Source: an uncultured Chromatiales bacterium (GTDB taxonomy: Bacteria; Pseudomonadota; Gammaproteobacteria; Poriferisulfidales; Oxydemutatoraceae). From it: DNA of 64,000 nucleotides. The notes under the pieces are model-generated. The model worked only from the letters and a program-made list of their open reading frames with translations. It was not told the DNA's origin and did not search any database. Location: the NCBI GenBank assembly GCA_964347615.1, contig CAYFZO010000005.1:34282-98281 (forward strand). The letters run 5' to 3'. The translations under genes and the position numbers were made by a program. Below, piece after piece: positions 1 to 64,000 of the stretch. The stretch's first letter is position 1, and the number at the start of each line of letters is the position of its first letter.

Positions 1-429
1 CGCTTCGGGCACGCCGGGGCGTTCCATCCACCAAAACGACACCAGCAATATGACGACCGCAAGCACGGTGAAAGTACCCCACAAACGAGTCATGCGATGG
101 ATGTGCTCGTTGATCGCGGGCAGAAAATCGTCTTCCTCACGCCTTGTCGGCTTGGGTGCGAATTCATCCAGCAAAGGCGCCGAATCCATTCCCAACAAGC
201 TGCAATACGCGCGGATATAACCGCGAACATAGACGGTCTCGGGCAAGGCGGCGGTGTCCCCGGCTTCCAGCCGCTCGATGAGCGACTTGGACAGGCACAG
301 CCGTTGCGCGACGCTGCCGACCGTCAGACCCTGCTTCTCCCTCTCGTACCGCAGCGTTTGCCCGATGCGGCTCTCCGCGCTTTCCTCGGTTCCTAAATCC
401 GCGCTTTTGAAGAACGGTTCCGCCATCTT
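1..429 (-). CDS. rodZ: Cytoskeleton protein RodZ-like (N-terminal HTH-XRE domain + TM helix). Partial: the C-terminus runs off the window start.
   Basis: The reverse-complement translation from ATG at 429 gives MAEPFFKSADLGTEESAERIGQTLRYEREKQGLTVGSVAQRLCLSKSLIERLEAGD...GTFTVLAVVILLVSFWW. This is an XRE-type HTH followed by a hydrophobic helix, the typical RodZ N-terminus. It is absent from the ORF track because it has no stop within the window. It lies downstream of ndk, as in many gammaproteobacteria. Confidence 0.6.
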
Positions 430-436
430 GAAACTT

Positions 437-868
437 TTACCTCGTGCGTTCGCATATTTCGTCGTCGTCGAAAAAGAACGCAATCTCGGTCTTTGCGGTG
501 TCGGGGGCGTCGGACCCGTGCACCGCGTTTTCGTCTATTGAAGAAGCAAAGTCGGCGCGCACGGTGCCGGGAGCCGCTTGCGCGGGGTCGGTCGCACCCA
601 TGATCTCGCGGTTGCGGACGATGGCGTTCGCACCCTCAAGCACTTGCACCAACACCGGCCCCGAGGTCATGAACTTGACCAACGCCGGGAAAAACGGGCG
701 CTCGCGATGCACCGCGTAAAAACCCTCGGCGCGCTCGCGCGTCAGGTGCAGCATCTTCGAGGCCACGATCCTGAGGCCGCCTTTCTCGAACCGGCTGCAA
801 ATTTCGCCGACGCAGTTGGCTGCAACCGCGTCGGGCTTGATGATGGATAGGGTGCGCTCAACGGCCAT
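437..868 (-). CDS. ndk: Nucleoside diphosphate kinase.
   Basis: 143 aa: [40 protein letters not shown]...HGSD. This is the canonical Ndk sequence, including the active-site His region. A good RBS (aaggaga) precedes the ATG. Confidence 0.95.
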
Positions 869-1159
869 TTCATCTCCTTGTGTTTTCCCCGGGTTCCGCG
901 TGAAATCGCTACATTACTATAACTTGCCGGCGGGCTGCACGGCGCAGCTTGGGTCGAAGCGGGGAAAGGAGAGATGAAGCACAAGCCTCGACGATGCGGA
1001 GCGCCGCTCCCCGCACGCGCCGACTGCCCGTTGGCGAAACGGCTCTTGTCTTTTCCGGTTTGATTTCTTCGGCAAATCAAGCCTTGCGGGCGTGAAGCCA
1101 CCGACGAACGGTGCCTGATCCACGACCGAACGGAAACGCAAGGTGAAATCTCTTCAAGG

Positions 1160-1175
1160 CAGAACATATAATCCC
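1160..1175 (+). promoter_or_regulatory. Candidate -10 element for the ATPase cassette.
   Basis: ACATATAATCC contains a perfect TATAAT about 65 nt upstream of the 1238 ATG. No convincing -35 was found. Confidence 0.3.
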
Positions 1176-1237
1176 TTTCGGTTATTTAACAGCCCCCGAT
1201 TCAACCGGGGTCTCTCTCCCACGCGGGGCTTAACACC

Positions 1238-2704
1238 ATGAAACTCAACGTCAAAATAGAAAATTTGGGGAAGCTGTCCCATGCGGATATTCAAATCCGC
1301 AATTTCACGGTGTTCGCCGGGCCGAACAACACCGGGAAGGCCTACGTTTCAAAGATGCTTTATTCCATATTGAACGTAATGAAAACCGAACATTTGGGGG
1401 AAATGCCAAGCAAAAAGGTTTTCCGTGCTGAACAAAGCCTAAAACGATTTGTCAGATATCTACCAGACACCGCGGAGGGAAAAGAAGAGTTTGCCGATGA
1501 AGCAAAAAACTATCTGAAAAAAATGTACGCGCTCTTTAGGGTCGCTAACGAGAAAAGCTTTGACCAAAAACTCAAGAGGATGAACGCCACGTTGGAAGAA
1601 AGGAAAGAAACAGCAAATAAAATCCTTTCTCTCTTCAAGGAGTTCAAAGATAAGCTGCCTGCAGAAGAAAGCGAGGAGCCGTCAGCCAAGGATTCCCGGT
1701 TTTGGCGCCTCCGCTTAGAATTTAATCTGGAGGATTTATCAAGAACAGCGAGTGAAAATGCGGAGCAGCTGGTCAGCGGTGAATTATCAGAAGATTTCAG
1801 GAGAAATCTAAGGGGGAATTTTGCAATCGAAGACGAAAGCAGCTTACGGTACAGCGGAAAAGAAACCGCTACAATCTCCTGTGAAGATTTAGGAACGTTT
1901 TCCATAGATGAATCGGGTGGCTCGGTTGAATGCCCCGTTGAAAACATCAAGAAATTTCAGGAATTCCCCAAACTCATTTATTTAGAATCACCCATTTACT
2001 GGAAGATGAAAGACGCTTTGGAGGCGTCTCGTTTCCGAGAAAGACGTGCGCTTGGTGTTCCTCAATACTTTTATGATTTGATGGCGGAGCTTCGAGAGAC
2101 AAAGGGCGAGGATTCCCGACCAATCTCTCATTTTCACGAATTGCACGGGCAAGTTTCTGAGGTGGTTGCACAGAGGCCTTTCATCTCAAATGAAAACCCT
2201 CGACAAATAGACCTCTTTCATGAGCTACATGAAGACATTACGGAAACAATCGGGGGGAAACTTGTCGTCTCAGACGAAAGCGAGCTGCTGTTTCAAGAGA
2301 ACGGACGAGAGTACCCGTTATCCGTTGCAGCGATGGGGGTAGTGAATTATGGAATGCTCGGTTTGCTCATAGAAAGAGGCATCATGGACGAAACGACTTT
2401 CCTGTTCATGGATGAACCGGAAGCCCACCTGCATCCCGAATGGCAGGTCAAAATAGCACGGACCCTTTTTGAGCTGGCAAAACTAGGAACCCGCGTGATT
2501 ATCGCAACCCACAGCGTTGACATCCTGGAATGGCTTGCGGTCGAAATCAAAGAGAACCCGGCCAGCGAGAAAATCATCGCCCTCAATCACTTCTCTACGA
2601 AAGGGAAAACCATGGACCACGAAGGGGATCTCGCGAGAAAACAATCCGCCATAATAGTCGAATTGACCGAACCCTTTTACGACCTCTACATGCGAGATCT
2701 GTAA
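1238..2704 (+). CDS. AAA_15/AAA_21-family (ABC/SMC-like, OLD-family-type) ATPase.
   Basis: 488 aa with a Walker A motif (FAGPNNTGKA), a Walker B/D-loop (TFLFMDEPEAHLHPEW) and an H-loop (IIATHSVD). Its GC is visibly lower than the flanks. Its stop codon abuts the ATG of the next gene (TAAATG), indicating an operon. Confidence 0.8.
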   Translation: MKLNVKIENLGKLSHADIQIRNFTVFAGPNNTGKAYVSKMLYSILNVMKTEHLGEMPSKKVFRAEQSLKRFVRYLPDTAEGKEEFADEAKNYLKKMYALFRVANEKSFDQKLKRMNATLEERKETANKILSLFKEFKDKLPAEESEEPSAKDSRFWRLRLEFNLEDLSRTASENAEQLVSGELSEDFRRNLRGNFAIEDESSLRYSGKETATISCEDLGTFSIDESGGSVECPVENIKKFQEFPKLIYLESPIYWKMKDALEASRFRERRALGVPQYFYDLMAELRETKGEDSRPISHFHELHGQVSEVVAQRPFISNENPRQIDLFHELHEDITETIGGKLVVSDESELLFQENGREYPLSVAAMGVVNYGMLGLLIERGIMDETTFLFMDEPEAHLHPEWQVKIARTLFELAKLGTRVIIATHSVDILEWLAVEIKENPASEKIIALNHFSTKGKTMDHEGDLARKQSAIIVELTEPFYDLYMRDL

Positions 2705-3343
2705 ATGTTCCTTAAGCCTTTTCACGAAGAAATTAAGCTGGATGAGAGCGGGCGTTCAAGTGGAAACGTTGAACTGCAGAACCCACCTACAGGCATTAAA
2801 GCAATCAAGGTTGATGGCAAAACTGAGTCATCTAACGGTCGAAGCTTATACGCTGAAGTGGGGTGCGGAAGTTGCCATTGTTGTGACTACATCTTGCTGA
2901 AACGCGAAGGAGAAAAAGGAAAGCGAATTCATTTTATAGAAATCTCTGATTTAGGAGAGAAAGAACATTTTTTACATAAGAAGTATAGGTACGTTAAAAA
3001 TCAAGAAAATAGACGCCGAATAGTACGCGAAGAAATTATCCGCGAGCAAGTCTTAAAAGTTTATGGAAGCCTCGTCGTTTTTCTTCGGCTACCTATCATC
3101 TCTAAAGCAGATTGGAGAAGAATTCCATTACAAAAACGTGACATAAATAAAGAAAAAAAAGCAATTTGCGGCAAAGAAGCAGTTTTTTGTTTTGTTATAA
3201 GTGGTCTTAAAACACCGAAAGGTACTCAATCTTTTGCTTATTTAAAAAACCGTTTAAGACCCGACAGATTCCCTTCATTTATATCCCACGTTCGCGTAAT
3301 GGGGGAGAAAGAATTTATAAAAGAGTACCGTCAGAGCGGCTAA
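2705..3343 (+). CDS. Uncharacterised 212-aa Cys-rich basic protein, partner of the upstream ATPase. No fold recognised by eye.
   Basis: The ORF is tightly coupled to the ATPase gene and is extremely AT-rich (about 37% GC by rough count) inside a ~65% GC genome. Motifs include EVGCGSCHCCDY, LKREGEKGKRIHF and CGKEAVFC. It is lysine/arginine-rich. Confidence 0.6.
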   Translation: MFLKPFHEEIKLDESGRSSGNVELQNPPTGIKAIKVDGKTESSNGRSLYAEVGCGSCHCCDYILLKREGEKGKRIHFIEISDLGEKEHFLHKKYRYVKNQENRRRIVREEIIREQVLKVYGSLVVFLRLPIISKADWRRIPLQKRDINKEKKAICGKEAVFCFVISGLKTPKGTQSFAYLKNRLRPDRFPSFISHVRVMGEKEFIKEYRQSG

Positions 3344-3383
3344 CCAAACTTTCAAGCAGCAACGTTACGTGCATACCGCGCAA

Positions 3384-3412
3384 GGACGTCCTGGACGTCA
3401 CCGGGGTTTTTT
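3384..3412 (+). terminator. Putative rho-independent terminator (possibly bidirectional) in the 80-bp gap between the cassette and the convergent iscX.
   Basis: GACGTCCTGGACGTC forms a palindromic stem, followed by ACCGGGG and a run of six T. The spacer before the T-run is suboptimal. Confidence 0.35.
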
Positions 3413-3421
3413 GAATCGACG

Positions 3422-3622
3422 TCACGCTTTCTCCTCGATCCACATCATCTGAATCGCTTCAAGCACTTTCTCGCCGCAGTGCGCGGGGTCGTCGTCGAAC
3501 TCCTCGAGCGCACAGACCCATTCGCGCAAGTCGGTGAAGCGCACGTATTGCGGATCCACGTCGGGATGCGCTTCGTCGAGCGCGATGGCGACGTCCCTGC
3601 TGTCGGTCCATTTAAGCCCCAT
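3422..3622 (-). CDS. iscX: Fe-S assembly protein IscX.
   Basis: [66 protein letters not shown] is near-identical in pattern to E. coli IscX ([24 protein letters not shown]...). The ORF-track entry 3422-3841 is this gene with a spurious in-frame 5' extension into fdx. Confidence 0.85.
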   Translation of the reverse strand: [66 protein letters not shown]

Positions 3623-3636
3623 GCTGGCGTTCCTCC

Positions 3637-3975
3637 TCAGTCGTTCTCTGAAACAAGATTGATAGTGTACTTCGGAATCTCGACCACCAAATCCTCGGTG
3701 GCGACCTTCGCCTGGCAACTCAGCCTCGAATCGGGGTCGAGACCCCAAGCCTTGTCGAGATAATCCTCTTCGTTCTCGCTCGGTTCCTCGAGCGAGTCGT
3801 AACCCTCGCGCACGTGCACGTGGCAAGTGGTGCACGCGCACGACTTCTCGCAGGCGTGCTCGATCTCGATGCCGTTCTGAAGCGCCGCGTCGCAGATGCT
3901 GATACCCGACTCGACCTCGATGGTCTTGCCTTCAGGGCAGAATTTCTCGTGCGGCAAAAACTGTATCTTCGGCAT
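3637..3975 (-). CDS. fdx: [2Fe-2S] ferredoxin of the ISC system.
   Basis: MPKIQFLPHEKFCPEGKTIEVESGISICDAALQNGIEIEHACEKSCACTTCHVHVREG...LSCQAKV matches E. coli Fdx almost motif-for-motif. The start is at MPKIQF; the track ORF begins 4 codons earlier. Confidence 0.9.
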   Translation of the reverse strand: MPKIQFLPHEKFCPEGKTIEVESGISICDAALQNGIEIEHACEKSCACTTCHVHVREGYDSLEEPSENEEDYLDKAWGLDPDSRLSCQAKVATEDLVVEIPKYTINLVSEND

Positions 3976-3983
3976 CGCGTGCA

Positions 3984-5870
3984 TCAACCGGCTTTGTCTT
4001 CGCTGAATTCCTCGACCGCGCGACCGCGCATCACGCGTTGGACGCTGCGGTTCATGCGCCGCGCGACGTAGGCTTCGCTGCTTTTCTCGAGCGCCTCTAT
4101 CGCGGCGGCGACGGCGTCGGGGTCGCCCGAACCGACGGCGTCCTGCACCCGTTTGCGGGCGGCGTCGATTGCGGCGCGTTCACCTGCTTCGAGCAGTTCG
4201 TCGCCGTCCGCGGCGAGCGCCGAGTCGAGCGCCTCGATCACGCGCTGCGCTTCGACCTCGCGTTCCCTCAAGCGTCGCGCTTCGACGTCCTCGGCGGCGT
4301 GCGTCATCGAGTCCTTGAGCATCGTCTCTATCTCTCCGTCGGACAAGCCGTAAGAAGGGCGCACTTCAACCCCGGCCTTGACGCCCTGAGTGGTCTCCTC
4401 GGCCTCAACCGTGAGCAGGCCGTCGGCGTCCACCTGAAAGGTAACACGGATGCGCGCCGCGCCCGCGACCAGCGGAGGAAAACCCCTCAGCTCAAAGCGC
4501 GCAAGCGAGCGGCATTCGTCGACCAACTCGCGCTCGCCTTGCACCACGTGAATCGACATGCCGGTCTGCCCGTCCTTGAAGGTCGTGAATTCCTGCGCGC
4601 GCGCGACCGGAATCGCGGTGTTCCTCGGAATGATTTTCTCGACCAGCCCGCCCATGGTCTCGATACCGAGCGACAGCGGTGCGACGTCGAGCAGCAACAT
4701 CTCACGTTGCACCGCGTTGCCGATCAACAGGTCGGCTTGAATCGCGGCACCGACGGCGACCACGCGGTCGGGGTCAACGCCGGTGAGAGGCTTGCGCGCG
4801 AACGTCTCCTCGACCCGACGGCGCACCAGCGGCACCCTCGTCGAGCCGCCGACCAGCACGACCTCGCCGACTTCCTGAGGAGACAACCCCGCGTCGTGCA
4901 GCACTTCACGGCACACCGAGACGACCTTCTCAAGCAACGGTTCGATCAGCCGCTCCACGTTCTCGCGGGTGAGACGTTGTTCCCAAGCACGTCCGCCGGG
5001 CAGCTCGACGCGGCGCACGACTTCCTCGGACTCGCTCAGCCGTTCCTTGAACGCGCGCGCTTCGCGCAGCAAGCCGCGCAAGACGGCGGGTTCCTCGTCG
5101 CCGCTCAGTCCGCCTTGCTCGGCCAGACGTTCGGAGATGAGCCGGTCGAAGTCGTCGCCGCCGAGTGCGGTGTCGCCGCCGGTCGCGAGCACTTGGAACA
5201 CGCCTTTTTCAAGCTTCAGCACCGACACGTCGAACGTGCCGCCGCCGAGGTCGAACACCACGATGATGCCTTCGCCGCCCTGGTCGAGACCGTAGGCGAC
5301 CGCGGCGGCGGTCGGCTCGTTCAACAGACGCAGCACCTCGAGGCCCGCGAGCTTCGCCGCGTCCTTGGTCGCCTGACGCTGGGCGTCGTCGAAATAGGCC
5401 GGCACGGTGACGACGACGCCGTCGAGAGGCGCGGCGAGCGCAAGCTCGGCACGTTGCTTGAGCGCCTTGAGAATCTCGGACGACACCTCGACCGCGGTCT
5501 TCGGCCCCGCCGCGGTTTCGATCCTTGCGACCGTGCCTTCGGCGTGAGTAACGCGGTAAGGCAGGCGCCCGCGCAACGCGTCGGCTTCCTCAGGGCGACG
5601 TCCCATCAGGCGCTTGACCGACGCAATCACGTTCAAGGGGTCGGTGAGCGCCGCGTCGAGCGCCGCGGTGCCGACGACAACCTCGTCGGACAGATAGCGC
5701 ACGACCGACGGCAAAGCGTGGCGGCCTTGTTCGTCAGCCAAGGTGTCGGCCTTGCCGTCCTGAACCAACGCAATCAACGAGTTGGTCGTGCCGAGGTCTA
5801 TGCCGGCGGCCAGACGCGGACGGCGCGGCTGTGGCGACTCGCCGGGCTCGCTGATCTGGATAAGCGCCAT
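3984..5870 (-). CDS. hscA: Fe-S cluster chaperone HscA (Hsp70 family).
   Basis: 628 aa: [12 protein letters not shown]...[10 protein letters not shown], the Hsp70 ATPase signatures. Its position between hscB and fdx also fits. Confidence 0.95.
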
Positions 5871-5876
5871 CGCGGT

Positions 5877-6434
5877 TCATTGACCGCCCGCGTGGGCGGC
5901 AGGCGTCAGGGCACGGCGGCGTGCGGTGCCGATCTCGTCGCGGAATTTGCGGATGAACTTCATCTTGAGCACGGTTTCGCGCGCGGCGTCAAGATTGCTT
6001 TCAGCGTAAGCGCGCTCGAAACTCCCGGTCAGGTCGATCATCCGTGCGCCGGCGTCTTGTTCGAGCCGCGTCAACGCAGCGGCGGGATTGTCGGCGGCGA
6101 CGCTTTGTTCAAGCGCCTCGCGCAGCTCCATCTGTTCCATCAGGAAATCGGGGTCGTTCAAGGTGTCGGGCTCGTCGTTGAATGCGACGCCTTTGAGCTC
6201 AAGCAGGTAAGCGGCGCGCGCGCAATCGTCGCTCAGCACCGCGTAGGCTTGATTGACCAGCGCGGCGCCTTGCATCGCAAGCCGCTTTTCCCGTGCCCCG
6301 GCGGTCGCGTAGCGATCGGGGTGCAACAGCGACTGCAACTCGCGGTACTTGCTTTCTATCCGCGCGGACTCGACGCTGAAACCCGTCGGTACGCCGAACA
6401 ACTCAAAATAATTGTCGGCGGGATTCAGGTTCAT
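5877..6434 (-). CDS. hscB: Co-chaperone HscB (J-domain).
   Basis: MNLNPADNYFELFGVPTGF...LHPDRY carries the J-domain HPD motif. The start is taken at the internal ATG (6434); the longer track ORF runs into iscA. Confidence 0.9.
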   Translation of the reverse strand: MNLNPADNYFELFGVPTGFSVESARIESKYRELQSLLHPDRYATAGAREKRLAMQGAALVNQAYAVLSDDCARAAYLLELKGVAFNDEPDTLNDPDFLMEQMELREALEQSVAADNPAAALTRLEQDAGARMIDLTGSFERAYAESNLDAARETVLKMKFIRKFRDEIGTARRRALTPAAHAGGQ

Positions 6435-6569
6435 GACCAAGCGGATGAAAACGCGGCGGCGAAAGCACCGGGCGACGAAACGGTTCTGAAGCGGCGTACT
6501 TCGGGAGACGTCTTGAGGGACGTCGGGAGGTACGGGGCCTGCGGTCGCGGCGGAAAAGACCGGCACGTC

Positions 6570-6893
6570 TTATACGTTGAAGCTTTCTCCGCAGCCGCAA
6601 CGCCCCTTCTCGTTCGGGTTGTTGAACCTGAAGCCTTCGTTGAGACCTTCCTTGCCGAAATCGAGCTCGGTTCCTTCGAGATACGCCAAGCTCTTCCGGT
6701 CCACCACCATCTTGACGCCCTTGTCTTCGAACACCTGATCGCCCTCCTCGAGCCGGTCGGCGTATTCGATGACGTAGGCCATGCCTGAGCAGCCGCTGGT
6801 GCGTACGCCGAGGCGTACGCCGAGCCCCTTGCCGCGCACGGCGATGTGCCGCCTGACCCGGTCCGCAGCGGCGTCGGTCAACGTAATCGCCAT
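6570..6893 (-). CDS. iscA: A-type Fe-S carrier IscA.
   Basis: 107 aa with the SGCSGMAY...CGCGESF cysteine motifs of IscA/HesB. Confidence 0.9.
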
Positions 6894-6947
6894 CGGGAGC
6901 CTCCCTGAAAAACCTCGTCGAAGCTTCGTCGAAATCCGGACGTCGCT

Positions 6948-7349
6948 TCAGGCGGATTTCTTGTGAAGGCCCGTCTGCTTTTGCTCGTAGTCCTTGATCG
7001 CAGCTTTGATCGCGTCTTCGGCGAGCACCGAACAGTGAATCTTCACCGGCGGCAACGACAGTTCCTCGGCGATTTGCGAGTTCTTGATTCGCTGCGCTTC
7101 GCCGAGGGTCTTGCCCTGCACCCACTCGGTGAGCAGGCTCGACGAAGCGATCGCGGAACCGCAACCGTAGGTCCGGAACTTGGCGTCTTCGATGACGCCC
7201 TGGTCGTTGACCTTGATTTGAAGTTTCATCACGTCGCCGCACGCCGGCGCGCCGACCATGCCGGTACCGACCTGCGGATCCGCCTTGTTCAGCGACCCGA
7301 CGTTACGCGGGTTTTCATAGTGATCAAGCACTTTTTTTCCGTATGCCAT
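6948..7349 (-). CDS. iscU: Fe-S scaffold IscU.
   Basis: GAPACGDVMKLQIKV...FRTYGCGSAIASSS...LPPVKIHCS are the hallmark IscU motifs. Confidence 0.95.
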   Translation of the reverse strand: MAYGKKVLDHYENPRNVGSLNKADPQVGTGMVGAPACGDVMKLQIKVNDQGVIEDAKFRTYGCGSAIASSSLLTEWVQGKTLGEAQRIKNSQIAEELSLPPVKIHCSVLAEDAIKAAIKDYEQKQTGLHKKSA

Positions 7350-7377
7350 GGTTTGATCCTCCTTTAAAGAATTCTTG

Positions 7378-8601
7378 TCAATGCACGACCCACTCGACGG
7401 AGTCGAGGTCCACGCCTTCCTTGAACATCTCCCACAACGGGGAGAGGTCCCGCAACTTGCCGACCGCGTTCTTTATCAGTTTCACGGTGTAGTCAACGTC
7501 TTCCGCCGTGGTGTAGCGGCCGATGGAAAACCTGATCGAGCTGTGCGCGAGTTCGTCGTTGCGGCCGATGGCGCGCAGCACGTAGCTCGGTTCGAGAGAA
7601 GCCGAAGTGCACGCCGAACCGCTCGAGACCGCGATGTCTTTCAACGCCATAATCAGCGACTCGCCTTCGACGAAGTTGAAACTGACGTTGAGGTTGCCGG
7701 CGACGCGGCGTTCAAGCGAGCCGTTCACGTAGACTTCCTCTATGTCTTTCAAGCCTTCCCACAATCTGTCGCGCAGTCCCTTGATGCGCTCGATCTCGGC
7801 GGGCATGACTTCCTTGGCGACGCGGAACGCCTCGCCCATGCCGACGATCTGGTGGGTTGCGAGGGTGCCCGAACGCATGCCGCGTTCGTGACCACCGCCG
7901 TGCATCTGCGCCTCGATGCGCACGCGCGGCTTGCGCCTGACGTACAGCGCGCCGATGCCTTTCGGCCCGTAAATCTTGTGTGCCGAGAAGCTCATCAAAT
8001 CCACTTCCAACTGCTTGAGGTCTATCGGCATCTTGCCCGCGCTCTGCGCCGCGTCAACGTGGAAAATGATGCCGCGCTCACGCGCGATCCGTCCGATCGC
8101 CTCGATGTCTTGAATCACGCCGATCTCGTTGTTGACGTGCATCACCGACACCAACACCGTGTCGTCGCGCAACGCCGCTTCAAATTTGCCGAGGTCGAGC
8201 AAGCCGTCCGATTCCGGTTCAAGATAAGTCACTTCAAAGCCTTCGCGCTCCAGTTGCCGACAGGTGTCGAGCACCGCTTTATGCTCGGTCTTGAGGGTGA
8301 CGACGTGCTTGCCTTTCTTGCTGTAGAAATGCGCCGCGCCCTTGATGGCCAGGTTGTCGGCCTCGGTCGCGCCGCTGGTCCAGACGATTTCCCTGGGGTC
8401 GGCGTTGACCAGCGCGGCGACGTGACCGCGCGCCTCCTCGACCGCTTCCTCGGCTTTCCAGCCGAACGAATGACTGCGTGAAGCGGGGTTGCCGAAAGCG
8501 CCCTCGGGGGTCATGAACTCGGTCATCTTCTTGGCGACGCGCTCGTCCACCGGCGTGGTCGCGTTGTAGTCGAGGTAGATTGGCAGCTTCATTTTGCTCA
8601 T
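7378..8601 (-). CDS. iscS: Cysteine desulfurase IscS.
   Basis: [16 protein letters not shown]...[22 protein letters not shown]...[17 protein letters not shown] is essentially collinear with E. coli IscS. The true start may be the MKLP ATG at 8592. Confidence 0.95.
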
Positions 8602-9101
8602 TACTGGGCCCTCTCCGGCAAGGCGTCGTCGTGGCGACGCACCGGTGCCGCGCGACGTTGTTCGAACAGACTGTCTTGACGCTTCGCAACCTTGACCGCT
8701 TCGCGTTCGGCGAGCACTTCGGCCAGCGAAGTGGCGTTGAGAAAATCGTATATCCTGTGGTTCAAGCTATCCCACAAACCGTGTGAGAGACAACGCTGGC
8801 TTCCTTGACAATCGGCCTTGCCGCCGCAACGGGTGTTGTCCACGCTTTCGTCCACCGCGCAGATTACGTCGCCCACCGAAATATCGTCCGACGTCTTCGC
8901 CAGCCTGTAACCGCCGCCGGGGCCGCGACGGCTCGCAACCAAGCCGCTCTTGCACAGCTGCGCAAACAGCTGCCCCAGATAAGAAGCCGGAATGTCCTGA
9001 CGCGCCGCGATGGCGGTGAGCGCCACTTCGCCGTCCTGGCTGTGCAACGCGAGGTCGAGCATCGCTGTTACCGCGTAGCGTCCTTTGGAGGTTACTCTCA
9101 T
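8601..9101 (-). CDS. iscR: Fe-S cluster transcriptional regulator IscR (Rrf2 family).
   Basis: [20 protein letters not shown]... is an Rrf2 HTH, and the spaced cysteines C92/C98/C104 (...[13 protein letters not shown]...) are the cluster ligands. Its stop overlaps the iscS start. Confidence 0.9.
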
Positions 9102-9149
9102 TGTCCCCGTCCCCGCCCTTCCGGGCGTACTTTCCGCCCCGGGTCGTCC

Positions 9150-9205
9150 CGAAGCCCCCTAAAGATATAATTCCTGAGTGTTTTACGCAAGTACTCCATA
9201 GAGGG
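9150..9205 (-). promoter_or_regulatory. Putative iscR promoter / IscR autoregulatory box region.
   Basis: The minus-strand reading is ATACCCTCTATGGAGTACTTGCGTAAAACACTCAGGAATTATATC. This is an AT-rich patch with a TTATAT -10-like hexamer about 50-60 nt upstream of iscR, in a position analogous to the E. coli IscR type-1 sites. There is no exact consensus match. Confidence 0.25.
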
Positions 9206-9474
9206 TATGTGCCGCCGCCGGGATGGACTTTCAAGAGGGCACAGCGACAACAGCCCCCGAATCGGCGGCAATCGCGCCGTCTCCCCGCCCAGGTCTCGCG
9301 GATGCCGTCTCGCGGACTTCCCCCGCCCTACCTTGCTCTTCGGCAGGCCCGTCGCCCGGGCGCCGCAAGCGTCGGCACGTCCCGAACGGACTCCCTAGAG
9401 CTTATTCCTTGCCGAGAAGCGCCGGATCCAGCTGATAAATCGCTGCTTCCGCCGCCGGGACCACCCGGGACGGG

Positions 9475-10239
9475 TCAATCGCGGTGCTTGTCGACCCGCC
9501 CGCGCTCGAAAGCGCTGATCATGCCGCGCAGGATGTTGACCTCGCGTCGGCTGAGATGAGTGCGGTTGAACAGCTTGCGCAAACGACGCATCAGCGACTG
9601 CGATTGACGCGAAGCGAAGAAACGCGTCGCGTGCAGCGACTGCTCGAGATGACGGTAAAACCCTTCGACCTCGTCGGACGACGCAGGTGCGTCCGGCCCG
9701 CCGTCGGGCCGTACGCGGGCGGCGACGTCCTCGGACAATGCAAACTTCCTGACCTCATAAGCAATCACCTGCACCGCCGCCGCCAGATTCAACGAGCTGA
9801 ACCGCGGATTGCAGGGAATGTGAACGAGGTAATGACATAAATCCATTTCCTCGTTGCTGAGCCCCGAGCTCTCGCAACCGAACGCCGCCGCAACCGGCCC
9901 GTGCGGCGCGAACTCGCTCAACTTCGCCGCCGCCTCGGCGGGCGACAGGCTCGGCCACTTCATCTGGCGCAGCCGCGCGCTCGCACCGACCACCAAGCGG
10001 CAATCCTTGACTGCTTCGGCAAGAGACTCAGCCAACGACGCACGTTCAAGAACGTCGCCCGCGCCCGCCGCCATCGCCGTCGCCTCGTCCGAGGGGAAAC
10101 ACCGAGGTTTGACCAGACACAACCGCTCGAAACCCATGGTCTTAATCGCGCGCGCCGCCGCACCGACGTTGCCGGGATGGCTCGTCTCGACCAGAACAAA
10201 ACGCACCGGCGGCAAGGAATCGTTCGTCTCGTTCGTCAT
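9475..10239 (-). CDS. trmJ: tRNA (cytidine/uridine-2'-O)-methyltransferase TrmJ (SpoU family).
   Basis: VRFVLVETSHPGNVGAAARAIKTMGF...GCESSGLSNEEM...LNLAAAVQVIAYE are SPOUT motifs. It is located upstream of iscR, as in E. coli. Confidence 0.8.
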   Translation of the reverse strand: MTNETNDSLPPVRFVLVETSHPGNVGAAARAIKTMGFERLCLVKPRCFPSDEATAMAAGAGDVLERASLAESLAEAVKDCRLVVGASARLRQMKWPSLSPAEAAAKLSEFAPHGPVAAAFGCESSGLSNEEMDLCHYLVHIPCNPRFSSLNLAAAVQVIAYEVRKFALSEDVAARVRPDGGPDAPASSDEVEGFYRHLEQSLHATRFFASRQSQSLMRRLRKLFNRTHLSRREVNILRGMISAFERGRVDKHRD

Positions 10240-10332
10240 GCGGACATTATAAGGAGCGCAAGCGGGCGAACGGCGTCTGTGCGACGACGGTCAAACCGCT
10301 ACAATGGCGCTCGATCACCCCCGGAATCACCT

Positions 10333-11130
10333 TTGCTCTCTGCCTACGCCAATACCGCGGAAAAGGCCGCCGTCGCGGCGGGACGCATCATGCTGCGCGG
10401 CCTCAAGCGCCTCGAGACGCTCGCGGTGCACGCCAAAAGTCAAAACGACTTCGTCTCGGAGATAGATCTCGCCTGCGAACGTGAAATCATCACCCGCTTG
10501 AACAAAGCCTATCCGGACCACGCGGTGCTCGCCGAAGAGAGCGGCCTCAGCGGCGACGAAGCCAGCGAATACCGCTGGGTGGTTGACCCGCTCGACGGCA
10601 CGACCAACTTCATGCACGACGTTCCGCACTTCGCCGCCTCGATTGCATTGATGAAAAAGGGCGTTTTGCTCGTCGGCGTGGTCTACGACCCATGCAAGAA
10701 CGAATTGTTCACCGCAATCAAAGGTCAAGGCGCGCTGCTCAACCAGCGGCGCATCCGCGTCTCCCCACGACACAAGCTTGAAGGCGCACTGCTCGGCACC
10801 GGCGTCCCCTACAGCAAAAAGCAAGACCTCGACCATTACCTGCAGGTGCTGCAAAGCTTGATTCGAGACACTGCGGGAATCCGTCGCGCCGGCGCCGCTG
10901 CTCTCGACCTTGCGTACGTCGCGGCGGGACGCTTCGACGGGTTTTGGGAATTCCAGCTCAAGCCCTGGGACGTCGCCGCGGGCGCGTTGCTGGTACAGGA
11001 AGCCGGCGGCATCGTCGCCGACCTCAACGGCGGACGGGACTACATGCACTCGGGCGACACGATGGCCGCGAACCCCGTGCTGCTGAAAGAAATGCTCAAG
11101 AGAATCCGTGCCGCGGAGGGAAGCGGATAA
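10333..11130 (+). CDS. suhB: Inositol monophosphatase family protein SuhB.
   Basis: WVVDPLDGTTNFMHDVPHFAASIAL...GVVYDP...RRAGAAALDLAYVAAGRFDGFWE are the IMPase motifs. The start is uncertain. A TTG at 10333 preserves the conserved N-terminal helix. The first ATG (10390) would truncate it, and the track ORF from 9901 is a spurious 5' extension. Confidence 0.8.
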   Translation: MLSAYANTAEKAAVAAGRIMLRGLKRLETLAVHAKSQNDFVSEIDLACEREIITRLNKAYPDHAVLAEESGLSGDEASEYRWVVDPLDGTTNFMHDVPHFAASIALMKKGVLLVGVVYDPCKNELFTAIKGQGALLNQRRIRVSPRHKLEGALLGTGVPYSKKQDLDHYLQVLQSLIRDTAGIRRAGAAALDLAYVAAGRFDGFWEFQLKPWDVAAGALLVQEAGGIVADLNGGRDYMHSGDTMAANPVLLKEMLKRIRAAEGSG

Positions 11131-11176
11131 ATCGGCAACCCGGCGAGGGTTTCGGGCAACGGGCTTTGAGCAGGTC

Positions 11177-11398
11177 AGCCTCTTCCTCGCCGGGGCGTAT
11201 CACGGTGGTATGAATCAACAGGGCGAGAGGAAAGTGCGCCGGGTGCGGTTCAAGGCGCTTGAAGACGGCGACACTTGGGACGTGATTCGTTCCTGCGACC
11301 CCGTTCGAGCCGACGGCGTCACGCCGTTGACCGGCCGTCAAAAATTTGACGACGTCGAATACCGGGCGTTGACGCGCGGCGTCAAACACCGCTTCTGA
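11177..11398 (+). pseudogene. Silent fragment: the C-terminal ~75 codons of an outer-membrane beta-barrel paralog.
   Basis: FLAGAYHGG...FKALEDGDTWDVIRSCDPVRADGVTPLTGRQKFDDVEYRALTRGVKHRF aligns to the last ~75 aa of the 11599-12531 OMP (…ELEDSDTWDVIRSHAPVQADGQTPFTSRQEFDDVEYWALTIGIKHRF). DNA similarity is clear over 11269-11398 versus 12402-12531. There is no signal peptide, and the N-terminal part overlaps the suhB 3' end. Confidence 0.5.
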
Positions 11399-11598
11399 AG
11401 CCGGGTCCCGGGCGAAACAGCGACGGCGCAAACCCGGCACGACAAACTGCGCTTAGGTTGATCGAAGCTGCTTTGTCCGGCGTTGCCCGCGTCGTCAGCC
11501 GAGTAAGAAAAGGCACGGTTGTTTCATTTATCCCGACGGCGAATATATTACACTTATGTCCCAACTCAAGCCTTAACGTCTCAAGAGGGAATCAAAAA

Positions 11599-12531
11599 AT
11601 GAAAAGATCAAAGCACCGCTGTATCCACGGCTTTCTTGCCGTCGCACTGAGCTTCGGGGCCGCGGGCGTCGCCCAGGCGGAGCGACAAGGCTTCTACGCC
11701 GGGGTCGAAGTCGGCGTCGCCCAAGCGCAGGACCTGGACTCCGAAGTCTCGGGGGTCAGCCACCCGACGAGGTGCGATAACCTGCTTTACACGGGAGGAA
11801 CGTCCCCGGACGCTAACGACGCCGCGTGCACCAGCGACACGCCGAGCGCCATTGGCGAGAACCACTTCGATCTCGACACCGGATTCGTCGGCGCGTTGAA
11901 CGCGGGCTACATGATGAAACGGTGGCGGTTCGAGCTTGAGTATTTATACCGGACGCACGACGGCGACGCTTCACCGTGGCGAGGGGCGGGGGCGAACGCC
12001 GCGCTGGTCACCAAAAACCCCGAGTGGAGTACCGTGGATCCCCCGTCGGAACAGGTTCGTGATTTTCGAGCGCATCAATTCTTCGTCAACGCTTATTACG
12101 ACTTCCTCGGCAACCCGACGTGGACGCCCTACGTCGGCGTCGGCGTCGGCTTGGCGGACACCAGCTTGCGCTACCAGATGCGCTTCGTACGCAAAGCCAA
12201 CCCGCAATATACTCAAGACAACCCTTCCTTCCACGCGGACGTGCGGGCAAACGCGGCGGGCACGCTCAGCCTCTTGGACACCGAGCTCGACGAAACTCTC
12301 GTCGGTTTCCAGCTGCTGGCCGGGGTGGATTACGCGCTCACCGAAAAAACCTCGGTCGGCCTGAAAGCACGCTGGGCACAGTTTGAAGAGCTCGAGGACA
12401 GCGACACTTGGGACGTGATTCGTTCCCATGCGCCGGTTCAAGCCGATGGCCAAACCCCGTTCACGAGCCGCCAAGAGTTTGATGACGTCGAATACTGGGC
12501 GCTGACGATCGGAATCAAACACCGCTTCTAA
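11599..12531 (+). CDS. Outer-membrane beta-barrel protein, paralog 1 (Sec signal peptide, C-terminal aromatic residue).
   Basis: The ATG at 11599 is preceded by AGAGGGA. The signal peptide is MKRSKHRCIHGFLAVALSFGAAGVAQA, followed by an alternating amphipathic pattern. The C-terminus ends ...IGIKHRF (terminal Phe). It shares many motifs with the 31429 and 32527 genes. The track ORF start at 11458 is a 5' over-extension. Confidence 0.75.
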   Translation: MKRSKHRCIHGFLAVALSFGAAGVAQAERQGFYAGVEVGVAQAQDLDSEVSGVSHPTRCDNLLYTGGTSPDANDAACTSDTPSAIGENHFDLDTGFVGALNAGYMMKRWRFELEYLYRTHDGDASPWRGAGANAALVTKNPEWSTVDPPSEQVRDFRAHQFFVNAYYDFLGNPTWTPYVGVGVGLADTSLRYQMRFVRKANPQYTQDNPSFHADVRANAAGTLSLLDTELDETLVGFQLLAGVDYALTEKTSVGLKARWAQFEELEDSDTWDVIRSHAPVQADGQTPFTSRQEFDDVEYWALTIGIKHRF

Positions 12532-12608
12532 AACCGAGGCAACGTCGGTATTGCACGAGCAACCGTGCCGGCGGGCCTCGGAAAAAGATCGCTGCCCTGA
12601 ACTGCATC

Positions 12609-13712
12609 ATGAACGACGATCCTGACAACCCGGTGATGCGTCGCTGCTTGCAGAAAGTGGCGACGGGGCCGGAATACAGCAAAGACCTGAGCTTCGAGGA
12701 AGCCCGCGAAGGCGGCAAGCAAATCTTTTCAGGCGCCGCCGGCGCGGTGCAGACTGCGGTGTTCTTGATCGCGTTGAGAATGAAGCGCGAAACCGACGAC
12801 GAAAACGCCGGCCTCCTGCAAGCGTTGCTCGACTGCATGCAGCCCGTCGTCGCACCGGTCGAGACGCTGGTGGACGTCGGCGAACCCTACAACGGCTACA
12901 CGCGATGCCTGCCGACGTCGGCGTTCCTGCCGGCGATGCTCGCGGCCTGCGACGTGCCTGCGGTCATCCACGGCTTGGAGGAAGTCGGCCCCAAGTACGG
13001 CGCAACCCCCCACAAGATACTGCGCGCGGCGGGCAAGACGACCGATTTGGACGGCGAAGCGGCGGCGGCGCAGCTCGGCACGGCAGGCTGGGCTTACGTT
13101 GACCAAAGCCGCTATTGTCCGGCACTGCACGCGTTGGTCGGGTTGCGAAACCTGATGGTCAAGCGCTCGGTGCTGAACACGATCGAGGTGCTCACCGGCC
13201 CGATTCGGGCGCAACGCAGCACCCACTTGCTGACCGGCTACGTGCACAAGGCCTACCCGCCGGCATACACGCGGCTCGCAAAACAATCCGGGTTTGCGTC
13301 GGCGCTGATCGTGCGCGGCGTCGAAGGCGGCGTCTCGGCGTCGCTCCGCCAACCCGCCGAGACGTTCGAATATCACGACGACGACGAGCGGTCGTGCAAA
13401 ATCAACCCGGCGGACGCCGGCGTTGAACGGACAATCAAGTGCGTGCCGCTGCCCGAATCACTTCCCGCGGTCAAAGCAAGCGACAACGTCGCGGCGAAAA
13501 CGGACTCCGACGCATTGGCTGAAGCGGCGGCGCAGACCGGCCTCGGCGCGCTGCGCGGCGAAACGGGCGCGGCACGCGACAGCCTGATTTACACCGCCGC
13601 CGCCGTGCTCACCCACCTCAAACGCTGCGCTTCGGTTGCCGAAGCCGCCGCCACGGCGCGGCAAGCGCTCGACGCCGGCGAGGCGCTCGCACGTTTCACC
13701 GCAGGCAAGTGA
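12609..13712 (+). CDS. TrpD2/YbiB-family protein (anthranilate phosphoribosyltransferase-like fold).
   Basis: FLIALRMKRETDDE...VDVGEPYNGYTRCLPTSAFLPAMLAACDVPAVIHGLEE...ALIVRGVEGG is collinear with E. coli YbiB (IALRIKGEGEAE...IPSYNGARK...VVVHGVSE). The canonical TrpD GTGGDG motif is missing, as is typical of TrpD2. Confidence 0.6.
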   Translation: MNDDPDNPVMRRCLQKVATGPEYSKDLSFEEAREGGKQIFSGAAGAVQTAVFLIALRMKRETDDENAGLLQALLDCMQPVVAPVETLVDVGEPYNGYTRCLPTSAFLPAMLAACDVPAVIHGLEEVGPKYGATPHKILRAAGKTTDLDGEAAAAQLGTAGWAYVDQSRYCPALHALVGLRNLMVKRSVLNTIEVLTGPIRAQRSTHLLTGYVHKAYPPAYTRLAKQSGFASALIVRGVEGGVSASLRQPAETFEYHDDDERSCKINPADAGVERTIKCVPLPESLPAVKASDNVAAKTDSDALAEAAAQTGLGALRGETGAARDSLIYTAAAVLTHLKRCASVAEAAATARQALDAGEALARFTAGK

Positions 13713-13945
13713 CACACGCTGTGTTGCTCGGGAAACAAGCGACTCCGAACGGATGCTTGCGGTGGCTTGCCGGAACGCCGGTCTCCCGTCGTCGAGCCGG
13801 CTTCGGCGGATTCCCCGATTACCCCGCCGTAATTATTTGATACCGATTGTTCTTGTGGCAGAATGACACCCGGATCGCCGCCCGCCCGGTTCGACCCAAG
13901 CTTCGCTTGCGCACCACTTAACAGTTAAACAAGAGGACCGTCAAC

Positions 13946-14140
13946 GTGGACAAATTTTATCGCGAGACAATCACCAAGATGGAAAGTGCGTCGGTTGACC
14001 CCGAATACGTGCTCGGCTGGCAGGGCGGGTATTTGAGCCATCCCAAACGCGAAGAACAACGAGCCAACGAAGCCTACGACGCGGGATACGAGGACGGACA
14101 AAACAAGAACGCCGATAACTTTGAGAAGTGGAAGAAATGA
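13946..14140 (+). CDS. Small hypothetical protein (64 aa).
   Basis: A GTG start sits 8 nt after AAGAGGA. The sequence is MDKFYRETITKMESASVDPEYVLGWQGGYLSHPKREEQRANEAYDAGYEDGQNKNADNFEKWKK. No family recognised. Confidence 0.4.
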   Translation: MDKFYRETITKMESASVDPEYVLGWQGGYLSHPKREEQRANEAYDAGYEDGQNKNADNFEKWKK

Positions 14141-14199
14141 CGGGCGCAACCCGACGCCTGTCTCCCCGACGCCCCGCCGCGGGCGCGCGTGAATAAGGC

Positions 14200-14745
14200 C
14201 TACAACAGCGAACGCGCGACGCGTTTGATTCCTTTGTAGATTTCCGGCGCCTCGGCGTCGAGCACGTAGTCCGGAATCCACCTGTTGTCCTTGTCTCCCA
14301 GCACCTGCTGAACGTGCTGGCCCAGGATGCGACGCATAGTGAAACTCGGTCCTTCGTCGGCGTCGAAGCTGCAATCGGAGTATTCATCGCCGCGACGGTT
14401 GACCAAGTCCACGAAGCCGCCCCTCGAAACGCTCTCGCCGACGTCGGCCCGGTTGTCGCGCATGATTTCAGCGACCCGCGCGGCGACCGCGCCGATCAAT
14501 CGCCGCCGGCGTTCCTCGTCGAGACGCACGTGCGCCAAGCGGTCGATCAAATGCAGCGAATACGCAAGCAACTCGGCAATCGCGTCGAGGCGCTGGGCGT
14601 TGGTTCGGGTCTCGAATCCTTCGTTCTCAAGGTTGAGCAGACTTTGTGAGGCGAGCTTCCATACGCTCATCGCCAGCGCACTCCCGGTTTCGCCGCATTC
14701 GCGCGCGCGGTCTTTCCGGTTCCATTTGGTCTTAAGTCGCACCAT
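14200..14745 (-). CDS. Hypothetical cytoplasmic protein (181 aa).
   Basis: This ORF is intact. Its first 82 codons are reiterated at 16577-16849 by the tandem duplication, so the duplication boundary (14502) falls inside this gene. Confidence 0.5.
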   Translation of the reverse strand: MVRLKTKWNRKDRARECGETGSALAMSVWKLASQSLLNLENEGFETRTNAQRLDAIAELLAYSLHLIDRLAHVRLDEERRRRLIGAVAARVAEIMRDNRADVGESVSRGGFVDLVNRRGDEYSDCSFDADEGPSFTMRRILGQHVQQVLGDKDNRWIPDYVLDAEAPEIYKGIKRVARSLL

Positions 14746-14784
14746 GCTCGTTTCTCCATGCCGACGTCTTATCTTGTCTGCAAT

Positions 14785-16236
14785 TTACCCGGTGAATGTC
14801 CGCGGGAACGACGCCGTTCCATGACGACCAGAATCAGGCTGGTCCAACATAGGGCGTGCAACGTAAACACGTATTTTCCCGTGGAAAATATGTTGTCGGA
14901 CTGCAAAAACAGCTGCGCCCAGATAAAGACCAGCATCCCGATTAATGAACGTCACGTCGCGGAAAAGCTTGACCCGCCCCCTGCGCGCCTGAACCGCGGC
15001 AAACCACGTGGACCCGACGAGCGCAAGCGCCGAGAGACCCGTGAATACCTTGCCCGCCGTAAAGTGCGCGTCCAGTCCCGCAGTATAAAAAGCATGGAGG
15101 TTCCTGACCCTGAGAAGTTCGTATATGAAACCCCTCACCGACTCCCAGTCCAGCGCACCCACCAAGTTTCCAAGTTCACGGTGATAGTTCCGCCCTGCCC
15201 TTCCCGTCATCCCTTTCGACAAAACCTCGGTCACCCACCCGCTTTCATAAGTGATTGTCCCGTCATAAAACCGCGACCACAGAACCGGGTCGCTGATCAA
15301 CCATTCATAAACGACGATTTTGGCCAATTGCCCGAGCATGAAGCAGGCCACAAAACCGACTATATAAAGCCCGACACACGCGACCGCCGACTTGATTTCC
15401 CCAGACGTGAAATAAATGAACGACCCGATCAGGGTCATTATAAGAATCGTATGACCGTCAAGCGTCCACACGTAAGACGACACCATCCCGGCGATAAAGC
15501 AAAAGAGGCGCAAGGATCCGGATGAAGCACGACTCCCGGCCAATAAAACCAAAACGACCGCCGACGCAACGGCCCACAAATGCCCCAGACCATCCGCCGA
15601 ACCGGGAAAATACCGGATGCCCGAAAAGAAAAAGCCGAAAACAATCAACGGAGAAAAAAGCAGAAACGTTCTCGGGTAAAACCGCAACAGAAAAACCGCC
15701 AGCAACAAATAAGCGAAATAAGTGACGGTTTTCGTCATTTCCCTGATCTCAAAAACCGAGAAATAACGCAACGCGACGGCGTGTAACGCCTTGCCTCCCC
15801 ACCAGTACCGGGTCTTCTCCAACCGGTCCCCAAACTCGGCGCCATCCACTGCAACCGAGGCCAACGCCGCACAATAAGCGCCGGGTGCTCTGTCGAAGCT
15901 CTTCAACAGCACGGCGTCAAGAAACGGAGTGGCGACGTCCGTTCTCGTGTAACCCCCTCTCAGTATCATCAGCGACGTCTGGCACTGTGCAAATCTACGT
16001 GTACCCCCTAAAAGCGTTATCGGATACGGCGTCTCGGAATACATAACCCACAAACTCGGGGAGTGCGTCCGCCCAAGATTGTTTTCCTTGAAAGCCGTCT
16101 CAAACCTTTGCTTCCCCAGCTCGTAAGGCAGTTGGTTACCGAGATAGTGCAGGAAAAAGAAAAGCACCGTGCCTGAAACGGCAACGGCGGCATACGTGAA
16201 AAACGATTTCAAGGAAAGTCCGGGAAGGCTGTGCAT
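14785..16236 (-). CDS. Polytopic integral membrane protein, duplicated copy 1 (483 aa from MHSLPG; an in-frame upstream ATG at 16380 would give 531 aa).
   Basis: There are multiple hydrophobic helices (YFAYLLLAVFLLRF, LLFSPLIVFGFFFSG, LWAVASAVVLVLLAG, ILIMTLIGSFIYF, VACVGLYIVGFVACFML) plus soluble N- and C-terminal regions. The apparent plus-strand ORFs over the same DNA are low-complexity antisense artefacts. Confidence 0.6.
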   Translation of the reverse strand: MHSLPGLSLKSFFTYAAVAVSGTVLFFFLHYLGNQLPYELGKQRFETAFKENNLGRTHSPSLWVMYSETPYPITLLGGTRRFAQCQTSLMILRGGYTRTDVATPFLDAVLLKSFDRAPGAYCAALASVAVDGAEFGDRLEKTRYWWGGKALHAVALRYFSVFEIREMTKTVTYFAYLLLAVFLLRFYPRTFLLFSPLIVFGFFFSGIRYFPGSADGLGHLWAVASAVVLVLLAGSRASSGSLRLFCFIAGMVSSYVWTLDGHTILIMTLIGSFIYFTSGEIKSAVACVGLYIVGFVACFMLGQLAKIVVYEWLISDPVLWSRFYDGTITYESGWVTEVLSKGMTGRAGRNYHRELGNLVGALDWESVRGFIYELLRVRNLHAFYTAGLDAHFTAGKVFTGLSALALVGSTWFAAVQARRGRVKLFRDVTFINRDAGLYLGAAVFAVRQHIFHGKIRVYVARPMLDQPDSGRHGTASFPRTFTG

Positions 16237-16333
16237 GACCGACGTTTCACACCTCTCCTGAAAAGGCACTCCAAAGACGCTCCAGAACCACGGGCTGCCG
16301 AAAAACGAAACGACAAAACGGAAAACCGAATGG

Positions 16334-16503
16334 GCGTCGGAATCCGCCGCTTTCCTGAAAAAGAACCGCCCGCCCGACAACGGCAGAGCGACCAGTGTCA
16401 GATAAGAATAATCTGCATGAGCGTCGGAATCCGCTGCTTTCCTGGAAAAGAACCGCCCGCCCGCCGACGGCAGAGCGACCAGTGTCAGATAAGAATAATC
16501 TGC
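16334..16503. repeat. Local tandem direct repeat, 2 x 83 bp with a 4-bp spacer, present in copy 1 only.
   Basis: GCGTCGGAATCCGC(C/T)GCTTTCCTG(A/G)AAAAGAACCGCCCGCCCG(A/C)C(A/G)ACGGCAGAGCGACCAGTGTCAGATAAGAATAATCTGC occurs twice. Copy 2 retains only part of one unit. Confidence 0.8.
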
Positions 16504-16576
16504 GGGTTTTCATTGTTCAATCGCGAAGCCGTAATGAACTCAAAGGATGAAATCGCCGGGGCGGCGAAAGCCCACT

Positions 16577-16849
16577 CTACCACGGGAGGCGCCGCCGACT
16601 TGCTTGCCGCCGGCGTTCCTCGTCGAGACGTACGTGCGCCAAGCGGTCGATCAAATGCAGCGAATACGCAAGCAACTCGGCAATCGCGTCGAGGCGCTGG
16701 GCGTTGGTTCGGGTCTCGAATCCTTCGTTCTCAAGGTTGAGCAGACTTTGTGAGGCGAGCTTCCATACGCTCATCGCCAGCGCACTCCCGGTTTCGCCGC
16801 ATTCGCGCGCGCGGTCTTTCCGGTTCCATTTGGTCTTAAGTCGCACCAT
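16577..16849 (-). pseudogene. Truncated duplicate (the first 82 codons) of the 14200-14745 gene, created by the duplication junction.
   Basis: The 90-aa ORF is identical to the N-terminus of the 181-aa protein through ...LDEERRR. It then reads junction-derived QASRRRLPW before a stop. Confidence 0.55.
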
Positions 16850-16888
16850 GCTCGTTTCTCCATGCCGACGTCTTATCTTGTCTGCAAT

Positions 16889-18340
16889 TTACCCGGTGAA
16901 TGTCCGCGGGAACGACGCCGTTCCATGACGACCAGAATCAGGCTGGTCCAACATAGGGCGTGCAACGTAAACACGTATTTTCCCGTGGAAAATATGTTGT
17001 CGGACTGCAAAAACAGCTGCGCCCAGATAAAGACCAGCATCCCGATTAATGAACGTCACGTCGCGGAAAAGCTTGACCCGCCCCCTGCGCGCCTGAACCG
17101 CGGCAAACCACGTGGACCCGACGAGCGCAAGCGCCGAGAGACCCGTGAATACCTTGCCCGCCGTAAAGTGCGCGTCCAGTCCCGCAGTATAAAAAGCATG
17201 GAGGTTCCTGACCCTGAGAAGTTCGTATATGAAACCCCTCACCGACTCCCAGTCCAGCGCACCCACCAAGTTTCCAAGTTCACGGTGATAGTTCCGCCCT
17301 GCCCTTCCCGTCATCCCTTTCGACAAAACCTCGGTCACCCACCCGCTTTCATAAGTGATTGTCCCGTCATAAAACCGCGACCACAGAACCGGGTCGCTGA
17401 TCAACCATTCATAAACGACGATTTTGGCCAATTGCCCGAGCATGAAGCAGGCCACAAAACCGACTATATAAAGCCCGACACACGCGACCGCCGACTTGAT
17501 TTCCCCAGACGTGAAATAAATGAACGACCCGATCAGGGTCATTATAAGAATCGTATGACCGTCAAGCGTCCACACGTAAGACGACACCATCCCGGCGATA
17601 AAGCAAAAGAGGCGCAAGGATCCGGATGAAGCACGACTCCCGGCCAATAAAACCAAAACGACCGCCGACGCAACGGCCCACAAATGCCCCAGACCATCCG
17701 CCGAACCGGGAAAATACCGGATGCCCGAAAAGAAAAAGCCGAAAACAATCAACGGAGAAAAAAGCAGAAACGTTCTCGGGTAAAACCGCAACAGAAAAAC
17801 CGCCAGCAACAAATAAGCGAAATAAGTGACGGTTTTCGTCATTTCCCTGATCTCAAAAACCGAGAAATAACGCAACGCGACGGCGTGTAACGCCTTGCCT
17901 CCCCACCAGTACCGGGTCTTCTCCAACCGGTCCCCAAACTCGGCGCCATCCACTGCAACCGAGGCCAACGCCGCACAATAAGCGCCGGGTGCTCTGTCGA
18001 AGCTCTTCAACAGCACGGCGTCAAGAAACGGAGTGGCGACGTCCGTTCTCGTGTAACCCCCTCTCAGTATCATCAGCGACGTCTGGCACTGTGCAAATCT
18101 ACGTGTACCCCCTAAAAGCGTTATCGGATACGGCGTCTCGGAATACATAACCCACAAACTCGGGGAGTGCGTCCGCCCAAGATTGTTTTCCTTGAAAGCC
18201 GTCTCAAACCTTTGCTTCCCCAGCTCGTAAGGCAGTTGGTTACCGAGATAGTGCAGGAAAAAGAAAAGCACCGTGCCTGAAACGGCAACGGCGGCATACG
18301 TGAAAAACGATTTCAAGGAAAATCCGGGAAGGCTGTGCAT
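16889..18340 (-). CDS. Polytopic integral membrane protein, duplicated copy 2 (483 aa).
   Basis: Over 99% identical to copy 1 at the protein level, with a single L7F difference in the compared region. Confidence 0.6.
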   Translation of the reverse strand: MHSLPGFSLKSFFTYAAVAVSGTVLFFFLHYLGNQLPYELGKQRFETAFKENNLGRTHSPSLWVMYSETPYPITLLGGTRRFAQCQTSLMILRGGYTRTDVATPFLDAVLLKSFDRAPGAYCAALASVAVDGAEFGDRLEKTRYWWGGKALHAVALRYFSVFEIREMTKTVTYFAYLLLAVFLLRFYPRTFLLFSPLIVFGFFFSGIRYFPGSADGLGHLWAVASAVVLVLLAGSRASSGSLRLFCFIAGMVSSYVWTLDGHTILIMTLIGSFIYFTSGEIKSAVACVGLYIVGFVACFMLGQLAKIVVYEWLISDPVLWSRFYDGTITYESGWVTEVLSKGMTGRAGRNYHRELGNLVGALDWESVRGFIYELLRVRNLHAFYTAGLDAHFTAGKVFTGLSALALVGSTWFAAVQARRGRVKLFRDVTFINRDAGLYLGAAVFAVRQHIFHGKIRVYVARPMLDQPDSGRHGTASFPRTFTG

Positions 18341-18581
18341 GGCCGACGTTTCACACCTCTCCTGAAAAGGACCGACCGCCCGACAACGGCAGAGCGACCA
18401 GCGTCGGATAAGAATAATCTGCGGGTTTTCATCGTTCGATAGCGAAGCCGAATGAGCTCAAAGGATGAAATCGCCGGGGCGGCGAAAGCCCACTCTACCA
18501 CGGGAGGCGCCGCCGACTTGCTTGCCGCCGGGGCGGCGACGCTCGACCGCCCGCCGGAGCAACGCGAGGTTTCGACCTATA

Positions 18582-19007
18582 ATGAACACTCGGAAACACC
18601 GCACGGCACTCGTGATGAACGACGAAATGAACATGCTTCCCGAAACGAACGACTGCTCGGCGCACGAACCGTTCGCGCTGCGCGTGCTCGGCGACAGCAT
18701 GGAACCCGAATTCCCGGACGGTGCAATCATCATCATCGACCCTTCGGGCGTGGTCGAGAACGGCTCCTACGTCCTCGCCGAAATCAGCGACGCCGACGCC
18801 GAAACGGACGGCACGAACGGTCTCAAAACCGAGGCCGGCTACATCTTCCGCCGCTTGGTGGTCGAGGAGGCACGTTACTATCTGAAACCGCTGAACCCCG
18901 GTTACGCAACGATAGAGATTATCGGGCGCGAGGCGATAAAAGGCGTGGTCGTGCAAAAGGCCGGGACGCGAAAGCGCGACAGAAGACACTACACGGCGCC
19001 GGTCTAG
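18582..19007 (+). CDS. Peptidase S24 (LexA/UmuD-like C-terminal domain) protein with no DNA-binding domain.
   Basis: ALRVLGDSMEPEFPDGAIIIIDP...GSYVLAEI...YIFRRL...IEIIGREAIKGVVVQKAG has the GDSM serine nucleophile motif and a downstream Lys. The ATG at 18582 follows TATAAT immediately. The upstream part of track ORF 18465 is junk from the duplication end. Confidence 0.65.
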   Translation: MNTRKHRTALVMNDEMNMLPETNDCSAHEPFALRVLGDSMEPEFPDGAIIIIDPSGVVENGSYVLAEISDADAETDGTNGLKTEAGYIFRRLVVEEARYYLKPLNPGYATIEIIGREAIKGVVVQKAGTRKRDRRHYTAPV

Positions 19008-19076
19008 AAACAGCCGACGCTATCCGCACCGAAGATTCGTCACACGCGCGGCGGGCAAGCCCCCCGCGTCTTTTAT

Positions 19077-19730
19077 TCAATGCCCGCCTCGGGCGGCGCT
19101 CATCCTTTCGCGCTCGACCGCAAGCACCGCCGCTTCGACGCGCGAGCGCGCACCAAGCTTCTTGAGGATAGACTTCACGTGCAGCTTGACGGTGCCGTCC
19201 GAAATGCCGAGGCCGTTGGCAATCATCTTGTTGCTTTGCCCTTCGGCCAGGAAGTGCAGGATTTCACGCTCTCTCGGCGTCAACTTCTCAAGCAGATCGG
19301 GTTCGTCAAAGGCCCGGCTGGCGCGCGCATAAGCCTCTTTCATCTCAGGGGCAACAACCTTGTTGCCGGCAATCACTTCGCGCAACGCGGTGACCAGCTC
19401 GTCGGGCGCCATGTCTTTCAGGAAGTAGCCGCGGGCGCCGCCTTTCATCGCGTCGGCAAGGTCTTTCTCGCTTCTGCTGGTGGTCAGGATGATGACCGGC
19501 ACCGAAACGTCGCTTTCCATCAGCCGCCCAAGCACGCTGATTCCGTCCAGACCGGGCATCCTGACGTCGAGCAGCACCGCGTGCGGCTGAAGCTGACGCA
19601 CGAGCTCGACGCCTTTCTCTCCGTCGCCGAGCGAGGCGACGACTTCGATGTTGCGCAACGTGAGCAGGCTTTCCAGCCCCTCACGGAAAAGCGTGTGGTC
19701 GTCAATCACGACAACTTTGAGATTATCCAT
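19077..19730 (-). CDS. NarL/LuxR-family response regulator.
   Basis: A REC domain (VVVIDDHTLFREG...LLDVRMPGLDG) is followed by a LuxR HTH (LTPREREILHFLAEGQSNKMIANGLGISDGTVKLHVKSILKKLG). Confidence 0.9.
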   Translation of the reverse strand: MDNLKVVVIDDHTLFREGLESLLTLRNIEVVASLGDGEKGVELVRQLQPHAVLLDVRMPGLDGISVLGRLMESDVSVPVIILTTSRSEKDLADAMKGGARGYFLKDMAPDELVTALREVIAGNKVVAPEMKEAYARASRAFDEPDLLEKLTPREREILHFLAEGQSNKMIANGLGISDGTVKLHVKSILKKLGARSRVEAAVLAVERERMSAARGGH

Positions 19731-20832
19731 CGGACGTCTCCACGTTGCTTGCGTTCGGCAGGAAAAAGTCGAGCGTTACACGCAGACCTTCTCCGCGTTC
19801 GCTGTCCACGGTCAGCTCCCCGCCGATGCGCGCGGCACGGTCTTTCATCGCGTTCAGTCCGATGTGTTCGTCGCCGTCGCGCGGGCCACCCTCCATGCCG
19901 ACGCCGTTGTCCTCTATCAACACGCGGCAGTGGCCGTCCTTGGTGTCGCGCATCATCACCCGCACCAGTGACGCGTCGGCGTGCTTCTGTACGTTGGACA
20001 GCGCCTCCTGAATGATCTTCAGCACCTGGATTTCGAACTCGCGCGGCAATACGTGGCTCATCTGACGTTTCTGGAAGAACACCTGGGTGCGCGGATTGTC
20101 GTCCCGGAACTTCGATATCGCTTCGTCCACCGACTGTTCAAAATCGCCGAGCCGCGAAGTCGTGTGGAAGTAGCTGATCAGGTCGCGCACCTCGCGATAA
20201 GCCGCGCCGAGCGTACTCTCCAGCTTCCCGAGCTGCCGCTCGGCGGCTTCCTTGTCGTCCTCTTGCAGGCTTTGCTCGAGAACGTGGGCCTGGAACCTCA
20301 GCCCGCCGATTGTCTGCGCCAAAGAGTCGTGCAGCTCATACGCAATCCACGCGCGCTCTTGCATCCGCGTCTTGTCGGTCATGTGCGCGGTGTGGCGTTG
20401 CAGCTGTGCGACGCCGTAGTTCGACTGCGCCTCGAGCATACGCGCCATCGAATTGAAATCGTGGCACAAGGCGTTGAAGCTGCTGCCTTCGACTTCGGAT
20501 ACGCGCGACGACAAGTTGCCCGCGTGAACGTCGAGCAACCACAAGCGCAGGTTCCGGAACGGCTTGACGTAATCGAGCCACAGGAACCGTGCGATTGCGA
20601 CGAGCAGAACGACCGACAACACGAGCAACCCTCCTTGCCATTGTTCCCACCACGGTCGATTCAGCGCGTAAATCAAGACTGAAAAAAACCACGTCGCGAT
20701 CAGCATCACCAACGCAACGAAAGCGCGAAAGTGGAGGAGCTGCTCGCCGAGCCGCCAGTTCAAGCTGGTTTTCGAACGTTCCTGTAGAGGCGGGATATGT
20801 TTCCGGGCACTGCGCAACAACACGGCTTTCAC
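19723..20832 (-). CDS. Sensor histidine kinase (HisKA_3/NarX-like).
   Basis: It has two N-terminal TM helices, the H-box YELHDSLAQTIGGLRF, and HATPase_c motifs (IIQEALSNVQKHA, IEDNGVGM). It overlaps the response-regulator start. Confidence 0.85.
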   Translation of the reverse strand: MKAVLLRSARKHIPPLQERSKTSLNWRLGEQLLHFRAFVALVMLIATWFFSVLIYALNRPWWEQWQGGLLVLSVVLLVAIARFLWLDYVKPFRNLRLWLLDVHAGNLSSRVSEVEGSSFNALCHDFNSMARMLEAQSNYGVAQLQRHTAHMTDKTRMQERAWIAYELHDSLAQTIGGLRFQAHVLEQSLQEDDKEAAERQLGKLESTLGAAYREVRDLISYFHTTSRLGDFEQSVDEAISKFRDDNPRTQVFFQKRQMSHVLPREFEIQVLKIIQEALSNVQKHADASLVRVMMRDTKDGHCRVLIEDNGVGMEGGPRDGDEHIGLNAMKDRAARIGGELTVDSERGEGLRVTLDFFLPNASNVETSDG

Positions 20833-21155
20833 TCCTCGCTCGAAGATTCAGGCGGCACGTAAGCCGGGTCGTTGGGATTCAGGAAAATGAAGTTGAATTG
20901 ATTTTCCTCGAGTTCAACGTAGTCTATGGTCATATCCCTGACCAAATCGCGTGAACCGTTCGAGATGATGACGTCAACCCCGCGAACCCGCACCATCAGG
21001 TCGCCTTCCCAAGTCTTGTCGTCAAAACCCATCGCGTAGTGAAAGCTGTCGTCGTCCTTGCGCCTCACCGCAATACGCAAGGGAAGGCCGGCCATGCCGC
21101 CGTCTTTCGCCGATTGCACAATTTGTTTTTCCGCTGCTTCGGTCAATTTGATCAT
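20829..21155 (-). CDS. HesB/IscA-like (A-type carrier fold) protein lacking all cluster-ligand cysteines.
   Basis: MIKLTEAAEKQIVQSAKDGGMAGLPLRIAVRRKDDDSFHYAMGFDDKTWEGDLMVRVRGVDVIISNGSRDLVRDMTIDYVELEENQFNFIFLNPNDP follows the HesB-like N-terminus and beta-pattern but contains no Cys. Its stop overlaps the kinase start (ATGA). It is the real 3' part of the otherwise antisense 1040-aa track ORF. Confidence 0.55.
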   Translation of the reverse strand: MIKLTEAAEKQIVQSAKDGGMAGLPLRIAVRRKDDDSFHYAMGFDDKTWEGDLMVRVRGVDVIISNGSRDLVRDMTIDYVELEENQFNFIFLNPNDPAYVPPESSSEE

Positions 21156-21344
21156 GCGCCGCGTTCTTCGCTCAGCTGATTTACAGGACAAGCAGTGTAT
21201 CAAAGATAACGCGGCGAGGTTCAAACCTGCCGAACGCCTTTGAAGCACGACGGAACACGCCCGGAAACCAAGCCGAACAAAGGCTGGACGCGCTTGACGG
21301 GTGCAAACCGGCGAGCGCACCTCTTTATATAATGAGCGACGACG

Positions 21345-24020
21345 ATGACCGAGGAGGCTTTGATGAACGCCGCTACAGACGAGGACCCCCGAGAGACGCA
21401 AGAGTGGATCGAGTCGCTCGAAGCGGTCGCCGCCCGCTGCGGCCCGCAACGCGCCTACTACCTGATCAACCGGCTGATGGACAGGACCCGGCTGTGGGGC
21501 GGCGGCTTCCCGCACGGGCTCAGCCTGCCGTACGTGAACACGATCCCGGCGGTGATGCAAAAGCCGATGCCCGGCGACCCTGCAATCGAGCACCGCCTGC
21601 GCGCGATGATCCGCTGGAACGCCGCGGTGATGGTGTTGCGCGCGAACAAGCGCAACCCCGGCATCGGCGGGCACATTGCGAGCTTCGCGTCGGCGGCGAC
21701 GCTTTACGACGTCGGCTTCAACCACTTCTTCCGTGCGCCGACCGACGCCCACGGCGGCGACCTGATTTTCGTTCAAGGCCATTCGTCGCCCGGCATCTAC
21801 GCCCGCGCGTTCCTCGAGGGCAGACTGAGTGAAGACGAGCTCGACAACTTCCGCCGCGAAGCCGCTTCGCCCGGCCTGTCGTCTTACCCCCATCCCCGGC
21901 TGATGCCGGAATTCTGGGAGTTCCCCACCGTGTCCATGGGGCTCGGCCCGATCATGGCGATTTACCAAGCACGTTTCATGAAGTACCTCCAAGACCGCAA
22001 GTTGCTCGACGGCGGCGACCGCAAGGTGTGGGCGTTCGTCGGCGACGGCGAGATGGACGAACCCGAGTCGGTCGGCGCGATTTCCCTCGCCGGGCGCGAA
22101 AAGCTCGACAACCTGATTTTCGTCGTCAACTGTAACCTGCAACGTCTCGACGGTCCGGTACGCGGCAACGGCAAGATCATCCAAGAGCTCGAGCGCTTGT
22201 TCCACGGTTGCGGCTGGAACGTGATCAAAGTGATCTGGGGCGGATACTGGGACCCGCTGCTGGCGAAAGACAAGGACAAATTGCTGCTTCAGCGCATGGA
22301 GGAGGCGGTGGACGGCGACTACCAGAACTACAAGGCGCGCGACGGCGCTTACACGCGCAAGCACTTCTTCGGCAAGTATCCCGAGCTCGCCAAGCTGGTC
22401 GAGGATCTGTCCGACCGCGACATCTGGCGTTTGAACCGAGGCGGCCACGATCCGCACAAGGTGTACGCCGCGTACGACGCCGCAGTGAACTGCCGCGACC
22501 AACCGACGGTGATTCTCGCAAAGACGGTCAAGGGCTACGGCATGGGCGAATCCGGCGAAGGCCAAAACCGCTCGCACCAGCAAAAGAAGATGGACGTCGA
22601 GTCGCTCAAGCGCATGCGCGACCGCTTCAAGCTGCCGCTCAGTGACGAGCAGGTCGCCGAACTCGAATACCTCCGCCCCGACGAGAACAGCGAGGAAATC
22701 CGGTACATGAAACAACGCCGCGCCGCGCTCGGCGGTTTCCTGCCTCAGCGCGCGCGTCGCGCGACGGCGCTGAAGATTCCGCCGCTGTCGGAATTCACCC
22801 CGCTGCTCAAGGACAGCGGCGCACGTGAGTTCTCGACGACGATGGCGTTCGTGCGCATTCTCACGTTGCTGTGCCGCAACCCCGACGTGGGCGAACGCAT
22901 CGTGCCGATCGTGCCTGACGAAGCGCGCACTTTCGGCATGGAGGGGCTGTTCCGTCGGCTCGGCATCTACTCGTCGGTGGGGCAGCTGTACGAGCCGCAA
23001 GACGTAGACCAAGTGATGTTCTACAAAGAAGACAAGTCGGGGCAGATACTCGAAGAGGCGATCTGCGAAGCCGGTGCGGTTTCTTCGTGGATTGCCGCGG
23101 CGACCGCGGCAAGCACGCACGGCATCAGCATGATTCCGTTCTACGTCTTCTATTCGATGTTCGGTTTCCAGCGCATCGGCGACCTCGCGTGGGCGGCGGG
23201 TGACATGCAGGCACGCGGCTTCCTGATCGGCGGCACCTCCGGACGCACGACGCTCGCCGGCGAAGGACTCCAACATCAGGACGGCCACAGCCACGTGTTC
23301 GCATCGGCGTATCCCAGCTGCGTCGCCTACGATCCGTGCTTTGCGTACGAGCTGGCGGTCATCATCCACCACGGCCTGAAACGCATGTACGCCGAACGGG
23401 ACAGCGTGTTCTTTTACGTCACGACGATGAACGAAAACTACCCGCACCCGCAGCTGCCCGAAGGCGCCGAGGAAGGCATCATCAAAGGGCTGTACCGTCT
23501 GCCGCAAGCACCTGCAACCGCGGACAATCGGGTGCGCCTGGTCGGCTCGGGCGCGATCCTGCGCGAAGTGATCGCCGCCGCCGCGCTGCTCGAAAAAGAC
23601 TGGGGAATCGGTGCCGAAGTATGGAGCGCAACGAGCTTCAATCAACTGCACCGGGACGCCCTGGAAACCCGGCGCTGGAACCGACTGCGCCCGCAACGGG
23701 AAAAGCGCACGGCTTACGTGCGCCGCTGCTTCGGAGACGACGACGCACCGATTGTCGCCGCGAGCGATTATCTCGCGGGCCACGCCGGACAGATCGCCGG
23801 CTTCCTCGAACAACCGTACTACGCGCTCGGCACCGACGGCTTCGGCCGCTCCGACACCCGGGAAGCCCTGCGCGAGTTCTTCGAGGTTGATCGCAACCAC
23901 GTCGCGGCGACCGCGCTTTACGCGCTTGCCGAACAAGGCAAGATCCCGCACGCTCGAGTCGCCGAAGCGTACAGCCGCTACGGCGTCAACCCGGACAAAA
24001 CGCCGCCTTTCTCGATATGA
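21345..24020 (+). CDS. aceE: Pyruvate dehydrogenase E1 component.
   Basis: 891 aa, collinear with E. coli AceE: GDGEMDEPES, NCNLQRLDGPV, GGHDP, PIVPDEARTFGM, FGFQRIGDLAWAAGD, LGTDGFGRSD. Confidence 0.95.
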   Translation: MTEEALMNAATDEDPRETQEWIESLEAVAARCGPQRAYYLINRLMDRTRLWGGGFPHGLSLPYVNTIPAVMQKPMPGDPAIEHRLRAMIRWNAAVMVLRANKRNPGIGGHIASFASAATLYDVGFNHFFRAPTDAHGGDLIFVQGHSSPGIYARAFLEGRLSEDELDNFRREAASPGLSSYPHPRLMPEFWEFPTVSMGLGPIMAIYQARFMKYLQDRKLLDGGDRKVWAFVGDGEMDEPESVGAISLAGREKLDNLIFVVNCNLQRLDGPVRGNGKIIQELERLFHGCGWNVIKVIWGGYWDPLLAKDKDKLLLQRMEEAVDGDYQNYKARDGAYTRKHFFGKYPELAKLVEDLSDRDIWRLNRGGHDPHKVYAAYDAAVNCRDQPTVILAKTVKGYGMGESGEGQNRSHQQKKMDVESLKRMRDRFKLPLSDEQVAELEYLRPDENSEEIRYMKQRRAALGGFLPQRARRATALKIPPLSEFTPLLKDSGAREFSTTMAFVRILTLLCRNPDVGERIVPIVPDEARTFGMEGLFRRLGIYSSVGQLYEPQDVDQVMFYKEDKSGQILEEAICEAGAVSSWIAAATAASTHGISMIPFYVFYSMFGFQRIGDLAWAAGDMQARGFLIGGTSGRTTLAGEGLQHQDGHSHVFASAYPSCVAYDPCFAYELAVIIHHGLKRMYAERDSVFFYVTTMNENYPHPQLPEGAEEGIIKGLYRLPQAPATADNRVRLVGSGAILREVIAAAALLEKDWGIGAEVWSATSFNQLHRDALETRRWNRLRPQREKRTAYVRRCFGDDDAPIVAASDYLAGHAGQIAGFLEQPYYALGTDGFGRSDTREALREFFEVDRNHVAATALYALAEQGKIPHARVAEAYSRYGVNPDKTPPFSI

Positions 24021-24075
24021 ATGAAGCGCACCGCATCGAAGACCCGCGCACCCGGGCGACGCGGATCAACGCCAA

Positions 24076-25188
24076 ATGCTGATCGGCGTACCCAAAGAAA
24101 CCAAGGACCATGAATACCGCGTCGGTCTGACCCCCGAGTCGGTCGCAACGCTGACCGCGCACGGTCACCGGTTGCTGGTCGAGCACGACGCCGGTGCCGC
24201 GGTCGGCTTCAGCAACGACGACTACCTCAAAGCCGGTGCCGACGTTGTGCGCGGCGGCGCCGACGTCTACGTCGCCGAGATGATCGTCAAGGTCAAAGAG
24301 CCCCAAAGCGACGAATGCGAGCTGCTGCGCAAAGGACAGATCCTGTTCTCCTATCTGCACTTGGTCGCCCACCCCACCGTGACCGCGGCGTTGATGAAAA
24401 GCGGCGCGACGTGCATCGCCTACGAGACGATCACCGCGCCCGACGGCAGTCGCCCGCTGCTGATCCCGATGTCGGCGATCGCAGGACGCCTTGCGATTCA
24501 AGTCGGGGCGCATTACCTCGAAAAACCCCATGGGCGGCGCGGTCTGCTGCTCAGCGGCGCACCCGGCACCGCACCGGCTAAGGTGACCGTGCTCGGCGCC
24601 GGCACCGTCGGCGTCTACGCCGCCGAGATTGCACGGGGAATGCGCGCCGAGACTTTCATCCTCGACAAGTCCGAACGCGCGCTACAACGCGCACAAAAGC
24701 GACTCGGCGACAACGTCGTCCCCGTACTCGCCGCCGACGGCGATGATTTCAGGCGTTATCTCGTCGACGCCGACCTCGTTGTCGGCGCCCTGCTCGTGCC
24801 CGGCGGCAGGACCCCGCAAATCGCCGACCGCTCGACGGTCGCGTCGATGCAACCCGGCGCCGTCATCGTGGACGTCGCGGCCGACCAGGGCGGCTGCTTT
24901 GAAACCTCGCGTCCGACCACCCACAGCCGACCGACCTACGTCGAGGAGGGCGTCGTGCACTACTGCGTGACCAACATGCCGGGGGTCGTACCGTTGACGT
25001 CAACGTTGTCACTCAACCACGCGACGCTCGCCTACGCCGCCGCGATCGCGGGCCGCGGGTGGCGGCGAAGCCTGCGTGACGACCCCGGGTTCGCCGAGGG
25101 ACTCAGCATCTGCGACGGCGCGATGACCTCCCGACAAACCGCCGCCGACCTCGGCCTCGACTACCGTGACCCCCGGACCTTCCTGTGA
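24076..25188 (+). CDS. ald: Alanine dehydrogenase.
   Basis: MLIGVPKETKDHEYRVGLTPESV...VTVLGAGTVGVYAAEIARGMRAE (Rossmann GxGxxG)...VDVAADQGGCFETSRPTTH. Confidence 0.9.
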   Translation: MLIGVPKETKDHEYRVGLTPESVATLTAHGHRLLVEHDAGAAVGFSNDDYLKAGADVVRGGADVYVAEMIVKVKEPQSDECELLRKGQILFSYLHLVAHPTVTAALMKSGATCIAYETITAPDGSRPLLIPMSAIAGRLAIQVGAHYLEKPHGRRGLLLSGAPGTAPAKVTVLGAGTVGVYAAEIARGMRAETFILDKSERALQRAQKRLGDNVVPVLAADGDDFRRYLVDADLVVGALLVPGGRTPQIADRSTVASMQPGAVIVDVAADQGGCFETSRPTTHSRPTYVEEGVVHYCVTNMPGVVPLTSTLSLNHATLAYAAAIAGRGWRRSLRDDPGFAEGLSICDGAMTSRQTAADLGLDYRDPRTFL

Positions 25189-25320
25189 AAGATTTACCGC
25201 GTCGTTATCCTGATGGTGATACCCGCGGTCGAAGAAAGCTTGCAGCGTCGGCTGCCTCGAGACCGACGTACGCTGATGCAAGCTCGAAATCCAGCCGGGT
25301 GCTGATACACTTCACGCGTC

Positions 25321-25397
25321 GGGCGCGTAGCTCAGCCGGTCAGAGCACCGTCTTCACATGGCGGGGGTCGCTGGTTCGAATCCAGCCGCGCCCACCA
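25321..25397 (+). tRNA. tRNA-Val (anticodon CAC), with encoded CCA.
   Basis: It was hand-folded. The acceptor stem is GGGCGCG/CGCGCCC and the D-arm is GCTC-AGCCGGTCA-GAGC. The anticodon stem is CCGTC/GGCGG with loop TTCACAT (U33, anticodon CAC, A37). The T-arm is GCTGG-TTCGAAT-CCAGC, followed by discriminator A and CCA. Confidence 0.85.
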
Positions 25398-25435
25398 CCA
25401 CGTGGTAAAAACTTAAGAGCAAAGAGGTAGAACCA

Positions 25436-25768
25436 ATGAGTGATGACATCATCTCCAAACAAGGCGCCATCGTAGGTCAGTGGGACGGCAAGGACGTCGA
25501 CGCCCTGAAAGACGAGCTGGCACGTATCAAGCAAGCGTTGCGCAAACAGGGATCGAACGACAAGGTCGAGCCCGCCGGCGTTTCGCACAAAGAGCAGCTG
25601 CCCGACGATCTGAAGAATTTCACCGCCTACTTGCTGTGGGGATGCGACCCGAGCGGCAACTGCTTGGTCGGGTCCGGCGCGAACCGTTTCGAGTCGGTTG
25701 AATCGCTGCGCGAGTTTTACGCAAGCGACGTTGCAAAAGACGCGCTCGCCCGGCACAAGGACGCCTGA
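25436..25768 (+). CDS. Hypothetical protein (110 aa).
   Basis: RBS AAGAGG, then an ATG. There are no recognisable motifs. It has genome-typical GC. Confidence 0.45.
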   Translation: MSDDIISKQGAIVGQWDGKDVDALKDELARIKQALRKQGSNDKVEPAGVSHKEQLPDDLKNFTAYLLWGCDPSGNCLVGSGANRFESVESLREFYASDVAKDALARHKDA

Positions 25769-25796
25769 CTCGCAGCACACGGTTCCGAGTACGGGG

Positions 25797-27209
25797 TCAC
25801 AAGTCGGTCGCGGTCTTCTCCAGCACCTCGGCGGCCGACCCCAGCGTCTCCGACAACGTCGGGTGAGGGTGAACGGTCATCGCGACGTCACGCGTCTCGG
25901 CGCCCATCTCGATCGCCAGCACCATCTCGGCAATCAGCTCCCCCGCGTTGCGCCCGACGATACCCGCACCGACGACGCGCTTGCTCGCGGGGTCGCGCAA
26001 GATCTTGGTCAATCCTTCACCGGCACCGGTGCCGAGCGCACGGCCGTTCGCCGCCCACGGGAAGACGTCGCGTTGCACCGGGACGCCGCGGCGTTCGGCT
26101 TCGGTTTCGTTGAGACCCGCCCAAGCGATTTCGGGATTGGTGTAGGCGACGGCGGGAATCGCCCGGGCGTCAAAAGCGGCTTCGCGTCCCGCGGCGGTCT
26201 CGGCGGCGACCTTGCCTTGATGCATCGCTTTGTGCGCGAGCAGCGGCGGGCCGACGACGTCGCCAACCGCAAAGAGCGTCGCGACGTTGGTGCGCTGTTG
26301 CGCGTCGGTCGGGATAAACCCCCGCGGGTCGAGTTGGACGCCGGCTTCGGCGGCGCGGACGACGTCGCTGTTGGGTATCCGCCCGATTGCCGACAGCACC
26401 AAGTCAAAAGTCTTTTCGGCGCTTTGGAGGTCGTTGCTGAAAGCCACCCGCAGACCTTGTGACGTCGCTTCAACCGCGCCGATTTTCGTCCGCACGAGAA
26501 TCTCGGCGCCGCGTTCCTTCAGGCGCCGTTCCAGAGGTTGCACCAAATCGCGGTCGGATTCGGCCATCAGCCGGTTTTCCACTTCGACGATGGTTATCCG
26601 CGTCCCGAACGCTTCATAGACGCAAGCCATCTCGAGCCCGATGATGCCGCCGCCGACAATCAGCATCTTTTCCGGGATCTCGGTCAATGCCAGTGCGCCG
26701 GTTGAGTCCGCCAACCGGTCTTTCAGTCGGGGGTCGTTGCCGGCGAAATCCGTCGCCGGGCGGGGCCGCGACCCGGCGGCGATGATCGCCTGATCGAAGC
26801 CGATGGTTTGAACCTCACCGCCGGTGCGGCATTGAATCGCGTTCGACGAAGTGAACGCCGCGTCACCGCGGACGACCCGGACCTTGCGACGTTTGGCGAG
26901 GGCGGCGAGCCCGGCAGCGAGTTTGCCGACGACGCCGCTTTTGAAGCGGTTAACCTTATCGAGGTTCACGGTCGGCGCGCCGAAGTCCACCCCGCATTGC
27001 TTGAGCGACTCGGCGGCGGTAATCGTCTCGGCGAGGTGCAACAGGGTTTTCGAAGGGATGCAGCCGACGTTCAGGCACACCCCGCCGAGGCGGTCGTGGC
27101 GCTCGACCAGAGTGACGTCCATGCCGAGGTCGGCGGCGCGGAACGCGGCGGTGTAGCCGCCGGGACCGCCGCCGACGACGAGGAGTTCGGCATGGCGCAC
27201 TTCGCTCAT
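25797..27209 (-). CDS. lpdA: Dihydrolipoyl dehydrogenase (E3).
   Basis: VVGGGPGGYTAAFRAADLG...GGVCLNVGCIPSK is the FAD-binding region with the redox disulfide. A GAG..IGLE NAD-binding region and C-terminal interface motifs are also present. Confidence 0.95.
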   Translation of the reverse strand: MSEVRHAELLVVGGGPGGYTAAFRAADLGMDVTLVERHDRLGGVCLNVGCIPSKTLLHLAETITAAESLKQCGVDFGAPTVNLDKVNRFKSGVVGKLAAGLAALAKRRKVRVVRGDAAFTSSNAIQCRTGGEVQTIGFDQAIIAAGSRPRPATDFAGNDPRLKDRLADSTGALALTEIPEKMLIVGGGIIGLEMACVYEAFGTRITIVEVENRLMAESDRDLVQPLERRLKERGAEILVRTKIGAVEATSQGLRVAFSNDLQSAEKTFDLVLSAIGRIPNSDVVRAAEAGVQLDPRGFIPTDAQQRTNVATLFAVGDVVGPPLLAHKAMHQGKVAAETAAGREAAFDARAIPAVAYTNPEIAWAGLNETEAERRGVPVQRDVFPWAANGRALGTGAGEGLTKILRDPASKRVVGAGIVGRNAGELIAEMVLAIEMGAETRDVAMTVHPHPTLSETLGSAAEVLEKTATDL

Positions 27210-27210
27210 T

Positions 27211-28503
27211 TCACAACTCGAACCGTTTCGGGTCGGTCAGCAGCCGGCAGTAGTGCGTCAGAAAGCGGGCGGCGTCGGCACCGTTGATGACGCGATGGTC
27301 GTAGGAGAGGTCGAGCGGCAGCAGCAGACGGGGAATGAACCGCTCGCCGCCCCACACCGGGCTTGTGCGCGTGCGCGAGACGCCGAGCACGGCGACCTCG
27401 GGCGCGTTGACAATCGGGGAGAACCCCACGCCGCCGATGCCGCCGAGGTTGGTGATCGTGATGCAGGCACCTTCGACGTCGTCGCGACGCAGCTGAGCGT
27501 TGCGCGCACGCACGCTGAGATCGTGAACCGCGCGTGCGACGTCGAACACGCCGCGTCGGTCGGCGTCGCGCAAGACCGGAGCAATCAGCCCTTGCGACGT
27601 GTCCACCGCGATTGCGACGTGGCAATAGCGCTTGTAAATCAGCGTGTTCTCGTCTTCGTTCAACGAGGCGTTGAACTTCGGGAAATCGACCAGCGCGTCG
27701 GCGAGCGCACGAATCAGGAAAGGCAGCAGCGTCAGTTTGACGTGCTTGCTCTCGGCCTGGTTCTTCAGCGTTGCACGAAAGGCTTCGAGGTCGGTCACGT
27801 CAGCCTCGTCATGCTGCGTCACGTGCGGCACGTTCAACCACGAACGTTTGACGCGCGCCGCCGATAGCTTGTCTATGCGCCCGACGGGAATCTCTTCGAT
27901 TTCGCCGAAAGCCGAGAAGTCGGGGAGCGGAATTGCCGGTGCCGCGGCACCCTGTCCCGACGGACTCGACAGCACCTCACGGGCGAACCGCCGGACGTCT
28001 TCTTTCAGGATGCGCCCGCTCGGGCCCGAACCTTTGACCCGGACGAGGTTCACCCCAAGCTCGCGCGCGAACTGGCGCACGGCGGGACTCGCGTGCACCT
28101 CGCCGTGCGGCGGCGATGCTTCGGCTGATGTCTTGGGCGTCTTCGGCGACGCGCTCCGAGGTACGTCCCGGGGTACGTCCTGGGGTACATCCGAGGACGC
28201 ATCCGGGAGCGCGGTGCGGTCTTGCGTTTCGGCTTCGCGTTTGCCCGCGGGCACGTCGCCCGAAGGCTCGACGGTGGCGAGCAGATCGCCTTCGGACACG
28301 CGATCGCTGAGCTTCACCGCGACCGACGTCACCGTGCCGGCGACGTCCGACGGCACTTCCATTGCCGCTTTGTCGCTTTCGAGCGTGACCAGCGGGTCGT
28401 CCACCTTTACCGCGTCGCCGGGCTCGACCAGCACTTCGATCACTTCGACCGACTCGAAGTCGTCGAGGTCGGGCACACGGATTTCAACGGGGGTTATATG
28501 CAT
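27211..28503 (-). CDS. aceF: Dihydrolipoamide acetyltransferase (E2) with a single lipoyl domain.
   Basis: The lipoyl domain is ...VTLESDKAAMEVPS..., followed by a PSBD and the catalytic domain DHRVINGADAARF. The start is taken at the ATG at 28503 (MHITPVEIRVPD); the track ORF extends to 28581. Confidence 0.9.
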   Translation of the reverse strand: MHITPVEIRVPDLDDFESVEVIEVLVEPGDAVKVDDPLVTLESDKAAMEVPSDVAGTVTSVAVKLSDRVSEGDLLATVEPSGDVPAGKREAETQDRTALPDASSDVPQDVPRDVPRSASPKTPKTSAEASPPHGEVHASPAVRQFARELGVNLVRVKGSGPSGRILKEDVRRFAREVLSSPSGQGAAAPAIPLPDFSAFGEIEEIPVGRIDKLSAARVKRSWLNVPHVTQHDEADVTDLEAFRATLKNQAESKHVKLTLLPFLIRALADALVDFPKFNASLNEDENTLIYKRYCHVAIAVDTSQGLIAPVLRDADRRGVFDVARAVHDLSVRARNAQLRRDDVEGACITITNLGGIGGVGFSPIVNAPEVAVLGVSRTRTSPVWGGERFIPRLLLPLDLSYDHRVINGADAARFLTHYCRLLTDPKRFEL

Positions 28504-29077
28504 AAAGTCCACATAGGCGGTTCCGGTGCGAAAGTCTACCGCACAATCCGTTATCGAAAGGCGGCATGGAAGAATCTCCAAAAAAACGAGAGCGGTTTGT
28601 CGAAGCTCAGGTACGAACCGGCAGTGCTGGGTGTCAACCCGGAGGACGTGGTGCCGACTCAGCGGGGCCGCAGCACAGAGTTCGAGATGAAGATAACCCC
28701 ATCGTTGATTGTAGGTCGCACAACGACCGGCGACGCTGAGCCTTTTGAGAGAGGGCTTCGATTTTGGCGGCGGGAACGTGCGCCATCAAGTTGTCTTGAG
28801 CTCGGGCAACGCGAGAGAAACAGGTGACGAGTCGAGACGACGGCGGGTTATCGGAAACACGGCGCATCCGACTATGGCAGGGGCGGAATCGCACGGCGTA
28901 ACCTTGAGAATCAAGGTGCTCTTGGAAGGCGCGCCGGAGTAACTCCTCGGTGCTGAAGCGAATTCAGTACGCCAAGTCTCACGTCCGGGCCTCACATCCA
29001 GGAAAGGCGCACTCAAGCGCGGGGTATAATCAAGCCCGGCAAAAGCTCAAACAGGCTTTCATTACCAAGAGACAAAA

Positions 29078-29278
29078 ATGACCAAACAAGAAAAAATCCG
29101 CAGGATGCTCGAGTTGCAGAAGAAATTCATCGCCAAAGAACACGAAAGCGGTGTGACGATGGAAGAATACTTCGTGCCGGGCGACGATTCACCGCTGAGA
29201 GGCTACCGGGAAGAGTACATGAAGCTCGCGATGGAAGTGGTGGACGACGCACACGGGGAAGTCGGCTCCCACCGCTGA
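29078..29278 (+). CDS. Small hypothetical protein (66 aa).
   Basis: MTKQEKIRRMLELQKKFIAKEHESG... A TATAAT hexamer lies about 55 nt upstream. Confidence 0.4.
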   Translation: MTKQEKIRRMLELQKKFIAKEHESGVTMEEYFVPGDDSPLRGYREEYMKLAMEVVDDAHGEVGSHR

Positions 29279-29333
29279 GGTTCAGACCGCCGCGTGCCGG
29301 CGCCGCGGCGGCGCGTGCAACCGCGCAAGCCGG

Positions 29334-29681
29334 ATGAAGTTAAGAATCACAATCAGCGGGAAAACGTATCCGGTCGAAGTGCCGGAATCCCTGCTCGAAG
29401 AGGCACGGGACTTCTTCCGCAAGCTCGACCGCGATATGGACTGCGGCTACCAGATGAGCCGGCGGTGGGTTGAAAAGCCGAACGTCGAACAGCGCTGTCA
29501 GATCGTCGCCGACCGAATCCTTACCGCGATGCATAAAAAGAACCAGGCAATGGTCGGTCTCGGCAGTGCCTACATTCTGCAGCGTATGCCGGGCATCCGC
29601 CACGTGCGCATCGACACCTCCGGCGACATGACGCAAACGCTGTTCGAGTTCGAAGCGCCGAGCGACGATTCCGCCGGGTAA
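29334..29681 (+). CDS. Hypothetical protein (115 aa).
   Basis: MKLRITISGKTYPVEVPESLLEEARDFF... No family recognised. Confidence 0.45.
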   Translation: MKLRITISGKTYPVEVPESLLEEARDFFRKLDRDMDCGYQMSRRWVEKPNVEQRCQIVADRILTAMHKKNQAMVGLGSAYILQRMPGIRHVRIDTSGDMTQTLFEFEAPSDDSAG

Positions 29682-29684
29682 CGC

Positions 29685-30947
29685 TTATCCGGGAATCGTC
29701 TCGCCCGCGGTCAAATCGTCGAGCGTCTCCCTGCCGCGAATCAGCCGGGCCTTGCCGTCGCCAATGAGCACCTCGGCGGGACGCGGGCGCGAATTGTAGT
29801 TGCCCGACATCGAAAATCCGTAGGCCCCCGCGGTCAACACCGCGACCAAGTCGCCTTCGTTCAGCGCGAGCTCGCGACCGCGGGTGATGACGTCGGCGCT
29901 TTCGCACACGGGTCCCACCACGTCGTAACGCCGCAGCTCGGCGGACGGGTCGGGCGCGACGGCGACGACGCGGTGGCGCGCGTCGTAGAGCGCGGGGCGC
30001 AACAAATCATTCATCGCGGCGTCCACCACCGCGAAGTTGCAGTGGCTTCCGGTCTTCAGATACAGCACGCGCGTGAGCAACACACCCGCTTCGGCGACCA
30101 ACGCGCGCCCCGGCTCGATCAAAACCTCCCACGGGCAATCGCCGATTGCCGCGAGCGTGCTCGACACGTAGTCGGCGGGCGACGGCGGCTGTTCACCGTC
30201 GTAGGCGACGCCGAGACCGCCGCCGAGGTCGAGATGACGAATCTTGACGCCGCCGCTCTCGAGTTCGCGCGCGAACTCCAATACGCGCTGGAATGCTTCG
30301 GAGAACGGCCCGAGCGTGGTGATCTGCGAGCCGATGTGGCAGCTGACGCCGACTACCTCGAGCGCGCCGCTTATCGCGGCCGAACGATACAACGCCGTCG
30401 CCTCGGCAGCCGCCACGCCGAACTTGTTTTCCTTCAGCCCGGTCGTGACGTGGGCATGGGTCTCGGCGTCAACGTCGGGGTTGACGCGCAACGAGACCGG
30501 CGCGACCTTGCCCGCGTTACGGGCGCAGCTTTCAATCAGCTTCAGCTCGGAAGCCGACTCGACGTTGAAGCAGCGGATACCCGCCGCAAGCGCGCGCTCG
30601 ATCTCGTCGCGACGTTTGCCGAGACCGGAGAACACGACGCGAGACGGGTCGCCGCCCGCGCGCAACACGCGCTCGAGTTCGCCGCCCGAGACGACGTCGA
30701 AACCGCTGCCGAGACGGGCGAATACGTCGAGCACCGCGATATTGGAGCAGGCTTTGACCGCGTAGCAGACCAGATGCTTGCGCTCGCCGAACGCACGGTC
30801 GAAGTCCCGCCACCGTTCGACCATCGCCGCACGAGAATAGACGTAGGTCGGGGTTGAGAACCCGCGCGCGACGTCGTCCAACGCGACGCCGTCCATCGTC
30901 ACGCCGCGCTCACCGGTCTTTAATGAGGAAGGCAATGAGTCGTCCAT
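29685..30947 (-). CDS. lysA: Diaminopimelate decarboxylase.
   Basis: YVYSRAAMVERWRDF...CYAVKACSN (PLP-lysine region)...HIGSQ...EPGRALVAEAG. The start is taken at the ATG at 30947, 2 nt after the lptM stop; the track ORF over-extends to 31100. Confidence 0.9.
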   Translation of the reverse strand: MDDSLPSSLKTGERGVTMDGVALDDVARGFSTPTYVYSRAAMVERWRDFDRAFGERKHLVCYAVKACSNIAVLDVFARLGSGFDVVSGGELERVLRAGGDPSRVVFSGLGKRRDEIERALAAGIRCFNVESASELKLIESCARNAGKVAPVSLRVNPDVDAETHAHVTTGLKENKFGVAAAEATALYRSAAISGALEVVGVSCHIGSQITTLGPFSEAFQRVLEFARELESGGVKIRHLDLGGGLGVAYDGEQPPSPADYVSSTLAAIGDCPWEVLIEPGRALVAEAGVLLTRVLYLKTGSHCNFAVVDAAMNDLLRPALYDARHRVVAVAPDPSAELRRYDVVGPVCESADVITRGRELALNEGDLVAVLTAGAYGFSMSGNYNSRPRPAEVLIGDGKARLIRGRETLDDLTAGETIPG

Positions 30948-30949
30948 CT

Positions 30950-31081
30950 TCAGCGCCGCTCGGAGGCTTCGGCGGGCGCCTCGGACGGCAGGTAAAGGTC
31001 GCCGCGCTGCCCGCACGCACAAAGCAAAACGCAAATCGCCGCGACCCGCAACCAGCCGCAAGAAGCCACCAAGGTTTTCAT
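30950..31081 (-). CDS. lptM: Small lipoprotein LptM/YifL-like (43 aa).
   Basis: MKTLVASCGWLRVAAICVLLCACGQRGDLYLPSEAPAEASERR has a lipobox-like LLCAC followed by the LptM signature G.LYLP. It is found by reading a frame different from the long track ORF. It sits upstream of lysA, the conserved position. Confidence 0.6.
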   Translation of the reverse strand: MKTLVASCGWLRVAAICVLLCACGQRGDLYLPSEAPAEASERR

Positions 31082-31428
31082 TATGCGGTGAGTTTATCAC
31101 CGCACCTGTCTCGGTTCGTCCGGAGACGTACTCGGACGCGTTCCGTACTCCGCGAGGTTCAAAAGCCCCCTCAAATCAAACCCCTGGACTTTCCGAAACC
31201 GTGTCGTAACTTCAAGGGTGATCTGACCGGCGACCGGCGTCGGTGAAACTTCCGCGGAGTAAAAAGCGGACGGATGGACCGCCGCATCGTCGCTGAGGTT
31301 TCAGACCGCGTGAACCGCTTCATCACGTTGGATTTATCCGAGCGATAACTTGGGCTATTCATTGCAAAGCGAGAAAACTCCCGCTAACATTCGCGGAATC
31401 AGCTCGCAACGGCCATTGGAGAAATCAA

Positions 31429-32394
31429 GTGAACTCGACGCACAAGACCGCGGTGCTTTCGTCCGTTTTCCTGGCGACGGCGCTTGCCCAGACCGCGGCG
31501 GCAGACATGCACAGCAGAGAAAGCGCGTACGTCGGGATTGATTTAGGCGTTGCCGAACAGGAGGAGGTAACACTGAACATGCGCGACAACGACGTCCCGA
31601 CCAGATGCGACCAGGTGCTGAGGGAGAGCCACCCAGGTGCAACCGGTTTTATGGACATCAGCGTCGCGTCGCTTGCTGATGAAAACGGTTGCAAACGCGG
31701 ACAAGACGTGTGGAGTCGCCGGCACGACGTTGGCACCGGCTTCGTCGCCGGTCTTCAAGCGGGGCACATGTTCGGGGATTTCCGTGCCGAAGTCGAATAC
31801 CTTTACCGCAACCACTCCAGCGGCGGAAGAAGAAGCAATTCGGACGTTACCCCCACAACGGCCGAACTGGTCAGCGACGAGCAGGGATTAGACGGTCTCT
31901 CAAGCCACAGTATTTTCGCCAACCTGTACTACGACCTCACGAACAGCTCCCGGTTCACGCCGTACATCGGCGCGGGCATCGGGTTCTCAAGGATCGACTA
32001 CGTCTTCGACGCCTTATACCAAAGAAACAACAACCCCGACAGCTTCGGGGCGGCCACGCCCGCCGTGGCCGCCGGCACCACGACCGACACCGACGATGAG
32101 TTAAGCGACGAGGTCTTCGGCTATCAACTCATGGTCGGCTCGGACTACGCGATAGACGAAAACTGGAGCATCGGCCTGAAGCTCCGCTACCAGCATTTCG
32201 ACGACCCCGAGGACTCATCCCGATGGGACCGGCTCAGAAGCCACGACTCCGAAATCGCCGACGGCCGGAGCCTGGAGAGAATAAGAAACAGCGACCCGAG
32301 CCTTGCCGACTTCGACCCCACGGTCACCTACCACGTCGAAGTGGAAGACATTGAAGTCTGGGCCGCCTCGTTGAACCTGAAATACAAATTCTGA
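31429..32394 (+). CDS. Outer-membrane beta-barrel protein, paralog 2.
   Basis: The signal peptide is MNSTHKTAVLSSVFLATALAQTAAA. It shares VPTRCDQVLR, RAEVEYLYR, FANLYYD, FTPYIGAGIGF, DDELSDEVFGYQLMVGSDYAIDENWSIGLKLRYQ and SRWDRLRSH with paralogs 1 and 3. The C-terminus is ...LNLKYKF. Confidence 0.75.
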   Translation: MNSTHKTAVLSSVFLATALAQTAAADMHSRESAYVGIDLGVAEQEEVTLNMRDNDVPTRCDQVLRESHPGATGFMDISVASLADENGCKRGQDVWSRRHDVGTGFVAGLQAGHMFGDFRAEVEYLYRNHSSGGRRSNSDVTPTTAELVSDEQGLDGLSSHSIFANLYYDLTNSSRFTPYIGAGIGFSRIDYVFDALYQRNNNPDSFGAATPAVAAGTTTDTDDELSDEVFGYQLMVGSDYAIDENWSIGLKLRYQHFDDPEDSSRWDRLRSHDSEIADGRSLERIRNSDPSLADFDPTVTYHVEVEDIEVWAASLNLKYKF

Positions 32395-32526
32395 ACCGAG
32401 GCACGCATAATTCACCCTCAACAGCGCGCTCGTTCAAGCGATAATCGGGGCAACCCGTTGACAAAACACGGAAATTCCCTTTAGGATTCACGAGCTTACC
32501 CACGAACAACCACAAGGAGGAACATT

Positions 32527-33441
32527 ATGAGCTTGACACACAAAACCAGTTTGCTTCTATCCGTTTTCCTCGCGGCGACGCTCGCTCAGCCCGCAACGGC
32601 CGGCATGCACGACAGGGAAGGCATGTATCTCGGTCTCGAGCTGGGGGTCGCCGAACAGGACGACGTTCGACTCAACGGTAGCGACAACGACGTCCCGACC
32701 AGATGCGACCAAGTGCTGAGGGCAATCCCGGGCGCAACAGGCTTCCTGGATCTAAGCAACGCTGATTGTGCCCGCGGACAAGATACATGGCACAACAGGG
32801 TTGACGTCGGAACCGGCGTCATCGCCGGTCTTCAAGCAGGTTGGATGCTCGGGCACTTCCGCGCCGAAGTCGAATACCTTTACCGTGCCCACTCCGACGG
32901 GGAGAGAAAGAACATCGCGGGGATTCTGGGCGGCAAGGACGCCGAATTGGTCGCCGGTCTGCAAGGGTTGGATAAGCTCTCAAGCCACAGCGTCTTCGCC
33001 AATCTGTACTACGACTTCATGAGCGACTCCAGGTTCACGCCGTACATCGGCGCAGGCATCGGGTTTTCAGAAATTGACTTCACTTACGATGCCTTATTCC
33101 AAAGAAACAATGACCCTGCCAAGCTCGGTCCCACGACGCCCGACGTGGCCGCCGGCACCACCACCGACACCGACGATGAGTTAAGCGACAACGTTTTCGG
33201 CTATCAACTCATGGTCGGCTCGGACTACGCGATAGACGAAAACTGGAGCATCGGCCTGAAGCTACGCTACCAGGATTTCGACGACGTCAAGGATTCAGCC
33301 CGATGGGATCGCCTCAGAGGCCACGCCTCCGTGATACAGAACGAAGACAACCCCAATCCCGAGGATTATGTCACATACAAGATCAAAACCGACGACATAG
33401 AGGTCTGGGCCGCTTCGCTGAATCTGAAATACAGGTTCTGA
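32527..33441 (+). CDS. Outer-membrane beta-barrel protein, paralog 3.
   Basis: The signal peptide is MSLTHKTSLLLSVFLAATLAQPATA. It has the same motif set as paralog 2 (about 65% identity by eye). The C-terminus is ...LNLKYRF. Confidence 0.75.
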   Translation: MSLTHKTSLLLSVFLAATLAQPATAGMHDREGMYLGLELGVAEQDDVRLNGSDNDVPTRCDQVLRAIPGATGFLDLSNADCARGQDTWHNRVDVGTGVIAGLQAGWMLGHFRAEVEYLYRAHSDGERKNIAGILGGKDAELVAGLQGLDKLSSHSVFANLYYDFMSDSRFTPYIGAGIGFSEIDFTYDALFQRNNDPAKLGPTTPDVAAGTTTDTDDELSDNVFGYQLMVGSDYAIDENWSIGLKLRYQDFDDVKDSARWDRLRGHASVIQNEDNPNPEDYVTYKIKTDDIEVWAASLNLKYRF

Positions 33442-33530
33442 ACCGAGACGCATGATTGACAAAGGCGCGCCGACCCCTCATAGTGCGCGCCTCGTTTTAA
33501 CCCGCTTCACTACAAGTCAGGAACAAGGCA

Positions 33531-33794
33531 GTGGCAAATACCCCGTCAGCCGGCAAACGGGCACGGCAAAGCGAACGGCGCAGACAACACAACGCAAGCC
33601 TGCGTTCGCGCATGCGCACCCGCATCAAGCAGGTGTTGAAAGCCGTCGCAAGCGGCGAGCGCGAGCAAGCGCAAGCGGCTTACCGGCAAGCGACGTCGTT
33701 GATCGACTCAGGCGTCGGCAAAGGGTTGTTGCATAAAGGCAAGGCGAACCGTCAGAAAAGCCGTCTCAACGCGCACGTGCGCGACATGGCCTGA
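33531..33794 (+). CDS. rpsT: 30S ribosomal protein S20.
   Basis: MANTPSAGKRARQSERRRQHNASLRSRMRTRIKQV...GLLHKGKANRQKSRL is collinear with E. coli S20. Confidence 0.95.
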   Translation: MANTPSAGKRARQSERRRQHNASLRSRMRTRIKQVLKAVASGEREQAQAAYRQATSLIDSGVGKGLLHKGKANRQKSRLNAHVRDMA

Positions 33795-33905
33795 GCACGC
33801 CCGACCAACGCGCCAAAACCAAACCCGCCAGCACCCGCCAACCCCGCCGACCCCGCCGACCCCACCAAACTGGGGGCAAACCGGAAACGCCGCACGCGGC
33901 ACCCG

Positions 33906-36436
<2,531 letters not shown>

Positions 36437-36457
36437 GAGTTGCGTCTCCGTTGCTCG

Positions 36458-36769
36458 TTATCTCTTCAGGTCGGTAATGAGCACTTCGGTGTACGCTTGG
36501 CAATGGCCTTGACGACGCATGTATGACTTGCGCCGGCGAAACTTGAGCACCTCGATCTTGTCGCCGCGGCCGTGGGAGATGACCTCGCCGACGACCTTGC
36601 CGCCTTCAAGATACGGTGCCCCGACGTCGAGATTCCCGTCGCTCTCGACCAGCAGGACTTTGTCGAAATCCACGGACTGACCCGCCTCCGCCTCGAGCTT
36701 CTCGACGCGGATGACGTCGCCTTTGCTGACGCGGTATTGCTTGCCGCCGGTTGCGATGACTGCATACAT
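36458..36769 (-). CDS. rplU: 50S ribosomal protein L21.
   Basis: MYAVIATGGKQYRVSKGDVIRVEKL... The start is taken at the ATG at 36769. Confidence 0.95.
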   Translation of the reverse strand: MYAVIATGGKQYRVSKGDVIRVEKLEAEAGQSVDFDKVLLVESDGNLDVGAPYLEGGKVVGEVISHGRGDKIEVLKFRRRKSYMRRQGHCQAYTEVLITDLKR

Positions 36770-36859
36770 GAACGATGACCTGTCCTGAAGAGCGCGTATT
36801 GTAGCGGCGGCGGGCACTGAGTCAATGCGGGACGGGGCTGTCGGGTACCGAACGCGGGA

Positions 36860-38203
36860 CTAATCATGCGCGAGGCGGAAGCCGTAGCCGACCCCGCGCG
36901 TCGGGCGGGTGTCCCAGTCCCGGTTCGCCACCCGCAGGTCTCTGGCGTTGCTGCCCCAGAAGCCGCCGCGGATAACGGCTTTCTCGCAGTCGCCGCCGTG
37001 GCTCGAGGTCCAAGCGCTGCCGTCGGTCGGGGCGCCGTCGTAATTGCCGTGCCAGCAGTCCTCCACCCATTCCCAGACGTTCCCGTGCAAGTCATGCAAT
37101 CCCCACCGGTTCGGCTTATGGCTTCCCGTGCTGACCGGCCCGGCGATCCGGTCGTCATAATTGGCGTGGCGACGAAGCCTGCCCGCGTCGTCGCCGAAGT
37201 GATACTCGGTCGTGCTCCCCGCGCGCGCCGCGTATTCCCATTCGGCTTCGGTCGGCAGACGGTAACGCTTGCCGGTGCGGTTGTTCAACCAATTTATGTA
37301 TGCTTGGGCGTCGCCCCAGCTGACCGAGACAACGGGGTGATCGCCGCCTTTGGATTCGGAACGCCAATCGTCTCCCGCGTCGTAGCCGGTCGCGGCGATG
37401 AACGCCTCAAACTGAAATTCCATCACTTCGTATTTGCCCAAAGAAAAGGACTCGACGTGGACGGTATGGGCGGGGGCTTCGTCGCTGTCGCCGATGCCTT
37501 GAGCGTCGCCCATGCGGAAGCTGCCCGCAGGCAAAGACACCATCTCATGGGCGGTCTCCGGGTCTTCTTCGTCTTGCTGCACCAGGCCCGAACCGTCGGA
37601 TGAGGTCATACCGGTCTGTGCGGGTTCCCCCTCCTGCTGCGCCGGCGCTTTCGGGGCGTCGGGGGAAGTCATGCCAGCATCGGGCGTTGCCTGCTGCCGC
37701 GTCGCGTCCGCATCGTCCGGCGAAGCGGCATCGGGCTTTGCAGGTTCCTCTTGCTGCACCGAGGCTTTCGGGGCGTCGGAGGAAGTCATGTCGGTGTCAG
37801 GCGTTGCCTGCTGCGTCGCGTCCGTATCGTCCGGCGAAGCAGCATCGGACTTTGCAGGCTCCTCCTGCTGCACCGACGCTTTCGAGGCATCGGGCGTCGG
37901 CTGCTGCTGCGTCGCGTCCGTATCGTCCGGCGAAGCGGCGTCGGACTTCGCGGGTTCCTCTTGCTGCGCCGACGCTTTCGGGGCGTCGGGCGTCGGCTGC
38001 TGCCGCGCTGCGTCCGTATCGCCCGGCGATACGACGTCGTCCTCGACGGGCTCTCCCTTGTCCGGGAGAAACATATAAATACCGGCACCGAGAACCAGCA
38101 GCACCAATGCTGCTACCAACGCTTTTTCGCCCAACGAGAACCTCGCCGGCGAGCCGCCGCGCTTGTTCCCTTCCCCAGCTTTTCCTGTTTGATCTCTCTC
38201 CAT
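36860..38203 (-). CDS. Formylglycine-generating-enzyme (FGE/SUMF1) domain protein with an N-terminal TM anchor and a repetitive acidic linker.
   Basis: The C-terminal FGE-sulfatase fold motifs are LPAGSFRMGD, RLPTEAEWEYAARAG, HDLHGNVWEWVEDCW, GGFW. There is one TM helix (ALVAALVLLVLGAGIYMF) and about 4 tandem ~32-38-aa repeats (SPDDTDATQQQPTPDASKASVQQEEPAKSDAA). Confidence 0.75.
   Translation of the reverse strand: MERDQTGKAGEGNKRGGSPARFSLGEKALVAALVLLVLGAGIYMFLPDKGEPVEDDVVSPGDTDAARQQPTPDAPKASAQQEEPAKSDAASPDDTDATQQQPTPDASKASVQQEEPAKSDAASPDDTDATQQATPDTDMTSSDAPKASVQQEEPAKPDAASPDDADATRQQATPDAGMTSPDAPKAPAQQEGEPAQTGMTSSDGSGLVQQDEEDPETAHEMVSLPAGSFRMGDAQGIGDSDEAPAHTVHVESFSLGKYEVMEFQFEAFIAATGYDAGDDWRSESKGGDHPVVSVSWGDAQAYINWLNNRTGKRYRLPTEAEWEYAARAGSTTEYHFGDDAGRLRRHANYDDRIAGPVSTGSHKPNRWGLHDLHGNVWEWVEDCWHGNYDGAPTDGSAWTSSHGGDCEKAVIRGGFWGSNARDLRVANRDWDTRPTRGVGYGFRLAHD
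37576..38032. repeat. In-frame tandem repeat, about 4 units of 96-114 bp, within the FGE-family gene.
   Basis: The repeated DNA is ...GTCGGCTGCTGC(C/T)GCG(T/C)(C/T)GCGTCCGTATCG(T/C)CCGGCGA(A/T)(G/A)C(G/A)GC(G/A)TCGG... It encodes the Asp/Pro/Thr/Gln-rich units. Confidence 0.7.
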
Positions 38204-38567
38204 GCTTTTACATGCTCTTCATTATTAATCCGGGATTATACATTTATAAACTCTATGTTTGGGTTGTACACAGGCCAATTGAAAGGTGCCAGCCTCTTGG
38301 CTGTCAACCTATACTTCTTTAAATCGGCTCGCGGGCTTGGCGGGGATCGTATAAGCAATAAGGTGTTGCTTCCAACGGGGCGCGAACGGCCTCGTTCAAC
38401 CAGCCCGGTATGGCTTTCTTCGCAAGGGAACCTGACGCAGAAGCAAAAGAACCCGCCGCCTAAGCGCCCCCGGTTGCAACCCCGGGTTGCGACGCCGGCG
38501 ACACCCAAGCCCATGGGTTGTTTCCGCTTCACGCGGCTTCTACCAGACGGAACCGTCAGGCAGATAC

Positions 38568-41500
38568 CTAAGCGCGCTTCCCGCCGAGCGGCCAACCGCC
38601 GTGCGAATCAATCTCCTGATCGATGCGCCCCATGACCCGCGGAGTCTCGGCCAAGGCGGCGCATATCCGGCGGTAATGGGTGACCTCCTCGAACGAGAGG
38701 GTCTTGCCCTTTCGATCTTTCAGCCACCTCTCCACAGGGCGATAACCGCCGATGGCAAACGCCCAAGTGTCGGGCGCGACACCCTCGAAGCACTGCTCGC
38801 CGTTGATCCATACTTGCCCCGGTGTGTCATCGGCGGGCGAGACGTAGCGAGCCCTTTCTACGTGATTCGTGCCCTCACACGCAAAGGCGGGCTTGTCATC
38901 TGCTTCTGCCGTCATCAAGTGCAAAGCAGTAAGGCGCTGCCCCAAACCGACGAGTATCGAGAACAGTTCTTGGCTTTGGGTCAGTGGCACGCGAGGGAAA
39001 TCAGACTTCAGGAAGTCAGCATAACGACGGCGGTATTCCGGGCTGTGCAATACGGCGTAGATGTAATGGAACACGTCCTCCGGGCCAAACGAAGCCTTTA
39101 AATCGCCGGCGCTTTCAGGGGTAAATTTGAGATTCAAGGCAGCACTGGCCGCTTCAATGAATTCCTCGTCGATATTAGCTTGGCGCACTCTGTTCGCTTT
39201 ACCCTCTCCTTTCTCCTTATAGAGGTACAGAGGGAAAAGATGGTTGCCCTCCTTGAGAGAGGCGGCGTGAAGCTGAGCGAGGATCTGCGAAACAAAAACA
39301 TGCTTCCAGCCTCCGACTATTTCTGTTGACCTCGTTGTCAAGAGACCCAAATTCTTCCCGGCCAGCATCTGCTCCATGACTTTTTTGCGAGGCCTACAAA
39401 GAAAACCGCTCGATTTCCCCGTGTAGCAGGTAAACCGATTGTCAAACGGTCTGTACAGAATTGGGACAACGTGAGTGTCAATATCAGGATGCGAGCGTAA
39501 ATCTTCTTGCGCCAGCGACACTTTCCAATCATGCACGTCCTTTCCTAAGTTGTAGCGAGCACGGACTTTTTCTTCTGAGAGCCCCACGAAATCAGACGTG
39601 ACGCGCCGCATGTCTTCACGCGTCCACTGAATCGTCAGCTTGTCTCGTGCGGTCGCAATTCCCACCGAGTGAACGGGGAAAACGTCGGTTATTCTGACGC
39701 CCGTCTCGTACTCGTCATTCATCTTTTCATCGCGCGGCACAAACAGGTAGAGCGGTGATTTCGGCGAGAGCGGCGTCCATTCGGTGGTTGCAACGTGGTT
39801 GGCGGCCAACCACCCGTACTTCCCGCGGTTCGGTCCGCTTTCACGCTCGCCCCACAAATCGGCGTGGAACACTTGAGCTAAAGCACCGTCGGCGTTCTTC
39901 CGCTTAACGAACAAACCGATCGCAACTCCCTGCTGAATATCAAACACGTTCTCATCCCTGCCGCCGCCCGGCGGACTTTCCTTTCTCTTGGTATTGCCGT
40001 GCAGATCCAGCAGATAAATCTCGTCGAAGGTCTGCATCAGAGTTTGGCGCATCCCGCGAAAAGTCGGGTTATCCAAGTAGCTGTGGTTGGTAACAAAACC
40101 AAGCACCCCCTCACCGGTGCGCTCAATTTTCCATTGAGCAACACGAATAAACTTGACGTAATCGTCATTCAGCCATTTGGGATTTCTCTCACCGAGCGGA
40201 TGGTTATCCACCTCGAAATAATTGCCGATCCTTTCTCTGACTTGGCGGCCACGCAGCAACCCCTTAATCCATTCACCCTGATTGGAAGAATGACCGGAAT
40301 AAGGCGGGTTGCCCAGCACCACCATCACCGGCTTATCACGCTTCACGGCGTCTGCGCTCGCCGCCTCACGCACGATTTCGTGAGCAAACAGCCCGAGGCC
40401 GGCTTCCCGATGCGCTTCTTCGAGCGCGTTGGTGAGAAAAACCCCTAAGCGCTGATTGGCCGGCATTTTGAATCCGCCGTTGGTTTCGCCAATCCCGAGG
40501 GCGAGCGCCAGCTTCAGATGGCAAATCGCGTAGGGAGCCATCATCAGCTCGAACCCGAAAAGGCGCTCCAGCAGATTGTCCTGCACGTAATCGGGCCAAG
40601 CGCCGCCGAGACCTTTTTCCTTGACCGTCTCGCGGATGCGAGCAACCACCTCGCACAGGAACGTTCCCGTGCCCACCGCCGGGTCGAGGATCAGCACGCG
40701 CGGACACGATTGCTGCTCTCCGGTATAAGTCTTGAACGTAACCGTGGACTTATCGGCAAGCCCGTCCTTAACGTCGAGCCGGTTACGAAGCAGGTGATCC
40801 ACGCTTCGCACGATATAGGAAACCACCGGTTCAGGCGTGTAATAAACGCCGCGCACTTTACGCAGTCCTGGATCGTAGGCGGCCAGAAAGTCTTCGTAGA
40901 AGTGCACCACCGGGTCGTCGCGCCGATTGCGGCTGCCGAAATCAGCAAGGACGGCTGCCATGTCCGCCCGGTGAAGCAGCAACGCGAGGTCGTCCACGAC
41001 CCACGCGATTTTTGGATGGCAAGCGGGCCCGGCGACGTTGCCGAAAACGTCCCGCAGGAAAGGTGTCGTCTCGACGAAAGTCGCGGATTGGCGCGTGAAC
41101 GGCCCCGCCTGCGCAGGGTCATGCAGACAACGCGCCGCGAACAGACCATAGACGGCGGTCTGTGCCTGCAGATCGGCGAATTGAGCGGGCGACAGGTCGG
41201 GAATCAAAACTTCGCGGTAGTCGTTATGCAAGTCATGCAACGGCCCGGACCCCCTTTCCTCCTTGAGAATATCCTTGATACCGTCACGCAACATTCGAGC
41301 CTTGCTCGCCATCTGTTCGGCAAGAGCGCCGGAATTGCCGATTGGCGGCGGGTCGGCTGCAAAAAACGCACCGAACAGCTCGCCGACCTGCTCGGCTCCG
41401 GCTTTATCAAAAGCAATTCCGTCCGGGCCGGCGAGACGTGCAAGGCGTGTATCCATGCGCGGCTCGCCTTGCGCATACCAGCGAAACTCCAGATAGTCGG

Positions 41501-41816
41501 TCAAAATCAGGTTGGGCAAACCGTCACGATAGCGTCTCAGCTGCTCATGATTTTCGACTGAACCCAAATCAACTCCGATATCTTTACATTCGACGTGACC
41601 TACAGGAACCTCACCGCGGTTGACGATAAAGTCGGGTACGCCGAAAGCCTCTTTCGAGGGTTCATTGATGGCTTGGACACCTTGACCCCCCAGATCTTCA
41701 ATCAGCTTCTGAAGCGCCGACCGGTAACTGTGCTCGGTGGCCTGTCCGGTCGCGTAGACTTTTTCCACTTTGCGGCAGTAGGCGCGAAACAGGTTTATTG
41801 ACTTCTGGTCTGCCAC
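38568..41816 (-). CDS. Type IIL/IIG restriction-modification enzyme of the MmeI family: PD-(D/E)xK endonuclease fused to a gamma-class N6-adenine methyltransferase and a target-recognition domain.
   Basis: The N-terminal nuclease motif is VPDFIVNRGEVPVGHVECKD (D...ExK). MTase motif I is VLILDPAVGTGTFL and motif IV is VVLGNPPYSGHS. It is a single 1082-aa ORF with GC visibly below the flanks. No separate methyltransferase or specificity gene is adjacent. Confidence 0.7.
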   Translation of the reverse strand: MADQKSINLFRAYCRKVEKVYATGQATEHSYRSALQKLIEDLGGQGVQAINEPSKEAFGVPDFIVNRGEVPVGHVECKDIGVDLGSVENHEQLRRYRDGLPNLILTDYLEFRWYAQGEPRMDTRLARLAGPDGIAFDKAGAEQVGELFGAFFAADPPPIGNSGALAEQMASKARMLRDGIKDILKEERGSGPLHDLHNDYREVLIPDLSPAQFADLQAQTAVYGLFAARCLHDPAQAGPFTRQSATFVETTPFLRDVFGNVAGPACHPKIAWVVDDLALLLHRADMAAVLADFGSRNRRDDPVVHFYEDFLAAYDPGLRKVRGVYYTPEPVVSYIVRSVDHLLRNRLDVKDGLADKSTVTFKTYTGEQQSCPRVLILDPAVGTGTFLCEVVARIRETVKEKGLGGAWPDYVQDNLLERLFGFELMMAPYAICHLKLALALGIGETNGGFKMPANQRLGVFLTNALEEAHREAGLGLFAHEIVREAASADAVKRDKPVMVVLGNPPYSGHSSNQGEWIKGLLRGRQVRERIGNYFEVDNHPLGERNPKWLNDDYVKFIRVAQWKIERTGEGVLGFVTNHSYLDNPTFRGMRQTLMQTFDEIYLLDLHGNTKRKESPPGGGRDENVFDIQQGVAIGLFVKRKNADGALAQVFHADLWGERESGPNRGKYGWLAANHVATTEWTPLSPKSPLYLFVPRDEKMNDEYETGVRITDVFPVHSVGIATARDKLTIQWTREDMRRVTSDFVGLSEEKVRARYNLGKDVHDWKVSLAQEDLRSHPDIDTHVVPILYRPFDNRFTCYTGKSSGFLCRPRKKVMEQMLAGKNLGLLTTRSTEIVGGWKHVFVSQILAQLHAASLKEGNHLFPLYLYKEKGEGKANRVRQANIDEEFIEAASAALNLKFTPESAGDLKASFGPEDVFHYIYAVLHSPEYRRRYADFLKSDFPRVPLTQSQELFSILVGLGQRLTALHLMTAEADDKPAFACEGTNHVERARYVSPADDTPGQVWINGEQCFEGVAPDTWAFAIGGYRPVERWLKDRKGKTLSFEEVTHYRRICAALAETPRVMGRIDQEIDSHGGWPLGGKRA

Positions 41817-42058
41817 CGGTGTTCCTCTGGTTGCTTGCGCGGACAGTTCAACGTCGACAGGCGCCGATGCCGCAACGCCGGGTTATAACGTCGGGTTATA
41901 AGGCCAAACCACCCAAGCATCCGGTCGAAAAGGACAAGCGGTGCATTATAGGGGGCGAACGTGCCGCTGCGGGCAAAACGCGCGTCCACTGGATACGCCT
42001 GCCTTCCATGGTTTACAATCGCACTTTGACCTTGCCTTAAACACGCACCCCTCGCGCC

Positions 42059-42655
42059 ATGCCTGCGCCACGCAAAAGCTCCATAGACCGCAAGACCGCG
42101 GAGACGCAAATCAGCGTTGACCTCGTGCTCGACGGCACGGGCAAGGGCACGCTTGAGGTCGGTATCCCTTTTCTCGAGCACATGCTCGACCAACTGAAAA
42201 AACACGCCTGTCTGGACCTGACGGTCAAGGCGACCGGCGACCTCGAGGTGGACCACCACCACACGGTCGAGGACCTCGGCATCACGCTCGGGCAGGCGTT
42301 CAATCAAGCGCTCGGCGACAAGCGCGGCATCCATCGTTACGGCCACGCCTACGTGCCGCTCGACGAGGCGTTGTCGCGTACGGTGATCGATTTCTCGGGC
42401 CGCCCGGGGCTTGAATACCGCGTCGTGTATCCGCGCGCACGCATCGGCGAGTTCGACGTGGACTTGATTCACGAGTTCTTCCAGGGGTTTGTCAACCACG
42501 CGCAAGCGACGTTGCACATAGACAACCTGCAAGGCACAAACAGTCACCACGTCGCCGAGACCATCTTCAAGTCTTTCGCCCGCGCCGTCAGAATCGCGGT
42601 CGCGACGGACAAGCGCATGGGAGATGCTTTACCCTCGACCAAGGACTTGCTCTGA
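42059..42655 (+). CDS. hisB: Imidazoleglycerol-phosphate dehydratase.
   Basis: [12 protein letters not shown]..., with the [10 protein letters not shown] and [15 protein letters not shown] metal-binding motifs. Confidence 0.95.
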
Positions 42656-42778
42656 GCACAGGGCTGAAGCCGCGGAACTCGATCGAGGAGACGATACGAC
42701 GCACGTTACTTCCGGGCCGGGCGCGGACAACGACAGCGACGCATTTAACAACCACCTTGCTGGCAAGCCCCTTACGGC

Positions 42779-43420
42779 ATGGAACACATCGCAATCATCG
42801 ACTACGGGATGAGCAACCTGCACTCGGTTCAACGGGCGCTGACGACGGTCGCACGGGACGACGCGCAGGTCAGCGTCGTCAGCGACCGCGCGGGCATCGA
42901 GGCCGCGGACAAGGTCGTGTTCCCCGGTCAGGGCGCCGCACTCGACTGCATGAACGCGTTGAACGCGGGCGGCCTCGCCGAGGCGGTGTTGCGCGCGGCG
43001 AAAGAAAAGCCTTTCCTCGGTATCTGCATGGGACTGCAAGTGTTGCTTGACCGCAGCGAGGAAAACGGCGGCACCGCCTGCCTCGGCTTGTTCGCAGGCG
43101 AAGTGCGACGTCTCTCGGGCAAGCCGCGCCCGGGACGGAAAATCCCGCATACGGGCTGGAACCGGGTCAGGCAACGCGCCCACCCGTTGTGGCAAGGCAT
43201 CACCGACAACTCCCACTTCTACTTCGTGCACAGCTATTACACCGCGCCGACCGACCGGCGTCTTATTGCAGGCACAACCGACTACGGCGATAATTTCGCG
43301 TGCGCCGTCGCAGCCGACCTTGTCTTCGCGGTTCAATTCCATCCCGAGAAAAGCGCGAGCAACGGTTTGCGGCTGCTGCGCAACTTCGTGCTCTGGAAAG
43401 GCGAGCCTCCGACGTGCTGA
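42779..43420 (+). CDS. hisH: Imidazole glycerol phosphate synthase, glutamine amidotransferase subunit.
   Basis: IAIIDYGMSNLHSV...GICMGLQVL (catalytic Cys)...HSYY...FHPEKS. Confidence 0.95.
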   Translation: MEHIAIIDYGMSNLHSVQRALTTVARDDAQVSVVSDRAGIEAADKVVFPGQGAALDCMNALNAGGLAEAVLRAAKEKPFLGICMGLQVLLDRSEENGGTACLGLFAGEVRRLSGKPRPGRKIPHTGWNRVRQRAHPLWQGITDNSHFYFVHSYYTAPTDRRLIAGTTDYGDNFACAVAADLVFAVQFHPEKSASNGLRLLRNFVLWKGEPPTC

Positions 43421-44181
43421 TCATTCCCGCCATAGACTTGAAAGACGGCAAGTGCGTGCGTCTGCGCCAAGGCAAGATGGACCAGGAGACCATCTTCTCT
43501 GACGACCCGATTGCGGTCGCCCGGCAGTGGGTTGAGGCCGGCGCGCGCCGGTTGCACGTCGTCGACCTCGACGGCGCGGTCAGCGGCAAGCCGGTGCATT
43601 CAGGAATCATCGCCGAAATCACCCGGAGTTTCCCCGACCTGCCGGTGCAAGTCGGCGGCGGCGTACGCGACGAGGACACGGTGCAGGCGTACCTCGACAG
43701 CGGGGTGCAGTTCGTCATTCTCGGCACGCGCGCAATCACCCAACCGCACTTCGTCAAAGACCTGTGCCTGGAGTTCCCGGGACACATCATCGTCGGCTTG
43801 GACGTCAAGGAAGACCGCTTGGCTACCGCCGGCTGGTCGAAAATATCGCACCATCAAGTGACCGACTTGGCGCAGCATTTCGAAAACGACGGCGTCGCCG
43901 CAATCATCTACACCGACATCAACCGCGACGGCATGATGTCGGGACTCGACGTCGAAGGTACCGTCAAACTCGCGGGAGCGATTCACATACCGGTCATCGC
44001 CGCGGGCGGCGTGAGCAAGATCGAAGACGTCGAGGCGTTGTGCAAGACCGACGAGGAGGGTGTCATCGGCGTCATCACCGGGCGTGCGCTGTATGAAAAA
44101 ACTCTCGACCTGAAGGAGGCGCAGGCGCTGGCCGACCGGCTGTCCGCCGCCAGCCCGGACCAAACACCCCCCGACGCATGA
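43414..44181 (+). CDS. hisA: ProFAR isomerase.
   Basis: A GTG start overlaps the hisH stop. The sequence is (M)[19 protein letters not shown]...VQVGGGVR...GRALYE. Confidence 0.9.
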
Positions 44182-44939
44182 GCCTAGCCAAGCGGATCAT
44201 CCCCTGCCTTGACGTGGACGAGGGACGCGTCGTCAAAGGCGTCAAGTTCGTTGACATCAGGGACGCCGGCGACCCTGCCGAAGTTGCGGCGCGCTACGAC
44301 CAGGAAGGCGCCGACGAGATCACGTTCCTTGACATCACCGCGAGTGCCGACAAGCGGCGCACGATTATTCACGTCGTCGAGAAAGTCGCTTCCGAGGTGT
44401 TCATTCCGCTCAGCGTCGGCGGCGGCGTGCGCAGCGTCGAGGACGTTCGCGCGTTGCTGAACGCCGGCGCCGACAAGGTGGCGATCAACACCGCCGCGGT
44501 CGCGGACCCCGGTTTGATCGAACGCGTCGCCGGCAAGGTCGGCTCGCAATGCGTGATTGTCGCGATCGACGCGAAGCACGACGGCGGGAAAGGCTGGGAA
44601 GTTTATACCCACGGCGGACGCACGCCGACCGGCATGGACGCGGTCGAATGGGCGCGGCGCACGGCGGACGCCGGCGCCGGCGAGATCCTGCTGACCAGCA
44701 TGGACCGCGACGGCACGAAGGAAGGCTTCGATCTCGAATTGACGCGCGCGGTCAGTGAAGCCGTGCCGGTGCCGGTCATCGCCTCAGGCGGCGTCGGTAC
44801 GCTGGAGCATCTGGTCGAAGGCGTAACCGAGGGACTCGCCGACGCGGTGCTCGCCGCAAGCATCTTTCACTTTCAGGAATACACCATCCGCCAAGCCAAG
44901 CAACACTTGCGCGAACGCGGCGTCGAAGTGCGCCTGTAG
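44178..44939 (+). CDS. hisF: Imidazole glycerol phosphate synthase, cyclase subunit.
   Basis: [20 protein letters not shown]...[10 protein letters not shown]...SGGVG... Its start overlaps the hisA stop. Confidence 0.95.
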
Positions 44940-44996
44940 CCGCGCGAAGAGACGCCCGGCGCGTTGTGCGTATAATGGCGACGAGGCGGCGGCACG

Positions 44997-45320
44997 ATGA
45001 ACGACACCCATATTCTCGAACGCATAGACGCGGTCCTGACCGAGCGCAAATCAGCGCCGGCGGCGGATTCCTACGCCGCTTCGCTTTACCGGCAAGGCAC
45101 GTCGGCAATCGTTGACAAGATCAGCGAGGAAGCCGCCGAAGTCGCCGCCGCGGGCACGGGCGAAAGCGACGATCGGCTCGCGTGCGAGGTCGCCGACTTA
45201 TGGTTTCACTGCCAGGTGCTGCTCGCGCACCGCAACGTCGGCGTCGGCGCGGTGTTCGCCGAACTGGAAAGACGCTTCGGCAAGTCGGGTCTCGCCGAGA
45301 AAAAGGGAAGAGGCGGGTGA
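44997..45320 (+). CDS. hisE: Phosphoribosyl-ATP pyrophosphatase.
   Basis: LERIDAVLTERK...SYAASLYRQG...KISEEAAEV...EVADLWFHCQVLLA (MazG-like). Confidence 0.9.
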   Translation: MNDTHILERIDAVLTERKSAPAADSYAASLYRQGTSAIVDKISEEAAEVAAAGTGESDDRLACEVADLWFHCQVLLAHRNVGVGAVFAELERRFGKSGLAEKKGRGG

Positions 45321-45378
45321 GTCCGCCGTTGTCCGATTTCAATCGTACCCGTGAATTCAACTTAGTGAGGAAACAGTC

Positions 45379-45579
45379 ATGACCTGGGGCCCTCTGCAAA
45401 TCCTGTTGATCCTTCTGATTGTCGTGTTGTTGTTCGGCACCAAAAAGCTGCGCAATCTGGGCGCCGACCTCGGCAGTTCGATCAAGAGCTTCAAGAAATC
45501 CATGCAGGAAGGCGAAAAGAAGAACGAGCCTTCCGACGACAAGCAGCAAACGCTCGCAGATAAAGACGACGTTCGCTGA
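45379..45579 (+). CDS. tatA: Twin-arginine translocase TatA.
   Basis: [40 protein letters not shown]. Confidence 0.9.
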
Positions 45580-45588
45580 GCGTCCGCG

Positions 45589-45984
45589 ATGCCCACCTTC
45601 GGCTTCTGGGAACTGACGCTGGTCATGTTCGTGGCACTGCTGGTCGTCGGCCCCGACCGGCTGCCGCGGCTTGCGGCGCAGGCCGGACGCTGGATCGGAC
45701 GGGTCAAGCGTCTGGCGACGAGCTTCAAGGAAGACCTGGCGCAGGAACTGCACACCGAAGACCTCAAGAACACCATCGCCGCGCCGCGGGAGGAGGTCGA
45801 AAAGCTGGGGCGTGAACTGAAGCAAACCGGCTCGCAGGTCGAGCGCGAAGTCCGCCGCCTCGACCCGCTGGTCAAAGCGATGGACGACCAGGTCGAGTCC
45901 GGACGCTTCGAGCCCGGCGACGACGATGACGACGACCGCGGCGCTTCCGGCGATACCGACGGCAAACGGGATGAAAGCACTTAA
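45589..45984 (+). CDS. tatB: Twin-arginine translocase TatB.
   Basis: MPTFGFWELTLVMFVALLVVGPDRLPRLAAQAGRWIGRVKRLA. Confidence 0.85.
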   Translation: MPTFGFWELTLVMFVALLVVGPDRLPRLAAQAGRWIGRVKRLATSFKEDLAQELHTEDLKNTIAAPREEVEKLGRELKQTGSQVEREVRRLDPLVKAMDDQVESGRFEPGDDDDDDRGASGDTDGKRDEST

Positions 45985-46744
45985 GCCCGAAGAAAAGACC
46001 AGCCTCATCTCGCACCTGGTCGAGCTGCGCGGACGTCTGCTGCGGGTGTTCATCGGCGTCGGCGTCGTCTTCCTCGCGCTGTTTCCGTTCGCCAACCCGC
46101 TTTACGAGTACCTGTCGGCGCCGCTGATGCAGCACCTGCCGCAAGACGGTTCGATGATCGCCATCGAGGTCGCCGCGCCGTTCCTGACGCCGTTCAAGCT
46201 GACGCTGCTGATTGCGCTGACCGTGTCGCTGCCTTACGTGTTCTATCAGGTGTGGGCGTTCGTCGCGCCCGGGCTGTACCGGCGCGAACGGTACCTGGTG
46301 TTGCCGCTGATGGCGTCGAGCACGTTGTTGTTCTATGCCGGCATGGCGTTCGCCTATTTCGTCGCGTTCCCGCTGATGTTCGCTTTCTTCAACGCGGTCG
46401 CGCCGGCGGGGGTGACGGTGATGACCGACATCAGCCGCTACCTCGACTTCGTCGTCAAGATCTTCATCGCCTTCGGCCTCGCGTTCGAGGTGCCGATACT
46501 GACCGTGCTGCTGGTGAGAACCGGCTTCACGACCCCCGCGCAGCTCGCCGCAAAACGGCCCTACATCATCGTCGGCGCCTTCGTCGTCGGCATGGTGCTG
46601 ACGCCGCCCGACGTGCTGTCGCAGGTGCTGCTCGCGGTGCCCGTGTGGCTTCTGTTCGAGACCGGCTTGGTGCTGACGCGGCTGATGAAACCCGCCGGCG
46701 GGAACGCGGACGAGAACGCCGGAAAAGCACCGGACGCACCTTGA
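45971..46744 (+). CDS. tatC: Twin-arginine translocase TatC.
   Basis: From the ATG at 45971: MKALKPEEKTSLISHLVELRGRLL..., with six predicted TM helices. It overlaps the tatB end. Confidence 0.9.
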   Translation: MKALKPEEKTSLISHLVELRGRLLRVFIGVGVVFLALFPFANPLYEYLSAPLMQHLPQDGSMIAIEVAAPFLTPFKLTLLIALTVSLPYVFYQVWAFVAPGLYRRERYLVLPLMASSTLLFYAGMAFAYFVAFPLMFAFFNAVAPAGVTVMTDISRYLDFVVKIFIAFGLAFEVPILTVLLVRTGFTTPAQLAAKRPYIIVGAFVVGMVLTPPDVLSQVLLAVPVWLLFETGLVLTRLMKPAGGNADENAGKAPDAP

Positions 46745-46801
46745 AAAAAACGCGCACGGCGGTGATGATAACGCTTTGGTTGAATACTTGATCCCAAGCC
46801 C

Positions 46802-48355
46802 GTGAACGATGCCGCCCCCCCGACCGCGACGGCGCGGCGTACGATGCTCGTCATACTCGACGGCTTCGGCGTCAGCCTGAACGAGGCCAACAACGCCGTC
46901 CACATGGCGAAAACGCCGCGGCTGGACGCGCTGTTCGAACGCTACCCGCATACCTTGCTCGAAGCTTCGGGCCCCGCGGTCGGGCTGCCCGCCGGACAAA
47001 TCGGCAACTCCGAGGTCGGGCACATGACGATGGGATGCGGCTGCGTGATCGAACAGGATTTGGTGCGCATCAACAACGAGATCGAATCCGAAGCGTTCTA
47101 TGAAAATCCCTCGCTGATTTACACGCTGAAACAAGCCAAGAAAGCCAAACGTCCGATACACCTGCTCGGGCTGGTCTCGGACGGCGGCGTGCATTCGCAC
47201 GTCACCCACCTCGAAGCATTGATCGAGATGTGCCGACAGCAGGAAGTTGCGCCCGTGTTGCACGCCGTCACCGACGGACGCGACACGTCGCCGCGCGAAG
47301 CGATGCAGTTCATCGAACGCGTCGAGCCGCAAATCAAGAACGCGGGCGGTGAGATCGCGACGGTGATGGGACGCTATTACGCGATGGACCGCGACCACCG
47401 CTGGGCGCGCACCGAACGCGCTTGGCGCGCAATCGCGCTCGGCAAAGGCACCGAACGCGAAAACGCCGCCGAGGCGATTCGCCTGTCCTACGAAGCGGAC
47501 TGCGGCGATGAGTTCATCGAGCCTTGCGTGCTGCCCGCGGCGCGACCGCTCGACGAAGAAGACCACGTCATCTTGTTCAACTTCCGCAACGACCGCCCGC
47601 GACAACTGATCAAGGCGCTGGTGTCGCCGACGTTCGACTCCTTCAACCGCGGCGACGCGCCGGTGGTCAACGTCACGACGATGACCGAAGTGGACAAGAC
47701 GTTTCCGTGCCTGGTCGCGATTGCCGCGGTGAGACCGAAAATCACGCTGGCCAAGACCATCAGCGAATACGGCCTCAAGCAGTTCCACTGCGCCGAGACC
47801 GAGAAGTATCCGCACGTGACCTTCTTCTTCAACGGCGGCACCGAAGAGCCGCTGCCCGGCGAGGAACGCGAACTGATTCCGTCGCCGAAAGTGCCGACTT
47901 ATGACACCAAGCCCGAGATGAGCGCGAAAGAAGTCGCCGACGCGGTGGTGCAAGCGCTGGCGAACCCGGAATTCTCGTTTATCGTCGTCAACTTCGCCAA
48001 TACCGACATGGTCGGACACACCGCGGTGGCCGACCCGATCATCAAGGCGGTCGAAACCGTGGACCGCGAGACCGGCCGCCTTGTGGACGCCGCGACCGAG
48101 CACGGCTGGTCGGTGGTGATTACCTCAGACCACGGCAACTGCGACGAGATACTGAACCCCGAGACACAACAACCCAACACGCGGCACACGATGAACCCGG
48201 TGCCGTTCCTGATCGTGGACGGCGAAGACCATCACCTCGCCGGGGGATGCAACATCAGCAGCATCGCCCCGACCGTGCTGGAACTGATGGGGCTGGAAGC
48301 GCCGAAAGAGATGCTGGCACCGTCGGTGATCGTGAAGAAGAAAGGGAAGAAGTGA
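46802..48355 (+). CDS. gpmI: 2,3-bisphosphoglycerate-independent phosphoglycerate mutase.
   Basis: LVILDGFGVS...NSEVGHMTMG...GLVSDGGVHSH...ADMVGHT...ITSDHGNCD. Confidence 0.95.
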   Translation: MNDAAPPTATARRTMLVILDGFGVSLNEANNAVHMAKTPRLDALFERYPHTLLEASGPAVGLPAGQIGNSEVGHMTMGCGCVIEQDLVRINNEIESEAFYENPSLIYTLKQAKKAKRPIHLLGLVSDGGVHSHVTHLEALIEMCRQQEVAPVLHAVTDGRDTSPREAMQFIERVEPQIKNAGGEIATVMGRYYAMDRDHRWARTERAWRAIALGKGTERENAAEAIRLSYEADCGDEFIEPCVLPAARPLDEEDHVILFNFRNDRPRQLIKALVSPTFDSFNRGDAPVVNVTTMTEVDKTFPCLVAIAAVRPKITLAKTISEYGLKQFHCAETEKYPHVTFFFNGGTEEPLPGEERELIPSPKVPTYDTKPEMSAKEVADAVVQALANPEFSFIVVNFANTDMVGHTAVADPIIKAVETVDRETGRLVDAATEHGWSVVITSDHGNCDEILNPETQQPNTRHTMNPVPFLIVDGEDHHLAGGCNISSIAPTVLELMGLEAPKEMLAPSVIVKKKGKK

Positions 48356-48361
48356 GCAATT

Positions 48362-48490
48362 CAAGGCAGGCTTGAATATGGAGACTTCTTCCCGCCATGT
48401 TAAAGGCTGGCTTGAATATGGAGGCTTCTCCCCGCCATATTAAAGGCTGGCTTGAATATGGAGGCTTCTCCCTGCCATATTAAAGGCTGC
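48362..48490. repeat. Three tandem ~43-bp repeats, each with an internal 7-bp inverted repeat (AATATGG...CCATATT), immediately downstream of the gpmI stop.
   Basis: AAGGC(A/T)GGCTTGAATATGGAG(A/G)CTTCT(T/C)CC(C/T)GCCAT(G/A)TTAAAG occurs three times. Confidence 0.8.
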
Positions 48491-48495
48491 GTTCA

Positions 48496-48729
48496 ATGCT
48501 GAATTCCAAGACACAACAATTGAACACGCGGCACACGATGAACCCGGCGCCGTTCCTGATCGTGGACGGCGAAGACCATCACCTCGCCGGGGGATGCAAT
48601 ATCAGCAGCATCGCCCCGACCGTGCTGGAACTGATGGGACTGGAAGCGCCGAAAGAGATGCTGGCGCCGTCGGTGATCGTGAAGAAGAAAGGGGGTGGGG
48701 TGAGCCCGAAAATAAACAATCAAACTTAA
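48496..48729 (+). pseudogene. Diverged duplicate of the last ~65 codons of gpmI (3'-end remnant).
   Basis: ...TQQLNTRHTMNPAPFLIVDGEDHHLAGGCNISSIAPTVLELMGLEAPKEMLAPSVIVKKKGG is about 95% identical at the DNA level to 48148-48345 (gpmI C-terminus TQQPNTRHTMNPVPFLIVDGEDHHLAGGCNISSIAPTVLELMGLEAPKEMLAPSVIVKKKGKK). It has a different, AT-rich tail. Confidence 0.7.
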
Positions 48730-48733
48730 CGCT

Positions 48734-49237
48734 TCAGGCCAGCTCCTTTATCGCCTTTTCTGCCACATCAAACAAAGCCTCTACCTTTTTATTATCGTTC
48801 TCAATATCCATAGACCGTCTTACGATTCTTACAACAGTAAAAATTGAGAAGACTAAAGTTACAACGCTTACGGAAAGCAAAAATCTTGTTCCCCAGATTA
48901 CGAATGGAAAAGAAAACAGTATTCCGAGATGAGCTAATAATGCGAAACTAATAATGACAAGAAGAAATCCGCTAATGATCATGCTCCGATTCTTGTCTTC
49001 TGAAGAATAAGTCTCCATTCTATCCACTGCCTTAGAAAAATCGGCATAACAAACTTCCTCCAACATCCTCTCTCCGCCGGGCAGGCGTCTGAGCTTCTCC
49101 TCGAGCCGAGCGAAATTTTGCCTTTGATTTTCTAGGCTAATATTTATGGGGGCCTGAACCTGCCGAATAGCCAGTAATACAAACGAAGACGCGATAATGA
49201 CAGCGTTTAGCGCATTGCTTGCCAGTGAATCCACCAC
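48734..49237 (-). CDS. Hypothetical small membrane protein (167 aa, 2-3 TM helices) in an AT-rich island.
   Basis: The hydrophobic segments are ALNAVIIASSFVLLAI, IISGFLLVIISFALLAHLGILFSFPFVIW and LLSVSVVTLVFSIFTVV. Its GC is much lower than the core. Confidence 0.45.
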   Translation of the reverse strand: MVDSLASNALNAVIIASSFVLLAIRQVQAPINISLENQRQNFARLEEKLRRLPGGERMLEEVCYADFSKAVDRMETYSSEDKNRSMIISGFLLVIISFALLAHLGILFSFPFVIWGTRFLLSVSVVTLVFSIFTVVRIVRRSMDIENDNKKVEALFDVAEKAIKELA

Positions 49238-49361
49238 TTATTCCTACATTAAAGGTCAGCAAGAAGCTTACTGCGAACTGCTTAAAAGCACAGGGACTTG
49301 ACGCCCTAAACGCAAACCGAAAAGCTCAGCAACTACGGTTTTAAGCGAAACAGAACTAGCT

Positions 49362-49901
49362 CTAATTTCCGCTTGCGGTTTGTTGCGCTTGAAATTTCTC
49401 TGGGAACAACCGGTGCTTTGCGCCTGTCAGCATTTCTCCTAGAATGGGATCGTTAAAACAAGCAATTGCTTCTTTTGTTACATCGTCTTTTTCAAGACGG
49501 TACCTCTTGTCTCCGACCAAGATGAAATGAGGATAGCCTGCATAAAACTCGGATTTGACGCCTATCTTTAATTTTCCGTTATCGGACTCATCCACCGCTT
49601 TAGCAAAATCGTTGCCCTTCATATCTTCGTCGTTGGAAACCGCGACCAAAACTTCAGTTTTCTCCAATGCACTTTTGACACTATCCACCAGCTGGTTGTA
49701 AAAATCCTTATTGAGGGTTCCGCTATATATACAGACTTGCTCCTTTTTGTCTTCCGCAATCTTCAGCAAGTTGTCGAAAAGAATTTTTGCATGAGGGCGA
49801 GACAGGTTCGTTAATACATTTTCGCTCTCTTTCTTGCGATATTTCTCAACTATTTTTTCATATTTAGATTTAGTTTTCATTTTTGGTACTCTCATTATCA
49901 A
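49362..49901 (-). CDS. Hypothetical protein (179 aa) in an AT-rich island.
   Basis: MKTKSKYEKIVEKYRKKESEN...VCIYSGTLNKDFYNQLVDSVKSALEKTEVLVAVSNDEDMKGNDFAKAV... No family recognised by eye. It is lysine-rich and low GC. Confidence 0.5.
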   Translation of the reverse strand: MIMRVPKMKTKSKYEKIVEKYRKKESENVLTNLSRPHAKILFDNLLKIAEDKKEQVCIYSGTLNKDFYNQLVDSVKSALEKTEVLVAVSNDEDMKGNDFAKAVDESDNGKLKIGVKSEFYAGYPHFILVGDKRYRLEKDDVTKEAIACFNDPILGEMLTGAKHRLFPEKFQAQQTASGN

Positions 49902-50211
49902 CTTCGTCCAGCACCACGTTTTCAGGGTGCGAACACGTACGCCCCGAAGAACAAAATCGGGGGCGTGTTAAAAAATCAAACTGTTTTCCCTGGAAGCCAT
50001 TTCTGCCCCCACATCAGAAATGGGGGTAGGCAAGTGTATTACAGACGCACAAAAGCTATCAACAATTATCCTTTCCCCAAATGGAAAGCCTAGTTTCAAT
50101 GAAAAAACTAGATTGTTCTTGAATCAGCCAAGCTTCCCAGTAACACATTGATAGAAAAGAAAATCGGTGTCGCCGAAACAGGCTTCTCAAAGCCACCCGC
50201 TTCACCCCCAA

Positions 50212-51291
50212 TCAACCATCCGCCGAAAACAAGTCAAACAGCAGACGGTTGATGTAGTAATTGCTGCGTCCGATTTTCGCTTTCTCCAGGAACCCCTTCT
50301 CGACCAGCTGTTCCAGATACTTGGTCGCGGTGATGTAAGTAACGCCTAAATCCTCACTGACGAATCCTCTCTTGGTATAGACGTGCTTGAACAGGTTGTT
50401 GAGCAGGTCCTGGCTGTAAATATTCGGCAGCTCCCTGCGGATGCGGTGTTTGTATTCCTGCATCAGCGTTTTAATTTTTCCGATTAAAGAGATGGTGAAA
50501 CCGGCGGTCTGTTCAACGCCGTCAAGCATGTACAGCAGCCACGGTTCCCACTCTCCGCTCGTCCGCACGTCTTGCAGCTGGCGGTAATACTCCTGTTTGT
50601 CCCGAATGATGTAACGGCTGAGATAAAGCACGGGCAAGTCGAGCAAGCCTTTGAAAACGAGGTACAGAACGTTCAGGATGCGACCGGTGCGGCCGTTGCC
50701 GTCGTAGAAAGGGTGGATGCTCTCGAAGCGATGATGAATCAACGCCATCTTCACCAACGGGTCGGTGTCGGAGTCGTCGGTGTTGATGTAATCAACCAAC
50801 TCGGCCATCAGTCGCTCGACTTCCCGCGCATCCTGCGGCGGGGTGTAAATCACTTCGTCGGTTTGGACGTTCTTGATGACGGTGCCGGGCAATTTACGCA
50901 AGCCCGCGTCGTTCTTTTCCAGCACCTGCTGAAGCGACAAAATGTCCCCAAGTCGAATAATCCGGTTTTCTCGGACCGACTCAAAACCCTGTTGCAGGGC
51001 ATCGGCGTAGTCACGCACTTCCTTAGCCGCGGGACCGACGCTTACTTTGGGAGAAACTCCCGCTTTGTACAACTCGTCGTAAGTCGTCACGATGTTCTCC
51101 ACGGCCGAGCTGTCTTTCGCTTCCTGCAACGTCAGCGTGCTGATGAGTATGGCTTCGTTGGGAATGGTCGCCGTGGCGCCTTTCAGCTCGGCCAAACAAC
51201 GGGAGGCCGAAACGACTTTTCTCAATACGGCATTGCTCTCCAAGCCGGCGGCAGACGACAAGGGGGCAAGAAGTAGAGGGTCGGTCAACAT
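50212..51291 (-). CDS. fic: Fic/DOC-family (AMPylation-fold) protein with a C-terminal winged-helix domain.
   Basis: The Fic core motif is HPFYDGNGRTGR (HxFx(D/E)GNGRxxR). The length and layout are typical of Fic family proteins, and the C-terminal wHTH region is ...VSEDLGVTYITATKYLEQLVEKGFL. Confidence 0.85.
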   Translation of the reverse strand: MLTDPLLLAPLSSAAGLESNAVLRKVVSASRCLAELKGATATIPNEAILISTLTLQEAKDSSAVENIVTTYDELYKAGVSPKVSVGPAAKEVRDYADALQQGFESVRENRIIRLGDILSLQQVLEKNDAGLRKLPGTVIKNVQTDEVIYTPPQDAREVERLMAELVDYINTDDSDTDPLVKMALIHHRFESIHPFYDGNGRTGRILNVLYLVFKGLLDLPVLYLSRYIIRDKQEYYRQLQDVRTSGEWEPWLLYMLDGVEQTAGFTISLIGKIKTLMQEYKHRIRRELPNIYSQDLLNNLFKHVYTKRGFVSEDLGVTYITATKYLEQLVEKGFLEKAKIGRSNYYINRLLFDLFSADG

Positions 51292-51294
51292 GGC

Positions 51295-51560
51295 AGGCTA
51301 TTATATAGAAAATGCTGATTTCTATATAATAGAAAGACGACCTCTATAGATTTATCCCGTTTCTATATATATCTTTAGTCACAATAGATAGCCGTATTAT
51401 ATAAAAAACCCCAATTTCTATATAATAGAAAGACGACCTCTATAGATTTATCCCATTTCTATATATATCTTTGGTTACATAGATAGCCGTATTATATAGA
51501 AAATCCCGATTTCTATATAATAAAAAGCCGACCTCTATAGATTTCTCAGTTTTCTATGCA
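51295..51560. repeat. Three tandem ~95-bp AT-rich direct repeats containing the near-palindromic core TTTCTATATAATAGAAA, upstream of fic.
   Basis: ATTTCTATATAATAGAAAGACGACCTCTATAGATTTATCCC(G/A)TTTCTATATATATCTTT... recurs with a period of about 95 bp (starting near 51316, 51412 and 51508). Confidence 0.8.
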
Positions 51561-51635
51561 ATAGGAGACCGGCACCCCGCCCGCAGGGCAAGGACGCCAC
51601 GTCGCTTCGCCTGAAGCCTCCCGGCCCCTAAAAAC

Positions 51636-51944
51636 CTACCGCCAATAATCGTTGGCGATTGCGATGGTCTTGAATTCCCTCGCGACGAGTTCCGCCGCTT
51701 CCATCAGCAGCGCGGGGTCGTCCTCATACTCCTTGCGAACCTTCATCTTGATTTCGGGGCTGCGTTGAATCGCGCCGATGGTTTTCCTCACGATCTTGAT
51801 CGCAAGCATCCGCCCTTCCAGCGGCGTCTTCGTGATGAGGCTCGGCATGTAGTCCTCGCTTTTCTGCTCCTGCGCCACAGCGACCTGAGTGGACGCGGCG
51901 GCCACGACGGCGGCAAGCACCAGCAGTTTCAATGTCTTGTTCAT
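51636..51944 (-). CDS. Hypothetical secreted/periplasmic protein (102 aa, Sec signal peptide).
   Basis: MNKTLKLLVLAAVVAAASTQVAVAQEQ... It has core-like GC. The start is taken at the ATG at 51944. Confidence 0.5.
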   Translation of the reverse strand: MNKTLKLLVLAAVVAAASTQVAVAQEQKSEDYMPSLITKTPLEGRMLAIKIVRKTIGAIQRSPEIKMKVRKEYEDDPALLMEAAELVAREFKTIAIANDYWR

Positions 51945-52090
51945 GGCGTTCCTCCGGTTATCCGTGAAAATGAACGCACCGAGCATATCAAAAGCAAATC
52001 ACGCTCGGCGGGTGCTCGCAACCGTTCGGTCACCAAACCTCTCCCCCCCACTTGAGACAACCCCCGCCGGGCGGCTAACATGCTGCACCA

Positions 52091-54160
52091 ATGCTTCCCA
52101 TCACCGAACTTCGCGGCGTCGGCGACGCGGTTGCCGAGAAACTCGAGCGCCTCGGCATCCATCACGTCGAGGACTTGCTGTTCCACCTGCCGCTGCGCTA
52201 CCAAGACCGCACCCGCGTCCATCCGATCAACACCTTGAGTCCCGGCCAGGAGGTGTTGGTCGAGGGTGCAATCCAGCAGACCCGCGTCGTCTATGCGCGC
52301 CGACGCATGATGCTGGTCGCCATCGCCGACGGCACGGGCACGTTGACGCTGCGCTTCTTCCATTTCTCGACGGCGCAGCAGAACAGCCTGCGCAAGGGCG
52401 TACGTATCTGCTGCTTCGGCGAAGTCCGCAGGAGCCAGTCGCAGCTCGAAATGATTCATCCTGAGTACCAGTTCGTCAGCGCGCACGGCAACGCGCATCT
52501 GGACAGGGGCTACACGCCGATCTACCCGGCCACCGAGGGGCTAAGCCAGTTCAGCCTGCGCAAGTTCACCGGCGAAGCGCTGGCGTGGTTGTCGTCGCCC
52601 GACAACAACCTCGAGGAATTGCTGCCGCCGGCGGTGCTCGCCGAGGAGGGGGCGGTCTCGCTGCAGGACGCGATCCGTTACGTCCATCGCCCGCCCGCCG
52701 ACGCCGACGTCGAGTTGCTGCAGACCGGCGAGCACCCGATGCAGAAACGGCTGGCGTTCGAGGAGATGCTGTCGCATTCGTTGAGCCTCAAGCGGATGCG
52801 CGCCGACACCAAGCGTCAACGCGCGCGGGCGTTGAAAACCGAAGGCAAGTTGCTGGCTCAGCTGAAGGAGCGTCTGCCGTTCGAGCTGACCGCGGCGCAA
52901 CGCAAGGTCATAGAAGACGTTCGCGCCGACGTGCGCGAGGCGGCGCCGATGATGCGTCTGGTGCAGGGCGACGTCGGTTCGGGCAAGACCTTGGTCGGCG
53001 TGGCGGCGATGCTTGAAGCGGTCGAGGCGGGTTGTCAGGCGGCGATGATGGCACCGACCGAAATCCTCGCCGATCAGCATTACCGCAACCTCAAGGAGTG
53101 GTTCGGCCCGTTCGAAATCGGCATCGGCGCAATCCTCGGCAAGCAGAAAGTACGCGAGCACCGCAACGCGTTGCGCCAAGCACGCACCGGCGAGATAGAC
53201 ATCGTGGTCGGCACCCACGCCTTGTTTCAGGAGAAGGTCGAGTTCGCCCGCCTCGCGTTGATCGTCGTGGACGAGCAGCACCGCTTCGGCGTGCACCAGC
53301 GCCTCGCGCTCAAGCAAAAAGGCGAGAACGGCGACCTCCAGCCGCATCAGCTCATCATGACCGCCACGCCGATCCCGCGCAGCCTTGCGATGACGATGTA
53401 CGCCGACCTCGACTACTCGGTGATCGACGAGATGCCTCCCGGGCGACTGCCGGTCAAGACTTTCGCCCTGGCCGACACCCGCCGCAACGAGCTCATCGAG
53501 CGGGTGCGCAAGACCTGCGCCGAAGACGGGCAAACCTACTGGGTCTGCCCGTTGATCGAGAAGTCCGAAACGCTGAACTACGAGACCGCCGAAGCGACCT
53601 ACGACCGGCTCAAGCGCGCGATGCCCGAAATCAAGATTCAACTCATCCACGGACGGATGAAACCCGAGGAGAAAGAGGAGGCGATCGCCTTGTTCAAGCA
53701 GGGGGGAATTCAGCTGCTGGTCGCAACCACCGTGATCGAGGTCGGCGTGGACGTCCCCGACGCAAACCTGATCGTGATCGAGAACGCCGAACGCTTCGGG
53801 CTTGCTCAGCTGCACCAGTTGCGCGGACGGGTCGGGCGCAGCGGCAAGCAGGCGATGTGCGCGCTGCTTTACCATCCGCCGTTGTCGGGCACCGCGCGGC
53901 GCCGCCTTAACGTGATGCGCGAGACCAACGACGGCTTTGAGATCGCGCGCGAGGACATGAAGATCCGCGGGCCCGGCGAAATCCTCGGTACACGTCAGAC
54001 CGGCGAGATGCAATTCCGCATCGCCGATCTCACGCGCGACGCGAAGCAGCTTGAGCGGGTGCTCAAGACTTCCGAGCGGATGCTCGAAGCGCACCCGGAA
54101 GTCTGCGGCAAGTTGATTCGCCGCTGGCTCGGCGAGGCGGCGCGCTACGCCGAGGTGTGA
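52091..54160 (+). CDS. recG: ATP-dependent DNA helicase RecG.
   Basis: A wedge domain is followed by helicase motifs: Walker A GDVGSGKT, DEQHRFG and QLRGRVGRS. Confidence 0.95.
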   Translation: MLPITELRGVGDAVAEKLERLGIHHVEDLLFHLPLRYQDRTRVHPINTLSPGQEVLVEGAIQQTRVVYARRRMMLVAIADGTGTLTLRFFHFSTAQQNSLRKGVRICCFGEVRRSQSQLEMIHPEYQFVSAHGNAHLDRGYTPIYPATEGLSQFSLRKFTGEALAWLSSPDNNLEELLPPAVLAEEGAVSLQDAIRYVHRPPADADVELLQTGEHPMQKRLAFEEMLSHSLSLKRMRADTKRQRARALKTEGKLLAQLKERLPFELTAAQRKVIEDVRADVREAAPMMRLVQGDVGSGKTLVGVAAMLEAVEAGCQAAMMAPTEILADQHYRNLKEWFGPFEIGIGAILGKQKVREHRNALRQARTGEIDIVVGTHALFQEKVEFARLALIVVDEQHRFGVHQRLALKQKGENGDLQPHQLIMTATPIPRSLAMTMYADLDYSVIDEMPPGRLPVKTFALADTRRNELIERVRKTCAEDGQTYWVCPLIEKSETLNYETAEATYDRLKRAMPEIKIQLIHGRMKPEEKEEAIALFKQGGIQLLVATTVIEVGVDVPDANLIVIENAERFGLAQLHQLRGRVGRSGKQAMCALLYHPPLSGTARRRLNVMRETNDGFEIAREDMKIRGPGEILGTRQTGEMQFRIADLTRDAKQLERVLKTSERMLEAHPEVCGKLIRRWLGEAARYAEV

Positions 54161-54212
54161 AACGGGCCACCACCGGGGCGGCTGACGGCGAGGCAGTTAA
54201 GGGAAAGCGCAA

Positions 54213-54494
54213 TCAGGCGAACGTGCCGATCGCCATCGTAGTCAGAAAGACGACAAGCAACAGCGCCATCGCGACGACGCTGATGACGGCCACCGGGGAT
54301 TTATCCTTGCTGAACAACCACCAGCCGCCTGCCGCGCAGCCCGCGACGGTGACCGAGAACACGACCCAGTAAAGCGTCCACACGCAATCGCTTTGGCAGG
54401 CGCGCGTCTCGAAAGTGCCGCCGAGCAGTTGCGACACCAGCGCGACGGTCAAGCCCCAAGCCACGATGGTCCACAGAGGAAGAACTATGCGCAT
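54213..54494 (-). CDS. Hypothetical small membrane protein (93 aa, 3 TM helices).
   Basis: IVLPLWTIVAWGLTVALV..., VVFSVTVAGCAAGGWWLF and VISVVAMALLLVVFLTTMAIG. Confidence 0.4.
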   Translation of the reverse strand: MRIVLPLWTIVAWGLTVALVSQLLGGTFETRACQSDCVWTLYWVVFSVTVAGCAAGGWWLFSKDKSPVAVISVVAMALLLVVFLTTMAIGTFA

Positions 54495-54608
54495 TGTCGT
54501 TGAGATTGGATTCGTGGGGATTCCGTCCGTCGGCGTGAATGATACAGCTCAAATTGTATCGTGTCCCGGTTGCGACGGTGCGTGGTGCTCTCATGTAGAA
54601 TGTCGCCC

Positions 54609-55049
54609 ATGCGCGCAGAAACTTCCATCCACGGCCTCTTGTTCGAGTCCGCCACGGACGCCCAGCAGGCGTTCTACGACGCGTTCCAGCGCTGCGACGT
54701 CGATGACATGATGGCGGTGTGGGCCGACGACGAGAGCATCTTGTGCATCCACCCGGGCGGCCCGAGGCTTTACGGCCCCGACGCGGTGCGTGAAAGCTGG
54801 GAGCAAATCTTCAGGGAGTCGCAGGGCTGGGACTTTCGCTTGAGCAACGGCCAATGCGTCGAGGACGAGTTGCTGTCAATCCATCAGGTTCAGGAAAACA
54901 TCTACAGCCAAGGGCGGCTTCAAGGCATCGTGATTGCAACCAACGTGTTCCACAGCACCAACCAAGGGTGGCGGATGGCGATACACCACGCGTCACCCGC
55001 GCCCGAAACGGCCGAAAGCTCGCTGGTCTTCGGCCGCAGCCTTCATTAG
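54609..55049 (+). CDS. NTF2-like/SnoaL-like (DUF4440-type) protein.
   Basis: ...DAQQAFYDAFQRCDVDDMMAVWADDESILCIHPGGPRLYGPDAVRESW... follows the ketosteroid-isomerase-like fold pattern. The start is taken at the ATG at 54609. Confidence 0.5.
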   Translation: MRAETSIHGLLFESATDAQQAFYDAFQRCDVDDMMAVWADDESILCIHPGGPRLYGPDAVRESWEQIFRESQGWDFRLSNGQCVEDELLSIHQVQENIYSQGRLQGIVIATNVFHSTNQGWRMAIHHASPAPETAESSLVFGRSLH

Positions 55050-55089
55050 AAAGCTTTCGCTGGCGAAAGCTTTCCAAAGGCCACCCGGC

Positions 55090-56772
55090 TCACAAGTAAT
55101 ACAGCAGCAAGAACAGCGCGAGCAACGCGGTCAACCAGCCCACCGTCAGGCCGGTCTGCAACACCTTGACCGGCGCGTCGGCGGGGCGCGTCCAGCGCGC
55201 AAGCCCGGATTTCACCTGCTTCAACCGCGCGCCGAGCGGGGACAGCAGGCGTTCGTCGAACCCGCGGTCGCGCCACAACAGGCGGTAAAGACGCAGCCCA
55301 GGCTTGCGGTAGAACCAGTCGAAGTCGAGGCTGATGGTGCGTGTGCGCTCAAGCCACGGCAGCAGCAAAAAGAACGCGGCGCCTGAAAACAGCAGCAGTT
55401 GCAACTTTCCGACCACGTGGTCAAGCGTGTACGGCGCATAGTCGACGGGCCACGGCAGCAGCTGATACAGCAGCTGAGGGAACGCGCCGATGAGCACACA
55501 CGCCGCCGAAAAGACAATCATCGCAAGACGCATGTTCAGCGGCGGATCGGCGGCGCGCAACCCGGAGTCGCGGTGAAAGAACACGAACCACGGAAACTTC
55601 ACGCCCGCGTGGAGGAACACGCCCGCCGACGCCATCAGCAATGCGCCCCAAAGCCACGGCAGATGCTGCTCCAACGCGCCGGCTGAGATCATCGGCTTGG
55701 AAATGAAACCTGAGGTCAACGGAAAGCCCGAAATCGCCAGCGCGCCGACGATGGCACACACGGTGGTCAGGCGCATGCTGCGGTAAAGCCCGCCGAGGCC
55801 GGTACATTCCCTGCGCCCGGTCATCAGCAGAACGCTGCCCGCCGACATCATCAGCAGGGCCTTATAGATAATGTGTGCGAAAGCGTGCGCCGCGGCGCCG
55901 TTGAGCGAGAGCGAGGTGCCGACGCCGACGCCGACAACCATGAAGCCGACCTGATTGACGATGCTGTACGCGAGAATCCTGCGCATGTCGTTCTCGTTCA
56001 ACGCGTAGATGATTCCGTAAAAAACCATGTACAGCCCGACCGGCACCAGCACGGGCTCGCCCGGAAACGTCGCAAGCAGGACGAACACCGCGGTCTTGGT
56101 CGTGAACACCGACAGGTATACCGTGCCGGCGGGGCTTGCTTCGGGATACGCGTCGGCGACCCACGCGGAAAACGGCGGTGCGCCGACGTTGAGCAGCACG
56201 CCGGCGAGAATCATCCAGGTGTAGACGTCGTGTGCACGCAGCGTACGCAACGAGACGTCGCCGGTGTCAACGGCCAGACCGAGAATGCCGCACAGTAAAA
56301 TCATCCCGCCGAACACGTGCAGCACCAAGTATCTGAATCCGGCGGCTCTGGCGGTCTCGGTGGCGCCGGCGAGGATAACCGCGGTCGAAGCGATTGCCAT
56401 CATTTCCCAGAACACGAACAGGCTGAGGAAGTCGCCGCACAACACCGCGCAAACCGCGCCGCCCCCGTAAACCGACGCGCTCGCAAGCTCAAACGGACGC
56501 GACTGACGCAACGCGAACAAGTGGCCGATAAGCAACGCGATGATGAACACGGTGGCGAACATCCGCCCCAACGCAGTGGGCTGAAACGGTCGTGCTTCAA
56601 AGCTGAGGAACTCGATTGCTGCACTTTCACCGGGCGCGGCGACCCAGACCAGCGCCAAAGCCAGCACCGGCGGCACAAACAGCAGCAACGTGCGTACGCC
56701 GCTACGCACCAACGGAACGAACAATGCGGCGACGACAATCAGCAGGCCGGGCGTCAGCGAGGTTTCAATCAC
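55090..56772 (-). CDS. NuoL/M/N-family proton-translocating antiporter-like subunit (MrpD/MrpA-like), copy 3.
   Basis: 560 aa with about 14 TM helices and the conserved motifs of complex I antiporter-like subunits (...WVADAYPEASPAGTVYLS...). Confidence 0.8.
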   Translation of the reverse strand: MIETSLTPGLLIVVAALFVPLVRSGVRTLLLFVPPVLALALVWVAAPGESAAIEFLSFEARPFQPTALGRMFATVFIIALLIGHLFALRQSRPFELASASVYGGGAVCAVLCGDFLSLFVFWEMMAIASTAVILAGATETARAAGFRYLVLHVFGGMILLCGILGLAVDTGDVSLRTLRAHDVYTWMILAGVLLNVGAPPFSAWVADAYPEASPAGTVYLSVFTTKTAVFVLLATFPGEPVLVPVGLYMVFYGIIYALNENDMRRILAYSIVNQVGFMVVGVGVGTSLSLNGAAAHAFAHIIYKALLMMSAGSVLLMTGRRECTGLGGLYRSMRLTTVCAIVGALAISGFPLTSGFISKPMISAGALEQHLPWLWGALLMASAGVFLHAGVKFPWFVFFHRDSGLRAADPPLNMRLAMIVFSAACVLIGAFPQLLYQLLPWPVDYAPYTLDHVVGKLQLLLFSGAAFFLLLPWLERTRTISLDFDWFYRKPGLRLYRLLWRDRGFDERLLSPLGARLKQVKSGLARWTRPADAPVKVLQTGLTVGWLTALLALFLLLYYL

Positions 56773-56992
56773 GACGGCGACTCTCGTAGTAATCGTCCCG
56801 GCGTTTCAATACGCGCCCGACCAGCAACGCGACGACAATCAGCAGCAGGCACGCGGCGAAACCGAACCACGCGTAAAACCCGAACCAGCCGGCAATCGCC
56901 ACGTGCGGATGGCGCTCGATCAAAGACTCCCACGCCAGCAGCGTCATCAACAGCACCGCGCCGAGCAACCAAGTCTGCAACCTGAACTTCAT
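56765..56992 (-). CDS. Small membrane protein (75 aa, 2 TM helices) within the Mrp-like cluster.
   Basis: MKFRLQTWLLGAVLLMTLLAWE...GFYAWFGFAACLLLIVVALLVG. It overlaps both neighbours. Confidence 0.4.
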   Translation of the reverse strand: MKFRLQTWLLGAVLLMTLLAWESLIERHPHVAIAGWFGFYAWFGFAACLLLIVVALLVGRVLKRRDDYYESRRRD

Positions 56993-58560
56993 CCTATTCC
57001 CTCGATCAGGCGCACCAGCGCGTTGGCGTAGAAAAACAACAGCACCACGGCGACGGCGGGCAACACCATCGCGACCACCATCGCCGCGGGTGCTTCACGG
57101 AACGTTTGCGCGGGCGCTTCCTCGGACGTGGTTTCGGCTTCCCCCCCGGCTGTTTCCCCAGCTTCACCCCCGGCCGTTTCCCCGGCTGCTTCCCCAACCG
57201 TTTTCTCGAGTGCTTCCGCCGGTGCCTTGCGCGAGGCGTCGCCGTTTCGAACGTAGGCGGCGTACACCACCGGGGCGAAATACCCGACGTTCAGAACCGT
57301 GCTCAACACCAGAACCCCGACCGCGAAGTAATGCTCGGCGCCGATCGCGCCCTCGAGCAAGAACCATTTGCTCGCAAAGCCGGCGAGCGGCGGCAGACCG
57401 ATCATCGAAAGGGCGGCGACGGTAAAGCAGGCCATCGTCCACGGCATCGAATAAGCGAGACCGCGACATTCGCTGACGCGCTGCTTGCCCGTGACACTCT
57501 GAATGGCGCCGGCGGCAAAGAACAGCGTGATCTTGCCGAAAGCGTGTGCGACGAGATGCAGCACCGCCCCGAAAAACGCGGGCTTGAACAGCGCGACGCC
57601 CAAGGTGACGTAGGACAGCTGGCTGACCGTCGAGTACGCGAGCCTTTTCTTCAGACTGTCCTGGCGCAACGCGATCAGCGACGCAATCACGACCGACGCG
57701 CCGGCGACGTACACCAGCCATCCGCTTGCAATCTCGCCCATGAACTCGAAGCCGAAGATATAGACGGCGACCTTGGCGATGGTGAACACGCCGGCTTTGA
57801 CCACCGCAACCGCGTGCAGCAACGCGCTGACCGGCGCAGGCGCGACCATCGCCTCGGGCAACCAACGGTGCAGCGGCATCAGCGCGGCCTTGGCCGAACC
57901 GAACACCAGCAGCAACAGCAGCCAACCCGCGTCGTCGCGCGCGACACAGCCGTGCAAGACGCCGCCCGACGTGAACTCCAAGGTGCCGCAGGCGAGGTAA
58001 ATCCAGACCATCGCCGGCAGGAACAGCAACACCGAAGAGCCGAGCAGGAACGCGAGATACACCCTCCCGGCGGTACGCGACTTGGCGTCGGCATAATGGG
58101 TAACCAGCGGATAAGTGCTGAGCGTCAGGACTTCATAGAACACCCACAAGGTCAGCAGATCGCCGGCGAAAGCGACGCCGAGCGCGCCGCCGACGGCGAG
58201 GCTGAAACAAGCGTAAAAGCGCGCTTGACGTTTGAGCGAACCGAGGTGGCAGTAAGCGAACGAATACAACATGCTGATCGGCCACAGCACCGCGACGACC
58301 GCCGCGAAAATCAGACCGAGCATCTCGAGCTCGAAACCGAGCGTGAGACCGGGAGCGATTTCCCCCAAGAACAATCGGACTTTCCCCCCGTCCGCACCGA
58401 AACGCGAAAGCAACAGCACGACACAAATCAGCACGACGAAAGGCGCACCGGTCACGATCAGTTGATACCACCCGGGGTTACGCCGGCCCGCCGCAATCAA
58501 AACCGCGCAGACAAAAGGCGTCGCCAGCGCAATCAGAAGCAGCGTTTCGTTGAGGTTCAC
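56989..58560 (-). CDS. NuoL/M/N-family antiporter-like subunit (MrpD-like), copy 2, with a C-terminal Glu/Ala/Gly/Thr repeat tail.
   Basis: The GTG start overlaps the upstream stop (GTGA). Motifs include ...WLPEAMVAPAPVSALLHAVAVVKAGV... The C-terminus is GEAAGETAGGEAGETAGGEAETTSEEAP, followed by a final hydrophobic helix. Confidence 0.8.
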   Translation of the reverse strand: MNLNETLLLIALATPFVCAVLIAAGRRNPGWYQLIVTGAPFVVLICVVLLLSRFGADGGKVRLFLGEIAPGLTLGFELEMLGLIFAAVVAVLWPISMLYSFAYCHLGSLKRQARFYACFSLAVGGALGVAFAGDLLTLWVFYEVLTLSTYPLVTHYADAKSRTAGRVYLAFLLGSSVLLFLPAMVWIYLACGTLEFTSGGVLHGCVARDDAGWLLLLLVFGSAKAALMPLHRWLPEAMVAPAPVSALLHAVAVVKAGVFTIAKVAVYIFGFEFMGEIASGWLVYVAGASVVIASLIALRQDSLKKRLAYSTVSQLSYVTLGVALFKPAFFGAVLHLVAHAFGKITLFFAAGAIQSVTGKQRVSECRGLAYSMPWTMACFTVAALSMIGLPPLAGFASKWFLLEGAIGAEHYFAVGVLVLSTVLNVGYFAPVVYAAYVRNGDASRKAPAEALEKTVGEAAGETAGGEAGETAGGEAETTSEEAPAQTFREAPAAMVVAMVLPAVAVVLLFFYANALVRLIEGIG

Positions 58561-60032
58561 AAGCCCGCTCCGACGATGTCCCGCGCCGCCCGCGTCGCAA
58601 CCGTGACCAGGCCGGCGGCGTGAAAGCCGATATAAAGGTTCAGCGCAATCAGGATCCACACCGGTATCAGCAGCGCTTTCGGCGCTTCACAAGGCTCCGC
58701 GCCCGCTTCGGCGGGCGGCGACCGCAGGTAGGCGGCCTCGACCAAGCGCCAGACGTACGCCACGGTAATCAACGAGCCGACGAGGACGACGACGGCCAAC
58801 GGCCAGAGACCGGCGTCGAGAACGGCAACGACCAACTGCCACTTGCCGATGAAGCCCGCGGTCAACGGCACGCCGATCAAGCTCAGCCCGCCGATGACGA
58901 TTGCCGCCATCGTCCACGGCATGCGCCGCCCGAGCCCGGCGAAACTTTCGACGCGGCAACCGCCGACCCGATGGACGACGCAACCGATCGCAAGAAACAG
59001 CCCGCCCTTGATCAGCGCGTGGTTGAACAGATACACCAATGCCGCACCGACGCCGCTCGCCGAAACCAACCCGACGCCGAGCGTAACGTAGCCGATCTGG
59101 GAAACGCTCGAATACGCCATCATGCGCTTGACATTGTCCTGATAAACGGCGGCCACCGAGGCGAAGACGACGGCGGCGGACGACAACAGCAACAGTGCCA
59201 CGTCGAAACCGGTACTTTCCCAAGCGACGTCCGCACCGAACACGCCGAAGAACAAACGCACGACGAGATAGATGCCGGTCTTGGTCGAGACCGCGGCGAG
59301 CAGAGCCGCCACCGGCGACGGCGCGAACGTGTAGGCGTCGGGCAACCACCAGTGCAACGGGAACAACGCCATCTTCATCGCGAGCCCGACGGTAATGAAA
59401 GCCAGCCCCGCGACGACGACGCGGCTCGATGCCGCTTCAGGCAGACGCAACGCGAGATCGCTCAGGTTCAGCGTGCCGGTCATCATGTACAAATATCCGA
59501 CGCCGATCAGGAAAAAAGTCGCGCCGACCGCACCCATCAACAGATAACGGTACGCCGCGAGCGGCGGCGCGCCGCCGCGCCCCAGCGCAATCAGCGCATA
59601 AGACGAGAGCGCGGCAATCTCAAGAAACACGAAGACGTTGAACAGGTCGTCGGTGACGACGATGCCGAGCATCCCCGCGATGCACAGCAGGAACAGCGCG
59701 GAGAAATAACCGTCGCCGTCGAACTCGCGCGCCGAACCGCACACGGCGAACAACGCGACGACGCTTGCAATCAACGCAATCAGCAGAACGAACAACGCGC
59801 CCAGAAGGTCCACGCGGTAGGTGATGCCCCACGGCGCGGGCCAGCCCCCGAGTTCGTAGCGCCAAACGAAACCGCCGGCGGCCTCGACGAACATCATCAC
59901 GGCACAGGCCAGAACGAAGACGGCGACGCCGAAAGCAAGCAGCCGCGTGAGTTCAAAGCGACGCAGCACGATGCAAAGCGGCGCGCTTAAAAGCGGCGCG
60001 ACGACGACGAGAATCGGCAGGTGACGCAGCAC
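58557..60032 (-). CDS. mrpD: NuoL/M/N-family antiporter-like subunit (MrpD-like), copy 1.
   Basis: 491 aa, for example ...WLPDAYTFAPSPVAALLAAVSTKTGIY... Confidence 0.8.
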   Translation of the reverse strand: MLRHLPILVVVAPLLSAPLCIVLRRFELTRLLAFGVAVFVLACAVMMFVEAAGGFVWRYELGGWPAPWGITYRVDLLGALFVLLIALIASVVALFAVCGSAREFDGDGYFSALFLLCIAGMLGIVVTDDLFNVFVFLEIAALSSYALIALGRGGAPPLAAYRYLLMGAVGATFFLIGVGYLYMMTGTLNLSDLALRLPEAASSRVVVAGLAFITVGLAMKMALFPLHWWLPDAYTFAPSPVAALLAAVSTKTGIYLVVRLFFGVFGADVAWESTGFDVALLLLSSAAVVFASVAAVYQDNVKRMMAYSSVSQIGYVTLGVGLVSASGVGAALVYLFNHALIKGGLFLAIGCVVHRVGGCRVESFAGLGRRMPWTMAAIVIGGLSLIGVPLTAGFIGKWQLVVAVLDAGLWPLAVVVLVGSLITVAYVWRLVEAAYLRSPPAEAGAEPCEAPKALLIPVWILIALNLYIGFHAAGLVTVATRAARDIVGAGL

Positions 60033-60041
60033 GTGCCCGCC

Positions 60042-60437
60042 TTAGTGGCGCTCGTCCCGCGGCCCGATTTCCGGCTCGTCTTGTAAGGGGGGTATCTCCT
60101 CTTCCTCCAAAGTTCCCCAAGCGTCGCTGATTCGAACCACCAGCGACAGCCCCAGCGCCGTGGTCGCAATCGAGACCACGATGGCAGTCAGTATCAGCAC
60201 GTGCGGCAACGGGTTCGCATAGACGCCGTCGGTCTCGCCCAGAATCGGCGGCATCGCGTCGCGGGCTGCGGCAAGCAGTATGAACAGCACGAAGACCGCG
60301 CTTTGAAGTACGCCGAGGCCGATCAGCTTCTTGATCAGGTTGCCGTAGGCAATCATGATGTAAAGCCCGATCATCATCACCACGACCACGATCAAGTATC
60401 CGTAGTGCCCCGCCGCCGCCTGAACAAAACCGCTCAC
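60042..60437 (-). CDS. mrpC: Mrp antiporter subunit C (NuoK-like).
   Basis: 131 aa with three TM helices, typical MnhC layout. Confidence 0.75.
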   Translation of the reverse strand: MSGFVQAAAGHYGYLIVVVVMMIGLYIMIAYGNLIKKLIGLGVLQSAVFVLFILLAAARDAMPPILGETDGVYANPLPHVLILTAIVVSIATTALGLSLVVRISDAWGTLEEEEIPPLQDEPEIGPRDERH

Positions 60438-60880
60438 GATTCGCCCTCCGTTTTTTCGGTTCTCTCCTCGGTGAACAGATAGAACACGGTAACCACGACC
60501 CCAACTATTGTGACGCCGACGCCGAGTTCGACCAGAAAAATACCGGCGTGCTGCCCCTCAAGCGGGTTTTCGGCCAACGCGTCGTAGTCGAGAAACGACC
60601 CGCCCATGAACATCGACGCAAGCCCGGTACCGGCGTAAAGCAACACGCCGAGGCAGGCGAGCACCTCGGCCGTGCGTCTTGAAATCACGCGCTTGAGGCG
60701 TTCCCGGCCGTAGGTCAAGGCGTAGATGACGATGCCGACCGAGAAGATGACGCCGCCTTGAAACCCGCCGCCCGGGCCGAAGTCGCCGTGGAACTGCACG
60801 TAAAGCGCATACAGCAGAACCAGCGGCACGAGCACGTGCGCGGTCTCACGCAACACCGGGTTGTCCTTGATGAGCGGCAT
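60434..60880 (-). CDS. mrpB: Mrp antiporter subunit B.
   Basis: 148 aa, 4 TM helices. HGDFGPGGGFQGG is the MnhB signature. Confidence 0.75.
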   Translation of the reverse strand: MPLIKDNPVLRETAHVLVPLVLLYALYVQFHGDFGPGGGFQGGVIFSVGIVIYALTYGRERLKRVISRRTAEVLACLGVLLYAGTGLASMFMGGSFLDYDALAENPLEGQHAGIFLVELGVGVTIVGVVVTVFYLFTEERTEKTEGES

Positions 60881-60885
60881 CGCCC

Positions 60886-61440
60886 TCAGCCCGAAGCCTG
60901 CCTCGCGGCGCGCCGGCGGCGGCGCCCCGCCGCGAACACCCCGGCGACGCCGACGCCGGCGGTGAAAATCACGACCAGCTCGCCGAACGTGTCAAAGCCG
61001 CGATAACTTGCAAGCACCGCGGTAACCACGTTGGGCACGCCGACTTCCCGCGGAGTGTTTTGGAGGTAGTACTCGGCGACGTGGCGGTTGGCCGGTGCGT
61101 CGGGCGACCCCAAGCGCGGGATCTCCGGCACCGCGTACAGCAGCAACGCACCGGTCAGCAACACCAAGACGAGCGCCGACCGCTTGCGCTTGGCCGTGTA
61201 GGCGTGAAAGTGCGCGGTCGTGGCGAGGGCCGCGAGGAACAGCACCGTCGAAAAGCCGGCGCCGACCGCCGCTTCGGTGAAAGCGACGTCGGGCGCATCG
61301 AGCGAGACGAACAATCCCGCGCCCAACAAGCTGTAAATCGCCAGCAGCAACACCGCGGCGAACAGATTCCTGCTCGCCGCGACCACCGCCGCCGCCGCGG
61401 TCAGCAACGACAACAACACGGCGATAACCGCGTGTTCCAT
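60886..61440 (-). CDS. MnhB-related small membrane subunit (DUF4040-like, MbhD-type).
   Basis: 184 aa, hydrophobic. It sits between mrpG and mrpB, as in the Mbh/Mbx gene order. Confidence 0.55.
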   Translation of the reverse strand: MEHAVIAVLLSLLTAAAAVVAASRNLFAAVLLLAIYSLLGAGLFVSLDAPDVAFTEAAVGAGFSTVLFLAALATTAHFHAYTAKRKRSALVLVLLTGALLLYAVPEIPRLGSPDAPANRHVAEYYLQNTPREVGVPNVVTAVLASYRGFDTFGELVVIFTAGVGVAGVFAAGRRRRRAARQASG

Positions 61441-61748
61441 CAGCTTTCGTCGCCCCGATGGTGCCGCGCCGCGCGGGCGATTGCGTGGGTCGTGGTCGGC
61501 ACCGTCACCAGCAAAAGCAGCAGTATCAGCACCACTTTCAAGGTAGCCTGCACCATGCCCATCTGCAGAGCCAGTCCCGCGAGCGGCGCGAGTACGCCGA
61601 GCGTGTCAATCAGCCCGACCGCGTGCGCACGCGTGTAGAAGTCGGGCATACGCAATGCGCCGATGCCCCCCACAATCAAGAAAAAGCAGCCGACGCCGAT
61701 CAACGTCCAGCTTGCCGCGTTGATAACGACTTCATTCATGGGATTCAT
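61440..61748 (-). CDS. mrpG: Mrp antiporter subunit G.
   Basis: MNPMNEVVINAASWTLIGVGCFFLIVGGIGALRMPDFYTRAHAVG... The start is taken at the ATG at 61748 (61739 is also possible). Confidence 0.75.
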   Translation of the reverse strand: MNPMNEVVINAASWTLIGVGCFFLIVGGIGALRMPDFYTRAHAVGLIDTLGVLAPLAGLALQMGMVQATLKVVLILLLLLVTVPTTTHAIARAARHHRGDES

Positions 61749-62031
61749 CGGCGTGCGTTTCGTGCGCGGGCAGCCGGCGATCCTCGAAAAACCGCAACAC
61801 CGCAACCGCCGCGACAAAGTTAAGCAACACGTAAAGCAACGCAATATCCATAAGGTCGTGCTGGTCGAACTCGACGCCGAGCAGCACCAGCAACAGCACC
61901 GTCAAGGTGCCGAACGTGTTGATCGCGAGCACCCGGTTGAACAGCCCGGGGCCTTTGGCCGCGCGGATCAGCAGCATCACCATCGCGGCGGCAATCGCGG
62001 CACCCAACGCGGCAAACGGCAGCACCGTCAT
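61732..62031 (-). CDS. mrpF: Mrp antiporter subunit F.
   Basis: 99 aa: MTVLPFAALGAAIAAAMVMLLIRAAKGPGLFNRVLAINTFGT... Confidence 0.8.
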   Translation of the reverse strand: MTVLPFAALGAAIAAAMVMLLIRAAKGPGLFNRVLAINTFGTLTVLLLVLLGVEFDQHDLMDIALLYVLLNFVAAVAVLRFFEDRRLPAHETHADESHE

Positions 62032-62504
62032 TGCTCCTGCCCCTCAAGCCGCGAGACCTTCCGGTCGAGCCGGGCGTGTGCGGCGGCGTCTTCTCCGAGC
62101 CCGAGGGTGTGAACCTCGATGCAGTCGTCTTCGACCTGGGTGCTCAGTGTGCCGGGCGTCAACGTGATCGAGTTCGCGTGCACCAGCTTGGCGAGGTCGT
62201 TCTTCTGCGTCATCGGCACGCGCGTGAAACCCGGGGAAATCGGCAAGCTCGGACGCAACACCGTCACCGCCACCCGTACGCACGAGACCACCACGTGCCC
62301 CAGCAGCCAGACCGTGTACCGCGGCAAGCGCAGATAAAAGCCCGGCGTGTGAAAACCCGCGCCGAAGATCCGCATCCGCGAACCGAGCCAAATCACCAGC
62401 ATCGCGCTGGTGGCGCCGAGCATCGTGACGAACGGGGTGTGCTGACCCGACAGCAAAAGCCACAAGGCGAACAACAGGACGAAAAGAGTCGCGCGTACAA
62501 CCAT
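62028..62504 (-). CDS. mrpE: Mrp antiporter subunit E.
   Basis: MVVRATLFVLLFALWLLLSG... The start is taken at the ATG at 62504 (the track ORF extends to 62585). Confidence 0.7.
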   Translation of the reverse strand: MVVRATLFVLLFALWLLLSGQHTPFVTMLGATSAMLVIWLGSRMRIFGAGFHTPGFYLRLPRYTVWLLGHVVVSCVRVAVTVLRPSLPISPGFTRVPMTQKNDLAKLVHANSITLTPGTLSTQVEDDCIEVHTLGLGEDAAAHARLDRKVSRLEGQEQ

Positions 62505-62514
62505 CGCCGCCTCG

Positions 62515-63705
62515 TCAAGCCTGATGCACCGGCTTGCCTTGCGTCGCGAGGCTCGGCCCGCCTTCGCCGATGCGCTCGAAAACAACCGCGAGTTCGCGGC
62601 AAACCTCGGCCGACGGCGCGAGAAGAAGACTCTTCTTCAAGCAGTGGCGCGCTTGGTCCCACAGGCCGGCTTGGCGGTAGATCTTGCCGAGGCACAGCAG
62701 CAGCGCCGGGTTCTCCGGCTTGCTCGCAAGCCAACGCTCGGCGTGTTGCAGACGCTCGTCAACGCCGCCCCCGACGTCGCCCTCGACGTCGCCCCCGATG
62801 TCACCATAGGCCACGATGTCGTCCTCGTCCCACTTTGCCTCGATCGCCTCGCGCAAGAGCTGTTCGGCCTCCTTGGGCGCGCCAGCGCGCGCCAGCATCC
62901 GTGCATAGTCCGCCAGCAGCGCCGACTTCACCGTCGCGCCGAGCTTGCGCCACCGACGCCTGAGCTCATCCTGGTCGGCGCGGTCGGCAGCGCGTTGCAA
63001 CCGTTGCTTTTCCACCGACGCTTCGACGGCGTGCAATCTGTCGGGACGGTTTGCATGAAGTCTGCGCAGCTGCGGCAACGACTCGACGAGCGCGTCCCAG
63101 TCGCCGAGCCTCGCACACGCCCGCGCCAGCAACTCGGCAACCTTGTGGTTGTCCGGCTGACGGCGGCGAAGTTCCGCGAGGCGCTTGGCGGCTTGCTCGA
63201 CCTGTCCCGACTCAAGCTGCATCTCGGCTTCAATCAGCGCCGCGCAGAACCCATCGTCCTCGTTCTTCTGGTGCACCGTTTGCAACGCGGCGCGGGTTTC
63301 CCTGAATTGGCCGTCCCGCAACGCGCAGTACGCCGCGAGCAGGGCGGCGGTCGGTGCGAAATGACCGCCATGGGCTTGCGCCGCGCGCAGGAGACGCTTG
63401 CGTGCCTGCTCCCTTCGCCCTTGCAGATACAGCGAAACGCCTTGTACGAACGCTTGGCGCCGACTGATGAGACGACGGTCGCGCCAAACCTGCACCAGCC
63501 GAACGGGCAAACCGAGCAACGCGCCGATCAAGCGCAACACGATCAGCAAGGCGACGCCCGCGAGCAGCACCACCACGAAGTTGGTGGCGAACGACGTATC
63601 ACCCCAAGTGAAGCGCACGGTCGCCCACGTGGTCTGATGGTCGGCAAAAATCAGCGCCGCGGCGATCAAGCCAAGTACCACCGCGATGAACAACAACCAC
63701 TTCAC
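62515..63705 (-). CDS. hemY: HemY-like protein (N-terminal TM helices plus TPR repeats).
   Basis: MKWLLFIAVVLGLIAAALIF..., a second TM helix, then TPR-like helices ending ...LGKIYRQAGLWDQARHCLKKSL. The overall layout matches E. coli HemY. Confidence 0.65.
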   Translation of the reverse strand: MKWLLFIAVVLGLIAAALIFADHQTTWATVRFTWGDTSFATNFVVVLLAGVALLIVLRLIGALLGLPVRLVQVWRDRRLISRRQAFVQGVSLYLQGRREQARKRLLRAAQAHGGHFAPTAALLAAYCALRDGQFRETRAALQTVHQKNEDDGFCAALIEAEMQLESGQVEQAAKRLAELRRRQPDNHKVAELLARACARLGDWDALVESLPQLRRLHANRPDRLHAVEASVEKQRLQRAADRADQDELRRRWRKLGATVKSALLADYARMLARAGAPKEAEQLLREAIEAKWDEDDIVAYGDIGGDVEGDVGGGVDERLQHAERWLASKPENPALLLCLGKIYRQAGLWDQARHCLKKSLLLAPSAEVCRELAVVFERIGEGGPSLATQGKPVHQA

Positions 63706-64000
63706 GGCGTCATCTCCGCGGCAAGCGAGCGCACCTTATCGAGCGCGACACCGATGCGCGGCGGCCTGCCCGCGACGTCGAGCGCGTACAAAACCCGCAA
63801 CTCGGCAACCATCGGCACGCTCTGCTCACCCTCCTGTTCGAACAGCTGCATCGCGTTGGCAACGGCGCGACGATAAGATACGGCGTCGCCGGCAAGCGCC
63901 GCGGTCCTTGCAAGCGCGAGCGAGTGTACGGCGAGGGTCCGGTTGAACCGCCGCCCCGCGCCGGCGTTCTCCTCGACCACGACCAGCCGATCCAGGCGGT
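63702..64000 (-). CDS. C-terminal part of an upstream gene, possibly hemX-like; it is incomplete at the window edge.
   Basis: The ORF continues beyond coordinate 64000. Only about 90 C-terminal residues are visible. Confidence 0.3.
   Translation of the reverse strand, partial: RLDRLVVVEENAGAGRRFNRTLAVHSLALARTAALAGDAVSYRRAVANAMQLFEQEGEQSVPMVAELRVLYALDVAGRPPRIGVALDKVRSLAAEMTP

Follow-up and report, generated by a model that had tools for sequence, protein, structure and literature searches.

The question raised by this locus is what a GC-poor, two-gene cassette encodes between the native-composition genes ndk and iscX, and whether it could serve in defence against phages. Within the 64,000-nucleotide stretch of DNA analysed here (the window), gene A (1238..2704, plus strand) encodes a 488-aa ABC ATPase, and its stop codon TAA abuts the ATG start codon (TAAATG, 2702-2707) of gene B (2705..3343, plus strand), which encodes a 212-aa putative nuclease effector. 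The left flank is ndk (437..868, minus strand; GC 0.62) and the right flank is iscX (3422..3622, minus strand; GC 0.60), the last gene of the isc operon, which matches Pfam Fe-S_assembly in homologous loci. The GC content of gene A (0.462) and gene B (0.388) lies below that of ndk, iscX, fdx and hscA (0.57-0.67) and of the whole window (0.606). The two reading frames, their motifs (GPNNTGKA, DEPEAHLHPEW, ATHS and CGSCHCC), their coupling, their low GC and the ndk and iscX flanks are all as described in the original prediction. Both are real genes rather than chance reading frames, since the ATPase has more than 600 homologues and a search of 1.84 billion proteins gives 394 representative relatives of the partner at E<=1e-3. 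We consider the cassette to be probably a horizontally acquired, two-gene putative defence module, composed of an ABC ATPase sensor or regulator and a restriction-endonuclease-fold effector.

The setting is less regular than first supposed. Adjacency of iscX and ndk had been taken as the arrangement of many gammaproteobacteria, yet of 69 related metagenome loci only 11 carry iscX within 6 kb upstream of ndk; the two genes are direct neighbours in only 3, and ordinary genes of native GC fill the other gaps. No empty ndk-iscX site was found when ndk was compared with metagenome contigs, where the best relative shares 77% identity, and insertion endpoints were accordingly not obtained. An Rfam search of the whole window found no retron-type or other non-coding RNA near the cassette, the sole match being one tRNA.

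Gene A matches AAA_15 (2e-20) and AAA_21 (1e-12) and is of the SMC/Rad50/OLD/PtuA type, with an ABC head that is interrupted by a helical insert of about 140 residues (aa ~56-195). All of its motifs are encoded on the plus strand. The Walker A motif GPNNTGKA (aa 28-35; 1319..1342) is followed by AAMGVVNYG (aa 364-372; 2327..2353), a conserved family motif in which A365, G367, N370 and G372 are invariant in the alignment and which stands where WonA-type ATPases carry SSGQQ; from its position relative to Walker B in comparison with WonA sequences, we infer that it is the equivalent of the ABC signature motif. The Walker B and D-loop region FLFMDEPEAHLHPEW (aa 388-402; 2399..2443) contains invariant D392, E393, P394, E395, A396, L398, H399, P400 and W402, and all four residues (A423, T424, H425 and S426) of the H-loop ATHS (aa 423-426; 2504..2515) are invariant. 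The top PADLOC matches of gene A are all ATPases of defence systems, namely PD-T4-4_A (5.4e-28), PDC-M47A (1e-27), HEC-02A (3e-26), NsnB, AriA, Old, GajA and PtuA. The ATPase profile found nothing at 1e-5 among PDB sequences, and tblastn searches of INPHARED (curated phage records) and PLSDB (plasmids) yielded short Walker-B-region matches only, with no full-length relatives.

The window ATPase retains every invariant residue of its family except residue 35, where Ala replaces the Ser/Thr of other homologues. Among 120 homologues scanned, the residue after the Walker A GK is Ser in 115, Thr in 2 and Ala in 1, with 2 outside the search pattern; the sole GKA case is the L086 allele, which is also that of the window, and the sister alleles of strains L001 and L002 keep GKT. 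The original prediction had read GPNNTGKA correctly and overlooked the anomaly within it. The change to Ala may weaken or abolish ATP hydrolysis in the window allele.

The predicted structure of gene A is closest to SMC and Rad50 heads, with further similarity to RecN, RecF and SbcC, and the helical insert occupies the site where SMC and Rad50 have their coiled coil. These resemblances would suit a housekeeping-type DNA repair or recombination module like SbcCD or Rad50-Mre11 that acts on host DNA ends. We find that explanation hardly credible, as the insert falls well short of the length of a Rad50 or SMC coiled coil and the partner is no Mre11/SbcD phosphoesterase, while the pair is foreign in composition, patchily distributed and horizontally transferred, varies between strains, evolves fast, and is found on prophages and embedded in restriction-modification systems.

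Gene B has no significant match in Pfam, NCBIfam, PHROGs or PADLOC and belongs to no curated library. A PDB sequence search with the partner profile gave chance matches only (e.g., MafB), and nothing significant was returned by a Foldseek search of the partner model against the PDB. The AF2 model (pLDDT 83, pTM 0.82) describes a small alpha/beta protein with a predicted restriction-endonuclease-like fold; the window protein is a long-branch member of its family and has two low-confidence insertions. Across some 230 family members, the essentially invariant polar residues are D37, D61, E79 and K118, all encoded on the plus strand. D37 (2813..2815), the acidic residue of an (M/V)DG motif, is present in 227 of 227 ungapped members and aligns in hhalign with the near-invariant D41 of WonB. 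The segment C57-Y62 (CHCCDY; 2873..2890) holds the invariant D61 (230/230) within a near-invariant C60-D61-Y62 triad (C60 in 222 and Y62 in 220 of 230). E79-I80-S81 (2939..2947) places E-x-[T/S] at the canonical E-x-K position; E79 is found in 229 of 230 members, and residue 81 varies between T (183 members), S (33), K (11) and G (3), such that T/S stands in place of Lys in 94% of the family (216/230) and 11 members have the canonical E-x-K. K118 (3056..3058; 229/230) lies in the LKVYGS motif of helix 100-132 and has a putative catalytic role. In the model, D61 directly precedes strand 62-67 and E79 lies within strand 73-82, which puts the two residues on consecutive beta-strands, as in PD-(D/E)xK nucleases.

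Profile links point the same way, although they are weak: PDC-M47B is matched at 5e-4, WonB aligns in hhalign at E 0.003 with three acidic residues in register, and HEC-02B is matched by a few partners (about 3e-3 to 3e-4), including those of the prophage clade (2.6e-4). Taking the AF2 model, the four conserved residues and these links together, the partner that had earlier been deemed unassignable is a predicted, highly divergent restriction-endonuclease-fold (PD-(D/E)xK-like) protein. The CGSCHCC cluster to which attention had been drawn does not define the family: C59 is kept in 190 and C57 in 170 of 230 members, C60 alone comes close to invariance, and no such cluster occurs in the prophage clade, and we therefore reject a family-essential Fe-S or Zn site formed by these cysteines.

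The two genes travel together. A member of gene B's family comes after the ATPase gene in 33 of 36 genome loci, most of them from sponge-associated metagenome-assembled genomes (MAGs) that span many phyla. All 14 prophage-type viral contigs show the same arrangement, and the partner HMM matches at 1e-11 to 1e-17 in 13 of them and at 2.5e-4 in the other (L098). The operon order A-B, usually with a 4-nt overlap, is conserved down to 25-30% ATPase identity. Very recent transfer across phyla can be ruled out, with the highest inter-phylum ATPase identity at 64%.

The genomic neighbourhoods bear on function. By plain count, about 10 of 35 loci lie beside or within Hma-like methylase-helicase systems. 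The Hma-like methylase and helicase immediately enclose the pair in L008, L018, L025 and L038, and enclose it together with further genes in L019 and L029. Embedding in Hma systems is a context that has been used to find validated defence systems (bioRxiv 10.1101/2024.01.29.577857). Recurrent neighbours include N6_N4 methylases, ResIII/DEAD helicases, other AAA_15 ATPases, pAgo/SIR2 and Schlafen/AlbA_2 proteins, and a TIR-STAND neighbour occurs at L003. The ndk-iscX junction is itself a strain-variable hotspot, which in strain L001 also houses a true PD-T4-4-like pair. At about two-thirds of the homologous loci the neighbours are ordinary housekeeping genes, and many of these loci are solitary insertions. 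Such insertions, the horizontal mobility of a module that is GC-poor relative to its hosts and rides on prophages, and the annotation of AAA_21 as 'putative AbiEii toxin, type IV TA system' would all fit a selfish element, in which a nuclease toxin and an ATPase controller form an addiction or toxin-antitoxin-like pair, or a module for mobile-element maintenance or competition, that is not primarily antiphage. We regard this as improbable. No terminal inverted or direct repeats of the kind that mark a transposon or integrative element turned up in a search around the cassette, no integrase or transposase of the cassette's own is present within the window, and the recurrent embedding in Hma-like restriction-modification systems argues for defence. 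The line between addiction and abortive-infection defence is, moreover, largely semantic, and the analogous WonAB and HEC-02 protect against phage.

Given the restriction-endonuclease fold predicted for gene B, the putative defence module falls in the recognised class of ABC ATPase plus restriction-endonuclease-fold nuclease systems. WonAB of the Vibrio cholerae WASA-1 prophage (PMC12137116) likewise joins an OLD-type ABC ATPase and a small (~145-210 aa) variant PD-(D/E)xK protein in one operon, and it shares with the window family its carriage on prophages. WonA and gene A both have the Walker A Lys at residue 34, an EPEAHL-type Walker B/D-loop and a THS H-loop, and gene A qualifies as an OLD-type ABC ATPase of the WonAB class by its motifs at aa 28-35, 388-402 and 423-426 and its adjacent nuclease gene, with the caveat of Ala35. 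WonB and gene B share the motif series hDG ... CD[YF] ... hhhE, in which the three acidic residues align, although the profile-profile match behind this alignment is weak (hhalign probability 10.8%). The Lys in the invariant E-L-K of WonB is essential (K71A), and WonAB needs both the ATPase motifs and this nuclease Lys (PMC12137116), whereas the gene B family mostly has T/S at that Lys position and an invariant Lys, K118, in the next helix instead. The gene A family has AMGxxNxG in place of SSGQQ, and its helical insert is longer than that of WonA. The WonB HMM finds no partner of the gene B family, and the family's motifs are absent from the portion of the WonAB and Novel-REase tables of PMC12137116 that was covered.

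PD-T4-4 and the PADLOC candidate PDC-M47 are also pairs of an ABC/P-loop ATPase and a PD-(D/E)xK nuclease. Gene A matches PD-T4-4_A in two separate stretches rather than over its full length, and the better of these spans profile positions 233-367 of 460. A positive control was provided by strain L001, whose ndk-iscX gap additionally holds an insertion sequence and a true PD-T4-4-like pair; the ATPase of this second pair matches PD-T4-4_A at 5.6e-96 over positions 2-455 of 460, and its partner matches PDC-M47B at 1e-6. Gene B has no match to PD-T4-4_B, and only 2 of 35 partners match PDC-M47B. HEC-02 (Hma-embedded candidate 02), which requires both of its genes (bioRxiv 10.1101/2024.01.29.577857), combines an ABC ATPase with a NERD nuclease of the PD-(D/E)xK superfamily and is embedded in Hma systems like several members of the window family. 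The HEC-02A profiles, of about 340 aa, match only the C-terminal half of the gene A head; gene B has no NERD match in Pfam and no (D/E/Q)xK lysine, and NERD is absent from the 25 most frequent families of 35 partners.

PARIS (AriA/AriB), Septu/retron PtuAB and Gabija/OLD share the ATPase superfamily of gene A by sequence and predicted structure, and the logic of a sensor ATPase joined to a nuclease. Their effectors differ from gene B: TOPRIM/DUF4435 is used in AriB and in the OLD and GajA fusions, and HNH in PtuB, and gene B matches none of TOPRIM, DUF4435, AriB, HNH or PtuB. Gene A has no fused TOPRIM domain, as its ABC head is followed directly by a C-terminal helix and its end at residue 488, and the Old and GajA profiles match it only from Walker B to the H-loop. 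No named system claims the pair by profile, in keeping with the original prediction; on these profile and motif comparisons it is not PD-T4-4, WonAB, HEC-02, PARIS, Septu or Gabija, and it is a separate, unnamed putative sister family of WonAB, PD-T4-4 and HEC-02 that has their common architecture and is no new kind of system. The proposal of an antiphage module therefore stands as regards a self-contained cassette of foreign composition, with an ATPase and a small effector in a defence-type architecture and context, and falls as regards novelty, since the architectural class is known.

By analogy with WonAB, PARIS, Septu and HEC-02, a dimer of the ATPase would hold or control the nuclease, the variable helical insert could potentially sense a phage-derived cue, and ATP binding or hydrolysis might then license the nuclease to cut nucleic acid. 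The target might be phage DNA, or host RNA or DNA, the latter leading to abortive infection. If active, the pair would add a separate family to the ABC-ATPase plus nuclease defence class; it would not open a new mechanistic category, as the design of a sensor ATPase with a nuclease is already well populated. The family comprises about 400 clusters at 50% identity and is overlooked by current annotation tools because its effector is not modelled in Pfam, NCBIfam or PADLOC. With its constant ATPase partner, it would further serve as a natural comparison of how the PD-(D/E)xK site can be rearranged.

Four near-identical strains carry the pair at the ndk-iscX junction, with both reading frames intact in all four. 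The insertion is common to these strains, and in nearly all of the 36 genome loci the module has a lower GC content than its host; low GC is accordingly a property of the module, and the recent acquisition that had been deduced from low GC does not follow. In the related strains, too, the genes at this locus have low rather than native GC. The flanking housekeeping genes are 97-100% identical (ndk 99-100% at the nucleotide level) despite the fast divergence of the pair within the population: dN/dS among strains is at most 0.10 in the flanks, 0.37-0.75 in gene A and 0.57-0.74 in gene B. The differences are clustered in the ATPase insert and in gene B residues 82-104 and 161-205, while the catalytic cores are nearly constant.

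The GKA motif, unique among the homologues scanned, and the dN/dS values of up to 0.75 are compatible with relaxed selection in the window lineage, where the cassette might be a decaying or inactive former defence module whose ATPase does not hydrolyse ATP, and the long branch and low-confidence insertions of the window gene B would also suit such decay. We judge this unlikely, because the reading frames are intact, all invariant residues but residue 35 are retained, sister alleles keep GKT, and clustered differences around catalytic cores that barely vary form a pattern unlike neutral decay. More tentatively, and with some doubt, we raise the possibility that the pair founds a distinct defence family. 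Its rewired nuclease site, with E-x-[T/S], an invariant helix Lys and an extra invariant Asp, would perhaps have another substrate or chemistry than WonB-type nucleases, such as RNA or tRNA cleavage. The family would circulate on prophages and, by preference, among sponge-associated bacteria from at least eight phyla or classes, and an ongoing arms race within one symbiont population would be diversifying the sensor insert of the ATPase and two surface patches of the nuclease. The concentration in sponge MAGs across phyla and the fast divergence within a population could make the family a usable marker of phage pressure in sponge microbiomes.

Two candidate regulatory sites frame the pair. A consensus scan found a promoter-like site on the plus strand (1143..1172; GTGAAA, an 18-nt spacer and TATAAT), 66 nt 5' of the gene A start, which is suggestive by position only, as the region holds no more such sites than expected from shuffling; it is kept in strains L001 and L002. 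On the same strand, a terminator-like hairpin followed by a T-run (3388..3413), likewise suggestive only by position because sites of this kind are no more frequent than by chance, begins 45 nt past the gene B stop codon and is kept in L002.

The two-gene, low-GC cassette of the original prediction is present. It lies between two minus-strand genes, ndk (437-868) and iscX (3422-3622), the latter closing an iscRSUA-hscBA-fdx-iscX operon, and every motif quoted for the cassette was found in the sequence. The 488-aa ATPase ORF (1238-2704) and the 212-aa partner ORF (2705-3343) lie on the same strand and are coupled through TAAATG at 2702-2707, where the ATPase stop codon directly abuts the partner start. 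GC content falls to 0.462 in the ATPase gene and 0.388 in the partner gene, against 0.57-0.67 in the flanking genes and 0.606 in the whole window. Ahead of the pair is a promoter-like site (1143-1172), and behind it, at 3388-3413, a terminator-like hairpin and T-run; such sites are no more frequent than in shuffled sequence, and their placement alone is suggestive. A repeat search returned no terminal repeats around the cassette.

The ATPase matches AAA_15 (2e-20) and AAA_21 (1e-12) in Pfam. It scores best in PADLOC against ATPases from defence systems made up of two genes (PD-T4-4_A at 5e-28, PDC-M47A at 1e-27, HEC-02A at 3e-26), then against NsnB, AriA, Old, GajA and PtuA, and all of these matches are partial. 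The sole full-length profile match is phrog_14430 (1e-72), to which no function is assigned.

A word-indexed search with the partner retrieved only three near-identical relatives. Locus L005 encodes an ATPase homologue of 38% identity, and the small ORF after it is clearly homologous to the partner (BLASTP 7e-14); we assembled the partner family from the ORFs downstream of ATPase homologues at 36 genome loci. A partner of approximately 185-200 aa follows the ATPase at 33 of these, its start usually overlapping the ATPase stop codon by 4 nt. The resulting profile matched 110 clusters in the indexed database and, among 1.84 billion proteins, 394 representatives at E<=1e-3 (262 at E<=1e-10), with no Pfam domain or informative name among these relatives. 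Across 230 members, D37, D61, E79 and K118 (numbered as in the 212-aa protein) are essentially invariant. At position 81 most members (183) have T; 33 have S, and the 11 with K keep a canonical E-x-K. C60 is the only near-invariant residue of the CGSCHCC cluster (222/230). The partner had not been assigned to any named effector, and profile searches do exclude a TOPRIM, HNH or NERD effector; from its predicted structure and motif logic, we nevertheless infer a highly divergent PD-(D/E)xK-type protein. One relative, P0243 (445 aa), carries the partner domain at 258-436 behind about 250 additional N-terminal residues, which may reflect either a gene fusion or an artefact of gene calling.

Several described systems combine similar components. 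PD-T4-4 consists of a PD-(D/E)xK nuclease and a P-loop NTPase (bioRxiv 10.1101/2025.07.10.664194), and HEC-02 is an Hma-embedded ABC ATPase and NERD nuclease, both genes of which are required (bioRxiv 10.1101/2024.01.29.577857). WonAB, from a Vibrio cholerae prophage, pairs an OLD-type ABC ATPase with a variant PD-(D/E)xK nuclease, acts by abortive infection, loses WonB in ATPase mutants, and is one member of a broader "OLD-ABC ATPase + novel REase" group (PMC12137116). We aligned the WonB and Novel-REase sequences from the supplement of that study, in which C-D and E-L-K are invariant; in PADLOC, WonB homologues correspond to PDC-M29B and PDC-M47B. Profile-profile comparison of WonB with the partner family gave a weak match (probability 10.8%, E 0.003), within which partner residues D37/D61/E79 align with WonB D41/D52/E69. 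A WonB HMM found none of the partners, and the signature motifs of the window family do not occur in the portion of the WonAB and Novel-REase hit tables that was scanned. As a positive control we used a second pair in the same ndk-iscX gap of sister strain L001, whose ATPase matches PD-T4-4_A over its full length (5.6e-96) and whose 157-aa partner hits PDC-M47B at 1e-6 and aligns with WonB at an hhalign probability of 89%. Measured against this PD-T4-4-like control, the window pair clearly represents a different family. It probably belongs, as a distinct, unannotated family, to the known class of ABC ATPase plus nuclease systems.

The pair occupies the same junction in four haplotypes, those of the window, L086, L001 and L002, which all come from one sample set. 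ndk, iscX, fdx and hscA share 97-100% DNA identity among them, compared with 92-94% for the ATPase and 90-93% for the partner. dN/dS is <=0.10 in the flanks, 0.37-0.75 in the ATPase and 0.57-0.74 in the partner, and cassette dS is also two- to three-fold above that of the flanks. In P-loop NTPases, the hydroxyl of the Walker A Ser/Thr coordinates Mg2+. Among 120 scanned homologues, two of which lacked a match to the search pattern, 115 carry S directly after GK and two, L001 and L002, carry T; only the allele common to the window and L086 has A there (GPNNTGKA, codon 35 at 1340-1342), a single change from ACC in the sister strains to GCC. Since this replaces the Mg2+-coordinating residue, the window ATPase may retain ATP binding and have lost hydrolysis. 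Such a unique substitution could also mark an inactive or decaying copy, which we consider unlikely: strain differences concentrate in the helical insert, residues 281-320 and residues 441-480 of the ATPase and in residues 82-104 and 161-205 of the partner, while the catalytic cores are nearly constant. Clustering of this kind is better explained by a functional, diversifying locus or by allelic recombination than by simple decay.

Junction structure is polymorphic too. In L001, the gap additionally holds, at L001:8176-11888, IS fragments (three ORFs, Pfam Transposase_mut), the PD-T4-4-like ATPase with its WonB/PDC-M47B-like nuclease, and one further ORF of 110 aa. The site thus behaves as a defence hotspot that varies by strain. 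Approximately 100 bp between the terminator and the iscX stop codon, present in L002 (8104-8281) and L086 (3640-3818), are missing from the window (3344-3421). No empty ndk-iscX site was found in the metagenome collection, where the nearest ndk is 77% identical. The expectation that iscX and ndk are adjacent in many gammaproteobacteria did not hold among 69 related metagenome loci, as they are directly so at only 3 of these, the other gaps containing native-GC housekeeping genes.

Nearly all full-length genome matches are MAGs of taxa that, judged by the record titles, are typical of sponge microbiomes (Ca. Spongiihabitans, Poriferihabitaceae, Latescibacterota, Nitrospirales, Arenicellales, Thermodesulfobacteriota, Dehalococcoidia, Terriglobia and Limisphaerales). 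The pair is poorer in GC than its flanks at nearly every locus, so its low GC belongs to the module as such and does not prove the recent arrival that had been proposed. ATPase identity between phyla reaches 64% (median 48%) and does not follow taxonomy, a pattern that fits older horizontal spread. Fourteen IMG/VR prophage-type contigs encode a more distant ATPase (25-30% identity), followed by the partner in all 14 (family HMM 1e-11 to 1e-17 in 13, 2.5e-4 in L098). Partners of this prophage clade lack the CGSCHCC cluster altogether, and the clade matched no named system in PADLOC. Curated phage and plasmid records yielded no full-length relative.

About 10 of 35 loci lie inside or adjoin an Hma-like methylase/helicase system, with the pair directly between methylase and helicase in L008, L018, L025 and L038, and between them together with additional genes in L019 and L029. 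Recurrent families among 126 flanking proteins are N6_N4 methylase (7), ResIII/DEAD (6), AAA_15 (4), pAgo/SIR2 (4) and Schlafen/AlbA_2 (4), the remainder being housekeeping. The Hma-like block of L005/L038 (Thermodesulfobacteriota MAG OY729416.1, approximately L005:950-10900) comprises a split type III-like methylase, a 656-aa AriA/Old-like ATPase, a 170-aa methylase-like fragment, the homologous pair, a 93-aa ORF and an 847-aa DEAD/ResIII helicase, and so brings together two different ABC-ATPase genes. In L003/L006 (Thermodesulfobacteriota MAG OZ244044.1), the ATPase homologue has no full partner, its downstream neighbour being a 61-aa ORF. It is flanked by a gene with an M78 peptidase domain on one side and by a TIR-STAND NTPase of 858 aa on the other, and may be a degenerate copy within a defence island.

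The original reading as an antiphage module is partly supported, by its architecture and its defence-type context; the class is a known one, and a defence role would follow by analogy. The pair shows an ABC ATPase fold and strict operon linkage, lies in contexts that are mobile and defence-associated, and includes a small partner bearing a conserved acidic/Lys constellation on a predicted REase-like scaffold. If it resembles WonAB, PARIS, Septu and HEC-02, an ATPase dimer would control the partner nuclease, the variable ATPase insert would sense a cue from the phage, and the binding or hydrolysis of ATP would license cleavage of phage DNA or host nucleic acid, with abortive infection as the outcome.

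Elsewhere in the window, a second low-GC island (approximately 48000-52000; GC 0.43-0.52 against about 0.63) adjoins recG (52091-54160). It contains a Fic/DOC-family gene (50212-51291, minus strand; Fic_N, Fic, SoFic-like_C), an HTHP haem protein gene (51636-51986, minus strand) and three small ORFs with no Pfam match (48594-48932, 48734-49237 and 49362-49901). Milder GC dips (0.53-0.55) occur at 15000-18000, with strong AT skew, and at 39000-40000, and a tRNA gene at 25321-25394 is the sole Rfam match in the 64 kb.

Follow-up and report, generated by a model that had tools for sequence, protein, structure and literature searches.

The stretch of DNA analysed here (64,000 nucleotides, hereafter the window) holds a genuine tandem duplication of a polytopic membrane-protein gene, whose novel junction lies in an 8-bp microhomology. 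The duplication is common to several strains and older than their split, and is not a recent event. It is an established polymorphism, with one-copy and two-copy haplotypes coexisting in one metagenome sample. Gene conversion along a tract of at least 1.58 kb is the best explanation for the near-identity of the two window copies, and the reading frames indicate that the locus is probably inactive, or in the course of decay, in the window strain. A probability of roughly 0.8 is given to the explanation as a whole, in which insertion of a cassette, one duplication between octamers, establishment as a polymorphism, homogenisation and decay are combined with a transferase role read from gene context.

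Self-comparison of the window confirmed a head-to-tail direct repeat of a single segment carrying the membrane-protein gene. Unit B (14502-16613, minus strand, 2112 bp; copy 1 of the preliminary description) contains the relic of an ArnE-like gene, copy B of the membrane-protein gene and, distally, the first 82 codons of a 181-aa gene. Unit A (16606-18531, minus strand, 1926 bp; copy 2) abuts the original upstream flank on the side of an S24 peptidase gene. The segment had been described as a uniform, near-identical 2.1-kb unit recurring at a constant offset of +2104. This holds for the 1765 bp at 14502-16266, which align with three mismatches (14527, 16218 and 16238). The register ends at 16266. 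Beyond it, about 185 bp of copy 1 (~16267-16451) are missing from copy 2, and the last 162 bp before the junction align at offset +1918/1919 with ~93% identity (10-11 substitutions and one 1-bp indel). The units are therefore unequal in length, and exact alignment, which had been proposed as a check on divergence, reveals near-identity in the longer part of the repeat and not over its full length. The plus-strand ORF pairs listed in the preliminary description do recur, but they are antisense shadows of the minus-strand membrane-protein gene rather than genes.

The octamer GCCGCCGG occupies the novel junction (16606-16613, no strand), where unit A begins within the last eight bases of unit B, and the two parental sites (14502-14509 and 18524-18531). 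The flanks differ at once outside it and identity stops exactly at the octamer, as expected from the microhomology first proposed. In the single-copy haplotype L036 the upstream parental site has 7 of the 8 octamer bases. The left breakpoint lies, as had been noted, inside the 181-aa gene (14200-14745, minus strand), which is intact and codes for a hypothetical protein conserved in gammaproteobacterial MAGs. The break falls after codon 82, and the junction created the truncated 90-aa copy already recognized at 16577-16849 (minus strand), made of these 82 codons plus 8 new ones. Head-to-tail units, a join at a short identity and a single-copy allele with the original context all characterize a microhomology-mediated tandem duplication. 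A single illegitimate recombination event would have joined two octamers ~1.9-2.1 kb apart; the junction itself is observed. One octamer is inside the 181-aa gene, and in the single-unit (A/S-type) state the second precedes the start of the membrane gene by 191 bp. The product would be a head-to-tail duplication of the relic, the membrane gene and codons 1-82 of the 181-aa gene. About 190 bp of native sequence remain upstream of each copy, which may therefore have its own promoter, although none was identified there.

The S24 peptidase-domain gene (18609-19007, plus strand) is divergent, lies outside the repeat and marks the original upstream flank. In three relatives (L039, L040 and L041) it faces the 181-aa gene directly, with no membrane gene in between. 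The GC content of the membrane gene is 52-55% versus 60-66% in the flanks. Comparison with the relatives suggests that an accessory cassette was inserted between this conserved divergent gene pair. The cassette would have carried an ArnE-like small membrane gene, which later decayed into the relic, and a gene coding a 488-aa polytopic protein. PADLOC models of known anti-phage defence systems matched neither the S24 protein nor the membrane protein, the 181-aa protein or its 90-aa fragment.

The ~185 bp specific to unit B (16267-16451, minus strand) are ancestral sequence and not an insertion, unit A being deleted here. They hold the relic (16279-16416, minus strand), which covers residues 5-51 of an ArnE-like flippase that is intact in the related species L003 (123 aa; 57% identity, tblastn E 5e-11). 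The homology of the B-type upstream segment to this gene implies that the segment is ancestral rather than newly acquired. The B-specific relic is common to the window and to assemblies L037 and L038. Two tandem 87-bp units (16323-16409 and 16410-16496, minus strand), 91-94% identical, represent an internal duplication of the relic start, and unit A has a single diverged homologue of them (18329-18415). No significant RNA structure and no Rfam match were found for the 87-bp units.

Independent assemblies of the same species display three states of the locus: a single copy in L036, a pair in L001 and, in L037, a pair whose members are 3.3% apart. L036 originates from the same metagenome sample as L001 and L037, and a single copy is also found in L003; the preliminary description had proposed to look for this state in related strains. 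The L001 units are 1925 bp long and have 13 differences between them, while the L037 copies differ at 59 of 1764 sites and the 185-bp segment is likewise present in unit B. The same 8-bp junction overlap is found in L001 and L037, and the junction is identical in every duplicated haplotype. No assembled haplotype has more than two copies. The near-identity of the window copies had been put down to an event too recent for divergence, either a fresh duplication or an amplification still in progress and selected for gene dosage. The three differences in 1765 bp and a junction of the microhomology type, typical of new duplications, are in line with that reading. It is nevertheless extremely unlikely, because the junction is shared with L001, L037 and L038 (which starts ~70 bp upstream of it), the L037 copies have diverged and copy-specific alleles are common across strains. 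Within the window itself, the upstream 162 bp are just 93% identical and are accompanied by the 185-bp difference. An amplification is also at odds with the two-copy ceiling and with the frameshift carried by both window copies.

An assembly artefact, which the preliminary description had also considered, would mean either that a single-copy locus was falsely expanded or that two diverged copies were blended in the consensus. Repeats of ~2 kb are indeed error-prone for short-read assemblers, and the SPAdes contig L038, whose right flank matches the window without a single difference over 7601 positions, breaks close to the junction. Yet the structure recurs in three further assemblies, among them two long contigs (540 kb and 675 kb) with the same two copies and the same junction, whose names are presumably those given by a long-read assembler. 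Moreover, the distinct upstream regions of the window copies match A and B types found elsewhere, a structure that false expansion would not yield. An artefact is thus hardly credible.

The relationship between the copies is recorded in six alignment columns (476, 669, 704, 724, 736 and 2036) that are diagnostic of A and B, the A units of L001 and L037 sharing one allele and their B units the other. Unit A of the window has the B allele at all six, and remains A-type over columns 76-396 and at column 2087. B-type alleles at sites separating A from B define a minimal tract in unit A at 16682-18257 (minus strand) and a maximal extent at 16632-18321 (minus strand). Their presence over at least 1.58 kb of unit A indicates gene conversion. 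At 16 sites the two window copies are alike and differ from the two L001 copies, which are alike in turn, and the opposite grouping is found at 0 sites. The window copies have 3 differences between themselves versus 19-25 against the L001 copies. Paralogues are thus closer than positional orthologues, and the copy-diagnostic alleles that persist outside the tract are shared with other strains, both of which are signatures of concerted evolution.

The 16 sites with paralogues alike within a genome and different between genomes, and the coexistence of one-copy and two-copy haplotypes, also fit a history in which each strain duplicated the segment separately between these octamers, or in which the locus repeatedly collapsed and was duplicated anew, without any gene conversion. 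This scenario is very improbable since it needs the identical 8-bp join every time, and it does not account for the six diagnostic sites common to L001 and L037 or for the B-specific relic of the window, L037 and L038. In addition, window unit A has A-type alleles on either side of the identical block, a pattern impossible from fresh duplication of one template. According to the preferred reading, a single duplication was followed by repeated homogenisation of the copies, which would proceed by homology-driven gene conversion or unequal exchange. The allele pattern is observed and its polarity suggests the direction. A tract of at least 1.58 kb, running from B to A, would have wiped out all coding-region differences in the window strain and put the +1 frameshift in both copies, while in L001 an A-to-B tract would have overwritten the upstream region, removing the relic.

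No firm age can be given to the duplication, since just five haplotypes were compared and each is a mosaic in which strains have recombined and copies have been converted. L036 mixes A-type and B-type alleles in its upstream region, and the relatedness of its flanks is mosaic, nearest to L037 on the right yet most distant on the left; this haplotype may retain the original single-copy state or have collapsed back to it. About 25 alleles are private to unit A of L037, and pS is 0.058 between the L037 copies versus 0.028-0.041 against the single-copy strain. Imported foreign alleles may thus account for some of the 3.3% divergence in L037. These values and the mosaic relatedness of the flanks lend some weight to a duplication barely older than the strain split, in which the A/B divergence of L037 and the upstream segment of window unit B were both acquired by homologous recombination with foreign strains rather than through long coexistence of two copies. 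Such a scenario is possible, though rather unlikely given that the B-type upstream segment is ancestral by its homology to the L003 gene and that the six A/B sites are common across strains. It would alter the dating only: the duplication would still predate the sampled strains and conversion would still act.

Copies B (14785-16236, minus strand) and A (16889-18340, minus strand) of the membrane-protein gene in the window are 483-aa ORFs that differ solely by L7F, copy A having F7, as had been reported. Both are, however, frameshifted forms of a 488-aa protein, for which about 10 transmembrane helices are predicted. The +1 frameshift of copy B (14943-14944, minus strand) is an extra A that reads, in gene sense, CATTAATCGG versus CATTATCGG in all intact alleles. 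The identical change in copy A (17047-17048, minus strand) lies inside the conversion tract, and the extra A is also present in the independent short-read contig L038. The frameshift replaces residues 432-488, the conserved carboxyl-terminal 57 residues that include TM10 and half of TM9, a region that homologues P0002, P0003, P0006 and P0011 keep in the L001 form. The locus is intact in relatives and under purifying selection there (pN/pS 0.2-0.9). The probable inactivity or decay of the locus in the window strain follows from the loss of these residues in both copies, which also makes the gene-dosage adaptation suggested earlier doubtful in this strain.

RecA-independent tandem duplications at microhomologies, and their amplification, are described at join points in Salmonella and E. 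coli. The window duplication resembles them in its head-to-tail units, its join at an 8-bp identity between otherwise unrelated sites, the truncation of a neighbour gene at the junction and the coexistence of a single-copy allele in the population. Classical microhomology duplications are unstable and transient, and mostly known under laboratory selection, whereas the window type is found in three sampled strains (four assemblies) with copy-specific alleles and structural differences. Unlike classical amplifications, it does not exceed two copies in the haplotypes compared, and both are probably disabled in the window. The tufA/tufB genes and the rRNA operons are examples of concerted evolution by gene conversion. 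Features in common with them are paralogue identity within genomes where genomes differ, mosaic tracts with identifiable boundaries and the spread of one mutation, here the frameshift, into both copies. The present system differs in that its copies are adjacent, its duplication is still polymorphic and the apparent direction of conversion is not the same in all strains, being B to A in the window and the opposite, A to B, upstream in L001.

The family of the membrane protein is found in several phyla. A conserved ~400-aa GT2 is coded directly upstream of the family gene in seven loci (L002, L004, L007, L011, L015, L019 and L030), and L013 has a related but shorter GT2 in that position; these GT2-linked loci span several phyla. 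The best NCBIfam similarities of the two GT2 examples scanned are to AglJ, PpgS, a dolichyl-phosphate hexose transferase and ArnC. An ArnE-like gene directly precedes the family gene in L002, L003, L007 and L028. In relatives the family gene is thus linked to genes of the types that code for a synthase of polyprenyl-phosphate sugars and for a flippase, a linkage absent from the window. The order GT2, ArnE-like protein and polytopic copies in relatives is that of gtrA-gtrB-gtrC (yfdG-yfdH-yfdI of E. coli K-12) and arnC/arnE-arnF/arnT. The polytopic protein sits in the GtrC/ArnT slot, and the family is sequence-diverse and accessory, as gtrC genes are. In contrast to these systems, the window has no partner GT2 within its 64 kb and its flippase gene is only a relic.

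The resemblance to gtr and arn systems does not extend to the protein itself. Profile alignment of the family (hhalign) showed no relation to E. coli K-12 YfdI (probability 0.13%) or E. coli ArnT (0.15%), and no PHROG matched, so that no homology to characterised GtrC-type serotype-converting glucosyltransferases was detected. None of 54 family members has a Pfam match, and the membrane protein has no NCBIfam match and no PDB sequence match at E<=10. Its AF2 model (pLDDT 84, pTM 0.87) retrieved nothing from the PDB with Foldseek at E<=0.001. The best GT-C matches, which are not significant, were STT3 (8b6l_I, probability 0.51, TM 0.27) and ALG3 (9s6r_A, TM 0.22). Neither sequence nor structure thus gave a significant match to the GT-C families (ArnT, PglB/STT3, PMT, ALG). 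In GT-C enzymes the first external loop, which follows TM1, carries a conserved acidic residue for catalysis. In the present family the near-invariant residues H30, G33, N34, P37, Y38 and R44 follow TM1 in a topology taken from the model, and no D or E is invariant there.

The membrane protein is probably an envelope glycan transferase, a role deduced from the gene neighbourhood. It would face the periplasm and act in a pathway of three parts, in which a sugar linked to polyprenyl phosphate serves to modify an envelope glycan. Independent tandem arrays of the family gene are found in several phyla, with 2-5 full-length copies, plus fragments in L016. Array copies are 58-93% identical within a genome, each locus being 30-45% identical to the protein of the window species, and their variation is concentrated in two predicted loops. 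If the transferase role is true, tandem copies would supply variants differing mainly in exposed loops.

The window contains a direct repeat, in which 14502–16266 is matched at a fixed offset of +2104 with three mismatches (14527, 16218 and 16238). Beyond 16266 colinearity is lost: copy 1 carries ~185 bp that are absent from copy 2 and include two tandem 87-bp units, and the final 162 bp before the junction align at an offset of +1918/1919 with an identity of only ~93%. The constant +2104 spacing given in the preliminary description thus holds up to 16266 and fails beyond it. Copy 1 (14502–16613, 2112 bp; distal unit B) and copy 2 (16606–18531, 1926 bp; proximal unit A) share the octamer GCCGCCGG, which is found at 14502–14509, 16606–16613 and 18524–18531. 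Similarity stops exactly there on each outer side, in agreement with the proposed junction within an 8-bp microhomology. The real genes of the repeat region are all on the minus strand: the gene for a 181-aa protein (14200–14745), the two copies of the membrane protein gene (14785–16236 and 16889–18340) and the 90-aa truncated copy of the 181-aa gene (16577–16849), which is present as first described. The plus-strand ORF pairs of the preliminary description are antisense shadows of the membrane protein gene. The original upstream neighbour, an S24 peptidase-domain gene (~18609–19007), lies outside the repeat on the plus strand.

The same locus is found in other strains. Among database proteins P0001 comes nearest, with 99% identity to the window protein over residues 1–431; its 90% cluster has eight members from five contigs. 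Contig L001 (540 kb) has two units of 1925 bp with the same 8-bp overlap, 13 differences and no extra 185 bp. Contig L037 (675 kb), from the same sample, has two units with 59 differences in 1764 bp (3.3%) and, like the window, carries the extra segment in its distal unit. A third contig of that sample, L036 (1.15 Mb), has one unit, and so has L003, from a related species (61% protein identity), where synteny is kept; the single-copy state that was to be sought in related strains therefore exists both within the species and next to it. L038, a SPAdes contig from a different assembly, starts ~70 bp upstream of the junction and its right flank is identical to that of the window (0 differences at 7601 positions). 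Strains differ by 0.25–0.94% in flanking DNA. The junction common to several assemblies and the one-copy L036 indicate that the duplication is real, shared and polymorphic within a population. An assembly artefact, initially considered, is at odds with the recurrence of the two-unit structure and its overlap in L001 and L037. Near-identity of the window copies had suggested a very recent event, but the duplication is common to several strains and the L037 copies have clearly diverged. No further haplotypes were found in JGI metagenomes searched for the junction 25-mer and for P0001 relatives. An exact look-up of the 483-aa window product gave no gene position on record, its sequence being present in the protein collection. 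At the left end of the single L036 unit (9810–9840) seven substitutions cluster in the first 30 bp, one of which turns the octamer into a 7/8 match; this cluster may stem from the import of a short patch, or from mutation of the region in the clade with the duplication.

Units were aligned in two steps, first the two of the window with the two of L001, then eight units from all strains. At 16 sites of the four-unit alignment the window copies are alike and both unlike both L001 copies, while no site supports a grouping of positional orthologues. Such within-genome identity might be attributed to independent re-duplication in each strain. At columns 476, 669, 704, 724, 736 and 2036, one allele is common to the A units of L001 and L037 and the other to their B units, showing that copy-specific alleles predate the separation of these strains. 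At each of these six columns window unit A carries the B allele, and it retains A-type alleles upstream (columns 76–396) and at column 2087. A B-type core between A-type flanks cannot be the product of re-duplication; judged from the alignment, this pattern is the putative footprint of a B-to-A gene conversion tract, spanning at minimum 16682–18257 and at maximum 16632–18321 of the window. In L001, unit B is A-type in its upstream alleles and no longer has the 185-bp segment, a state that would reflect conversion of the upstream region in the reverse direction. Unit A of L037 has ~25 private alleles and a pS to its partner of 0.058. Part of this divergence may have been imported by recombination, which leaves the age of the duplication uncertain. 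The L036 unit mixes A-type and B-type upstream alleles and is thus compatible with both an ancestral single copy and a collapsed revertant.

Both window copies and L038 carry an extra A (gene sense) at 14943/17047 (CATTAATCGG vs CATTATCGG); every other allele of the gene encodes 488 aa. The intact carboxyl terminus (…FIIGMLVFIWAQLFLQSDN…ALCWTSLILVVMERRR) is conserved in distant homologues, and according to the AF2 model the part lost through the frameshift includes TM10 and half of TM9. The position of the frameshift inside the conversion tract indicates a single mutation that is now in both copies. This shared lesion argues against a dosage benefit in the window strain; together with the greater age of the duplication and its presence in several strains, it disfavours the recent gene-dosage amplification put forward from the sequence alone. 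The gene is intact in other strains, with pairwise pN/pS of 0.16–0.97 and amino acid variation centred on residues 336–393, a low-confidence loop. Positive selection as the source of allele diversity is unsupported at the whole-gene level, pN/pS being never clearly above 1. The best explanation of the locus is a tandem duplication, established and still polymorphic, of an accessory envelope gene; in this strain gene conversion homogenised the copies and left both with the same frameshift.

The membrane protein gene is an accessory insertion, since three related genomes (L039, L040 and L041) have the S24 and 181-aa genes directly facing each other, with no membrane protein gene between them. 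The region 14785–18340 has 52–55% GC and a strong negative GC skew, compared with 60–66% GC in flanks that code for housekeeping genes (isc cluster, PDH complex), a composition consistent with horizontal acquisition. Between the S24 and membrane protein genes of L003 there is a 123-aa gene. It matches the ArnE (5.5e-12), ArnF and EamA models, all below curated cut-offs, and its 5' third aligns with the extra 185 bp of the window (tblastn: residues 5–51 to 16416–16279, 57% identity, E 5e-11). Only residues 3–23 of the ArnE-like gene are kept in unit A. This homology indicates that the segment is ancestral, and that A-type and single-copy haplotypes therefore carry a deletion. The 185-bp segment is an ArnE-like pseudogene relic with an internal 87-bp tandem duplication, whose units are the decayed start of that gene. 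Rfam had no match to the 87-bp units at gathering threshold or E≤5, and their fold z-scores ran from −0.35 to +0.85, so that a riboswitch or structured leader RNA was rejected; a mobile element was rejected as the origin of the segment, its BLAST matches being local and orthologous only. A sigma-70 promoter scan of 14100–19100 gave 0 sites and is uninformative.

The flanking S24 protein (18609–19007, plus strand) is a peptidase domain of ~130 aa, similar to the carboxyl terminus of UmuD and repressors, with no UmuC-like partner nearby in the window. Its gene and that of the 181-aa protein (14200–14745, minus strand), a hypothetical protein conserved in gammaproteobacterial MAGs, are paired and divergently transcribed, an arrangement conserved in the window, L039, L040 and L041. 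In several such MAGs the pair adjoins a NarL-type two-component system and an Alvin_2107-family sulfur-globule gene. The window has a corresponding 64-aa ORF (13946–14140, plus strand) matching the NCBIfam equivalog for Alvin_2107 family globule sulfur oxidation protein above cut-off (7.6e-29), which points to a putative sulfur-oxidising gammaproteobacterium. Literature on Oxydemutatoraceae and Alvin_2107 yielded nothing on the locus. The sole Rfam match above gathering threshold in the 64-kb window is a tRNA gene (25321–25394, plus strand).

The membrane protein has no sequence match in NCBIfam, PADLOC, PHROG or PDB, and none of 54 homologues scanned matches Pfam. Its AF2 model is confident (pLDDT 84, pTM 0.87) and features TM1, a ~125-residue loop, six TM helices, a ~75-residue loop and three TM helices. 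Foldseek against PDB and BFVD found nothing significant, the top GT-C matches being STT3 (TM 0.27) and ALG3 (TM 0.22), and hhalign against Escherichia coli YfdI and ArnT was negative. Direct assignment to a known family was thus rejected, and neither GT-C nor GtrC membership is supported. A defence-system or phage origin was likewise rejected, PADLOC, PHROGs and BFVD being empty for the membrane and 181-aa proteins. A contig scan identified 32 loci carrying the family, all in genomes labelled MAGs, from Gammaproteobacteria, Nitrospirales, Dehalococcoidia, Acidobacteriota, Binatia, Spirochaetia and others; the genomes among the L004–L035 matches are all uncultured MAGs of many phyla, nearly all bearing UUID-style isolate names. 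This mix may resemble sponge-associated communities, and the family may be confined to host-associated settings of that type. The closest genome match is a Chromatiales MAG (Ca. Oxydemutatoraceae), and seven loci of the family occur in the gammaproteobacterial MAG OZ242023.1. When 1.84 billion representative proteins were searched with a profile, there were 2475 matches at E≤0.001, many of which cover only a ~110-aa carboxyl-terminal repeat domain absent from the window protein. This domain has conserved FFLH…P, GFDNLDF and TGQ motifs and no Pfam model. It is present in 1–3 copies in P0010, P0024 and P0163–P0298, longer homologues from outside the window with 600–860 aa and more, and up to 11 times in proteins that do not have the membrane core.

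In seven loci the family gene is immediately preceded on its strand by a conserved ~400-aa GT2 gene, and in L013 by a shorter related GT2. The two examples scanned are closest to polyprenyl-phosphate sugar synthases (AglJ, PpgS, dolichyl-phosphate hexose transferase, ArnC). An ArnE-like gene is directly upstream in L002, L003, L007 and L028. Further recurrent neighbours code for FemAB-like acetyltransferases, DUF2304 proteins, a deacetylase, and carbamoyl- and sulfotransferases. The relatives' loci follow the gene logic of gtrA/gtrB/gtrC and arnC/arnE-F/arnT with the membrane protein in the transferase slot, and this gene context gives about an even chance that it acts there. Its candidate active site would include H30, N34, R44, W145/W146, K149 and H262.

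Tandem arrays of 2–5 full-length copies are found in L002, L007, L008, L009, L010, L012, L016 (plus fragments) and L030. Paralogues within one genome are 58–93% identical in the six arrays measured (L002, L007, L008, L009, L016 and L030), compared with only 30–45% between each array locus and the protein of the window species, so the arrays look like independent in-situ expansions. Variable sites amount to 44% and 33% in the two predicted loops versus 21% in the TM2–7 core. The window locus seems to show such an expansion at its youngest stage. A Y-family polymerase gene (IMS, DinB/UmuC-like; L002 13529–14608, minus strand) is directly downstream of the three-paralogue array of L002; its position there, and that of the UmuD-like S24 gene beside the window locus, may be coincidence. 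A broader and tentative reading, to which we give a probability of about 0.3, is that the 488-aa protein may define a class of polytopic transferases for envelope glycans that is new and without a structural match, working with an ArnC/GtrB-like polyprenyl-phosphate-sugar synthase and an ArnE-like flippase. The family would repeatedly expand in situ into tandem arrays across several phyla known only from uncultured MAGs, which would diversify the exposed loops and, through them, the surface glycans. The earliest stage would then be seen at the window locus, where the duplication is still polymorphic and the copies by turns diverge and are homogenised, or jointly silenced, through gene conversion.

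Taken as a structural variant, the locus is nothing out of the ordinary: duplication at a microhomology, then gene conversion. Its documentation is unusually good, with one-copy, diverged two-copy and two differently homogenised two-copy states in one natural population, and in the window strain conversion carried a disabling frameshift into both copies at once. Near-identical tandem copies within a single genome are accordingly no proof of a recent event. The more novel element is the uncharacterised protein family, whose function is deduced. Pfam has no model for it, its fold is confidently predicted and has no solved relative, its gene order links it to the synthesis and flipping of polyprenyl-phosphate sugars, and it has been amplified in tandem independently in many uncultured bacteria. 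Should it prove to be a new class of glycan transferases, structural and envelope-glycan studies would have a target in it.

Follow-up and report, generated by a model that had tools for sequence, protein, structure and literature searches.

The duplicated 3' end of gpmI in the window, by which we mean the whole 64,000-nucleotide stretch of DNA from an uncultured Chromatiales bacterium analysed here, is likely to be the scar of an old insertion at the end of this gene, and now forms the left border of a core defence hotspot between gpmI and recG. We compared the window with the same interval in three conspecific strains (L082, L090 and L091) and found the relic gpmI end, or at least part of it, in all four available strains of the species. 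The case is clear-cut but rather ordinary, as loci of this kind are known, and it does not demonstrate a new enzyme, RNA or mechanism. The features of the interval are as follows.

46802-48355, forward strand: live gpmI, encoding a 2,3-bisphosphoglycerate-independent phosphoglycerate mutase of 517 aa (Pfam Metalloenzyme 4.7e-72, iPGM_N 9.3e-71); left conserved flank of the hotspot.
48149-48346, forward strand: copy 1, the duplicated segment inside live gpmI, defined by the repeat family and alignment.
48359-48489, forward strand: type-A tandem array of 40-bp units, 3.3 copies (TRF period 40, 92% matches).
48496-48729, forward strand: relic, read as a second, inactive copy of the 3' end of gpmI, with a 77-aa ORF; its gpmI-like part is 48496-48693.
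48496-48524, forward strand: strongly diverged left part of the relic, in which 7 of 29 nt differ from gpmI; common to L082.
48525-48527, no strand: point within the relic at which cargo is inserted in the sister strains, unoccupied in the window, defined by junction sequences.
48734-49237, reverse strand: orphan 167-aa ORF, convergent with gpmI and first gene of the AT-rich block; no match in any protein-family library searched.
49362-49880, reverse strand: orphan 172-aa ORF, represented by 6 clusters only among 5.8 billion proteins.
50212-51291, reverse strand: SoFic-type Fic protein of an anti-phage defence gene family (Pfam Fic_N, Fic, SoFic-like_C; PADLOC SoFic 1.6e-114).
51299-51544, no strand: AT-rich tandem array of 96-bp units in 2.6 copies that includes palindromes such as TTTCTATATAATAGAAA; it separates the HTHP stop codon from the start of SoFic.
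51636-51944, reverse strand: HTHP-family haem protein (Pfam HTHP 7.7e-26).
52091-54160, forward strand: recG (Pfam RecG_wedge, DEAD, Helicase_C); right conserved flank of the hotspot.

The first-pass annotation of this DNA had reported that the last ~190 bp of gpmI recur 357 bp downstream at ~95% identity and with a different tail. The duplication holds and its offset is corrected: segments 48149-48346 and 48496-48693 form a direct repeat of 198 nt, ungapped, in register and 94.4% identical, with a start-to-start spacing of 347 bp, and an exact alignment of this quality (blastn E=2.5e-85) is not a chance similarity. Read off the alignments, weak similarity extends further to the left by maybe ~8 nt, to ~48141/48489. 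In the window the two gpmI copies enclose 149 bp, consisting of 13 nt and the 3.3-unit array, and the relic that follows is uninterrupted. The live gene terminates in ...GGGAAGAAGTGAGCAATTC and the relic copy in ...GGGGGTGGGGTGAGCCCGAAAATAAAC; the sequence after each copy does differ, with only GTGAGC in common downstream of the two stop codons.

Judged from its sequence, the stretch 48496-48729 is clearly a defunct remnant of the 3' end of gpmI. Its ancestral stop codon at 48701-48703 is out of frame in the window through an extra T and is still in frame in the relics of L090 and L091 (VKKKRAG followed by the stop), and the Pfam search returned only a sub-threshold match to the C-terminal part of Metalloenzyme. 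The changes that the relic has accumulated are mostly non-synonymous and lie at residues invariant among GpmI homologues, for instance QQPNT to QQLNT and APTVLELMGLE to VPTVLEPMRLG. A unique tail, GGGGTGAGCCCG(A/G)AAATAAACAATC, is common to all relics; it reads VKKK[G/R][G/A]G and a stop, then GCCCGAAAATAAAC, and no live GpmI with such a C-terminus was present among the 120 best homologues. The relics of L090 and L091 have an extra in-frame insert of 84 nt, which gave no Pfam match and which may resemble the N-terminus of a PIN domain. The divergence is mosaic in every case: 7/29 differences in the left part against 4/169 in the window (Fisher p=1.6e-4), 0/76 against 18/90 in L090 (p=1.3e-5) and 1/76 against 16/90 in L091. 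This mosaic identity between live and relic copies is the evidence for gene conversion; the unconverted parts of the relic would be ~20% diverged, and the gpmI-identical patches fit conversion. The 94% overall identity of the window copy would then follow from neutral decay together with patches reset by conversion from live gpmI. The divergence had been taken to imply that the second copy came from another lineage, which is not borne out: degenerative changes at invariant residues beside near-identical patches are the pattern of pseudogene decay and gene conversion, and a foreign origin of copy 2 is therefore unsupported. Since no relic-free strain was found, the old age of the relic is read from its divergence and its sharing among strains.

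The borders of the slot are formed by conserved core genes. On the gpmI side, L082, L090 and L091 match the window at 96-97.6% identity across ~11 kb upstream and are colinear with it up to, or just beyond, the gpmI stop codon, and on the recG side identity is 96.6% at the nucleotide and 99.3% at the amino acid level. The variable DNA sits between gpmI and the relic, or within the relic. The cargo of L090 comprises ~7.5 kb with SoFic, a GmrSD-like gene, DarTG and RmrA, the gene calls being SoFic, GmrSD_N, DarT, DarG and an HTH/M78 protein; that of L091 comprises ~14 kb with SoFic, GmrSD_N, a DUF4011 helicase and an FGE-sulfatase; that of L082 holds a GmrSD-like gene and DarT/DarG fragments. 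Known defence systems dominate this cargo according to PADLOC, namely SoFic (two genes; 5e-121), the GmrSD-like HEC-05 and HEC-06, the DarTG components DarT (4e-63) and DarG (2e-140), and the RosmerTA antitoxin RmrA (8e-52). The four strains show four different slot contents at one position. In L082, homology with the window relic stops after 48524 and the ATG of the GmrSD-like gene follows, relic sequence sets in again at GCGGCACACGATG (48528) in L090 and L091, and the window sequence is continuous across 48524-48528. Because the L082 contig ends within the cargo, we infer that its right junction is that of L090. These junctions identify the window, at the level of sequence, as the unoccupied state of the slot. 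The flanks of the sister species are 86-91% identical and its contigs L083 and L093 run out at the borders of the hotspot; homology is lost 4 nt past the gpmI stop in L083, where an ORF beginning at the stop may resemble the N-terminus of a type I methylase, and 93 nt upstream of recG in L093. Among reference genomes the closest is a MAG that bears the label 'candidatus Porisulfidus', with 63% GpmI identity.

To the right of the relic, the AT-rich block of two orphan genes and SoFic (GC 0.41-0.47 versus ~0.62) travels with the relic: positions 19005-21512 of L090 correspond to window positions 48538-51044 at 95.1%, and L091 has the same relic and block beside HTHP and recG. In this comparison of relatives the relic occurs, at least in part, in all four strains and the block goes with it; the unit type of the array between the copies varies. 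The product of the 167-aa ORF is 93% identical in L090 and 82% in L091, which also has a 37% paralogue, and the 172-aa ORF has a 56% homologue in L089; the two orphans gave zero matches in Pfam, NCBIfam and PADLOC. The 96-bp array is kept in L091, and AT-rich tandem arrays precede both SoFic genes. The HTHP gene is kept in the four strains and is missing beside recG in the sister species, where L093 homology begins at 51998; recG has 99.3% amino acid identity in L091 and 86% nucleotide identity in L093 from that position on. The block is probably an older resident of the hotspot and not an element delimited by the duplication. Nor is 48730-51600 the sole AT-rich multi-gene block of the window, as had been stated, for positions 1001-3500 also have a GC of 0.43-0.51. 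The latter region encodes an AAA_15/AAA_21 ATPase and a 212-aa ORF.

The array between the gpmI copies had been described as three 43-bp units with AATATGG/CCATATT arms; array and arms are present, the period is 40 bp with 3.3 copies, and unit 1 has CCATGTT instead. It starts 13 nt past the gpmI stop codon, with units at 48369-48408, 48409-48448 and 48449-48488, each of which has an imperfect palindrome CTTGAATATGG...CCATATTAAAG with its arms 13 nt apart. L082 has the type-A array of the window, and in its place L090 and L091 have 5.8 type-B units followed by degenerate type-A units. The type-A unit folds as RNA at -10 to -14 kcal/mol (z -1.2 to -1.95) and the type-B units do not fold, so that the hairpin belongs to only one of two unit types and is not a fixed feature of the locus. 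Further copies of the unit are absent from the 64-kb window at <=3 mismatches (0 expected) and the motif is absent from ~60 kb of conspecific loci; JGI metagenome contigs gave 0 matches. No terminator-like site was detected on either strand of 48356-48495, the hairpins having no T run, and with no GC-rich stem plus T/U tract the array is not an intrinsic terminator. A promoter reading of the units (TTGAAT-N18-CATATT) fell below the scan threshold, promoter-like sites were not in excess, and a known RNA family was discarded when 48000-52100 gave no Rfam match at E up to 1. The array may be a fast-evolving intergenic minisatellite, which is the least certain of our assignments. In the window strain it lies between convergent transcription units and, if active at all, would most plausibly provide a group of stem-loops where the gpmI transcript has its 3' end.

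We propose a series of events that would have led to the present locus. Well before the strains diverged, DNA would have entered the 3' part of gpmI and brought, or regenerated, a complete 3' end, which would be the present live end (48149-48355), and the former end of the gene would have been displaced downstream to become the relic. There it would have decayed neutrally to ~20% divergence where left alone, patches being reset by conversion from the live copy. The gap between live end and relic, and the relic itself, evidently constitute the left part of the gpmI-recG hotspot, which holds strain-specific anti-phage genes, as the strain comparison indicates. Turnover of the cargo would require no dedicated integrase and probably involves homologous recombination via conserved flanks and shared modules, together with illegitimate insertions, one of which appears to have struck the relic at 48524-48528. 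Exchange through flank homology is suggested because mobility genes are absent.

Duplication of a gene's 3' end is the classical footprint of integrative elements, and the first-pass annotation had read the second gpmI end as the mark of an element that supplied a replacement terminus and occupies the AT-rich block. Part of that reading stands, as the duplicate is a genuine scar, att-like in being a direct repeat of the target gene's 3' end, and marks the edge of horizontally acquired, strain-variable DNA. In the strict form, in which the block 48730-51600 is an element that targets the gpmI 3' end via a site-specific recombinase and copy 2 is its att-linked replacement terminus (or, in a tandem-accretion version, was displaced by a later element), it is quite unlikely, even though the block is compositionally foreign and a related genus has a 7.3-kb insert with a tyrosine integrase directly downstream of gpmI (L087 versus L089); that island has no gpmI-derived flanking repeats. 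The geometry contradicts it, since the two copies should enclose any element that provides a new terminus, whereas the block lies outside the repeat pair, which does not surround it, and on the far side no third, decayed gpmI fragment was found in 48730-52095 (local alignment versus shuffles), nor a core-like site beyond. The integrase on which that reading depends was found neither among the ORFs of 48356-52090 nor among the called genes of the L082, L090 and L091 intervals, and no transposase was called in the slot of the window, L090 or L091. No core is duplicated at the points where cargo joins the relic. No phage, plasmid or viral contig offered a gpmI 3' mimic of the relic type: blastn with 48340-48760 matched plasmids solely by similarity to gpmM coding sequence and matched no phage, and no viral contig encoded a GpmI C-terminal fragment. 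One candidate for an att core, CTGAAYYCCRAGACACAACAAYYSAA, is present both within gpmI (48152) and at the relic's left margin (48499), and the L082 sequence departs directly after it; we rejected it because the right junction of L090 and L091 has no second core and the window has no third site, and the raised divergence here is what an old relic would show in a part that conversion had not reached. An integron or attC cassette array was likewise rejected, integrase being absent and recurrent inverted-repeat sites being absent between the L090 cargo genes. A local tandem duplication that took in the 3' end of gpmI together with the DNA downstream, with the sequence after copy 1 later replaced or eroded and no foreign element involved, would explain the perfect register of two copies just 347 bp apart and the absence of a mobility gene, and decay plus gene conversion could account for all divergence; it is nevertheless unlikely, for the near-complete difference of the post-stop sequences, which share only the six nucleotides given above, means that it needs a second replacement exactly at the stop, and the locus receives foreign DNA repeatedly.

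It is improbable that the array, the relic or both are maintained functional elements, whether REP/BIME-like or terminator/insulator RNA, operators bound by a regulator from the cargo, of which the SoFic winged-helix domain is an example, or a 77-aa peptide that is expressed. An array of 40-bp period stands 13 nt after the stop in 4/4 strains, the type-A region of 146 nt has a folding energy of -52.9 kcal/mol (z -2.7), in a degenerate type-A unit of L090 a change has abolished the mismatch so that a 9-bp palindrome stays perfect, and both SoFic genes have AT-rich tandem arrays before them. Against this, the type-B units are unfolded (z +0.3), Rfam matches, U tracts and a promoter-like excess are lacking, the motif recurs nowhere else in the 64 kb and the conspecific loci, and the relic gains frameshift and non-conservative changes and is truncated or interrupted in different ways in different strains. 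Very improbable, too, is the view that relic and phased palindromic array together constitute a dedicated integrase-free landing pad at which promoterless, co-oriented defence genes are captured and exchanged directly downstream of a housekeeping gene; here the array would serve as binding site for a protein of the host or of the cargo, with the relic offering gene-identical homology refreshed by conversion, the whole working like an integron platform but by general recombination. An assembly artefact, in which a short-read metagenome assembly fused sequences of two coexisting strains into a chimeric relic, is extremely improbable: the metagenome source does contain strain variants and 198-nt repeats can misjoin, but the identical 77-aa relic ORF occurs on three contigs, long contigs from another sample hold the left part (L082) and the right part (L090, L091) of the relic, the right part in L090 and L091 has the same tail and neighbours, and the diagnostic bases of the relic are <60 nt apart.

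The preferred reading, an old scar at the border of a core defence hotspot, can be set beside several known systems. Islands and prophages integrate into the 3' ends of tRNA, tmRNA and protein-coding genes and carry a replacement 3' end, a behaviour with which the name of Williams is reportedly linked through work of 2002. As in such islands, there is a partial duplication of the target in direct orientation, with the intact gene upstream and the displaced fragment downstream; unlike them, the locus has no integrase, leaves the block unenclosed with only 149 bp enclosed in the window strain, and has later cargo that entered the relic without duplicating a core. The array resembles REP/BIME elements and minisatellites in its clustered, imperfectly palindromic units of ~40 nt just past a stop codon, in strain-variable copy number and unit sequence, and in internal homogenisation, but its units are head-to-tail direct repeats and not alternating inverted REPs, one unit type has no palindrome, and dispersed copies are lacking in the 64-kb window and ~60 kb of conspecific loci. 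The closest likeness is to the core defence hotspots (cDHS) of Pseudomonas aeruginosa and the defence-island hotspots of E. coli, which also occupy a fixed slot between core genes, differ among conspecific strains in their known defence systems, have a GC below the genome average and are without mobility genes in the slot (PMC10250203, PMC10121019). For the P. aeruginosa cDHS, exchange via conserved flanks by transduction and homologous recombination is proposed and not demonstrated, and the hotspots are flanked by non-coding RNA genes, for example ssrA tmRNA at cDHS2 (PMC10250203). The present locus differs from the cDHS in that its flanks are gpmI and recG in an uncultured gammaproteobacterium, and in that its slot contains 200 nt of relic sequence from the flanking gene itself, beside a 40-bp minisatellite that varies among strains.

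The relic also illustrates how gene conversion over short tracts would preserve some likeness to the gene in a fragment of a pseudogene, and such a pattern can mislead estimates of age and origin made from overall identity, as it did in the first-pass annotation. The locus itself shows, with clean resolution at the level of strains, how an uncultured lineage builds up a defence hotspot. It provides a datable scar in the form of the gpmI relic, an unoccupied allele in the window and three occupied alleles with junctions known to the base pair, and it is therefore suited to the question of how cargo enters and leaves such a slot without mobility genes.

The 3′ end of gpmI is present twice: the 198 nt that precede its last three codons (48149-48346) are found again, ungapped, at 48496-48693 with 94.4% identity and an offset of 347 bp (blastn E 2.5e-85). 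This bears out the first-pass annotation, which had reported a downstream recurrence at about 95% identity, although its offset of 357 bp needs correcting. The spacer between the copies consists of 13 nt followed by a tandem array at 48359-48489, and neither a tRNA gene near the gpmI-recG interval nor an integrase within it was found in the window. The features of this region are as follows.

46802-48355, plus strand: gpmI
48734-49880, minus strand: a 167-aa ORF and a 172-aa ORF without family match
3′ of the second copy, minus strand: Fic protein gene (PADLOC SoFic model, 1.6e-114)
51299-51544: AT-rich tandem array, 96 bp x 2.6, between the HTHP stop and the SoFic start
Beyond the 96-bp array, minus strand: HTHP haem-protein gene
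After the HTHP gene, plus strand: recG

The closest species-representative genome, the MAG 'uncultured candidatus Porisulfidus', has a GpmI identity of just 63%. Conspecific strains are represented by long contigs from a single ENA sample, L082, L090 and L091 (with L092 as the recG side of the L091 strain), and the first three share 96-97.6% identity with the window over ~11 kb upstream of the slot between gpmI and recG. The strains differ between the live gpmI and its second copy (the relic, 48496-48729), or by interruption of that copy. L082 carries the gpmI end, three array units of the kind found in the window (type A) and 29 nt of the second copy, counted from its start; homology is lost after 48524, where a GmrSD-like gene (HEC-06) begins with its ATG, and remnants of DarT and DarG follow before the contig ends. 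In L090 and L091 homology ends at 48368; 5.8 units of another 40-bp repeat (type B) come next, with one or two degenerate type-A units behind them. The L090 cargo then consists, in order, of a second SoFic, GmrSD_N/HEC-05, DarT, DarG and an HTH-M78 protein matching RmrA, after which the second gpmI copy resumes, with 19005-21512 corresponding to window 48538-51044 (95.1%). L091 has the first part of this cargo in common, then a 1556-aa DUF4011 helicase and an FGE-sulfatase gene; its cargo precedes the relic shared with L090, which is followed by the orphan ORF pair, an extra diverged pair, SoFic, HTHP and recG. Defence cargo is strain-specific and located between and within the copies, the flanks are conserved and mobility genes are absent, with no integrase or transposase among the called genes of the strain-variable intervals. 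The sister species (90% GpmI identity) is known from two short contigs: in L083 homology to the window stops 4 nt past the gpmI stop, where the contig ends, and in L093 it restarts 93 nt upstream of recG, where that contig ends.

Several further observations concern the cargo and its surroundings. The 96-bp array, which the L091 strain also conserves, includes palindromes (TTTCTATATAATAGAAA, for example), and tandem arrays and a TTTCCTATATATAT motif also stand ahead of the second SoFic gene of L090; these may be operators for the SoFic winged-helix domain. The 172-aa protein is represented by just 6 clusters in a collection of 5.8 billion proteins. The L091 strain (L092 11946-13193) holds a second diverged copy of the orphan pair (37% and 72% aa) as well as a 45-aa SoFic C-terminal fragment, indicating a tandem module duplication adjoining SoFic. 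Within the L090 cargo, the two toxin-antitoxin-type modules (DarT-DarG; RmrA) each have ahead of them one of two paralogous 74-75-aa ORFs (15599-15721 and 17630-17752; 85% nt), and two short ORFs have an N-terminal coding segment in common (13086-13164 and 15143-15221; 77% nt); these paired short ORFs look like debris of earlier cargo. Elsewhere in the window, an FGE-sulfatase-domain gene upstream of a type ISP restriction enzyme (~38568-41816) contains coding tandem repeats of 96-114 bp (37630-38029; ~770-1215 in L082, L090 and L091), whose copy number and arrangement vary among the four strains.

The window, L090 and L091 all have both the relic and the AT-rich block, and an assembly artefact is extremely unlikely. 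The relic tail, ...GGGGTGAGCCCG(A/G)AAATAAACAATC, is unique and common to all three, as is at least one derived base, which indicates a single relic inherited by descent. In L090 and L091 its frame still closes, as VKKKRAG*, at the TGA that is homologous to the stop codon of gpmI. The window relic has one extra T, and the resulting frameshift gives a 77-aa ORF. Its decay is mosaic. Compared with the live gpmI, the window relic has 7 differences in the first 29 nt and 4 in the next 169 (p=1.6e-4), that of L090 has 0 in the first 76 nt and 18 in the last 90 columns (p=1.3e-5), and that of L091 has 1 versus 16 in the same segments (p=4e-4); the diverged stretches are ~20% different. The changes strike residues at which the 40 closest GpmI homologues do not vary, or hardly vary (for example QQPNT to QQLNT, APTVLELMGLE to VPTVLEPMRLG), and no relic-like C-terminal end occurs among the best 120 GpmI homologues. 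We read the relic as an old pseudogene fragment in apparently neutral decay, with patches probably overwritten by gene conversion from the live gpmI, which would explain the mosaic divergence. The earlier proposal that the second copy came from another lineage is unneeded, and is disfavoured because the changes are degenerative. A purely local duplication as the source of the second copy is unlikely.

The relic itself has served as an insertion point. It is kept up to 48524 in L082 and resumed at GCGGCACACGATG (48528-48540) in L090 and L091, so that left and right junctions from separate contigs agree within 3 nt, with no duplicated core. The window, uninterrupted at 48524-48528, represents the unoccupied state for that insertion. 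After the 13-mer, L090 and L091 carry an extra 84-nt in-frame insert. This insert (L090 18913-19010; L092 reverse complement) has an ATG at both flanks, and in L090 forms with the relic an 82-aa ORF (MRIVVSDASCLIDLKKVNLLRALFSLPQ + relic) with no Pfam match.

The first-pass annotation had taken the AT-rich block (48730-51600) for an integrative element inserted at the gpmI 3′ end, a reading we regard as quite improbable. An element supplying a replacement gene terminus must sit between the two end copies, but the AT-rich block lies outside them; a sensitive local alignment between the gpmI end and 48730-52095 does not outscore shuffled sequence, leaving no third gpmI fragment, and a degenerate core pattern has only its two expected matches in the window. 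Together with the missing integrase, two defining features of such an island are lacking at the gpmI-recG locus. Nor is the block the sole AT-rich multi-gene one, as had been stated, since 1001-3500 is also coding at GC 0.43-0.51. This second block (1238-3343, GC 0.43-0.49), probably a further small defence island, encodes a 212-aa ORF without family and a 488-aa AAA_15/AAA_21 ATPase that weakly matches effector ATPases of the retron/Septu type.

In a related genus (78% GpmI), L087 has 7.3 kb extra compared with L089 directly 3′ of gpmI, with a tyrosine integrase, indicating that the DNA downstream of gpmI is prone to recombination throughout the group; this island has no gpmI-derived flanking repeats, and no matching gpmI 3′ fragment or array was found in viral contigs, phages or plasmids. 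L087, from a complete 1.85-Mb relative, also carries an IS605 OrfB/TnpB-like gene between hisE and tatA (7205-8536), absent from the window and L089. In L086 (79% GpmI), four tandem DUF2188 genes (242-bp repeat, 6867-7820) lie downstream of gpmI, and a Fic gene and nSTAND NTPase (2977-4086) replace tatABC upstream; both sides of gpmI are thus variable in that lineage.

The array between the copies had been described as three tandem 43-bp units with AATATGG/CCATATT inverted repeats. The arms are present in each type-A unit, 13 nt apart, but the period is 40 bp (3.3 copies, 92% matches). As RNA, single type-A units reach folding energies of -10 to -14 kcal/mol (z -1.2 to -1.95) and the entire 146-nt region -52.9 kcal/mol (z -2.7); type-B units show no folding (z +0.3). 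Aligned in register, the two types are ~55% identical, with CCATATTA and the 40-bp phase in common, and a degenerate type-A unit of L090 retains a perfect 9-bp palindrome, CTTGAATAT...ATATTCAAG. Units within an array are 90-96% similar, which is the signature of minisatellite concerted evolution. No further copy of the unit occurs in the 64-kb window at up to 3 mismatches (expected 0); across the window and relatives' loci the motif is confined to the gpmI locus, with no similar array 3′ of gpmI in more distant relatives, and no match was found in JGI metagenome contigs or Rfam. The array has no T tract and no excess of promoter-like sites. Our best guess is a putative stem-loop cluster ending the gpmI transcript, between convergent transcription units. 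That the array, the relic or both are kept for a function is doubtful; such a reading overlaps the others and does not exclude them.

Overall, we consider it likely that an old relic lies in a defence hotspot undergoing integrase-free turnover. The relic would have been born of an insertion carrying or regenerating the gpmI 3′ end, either by Campbell-type or homology-facilitated illegitimate recombination with DNA from a sibling genome, or through an ancient integrase event whose machinery has since been lost. Cargo is probably swapped via flank homology and illegitimate joins; cargo exchange through flank homology is put forward for core defence hotspots as a proposal, not a demonstration (PMC10250203). 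On the tests applied, the locus differs from an enclosed integrative island, a REP family, an intrinsic terminator and an integron. It shows every tested feature of a core defence hotspot: the flanks are conserved, conspecific strains differ in content, known defence systems are present and mobility genes are lacking. The locus is therefore a core defence hotspot of an already known kind, distinguished by a slot that holds a relic of the flanking gene and by a strain-variable palindromic minisatellite at its border.
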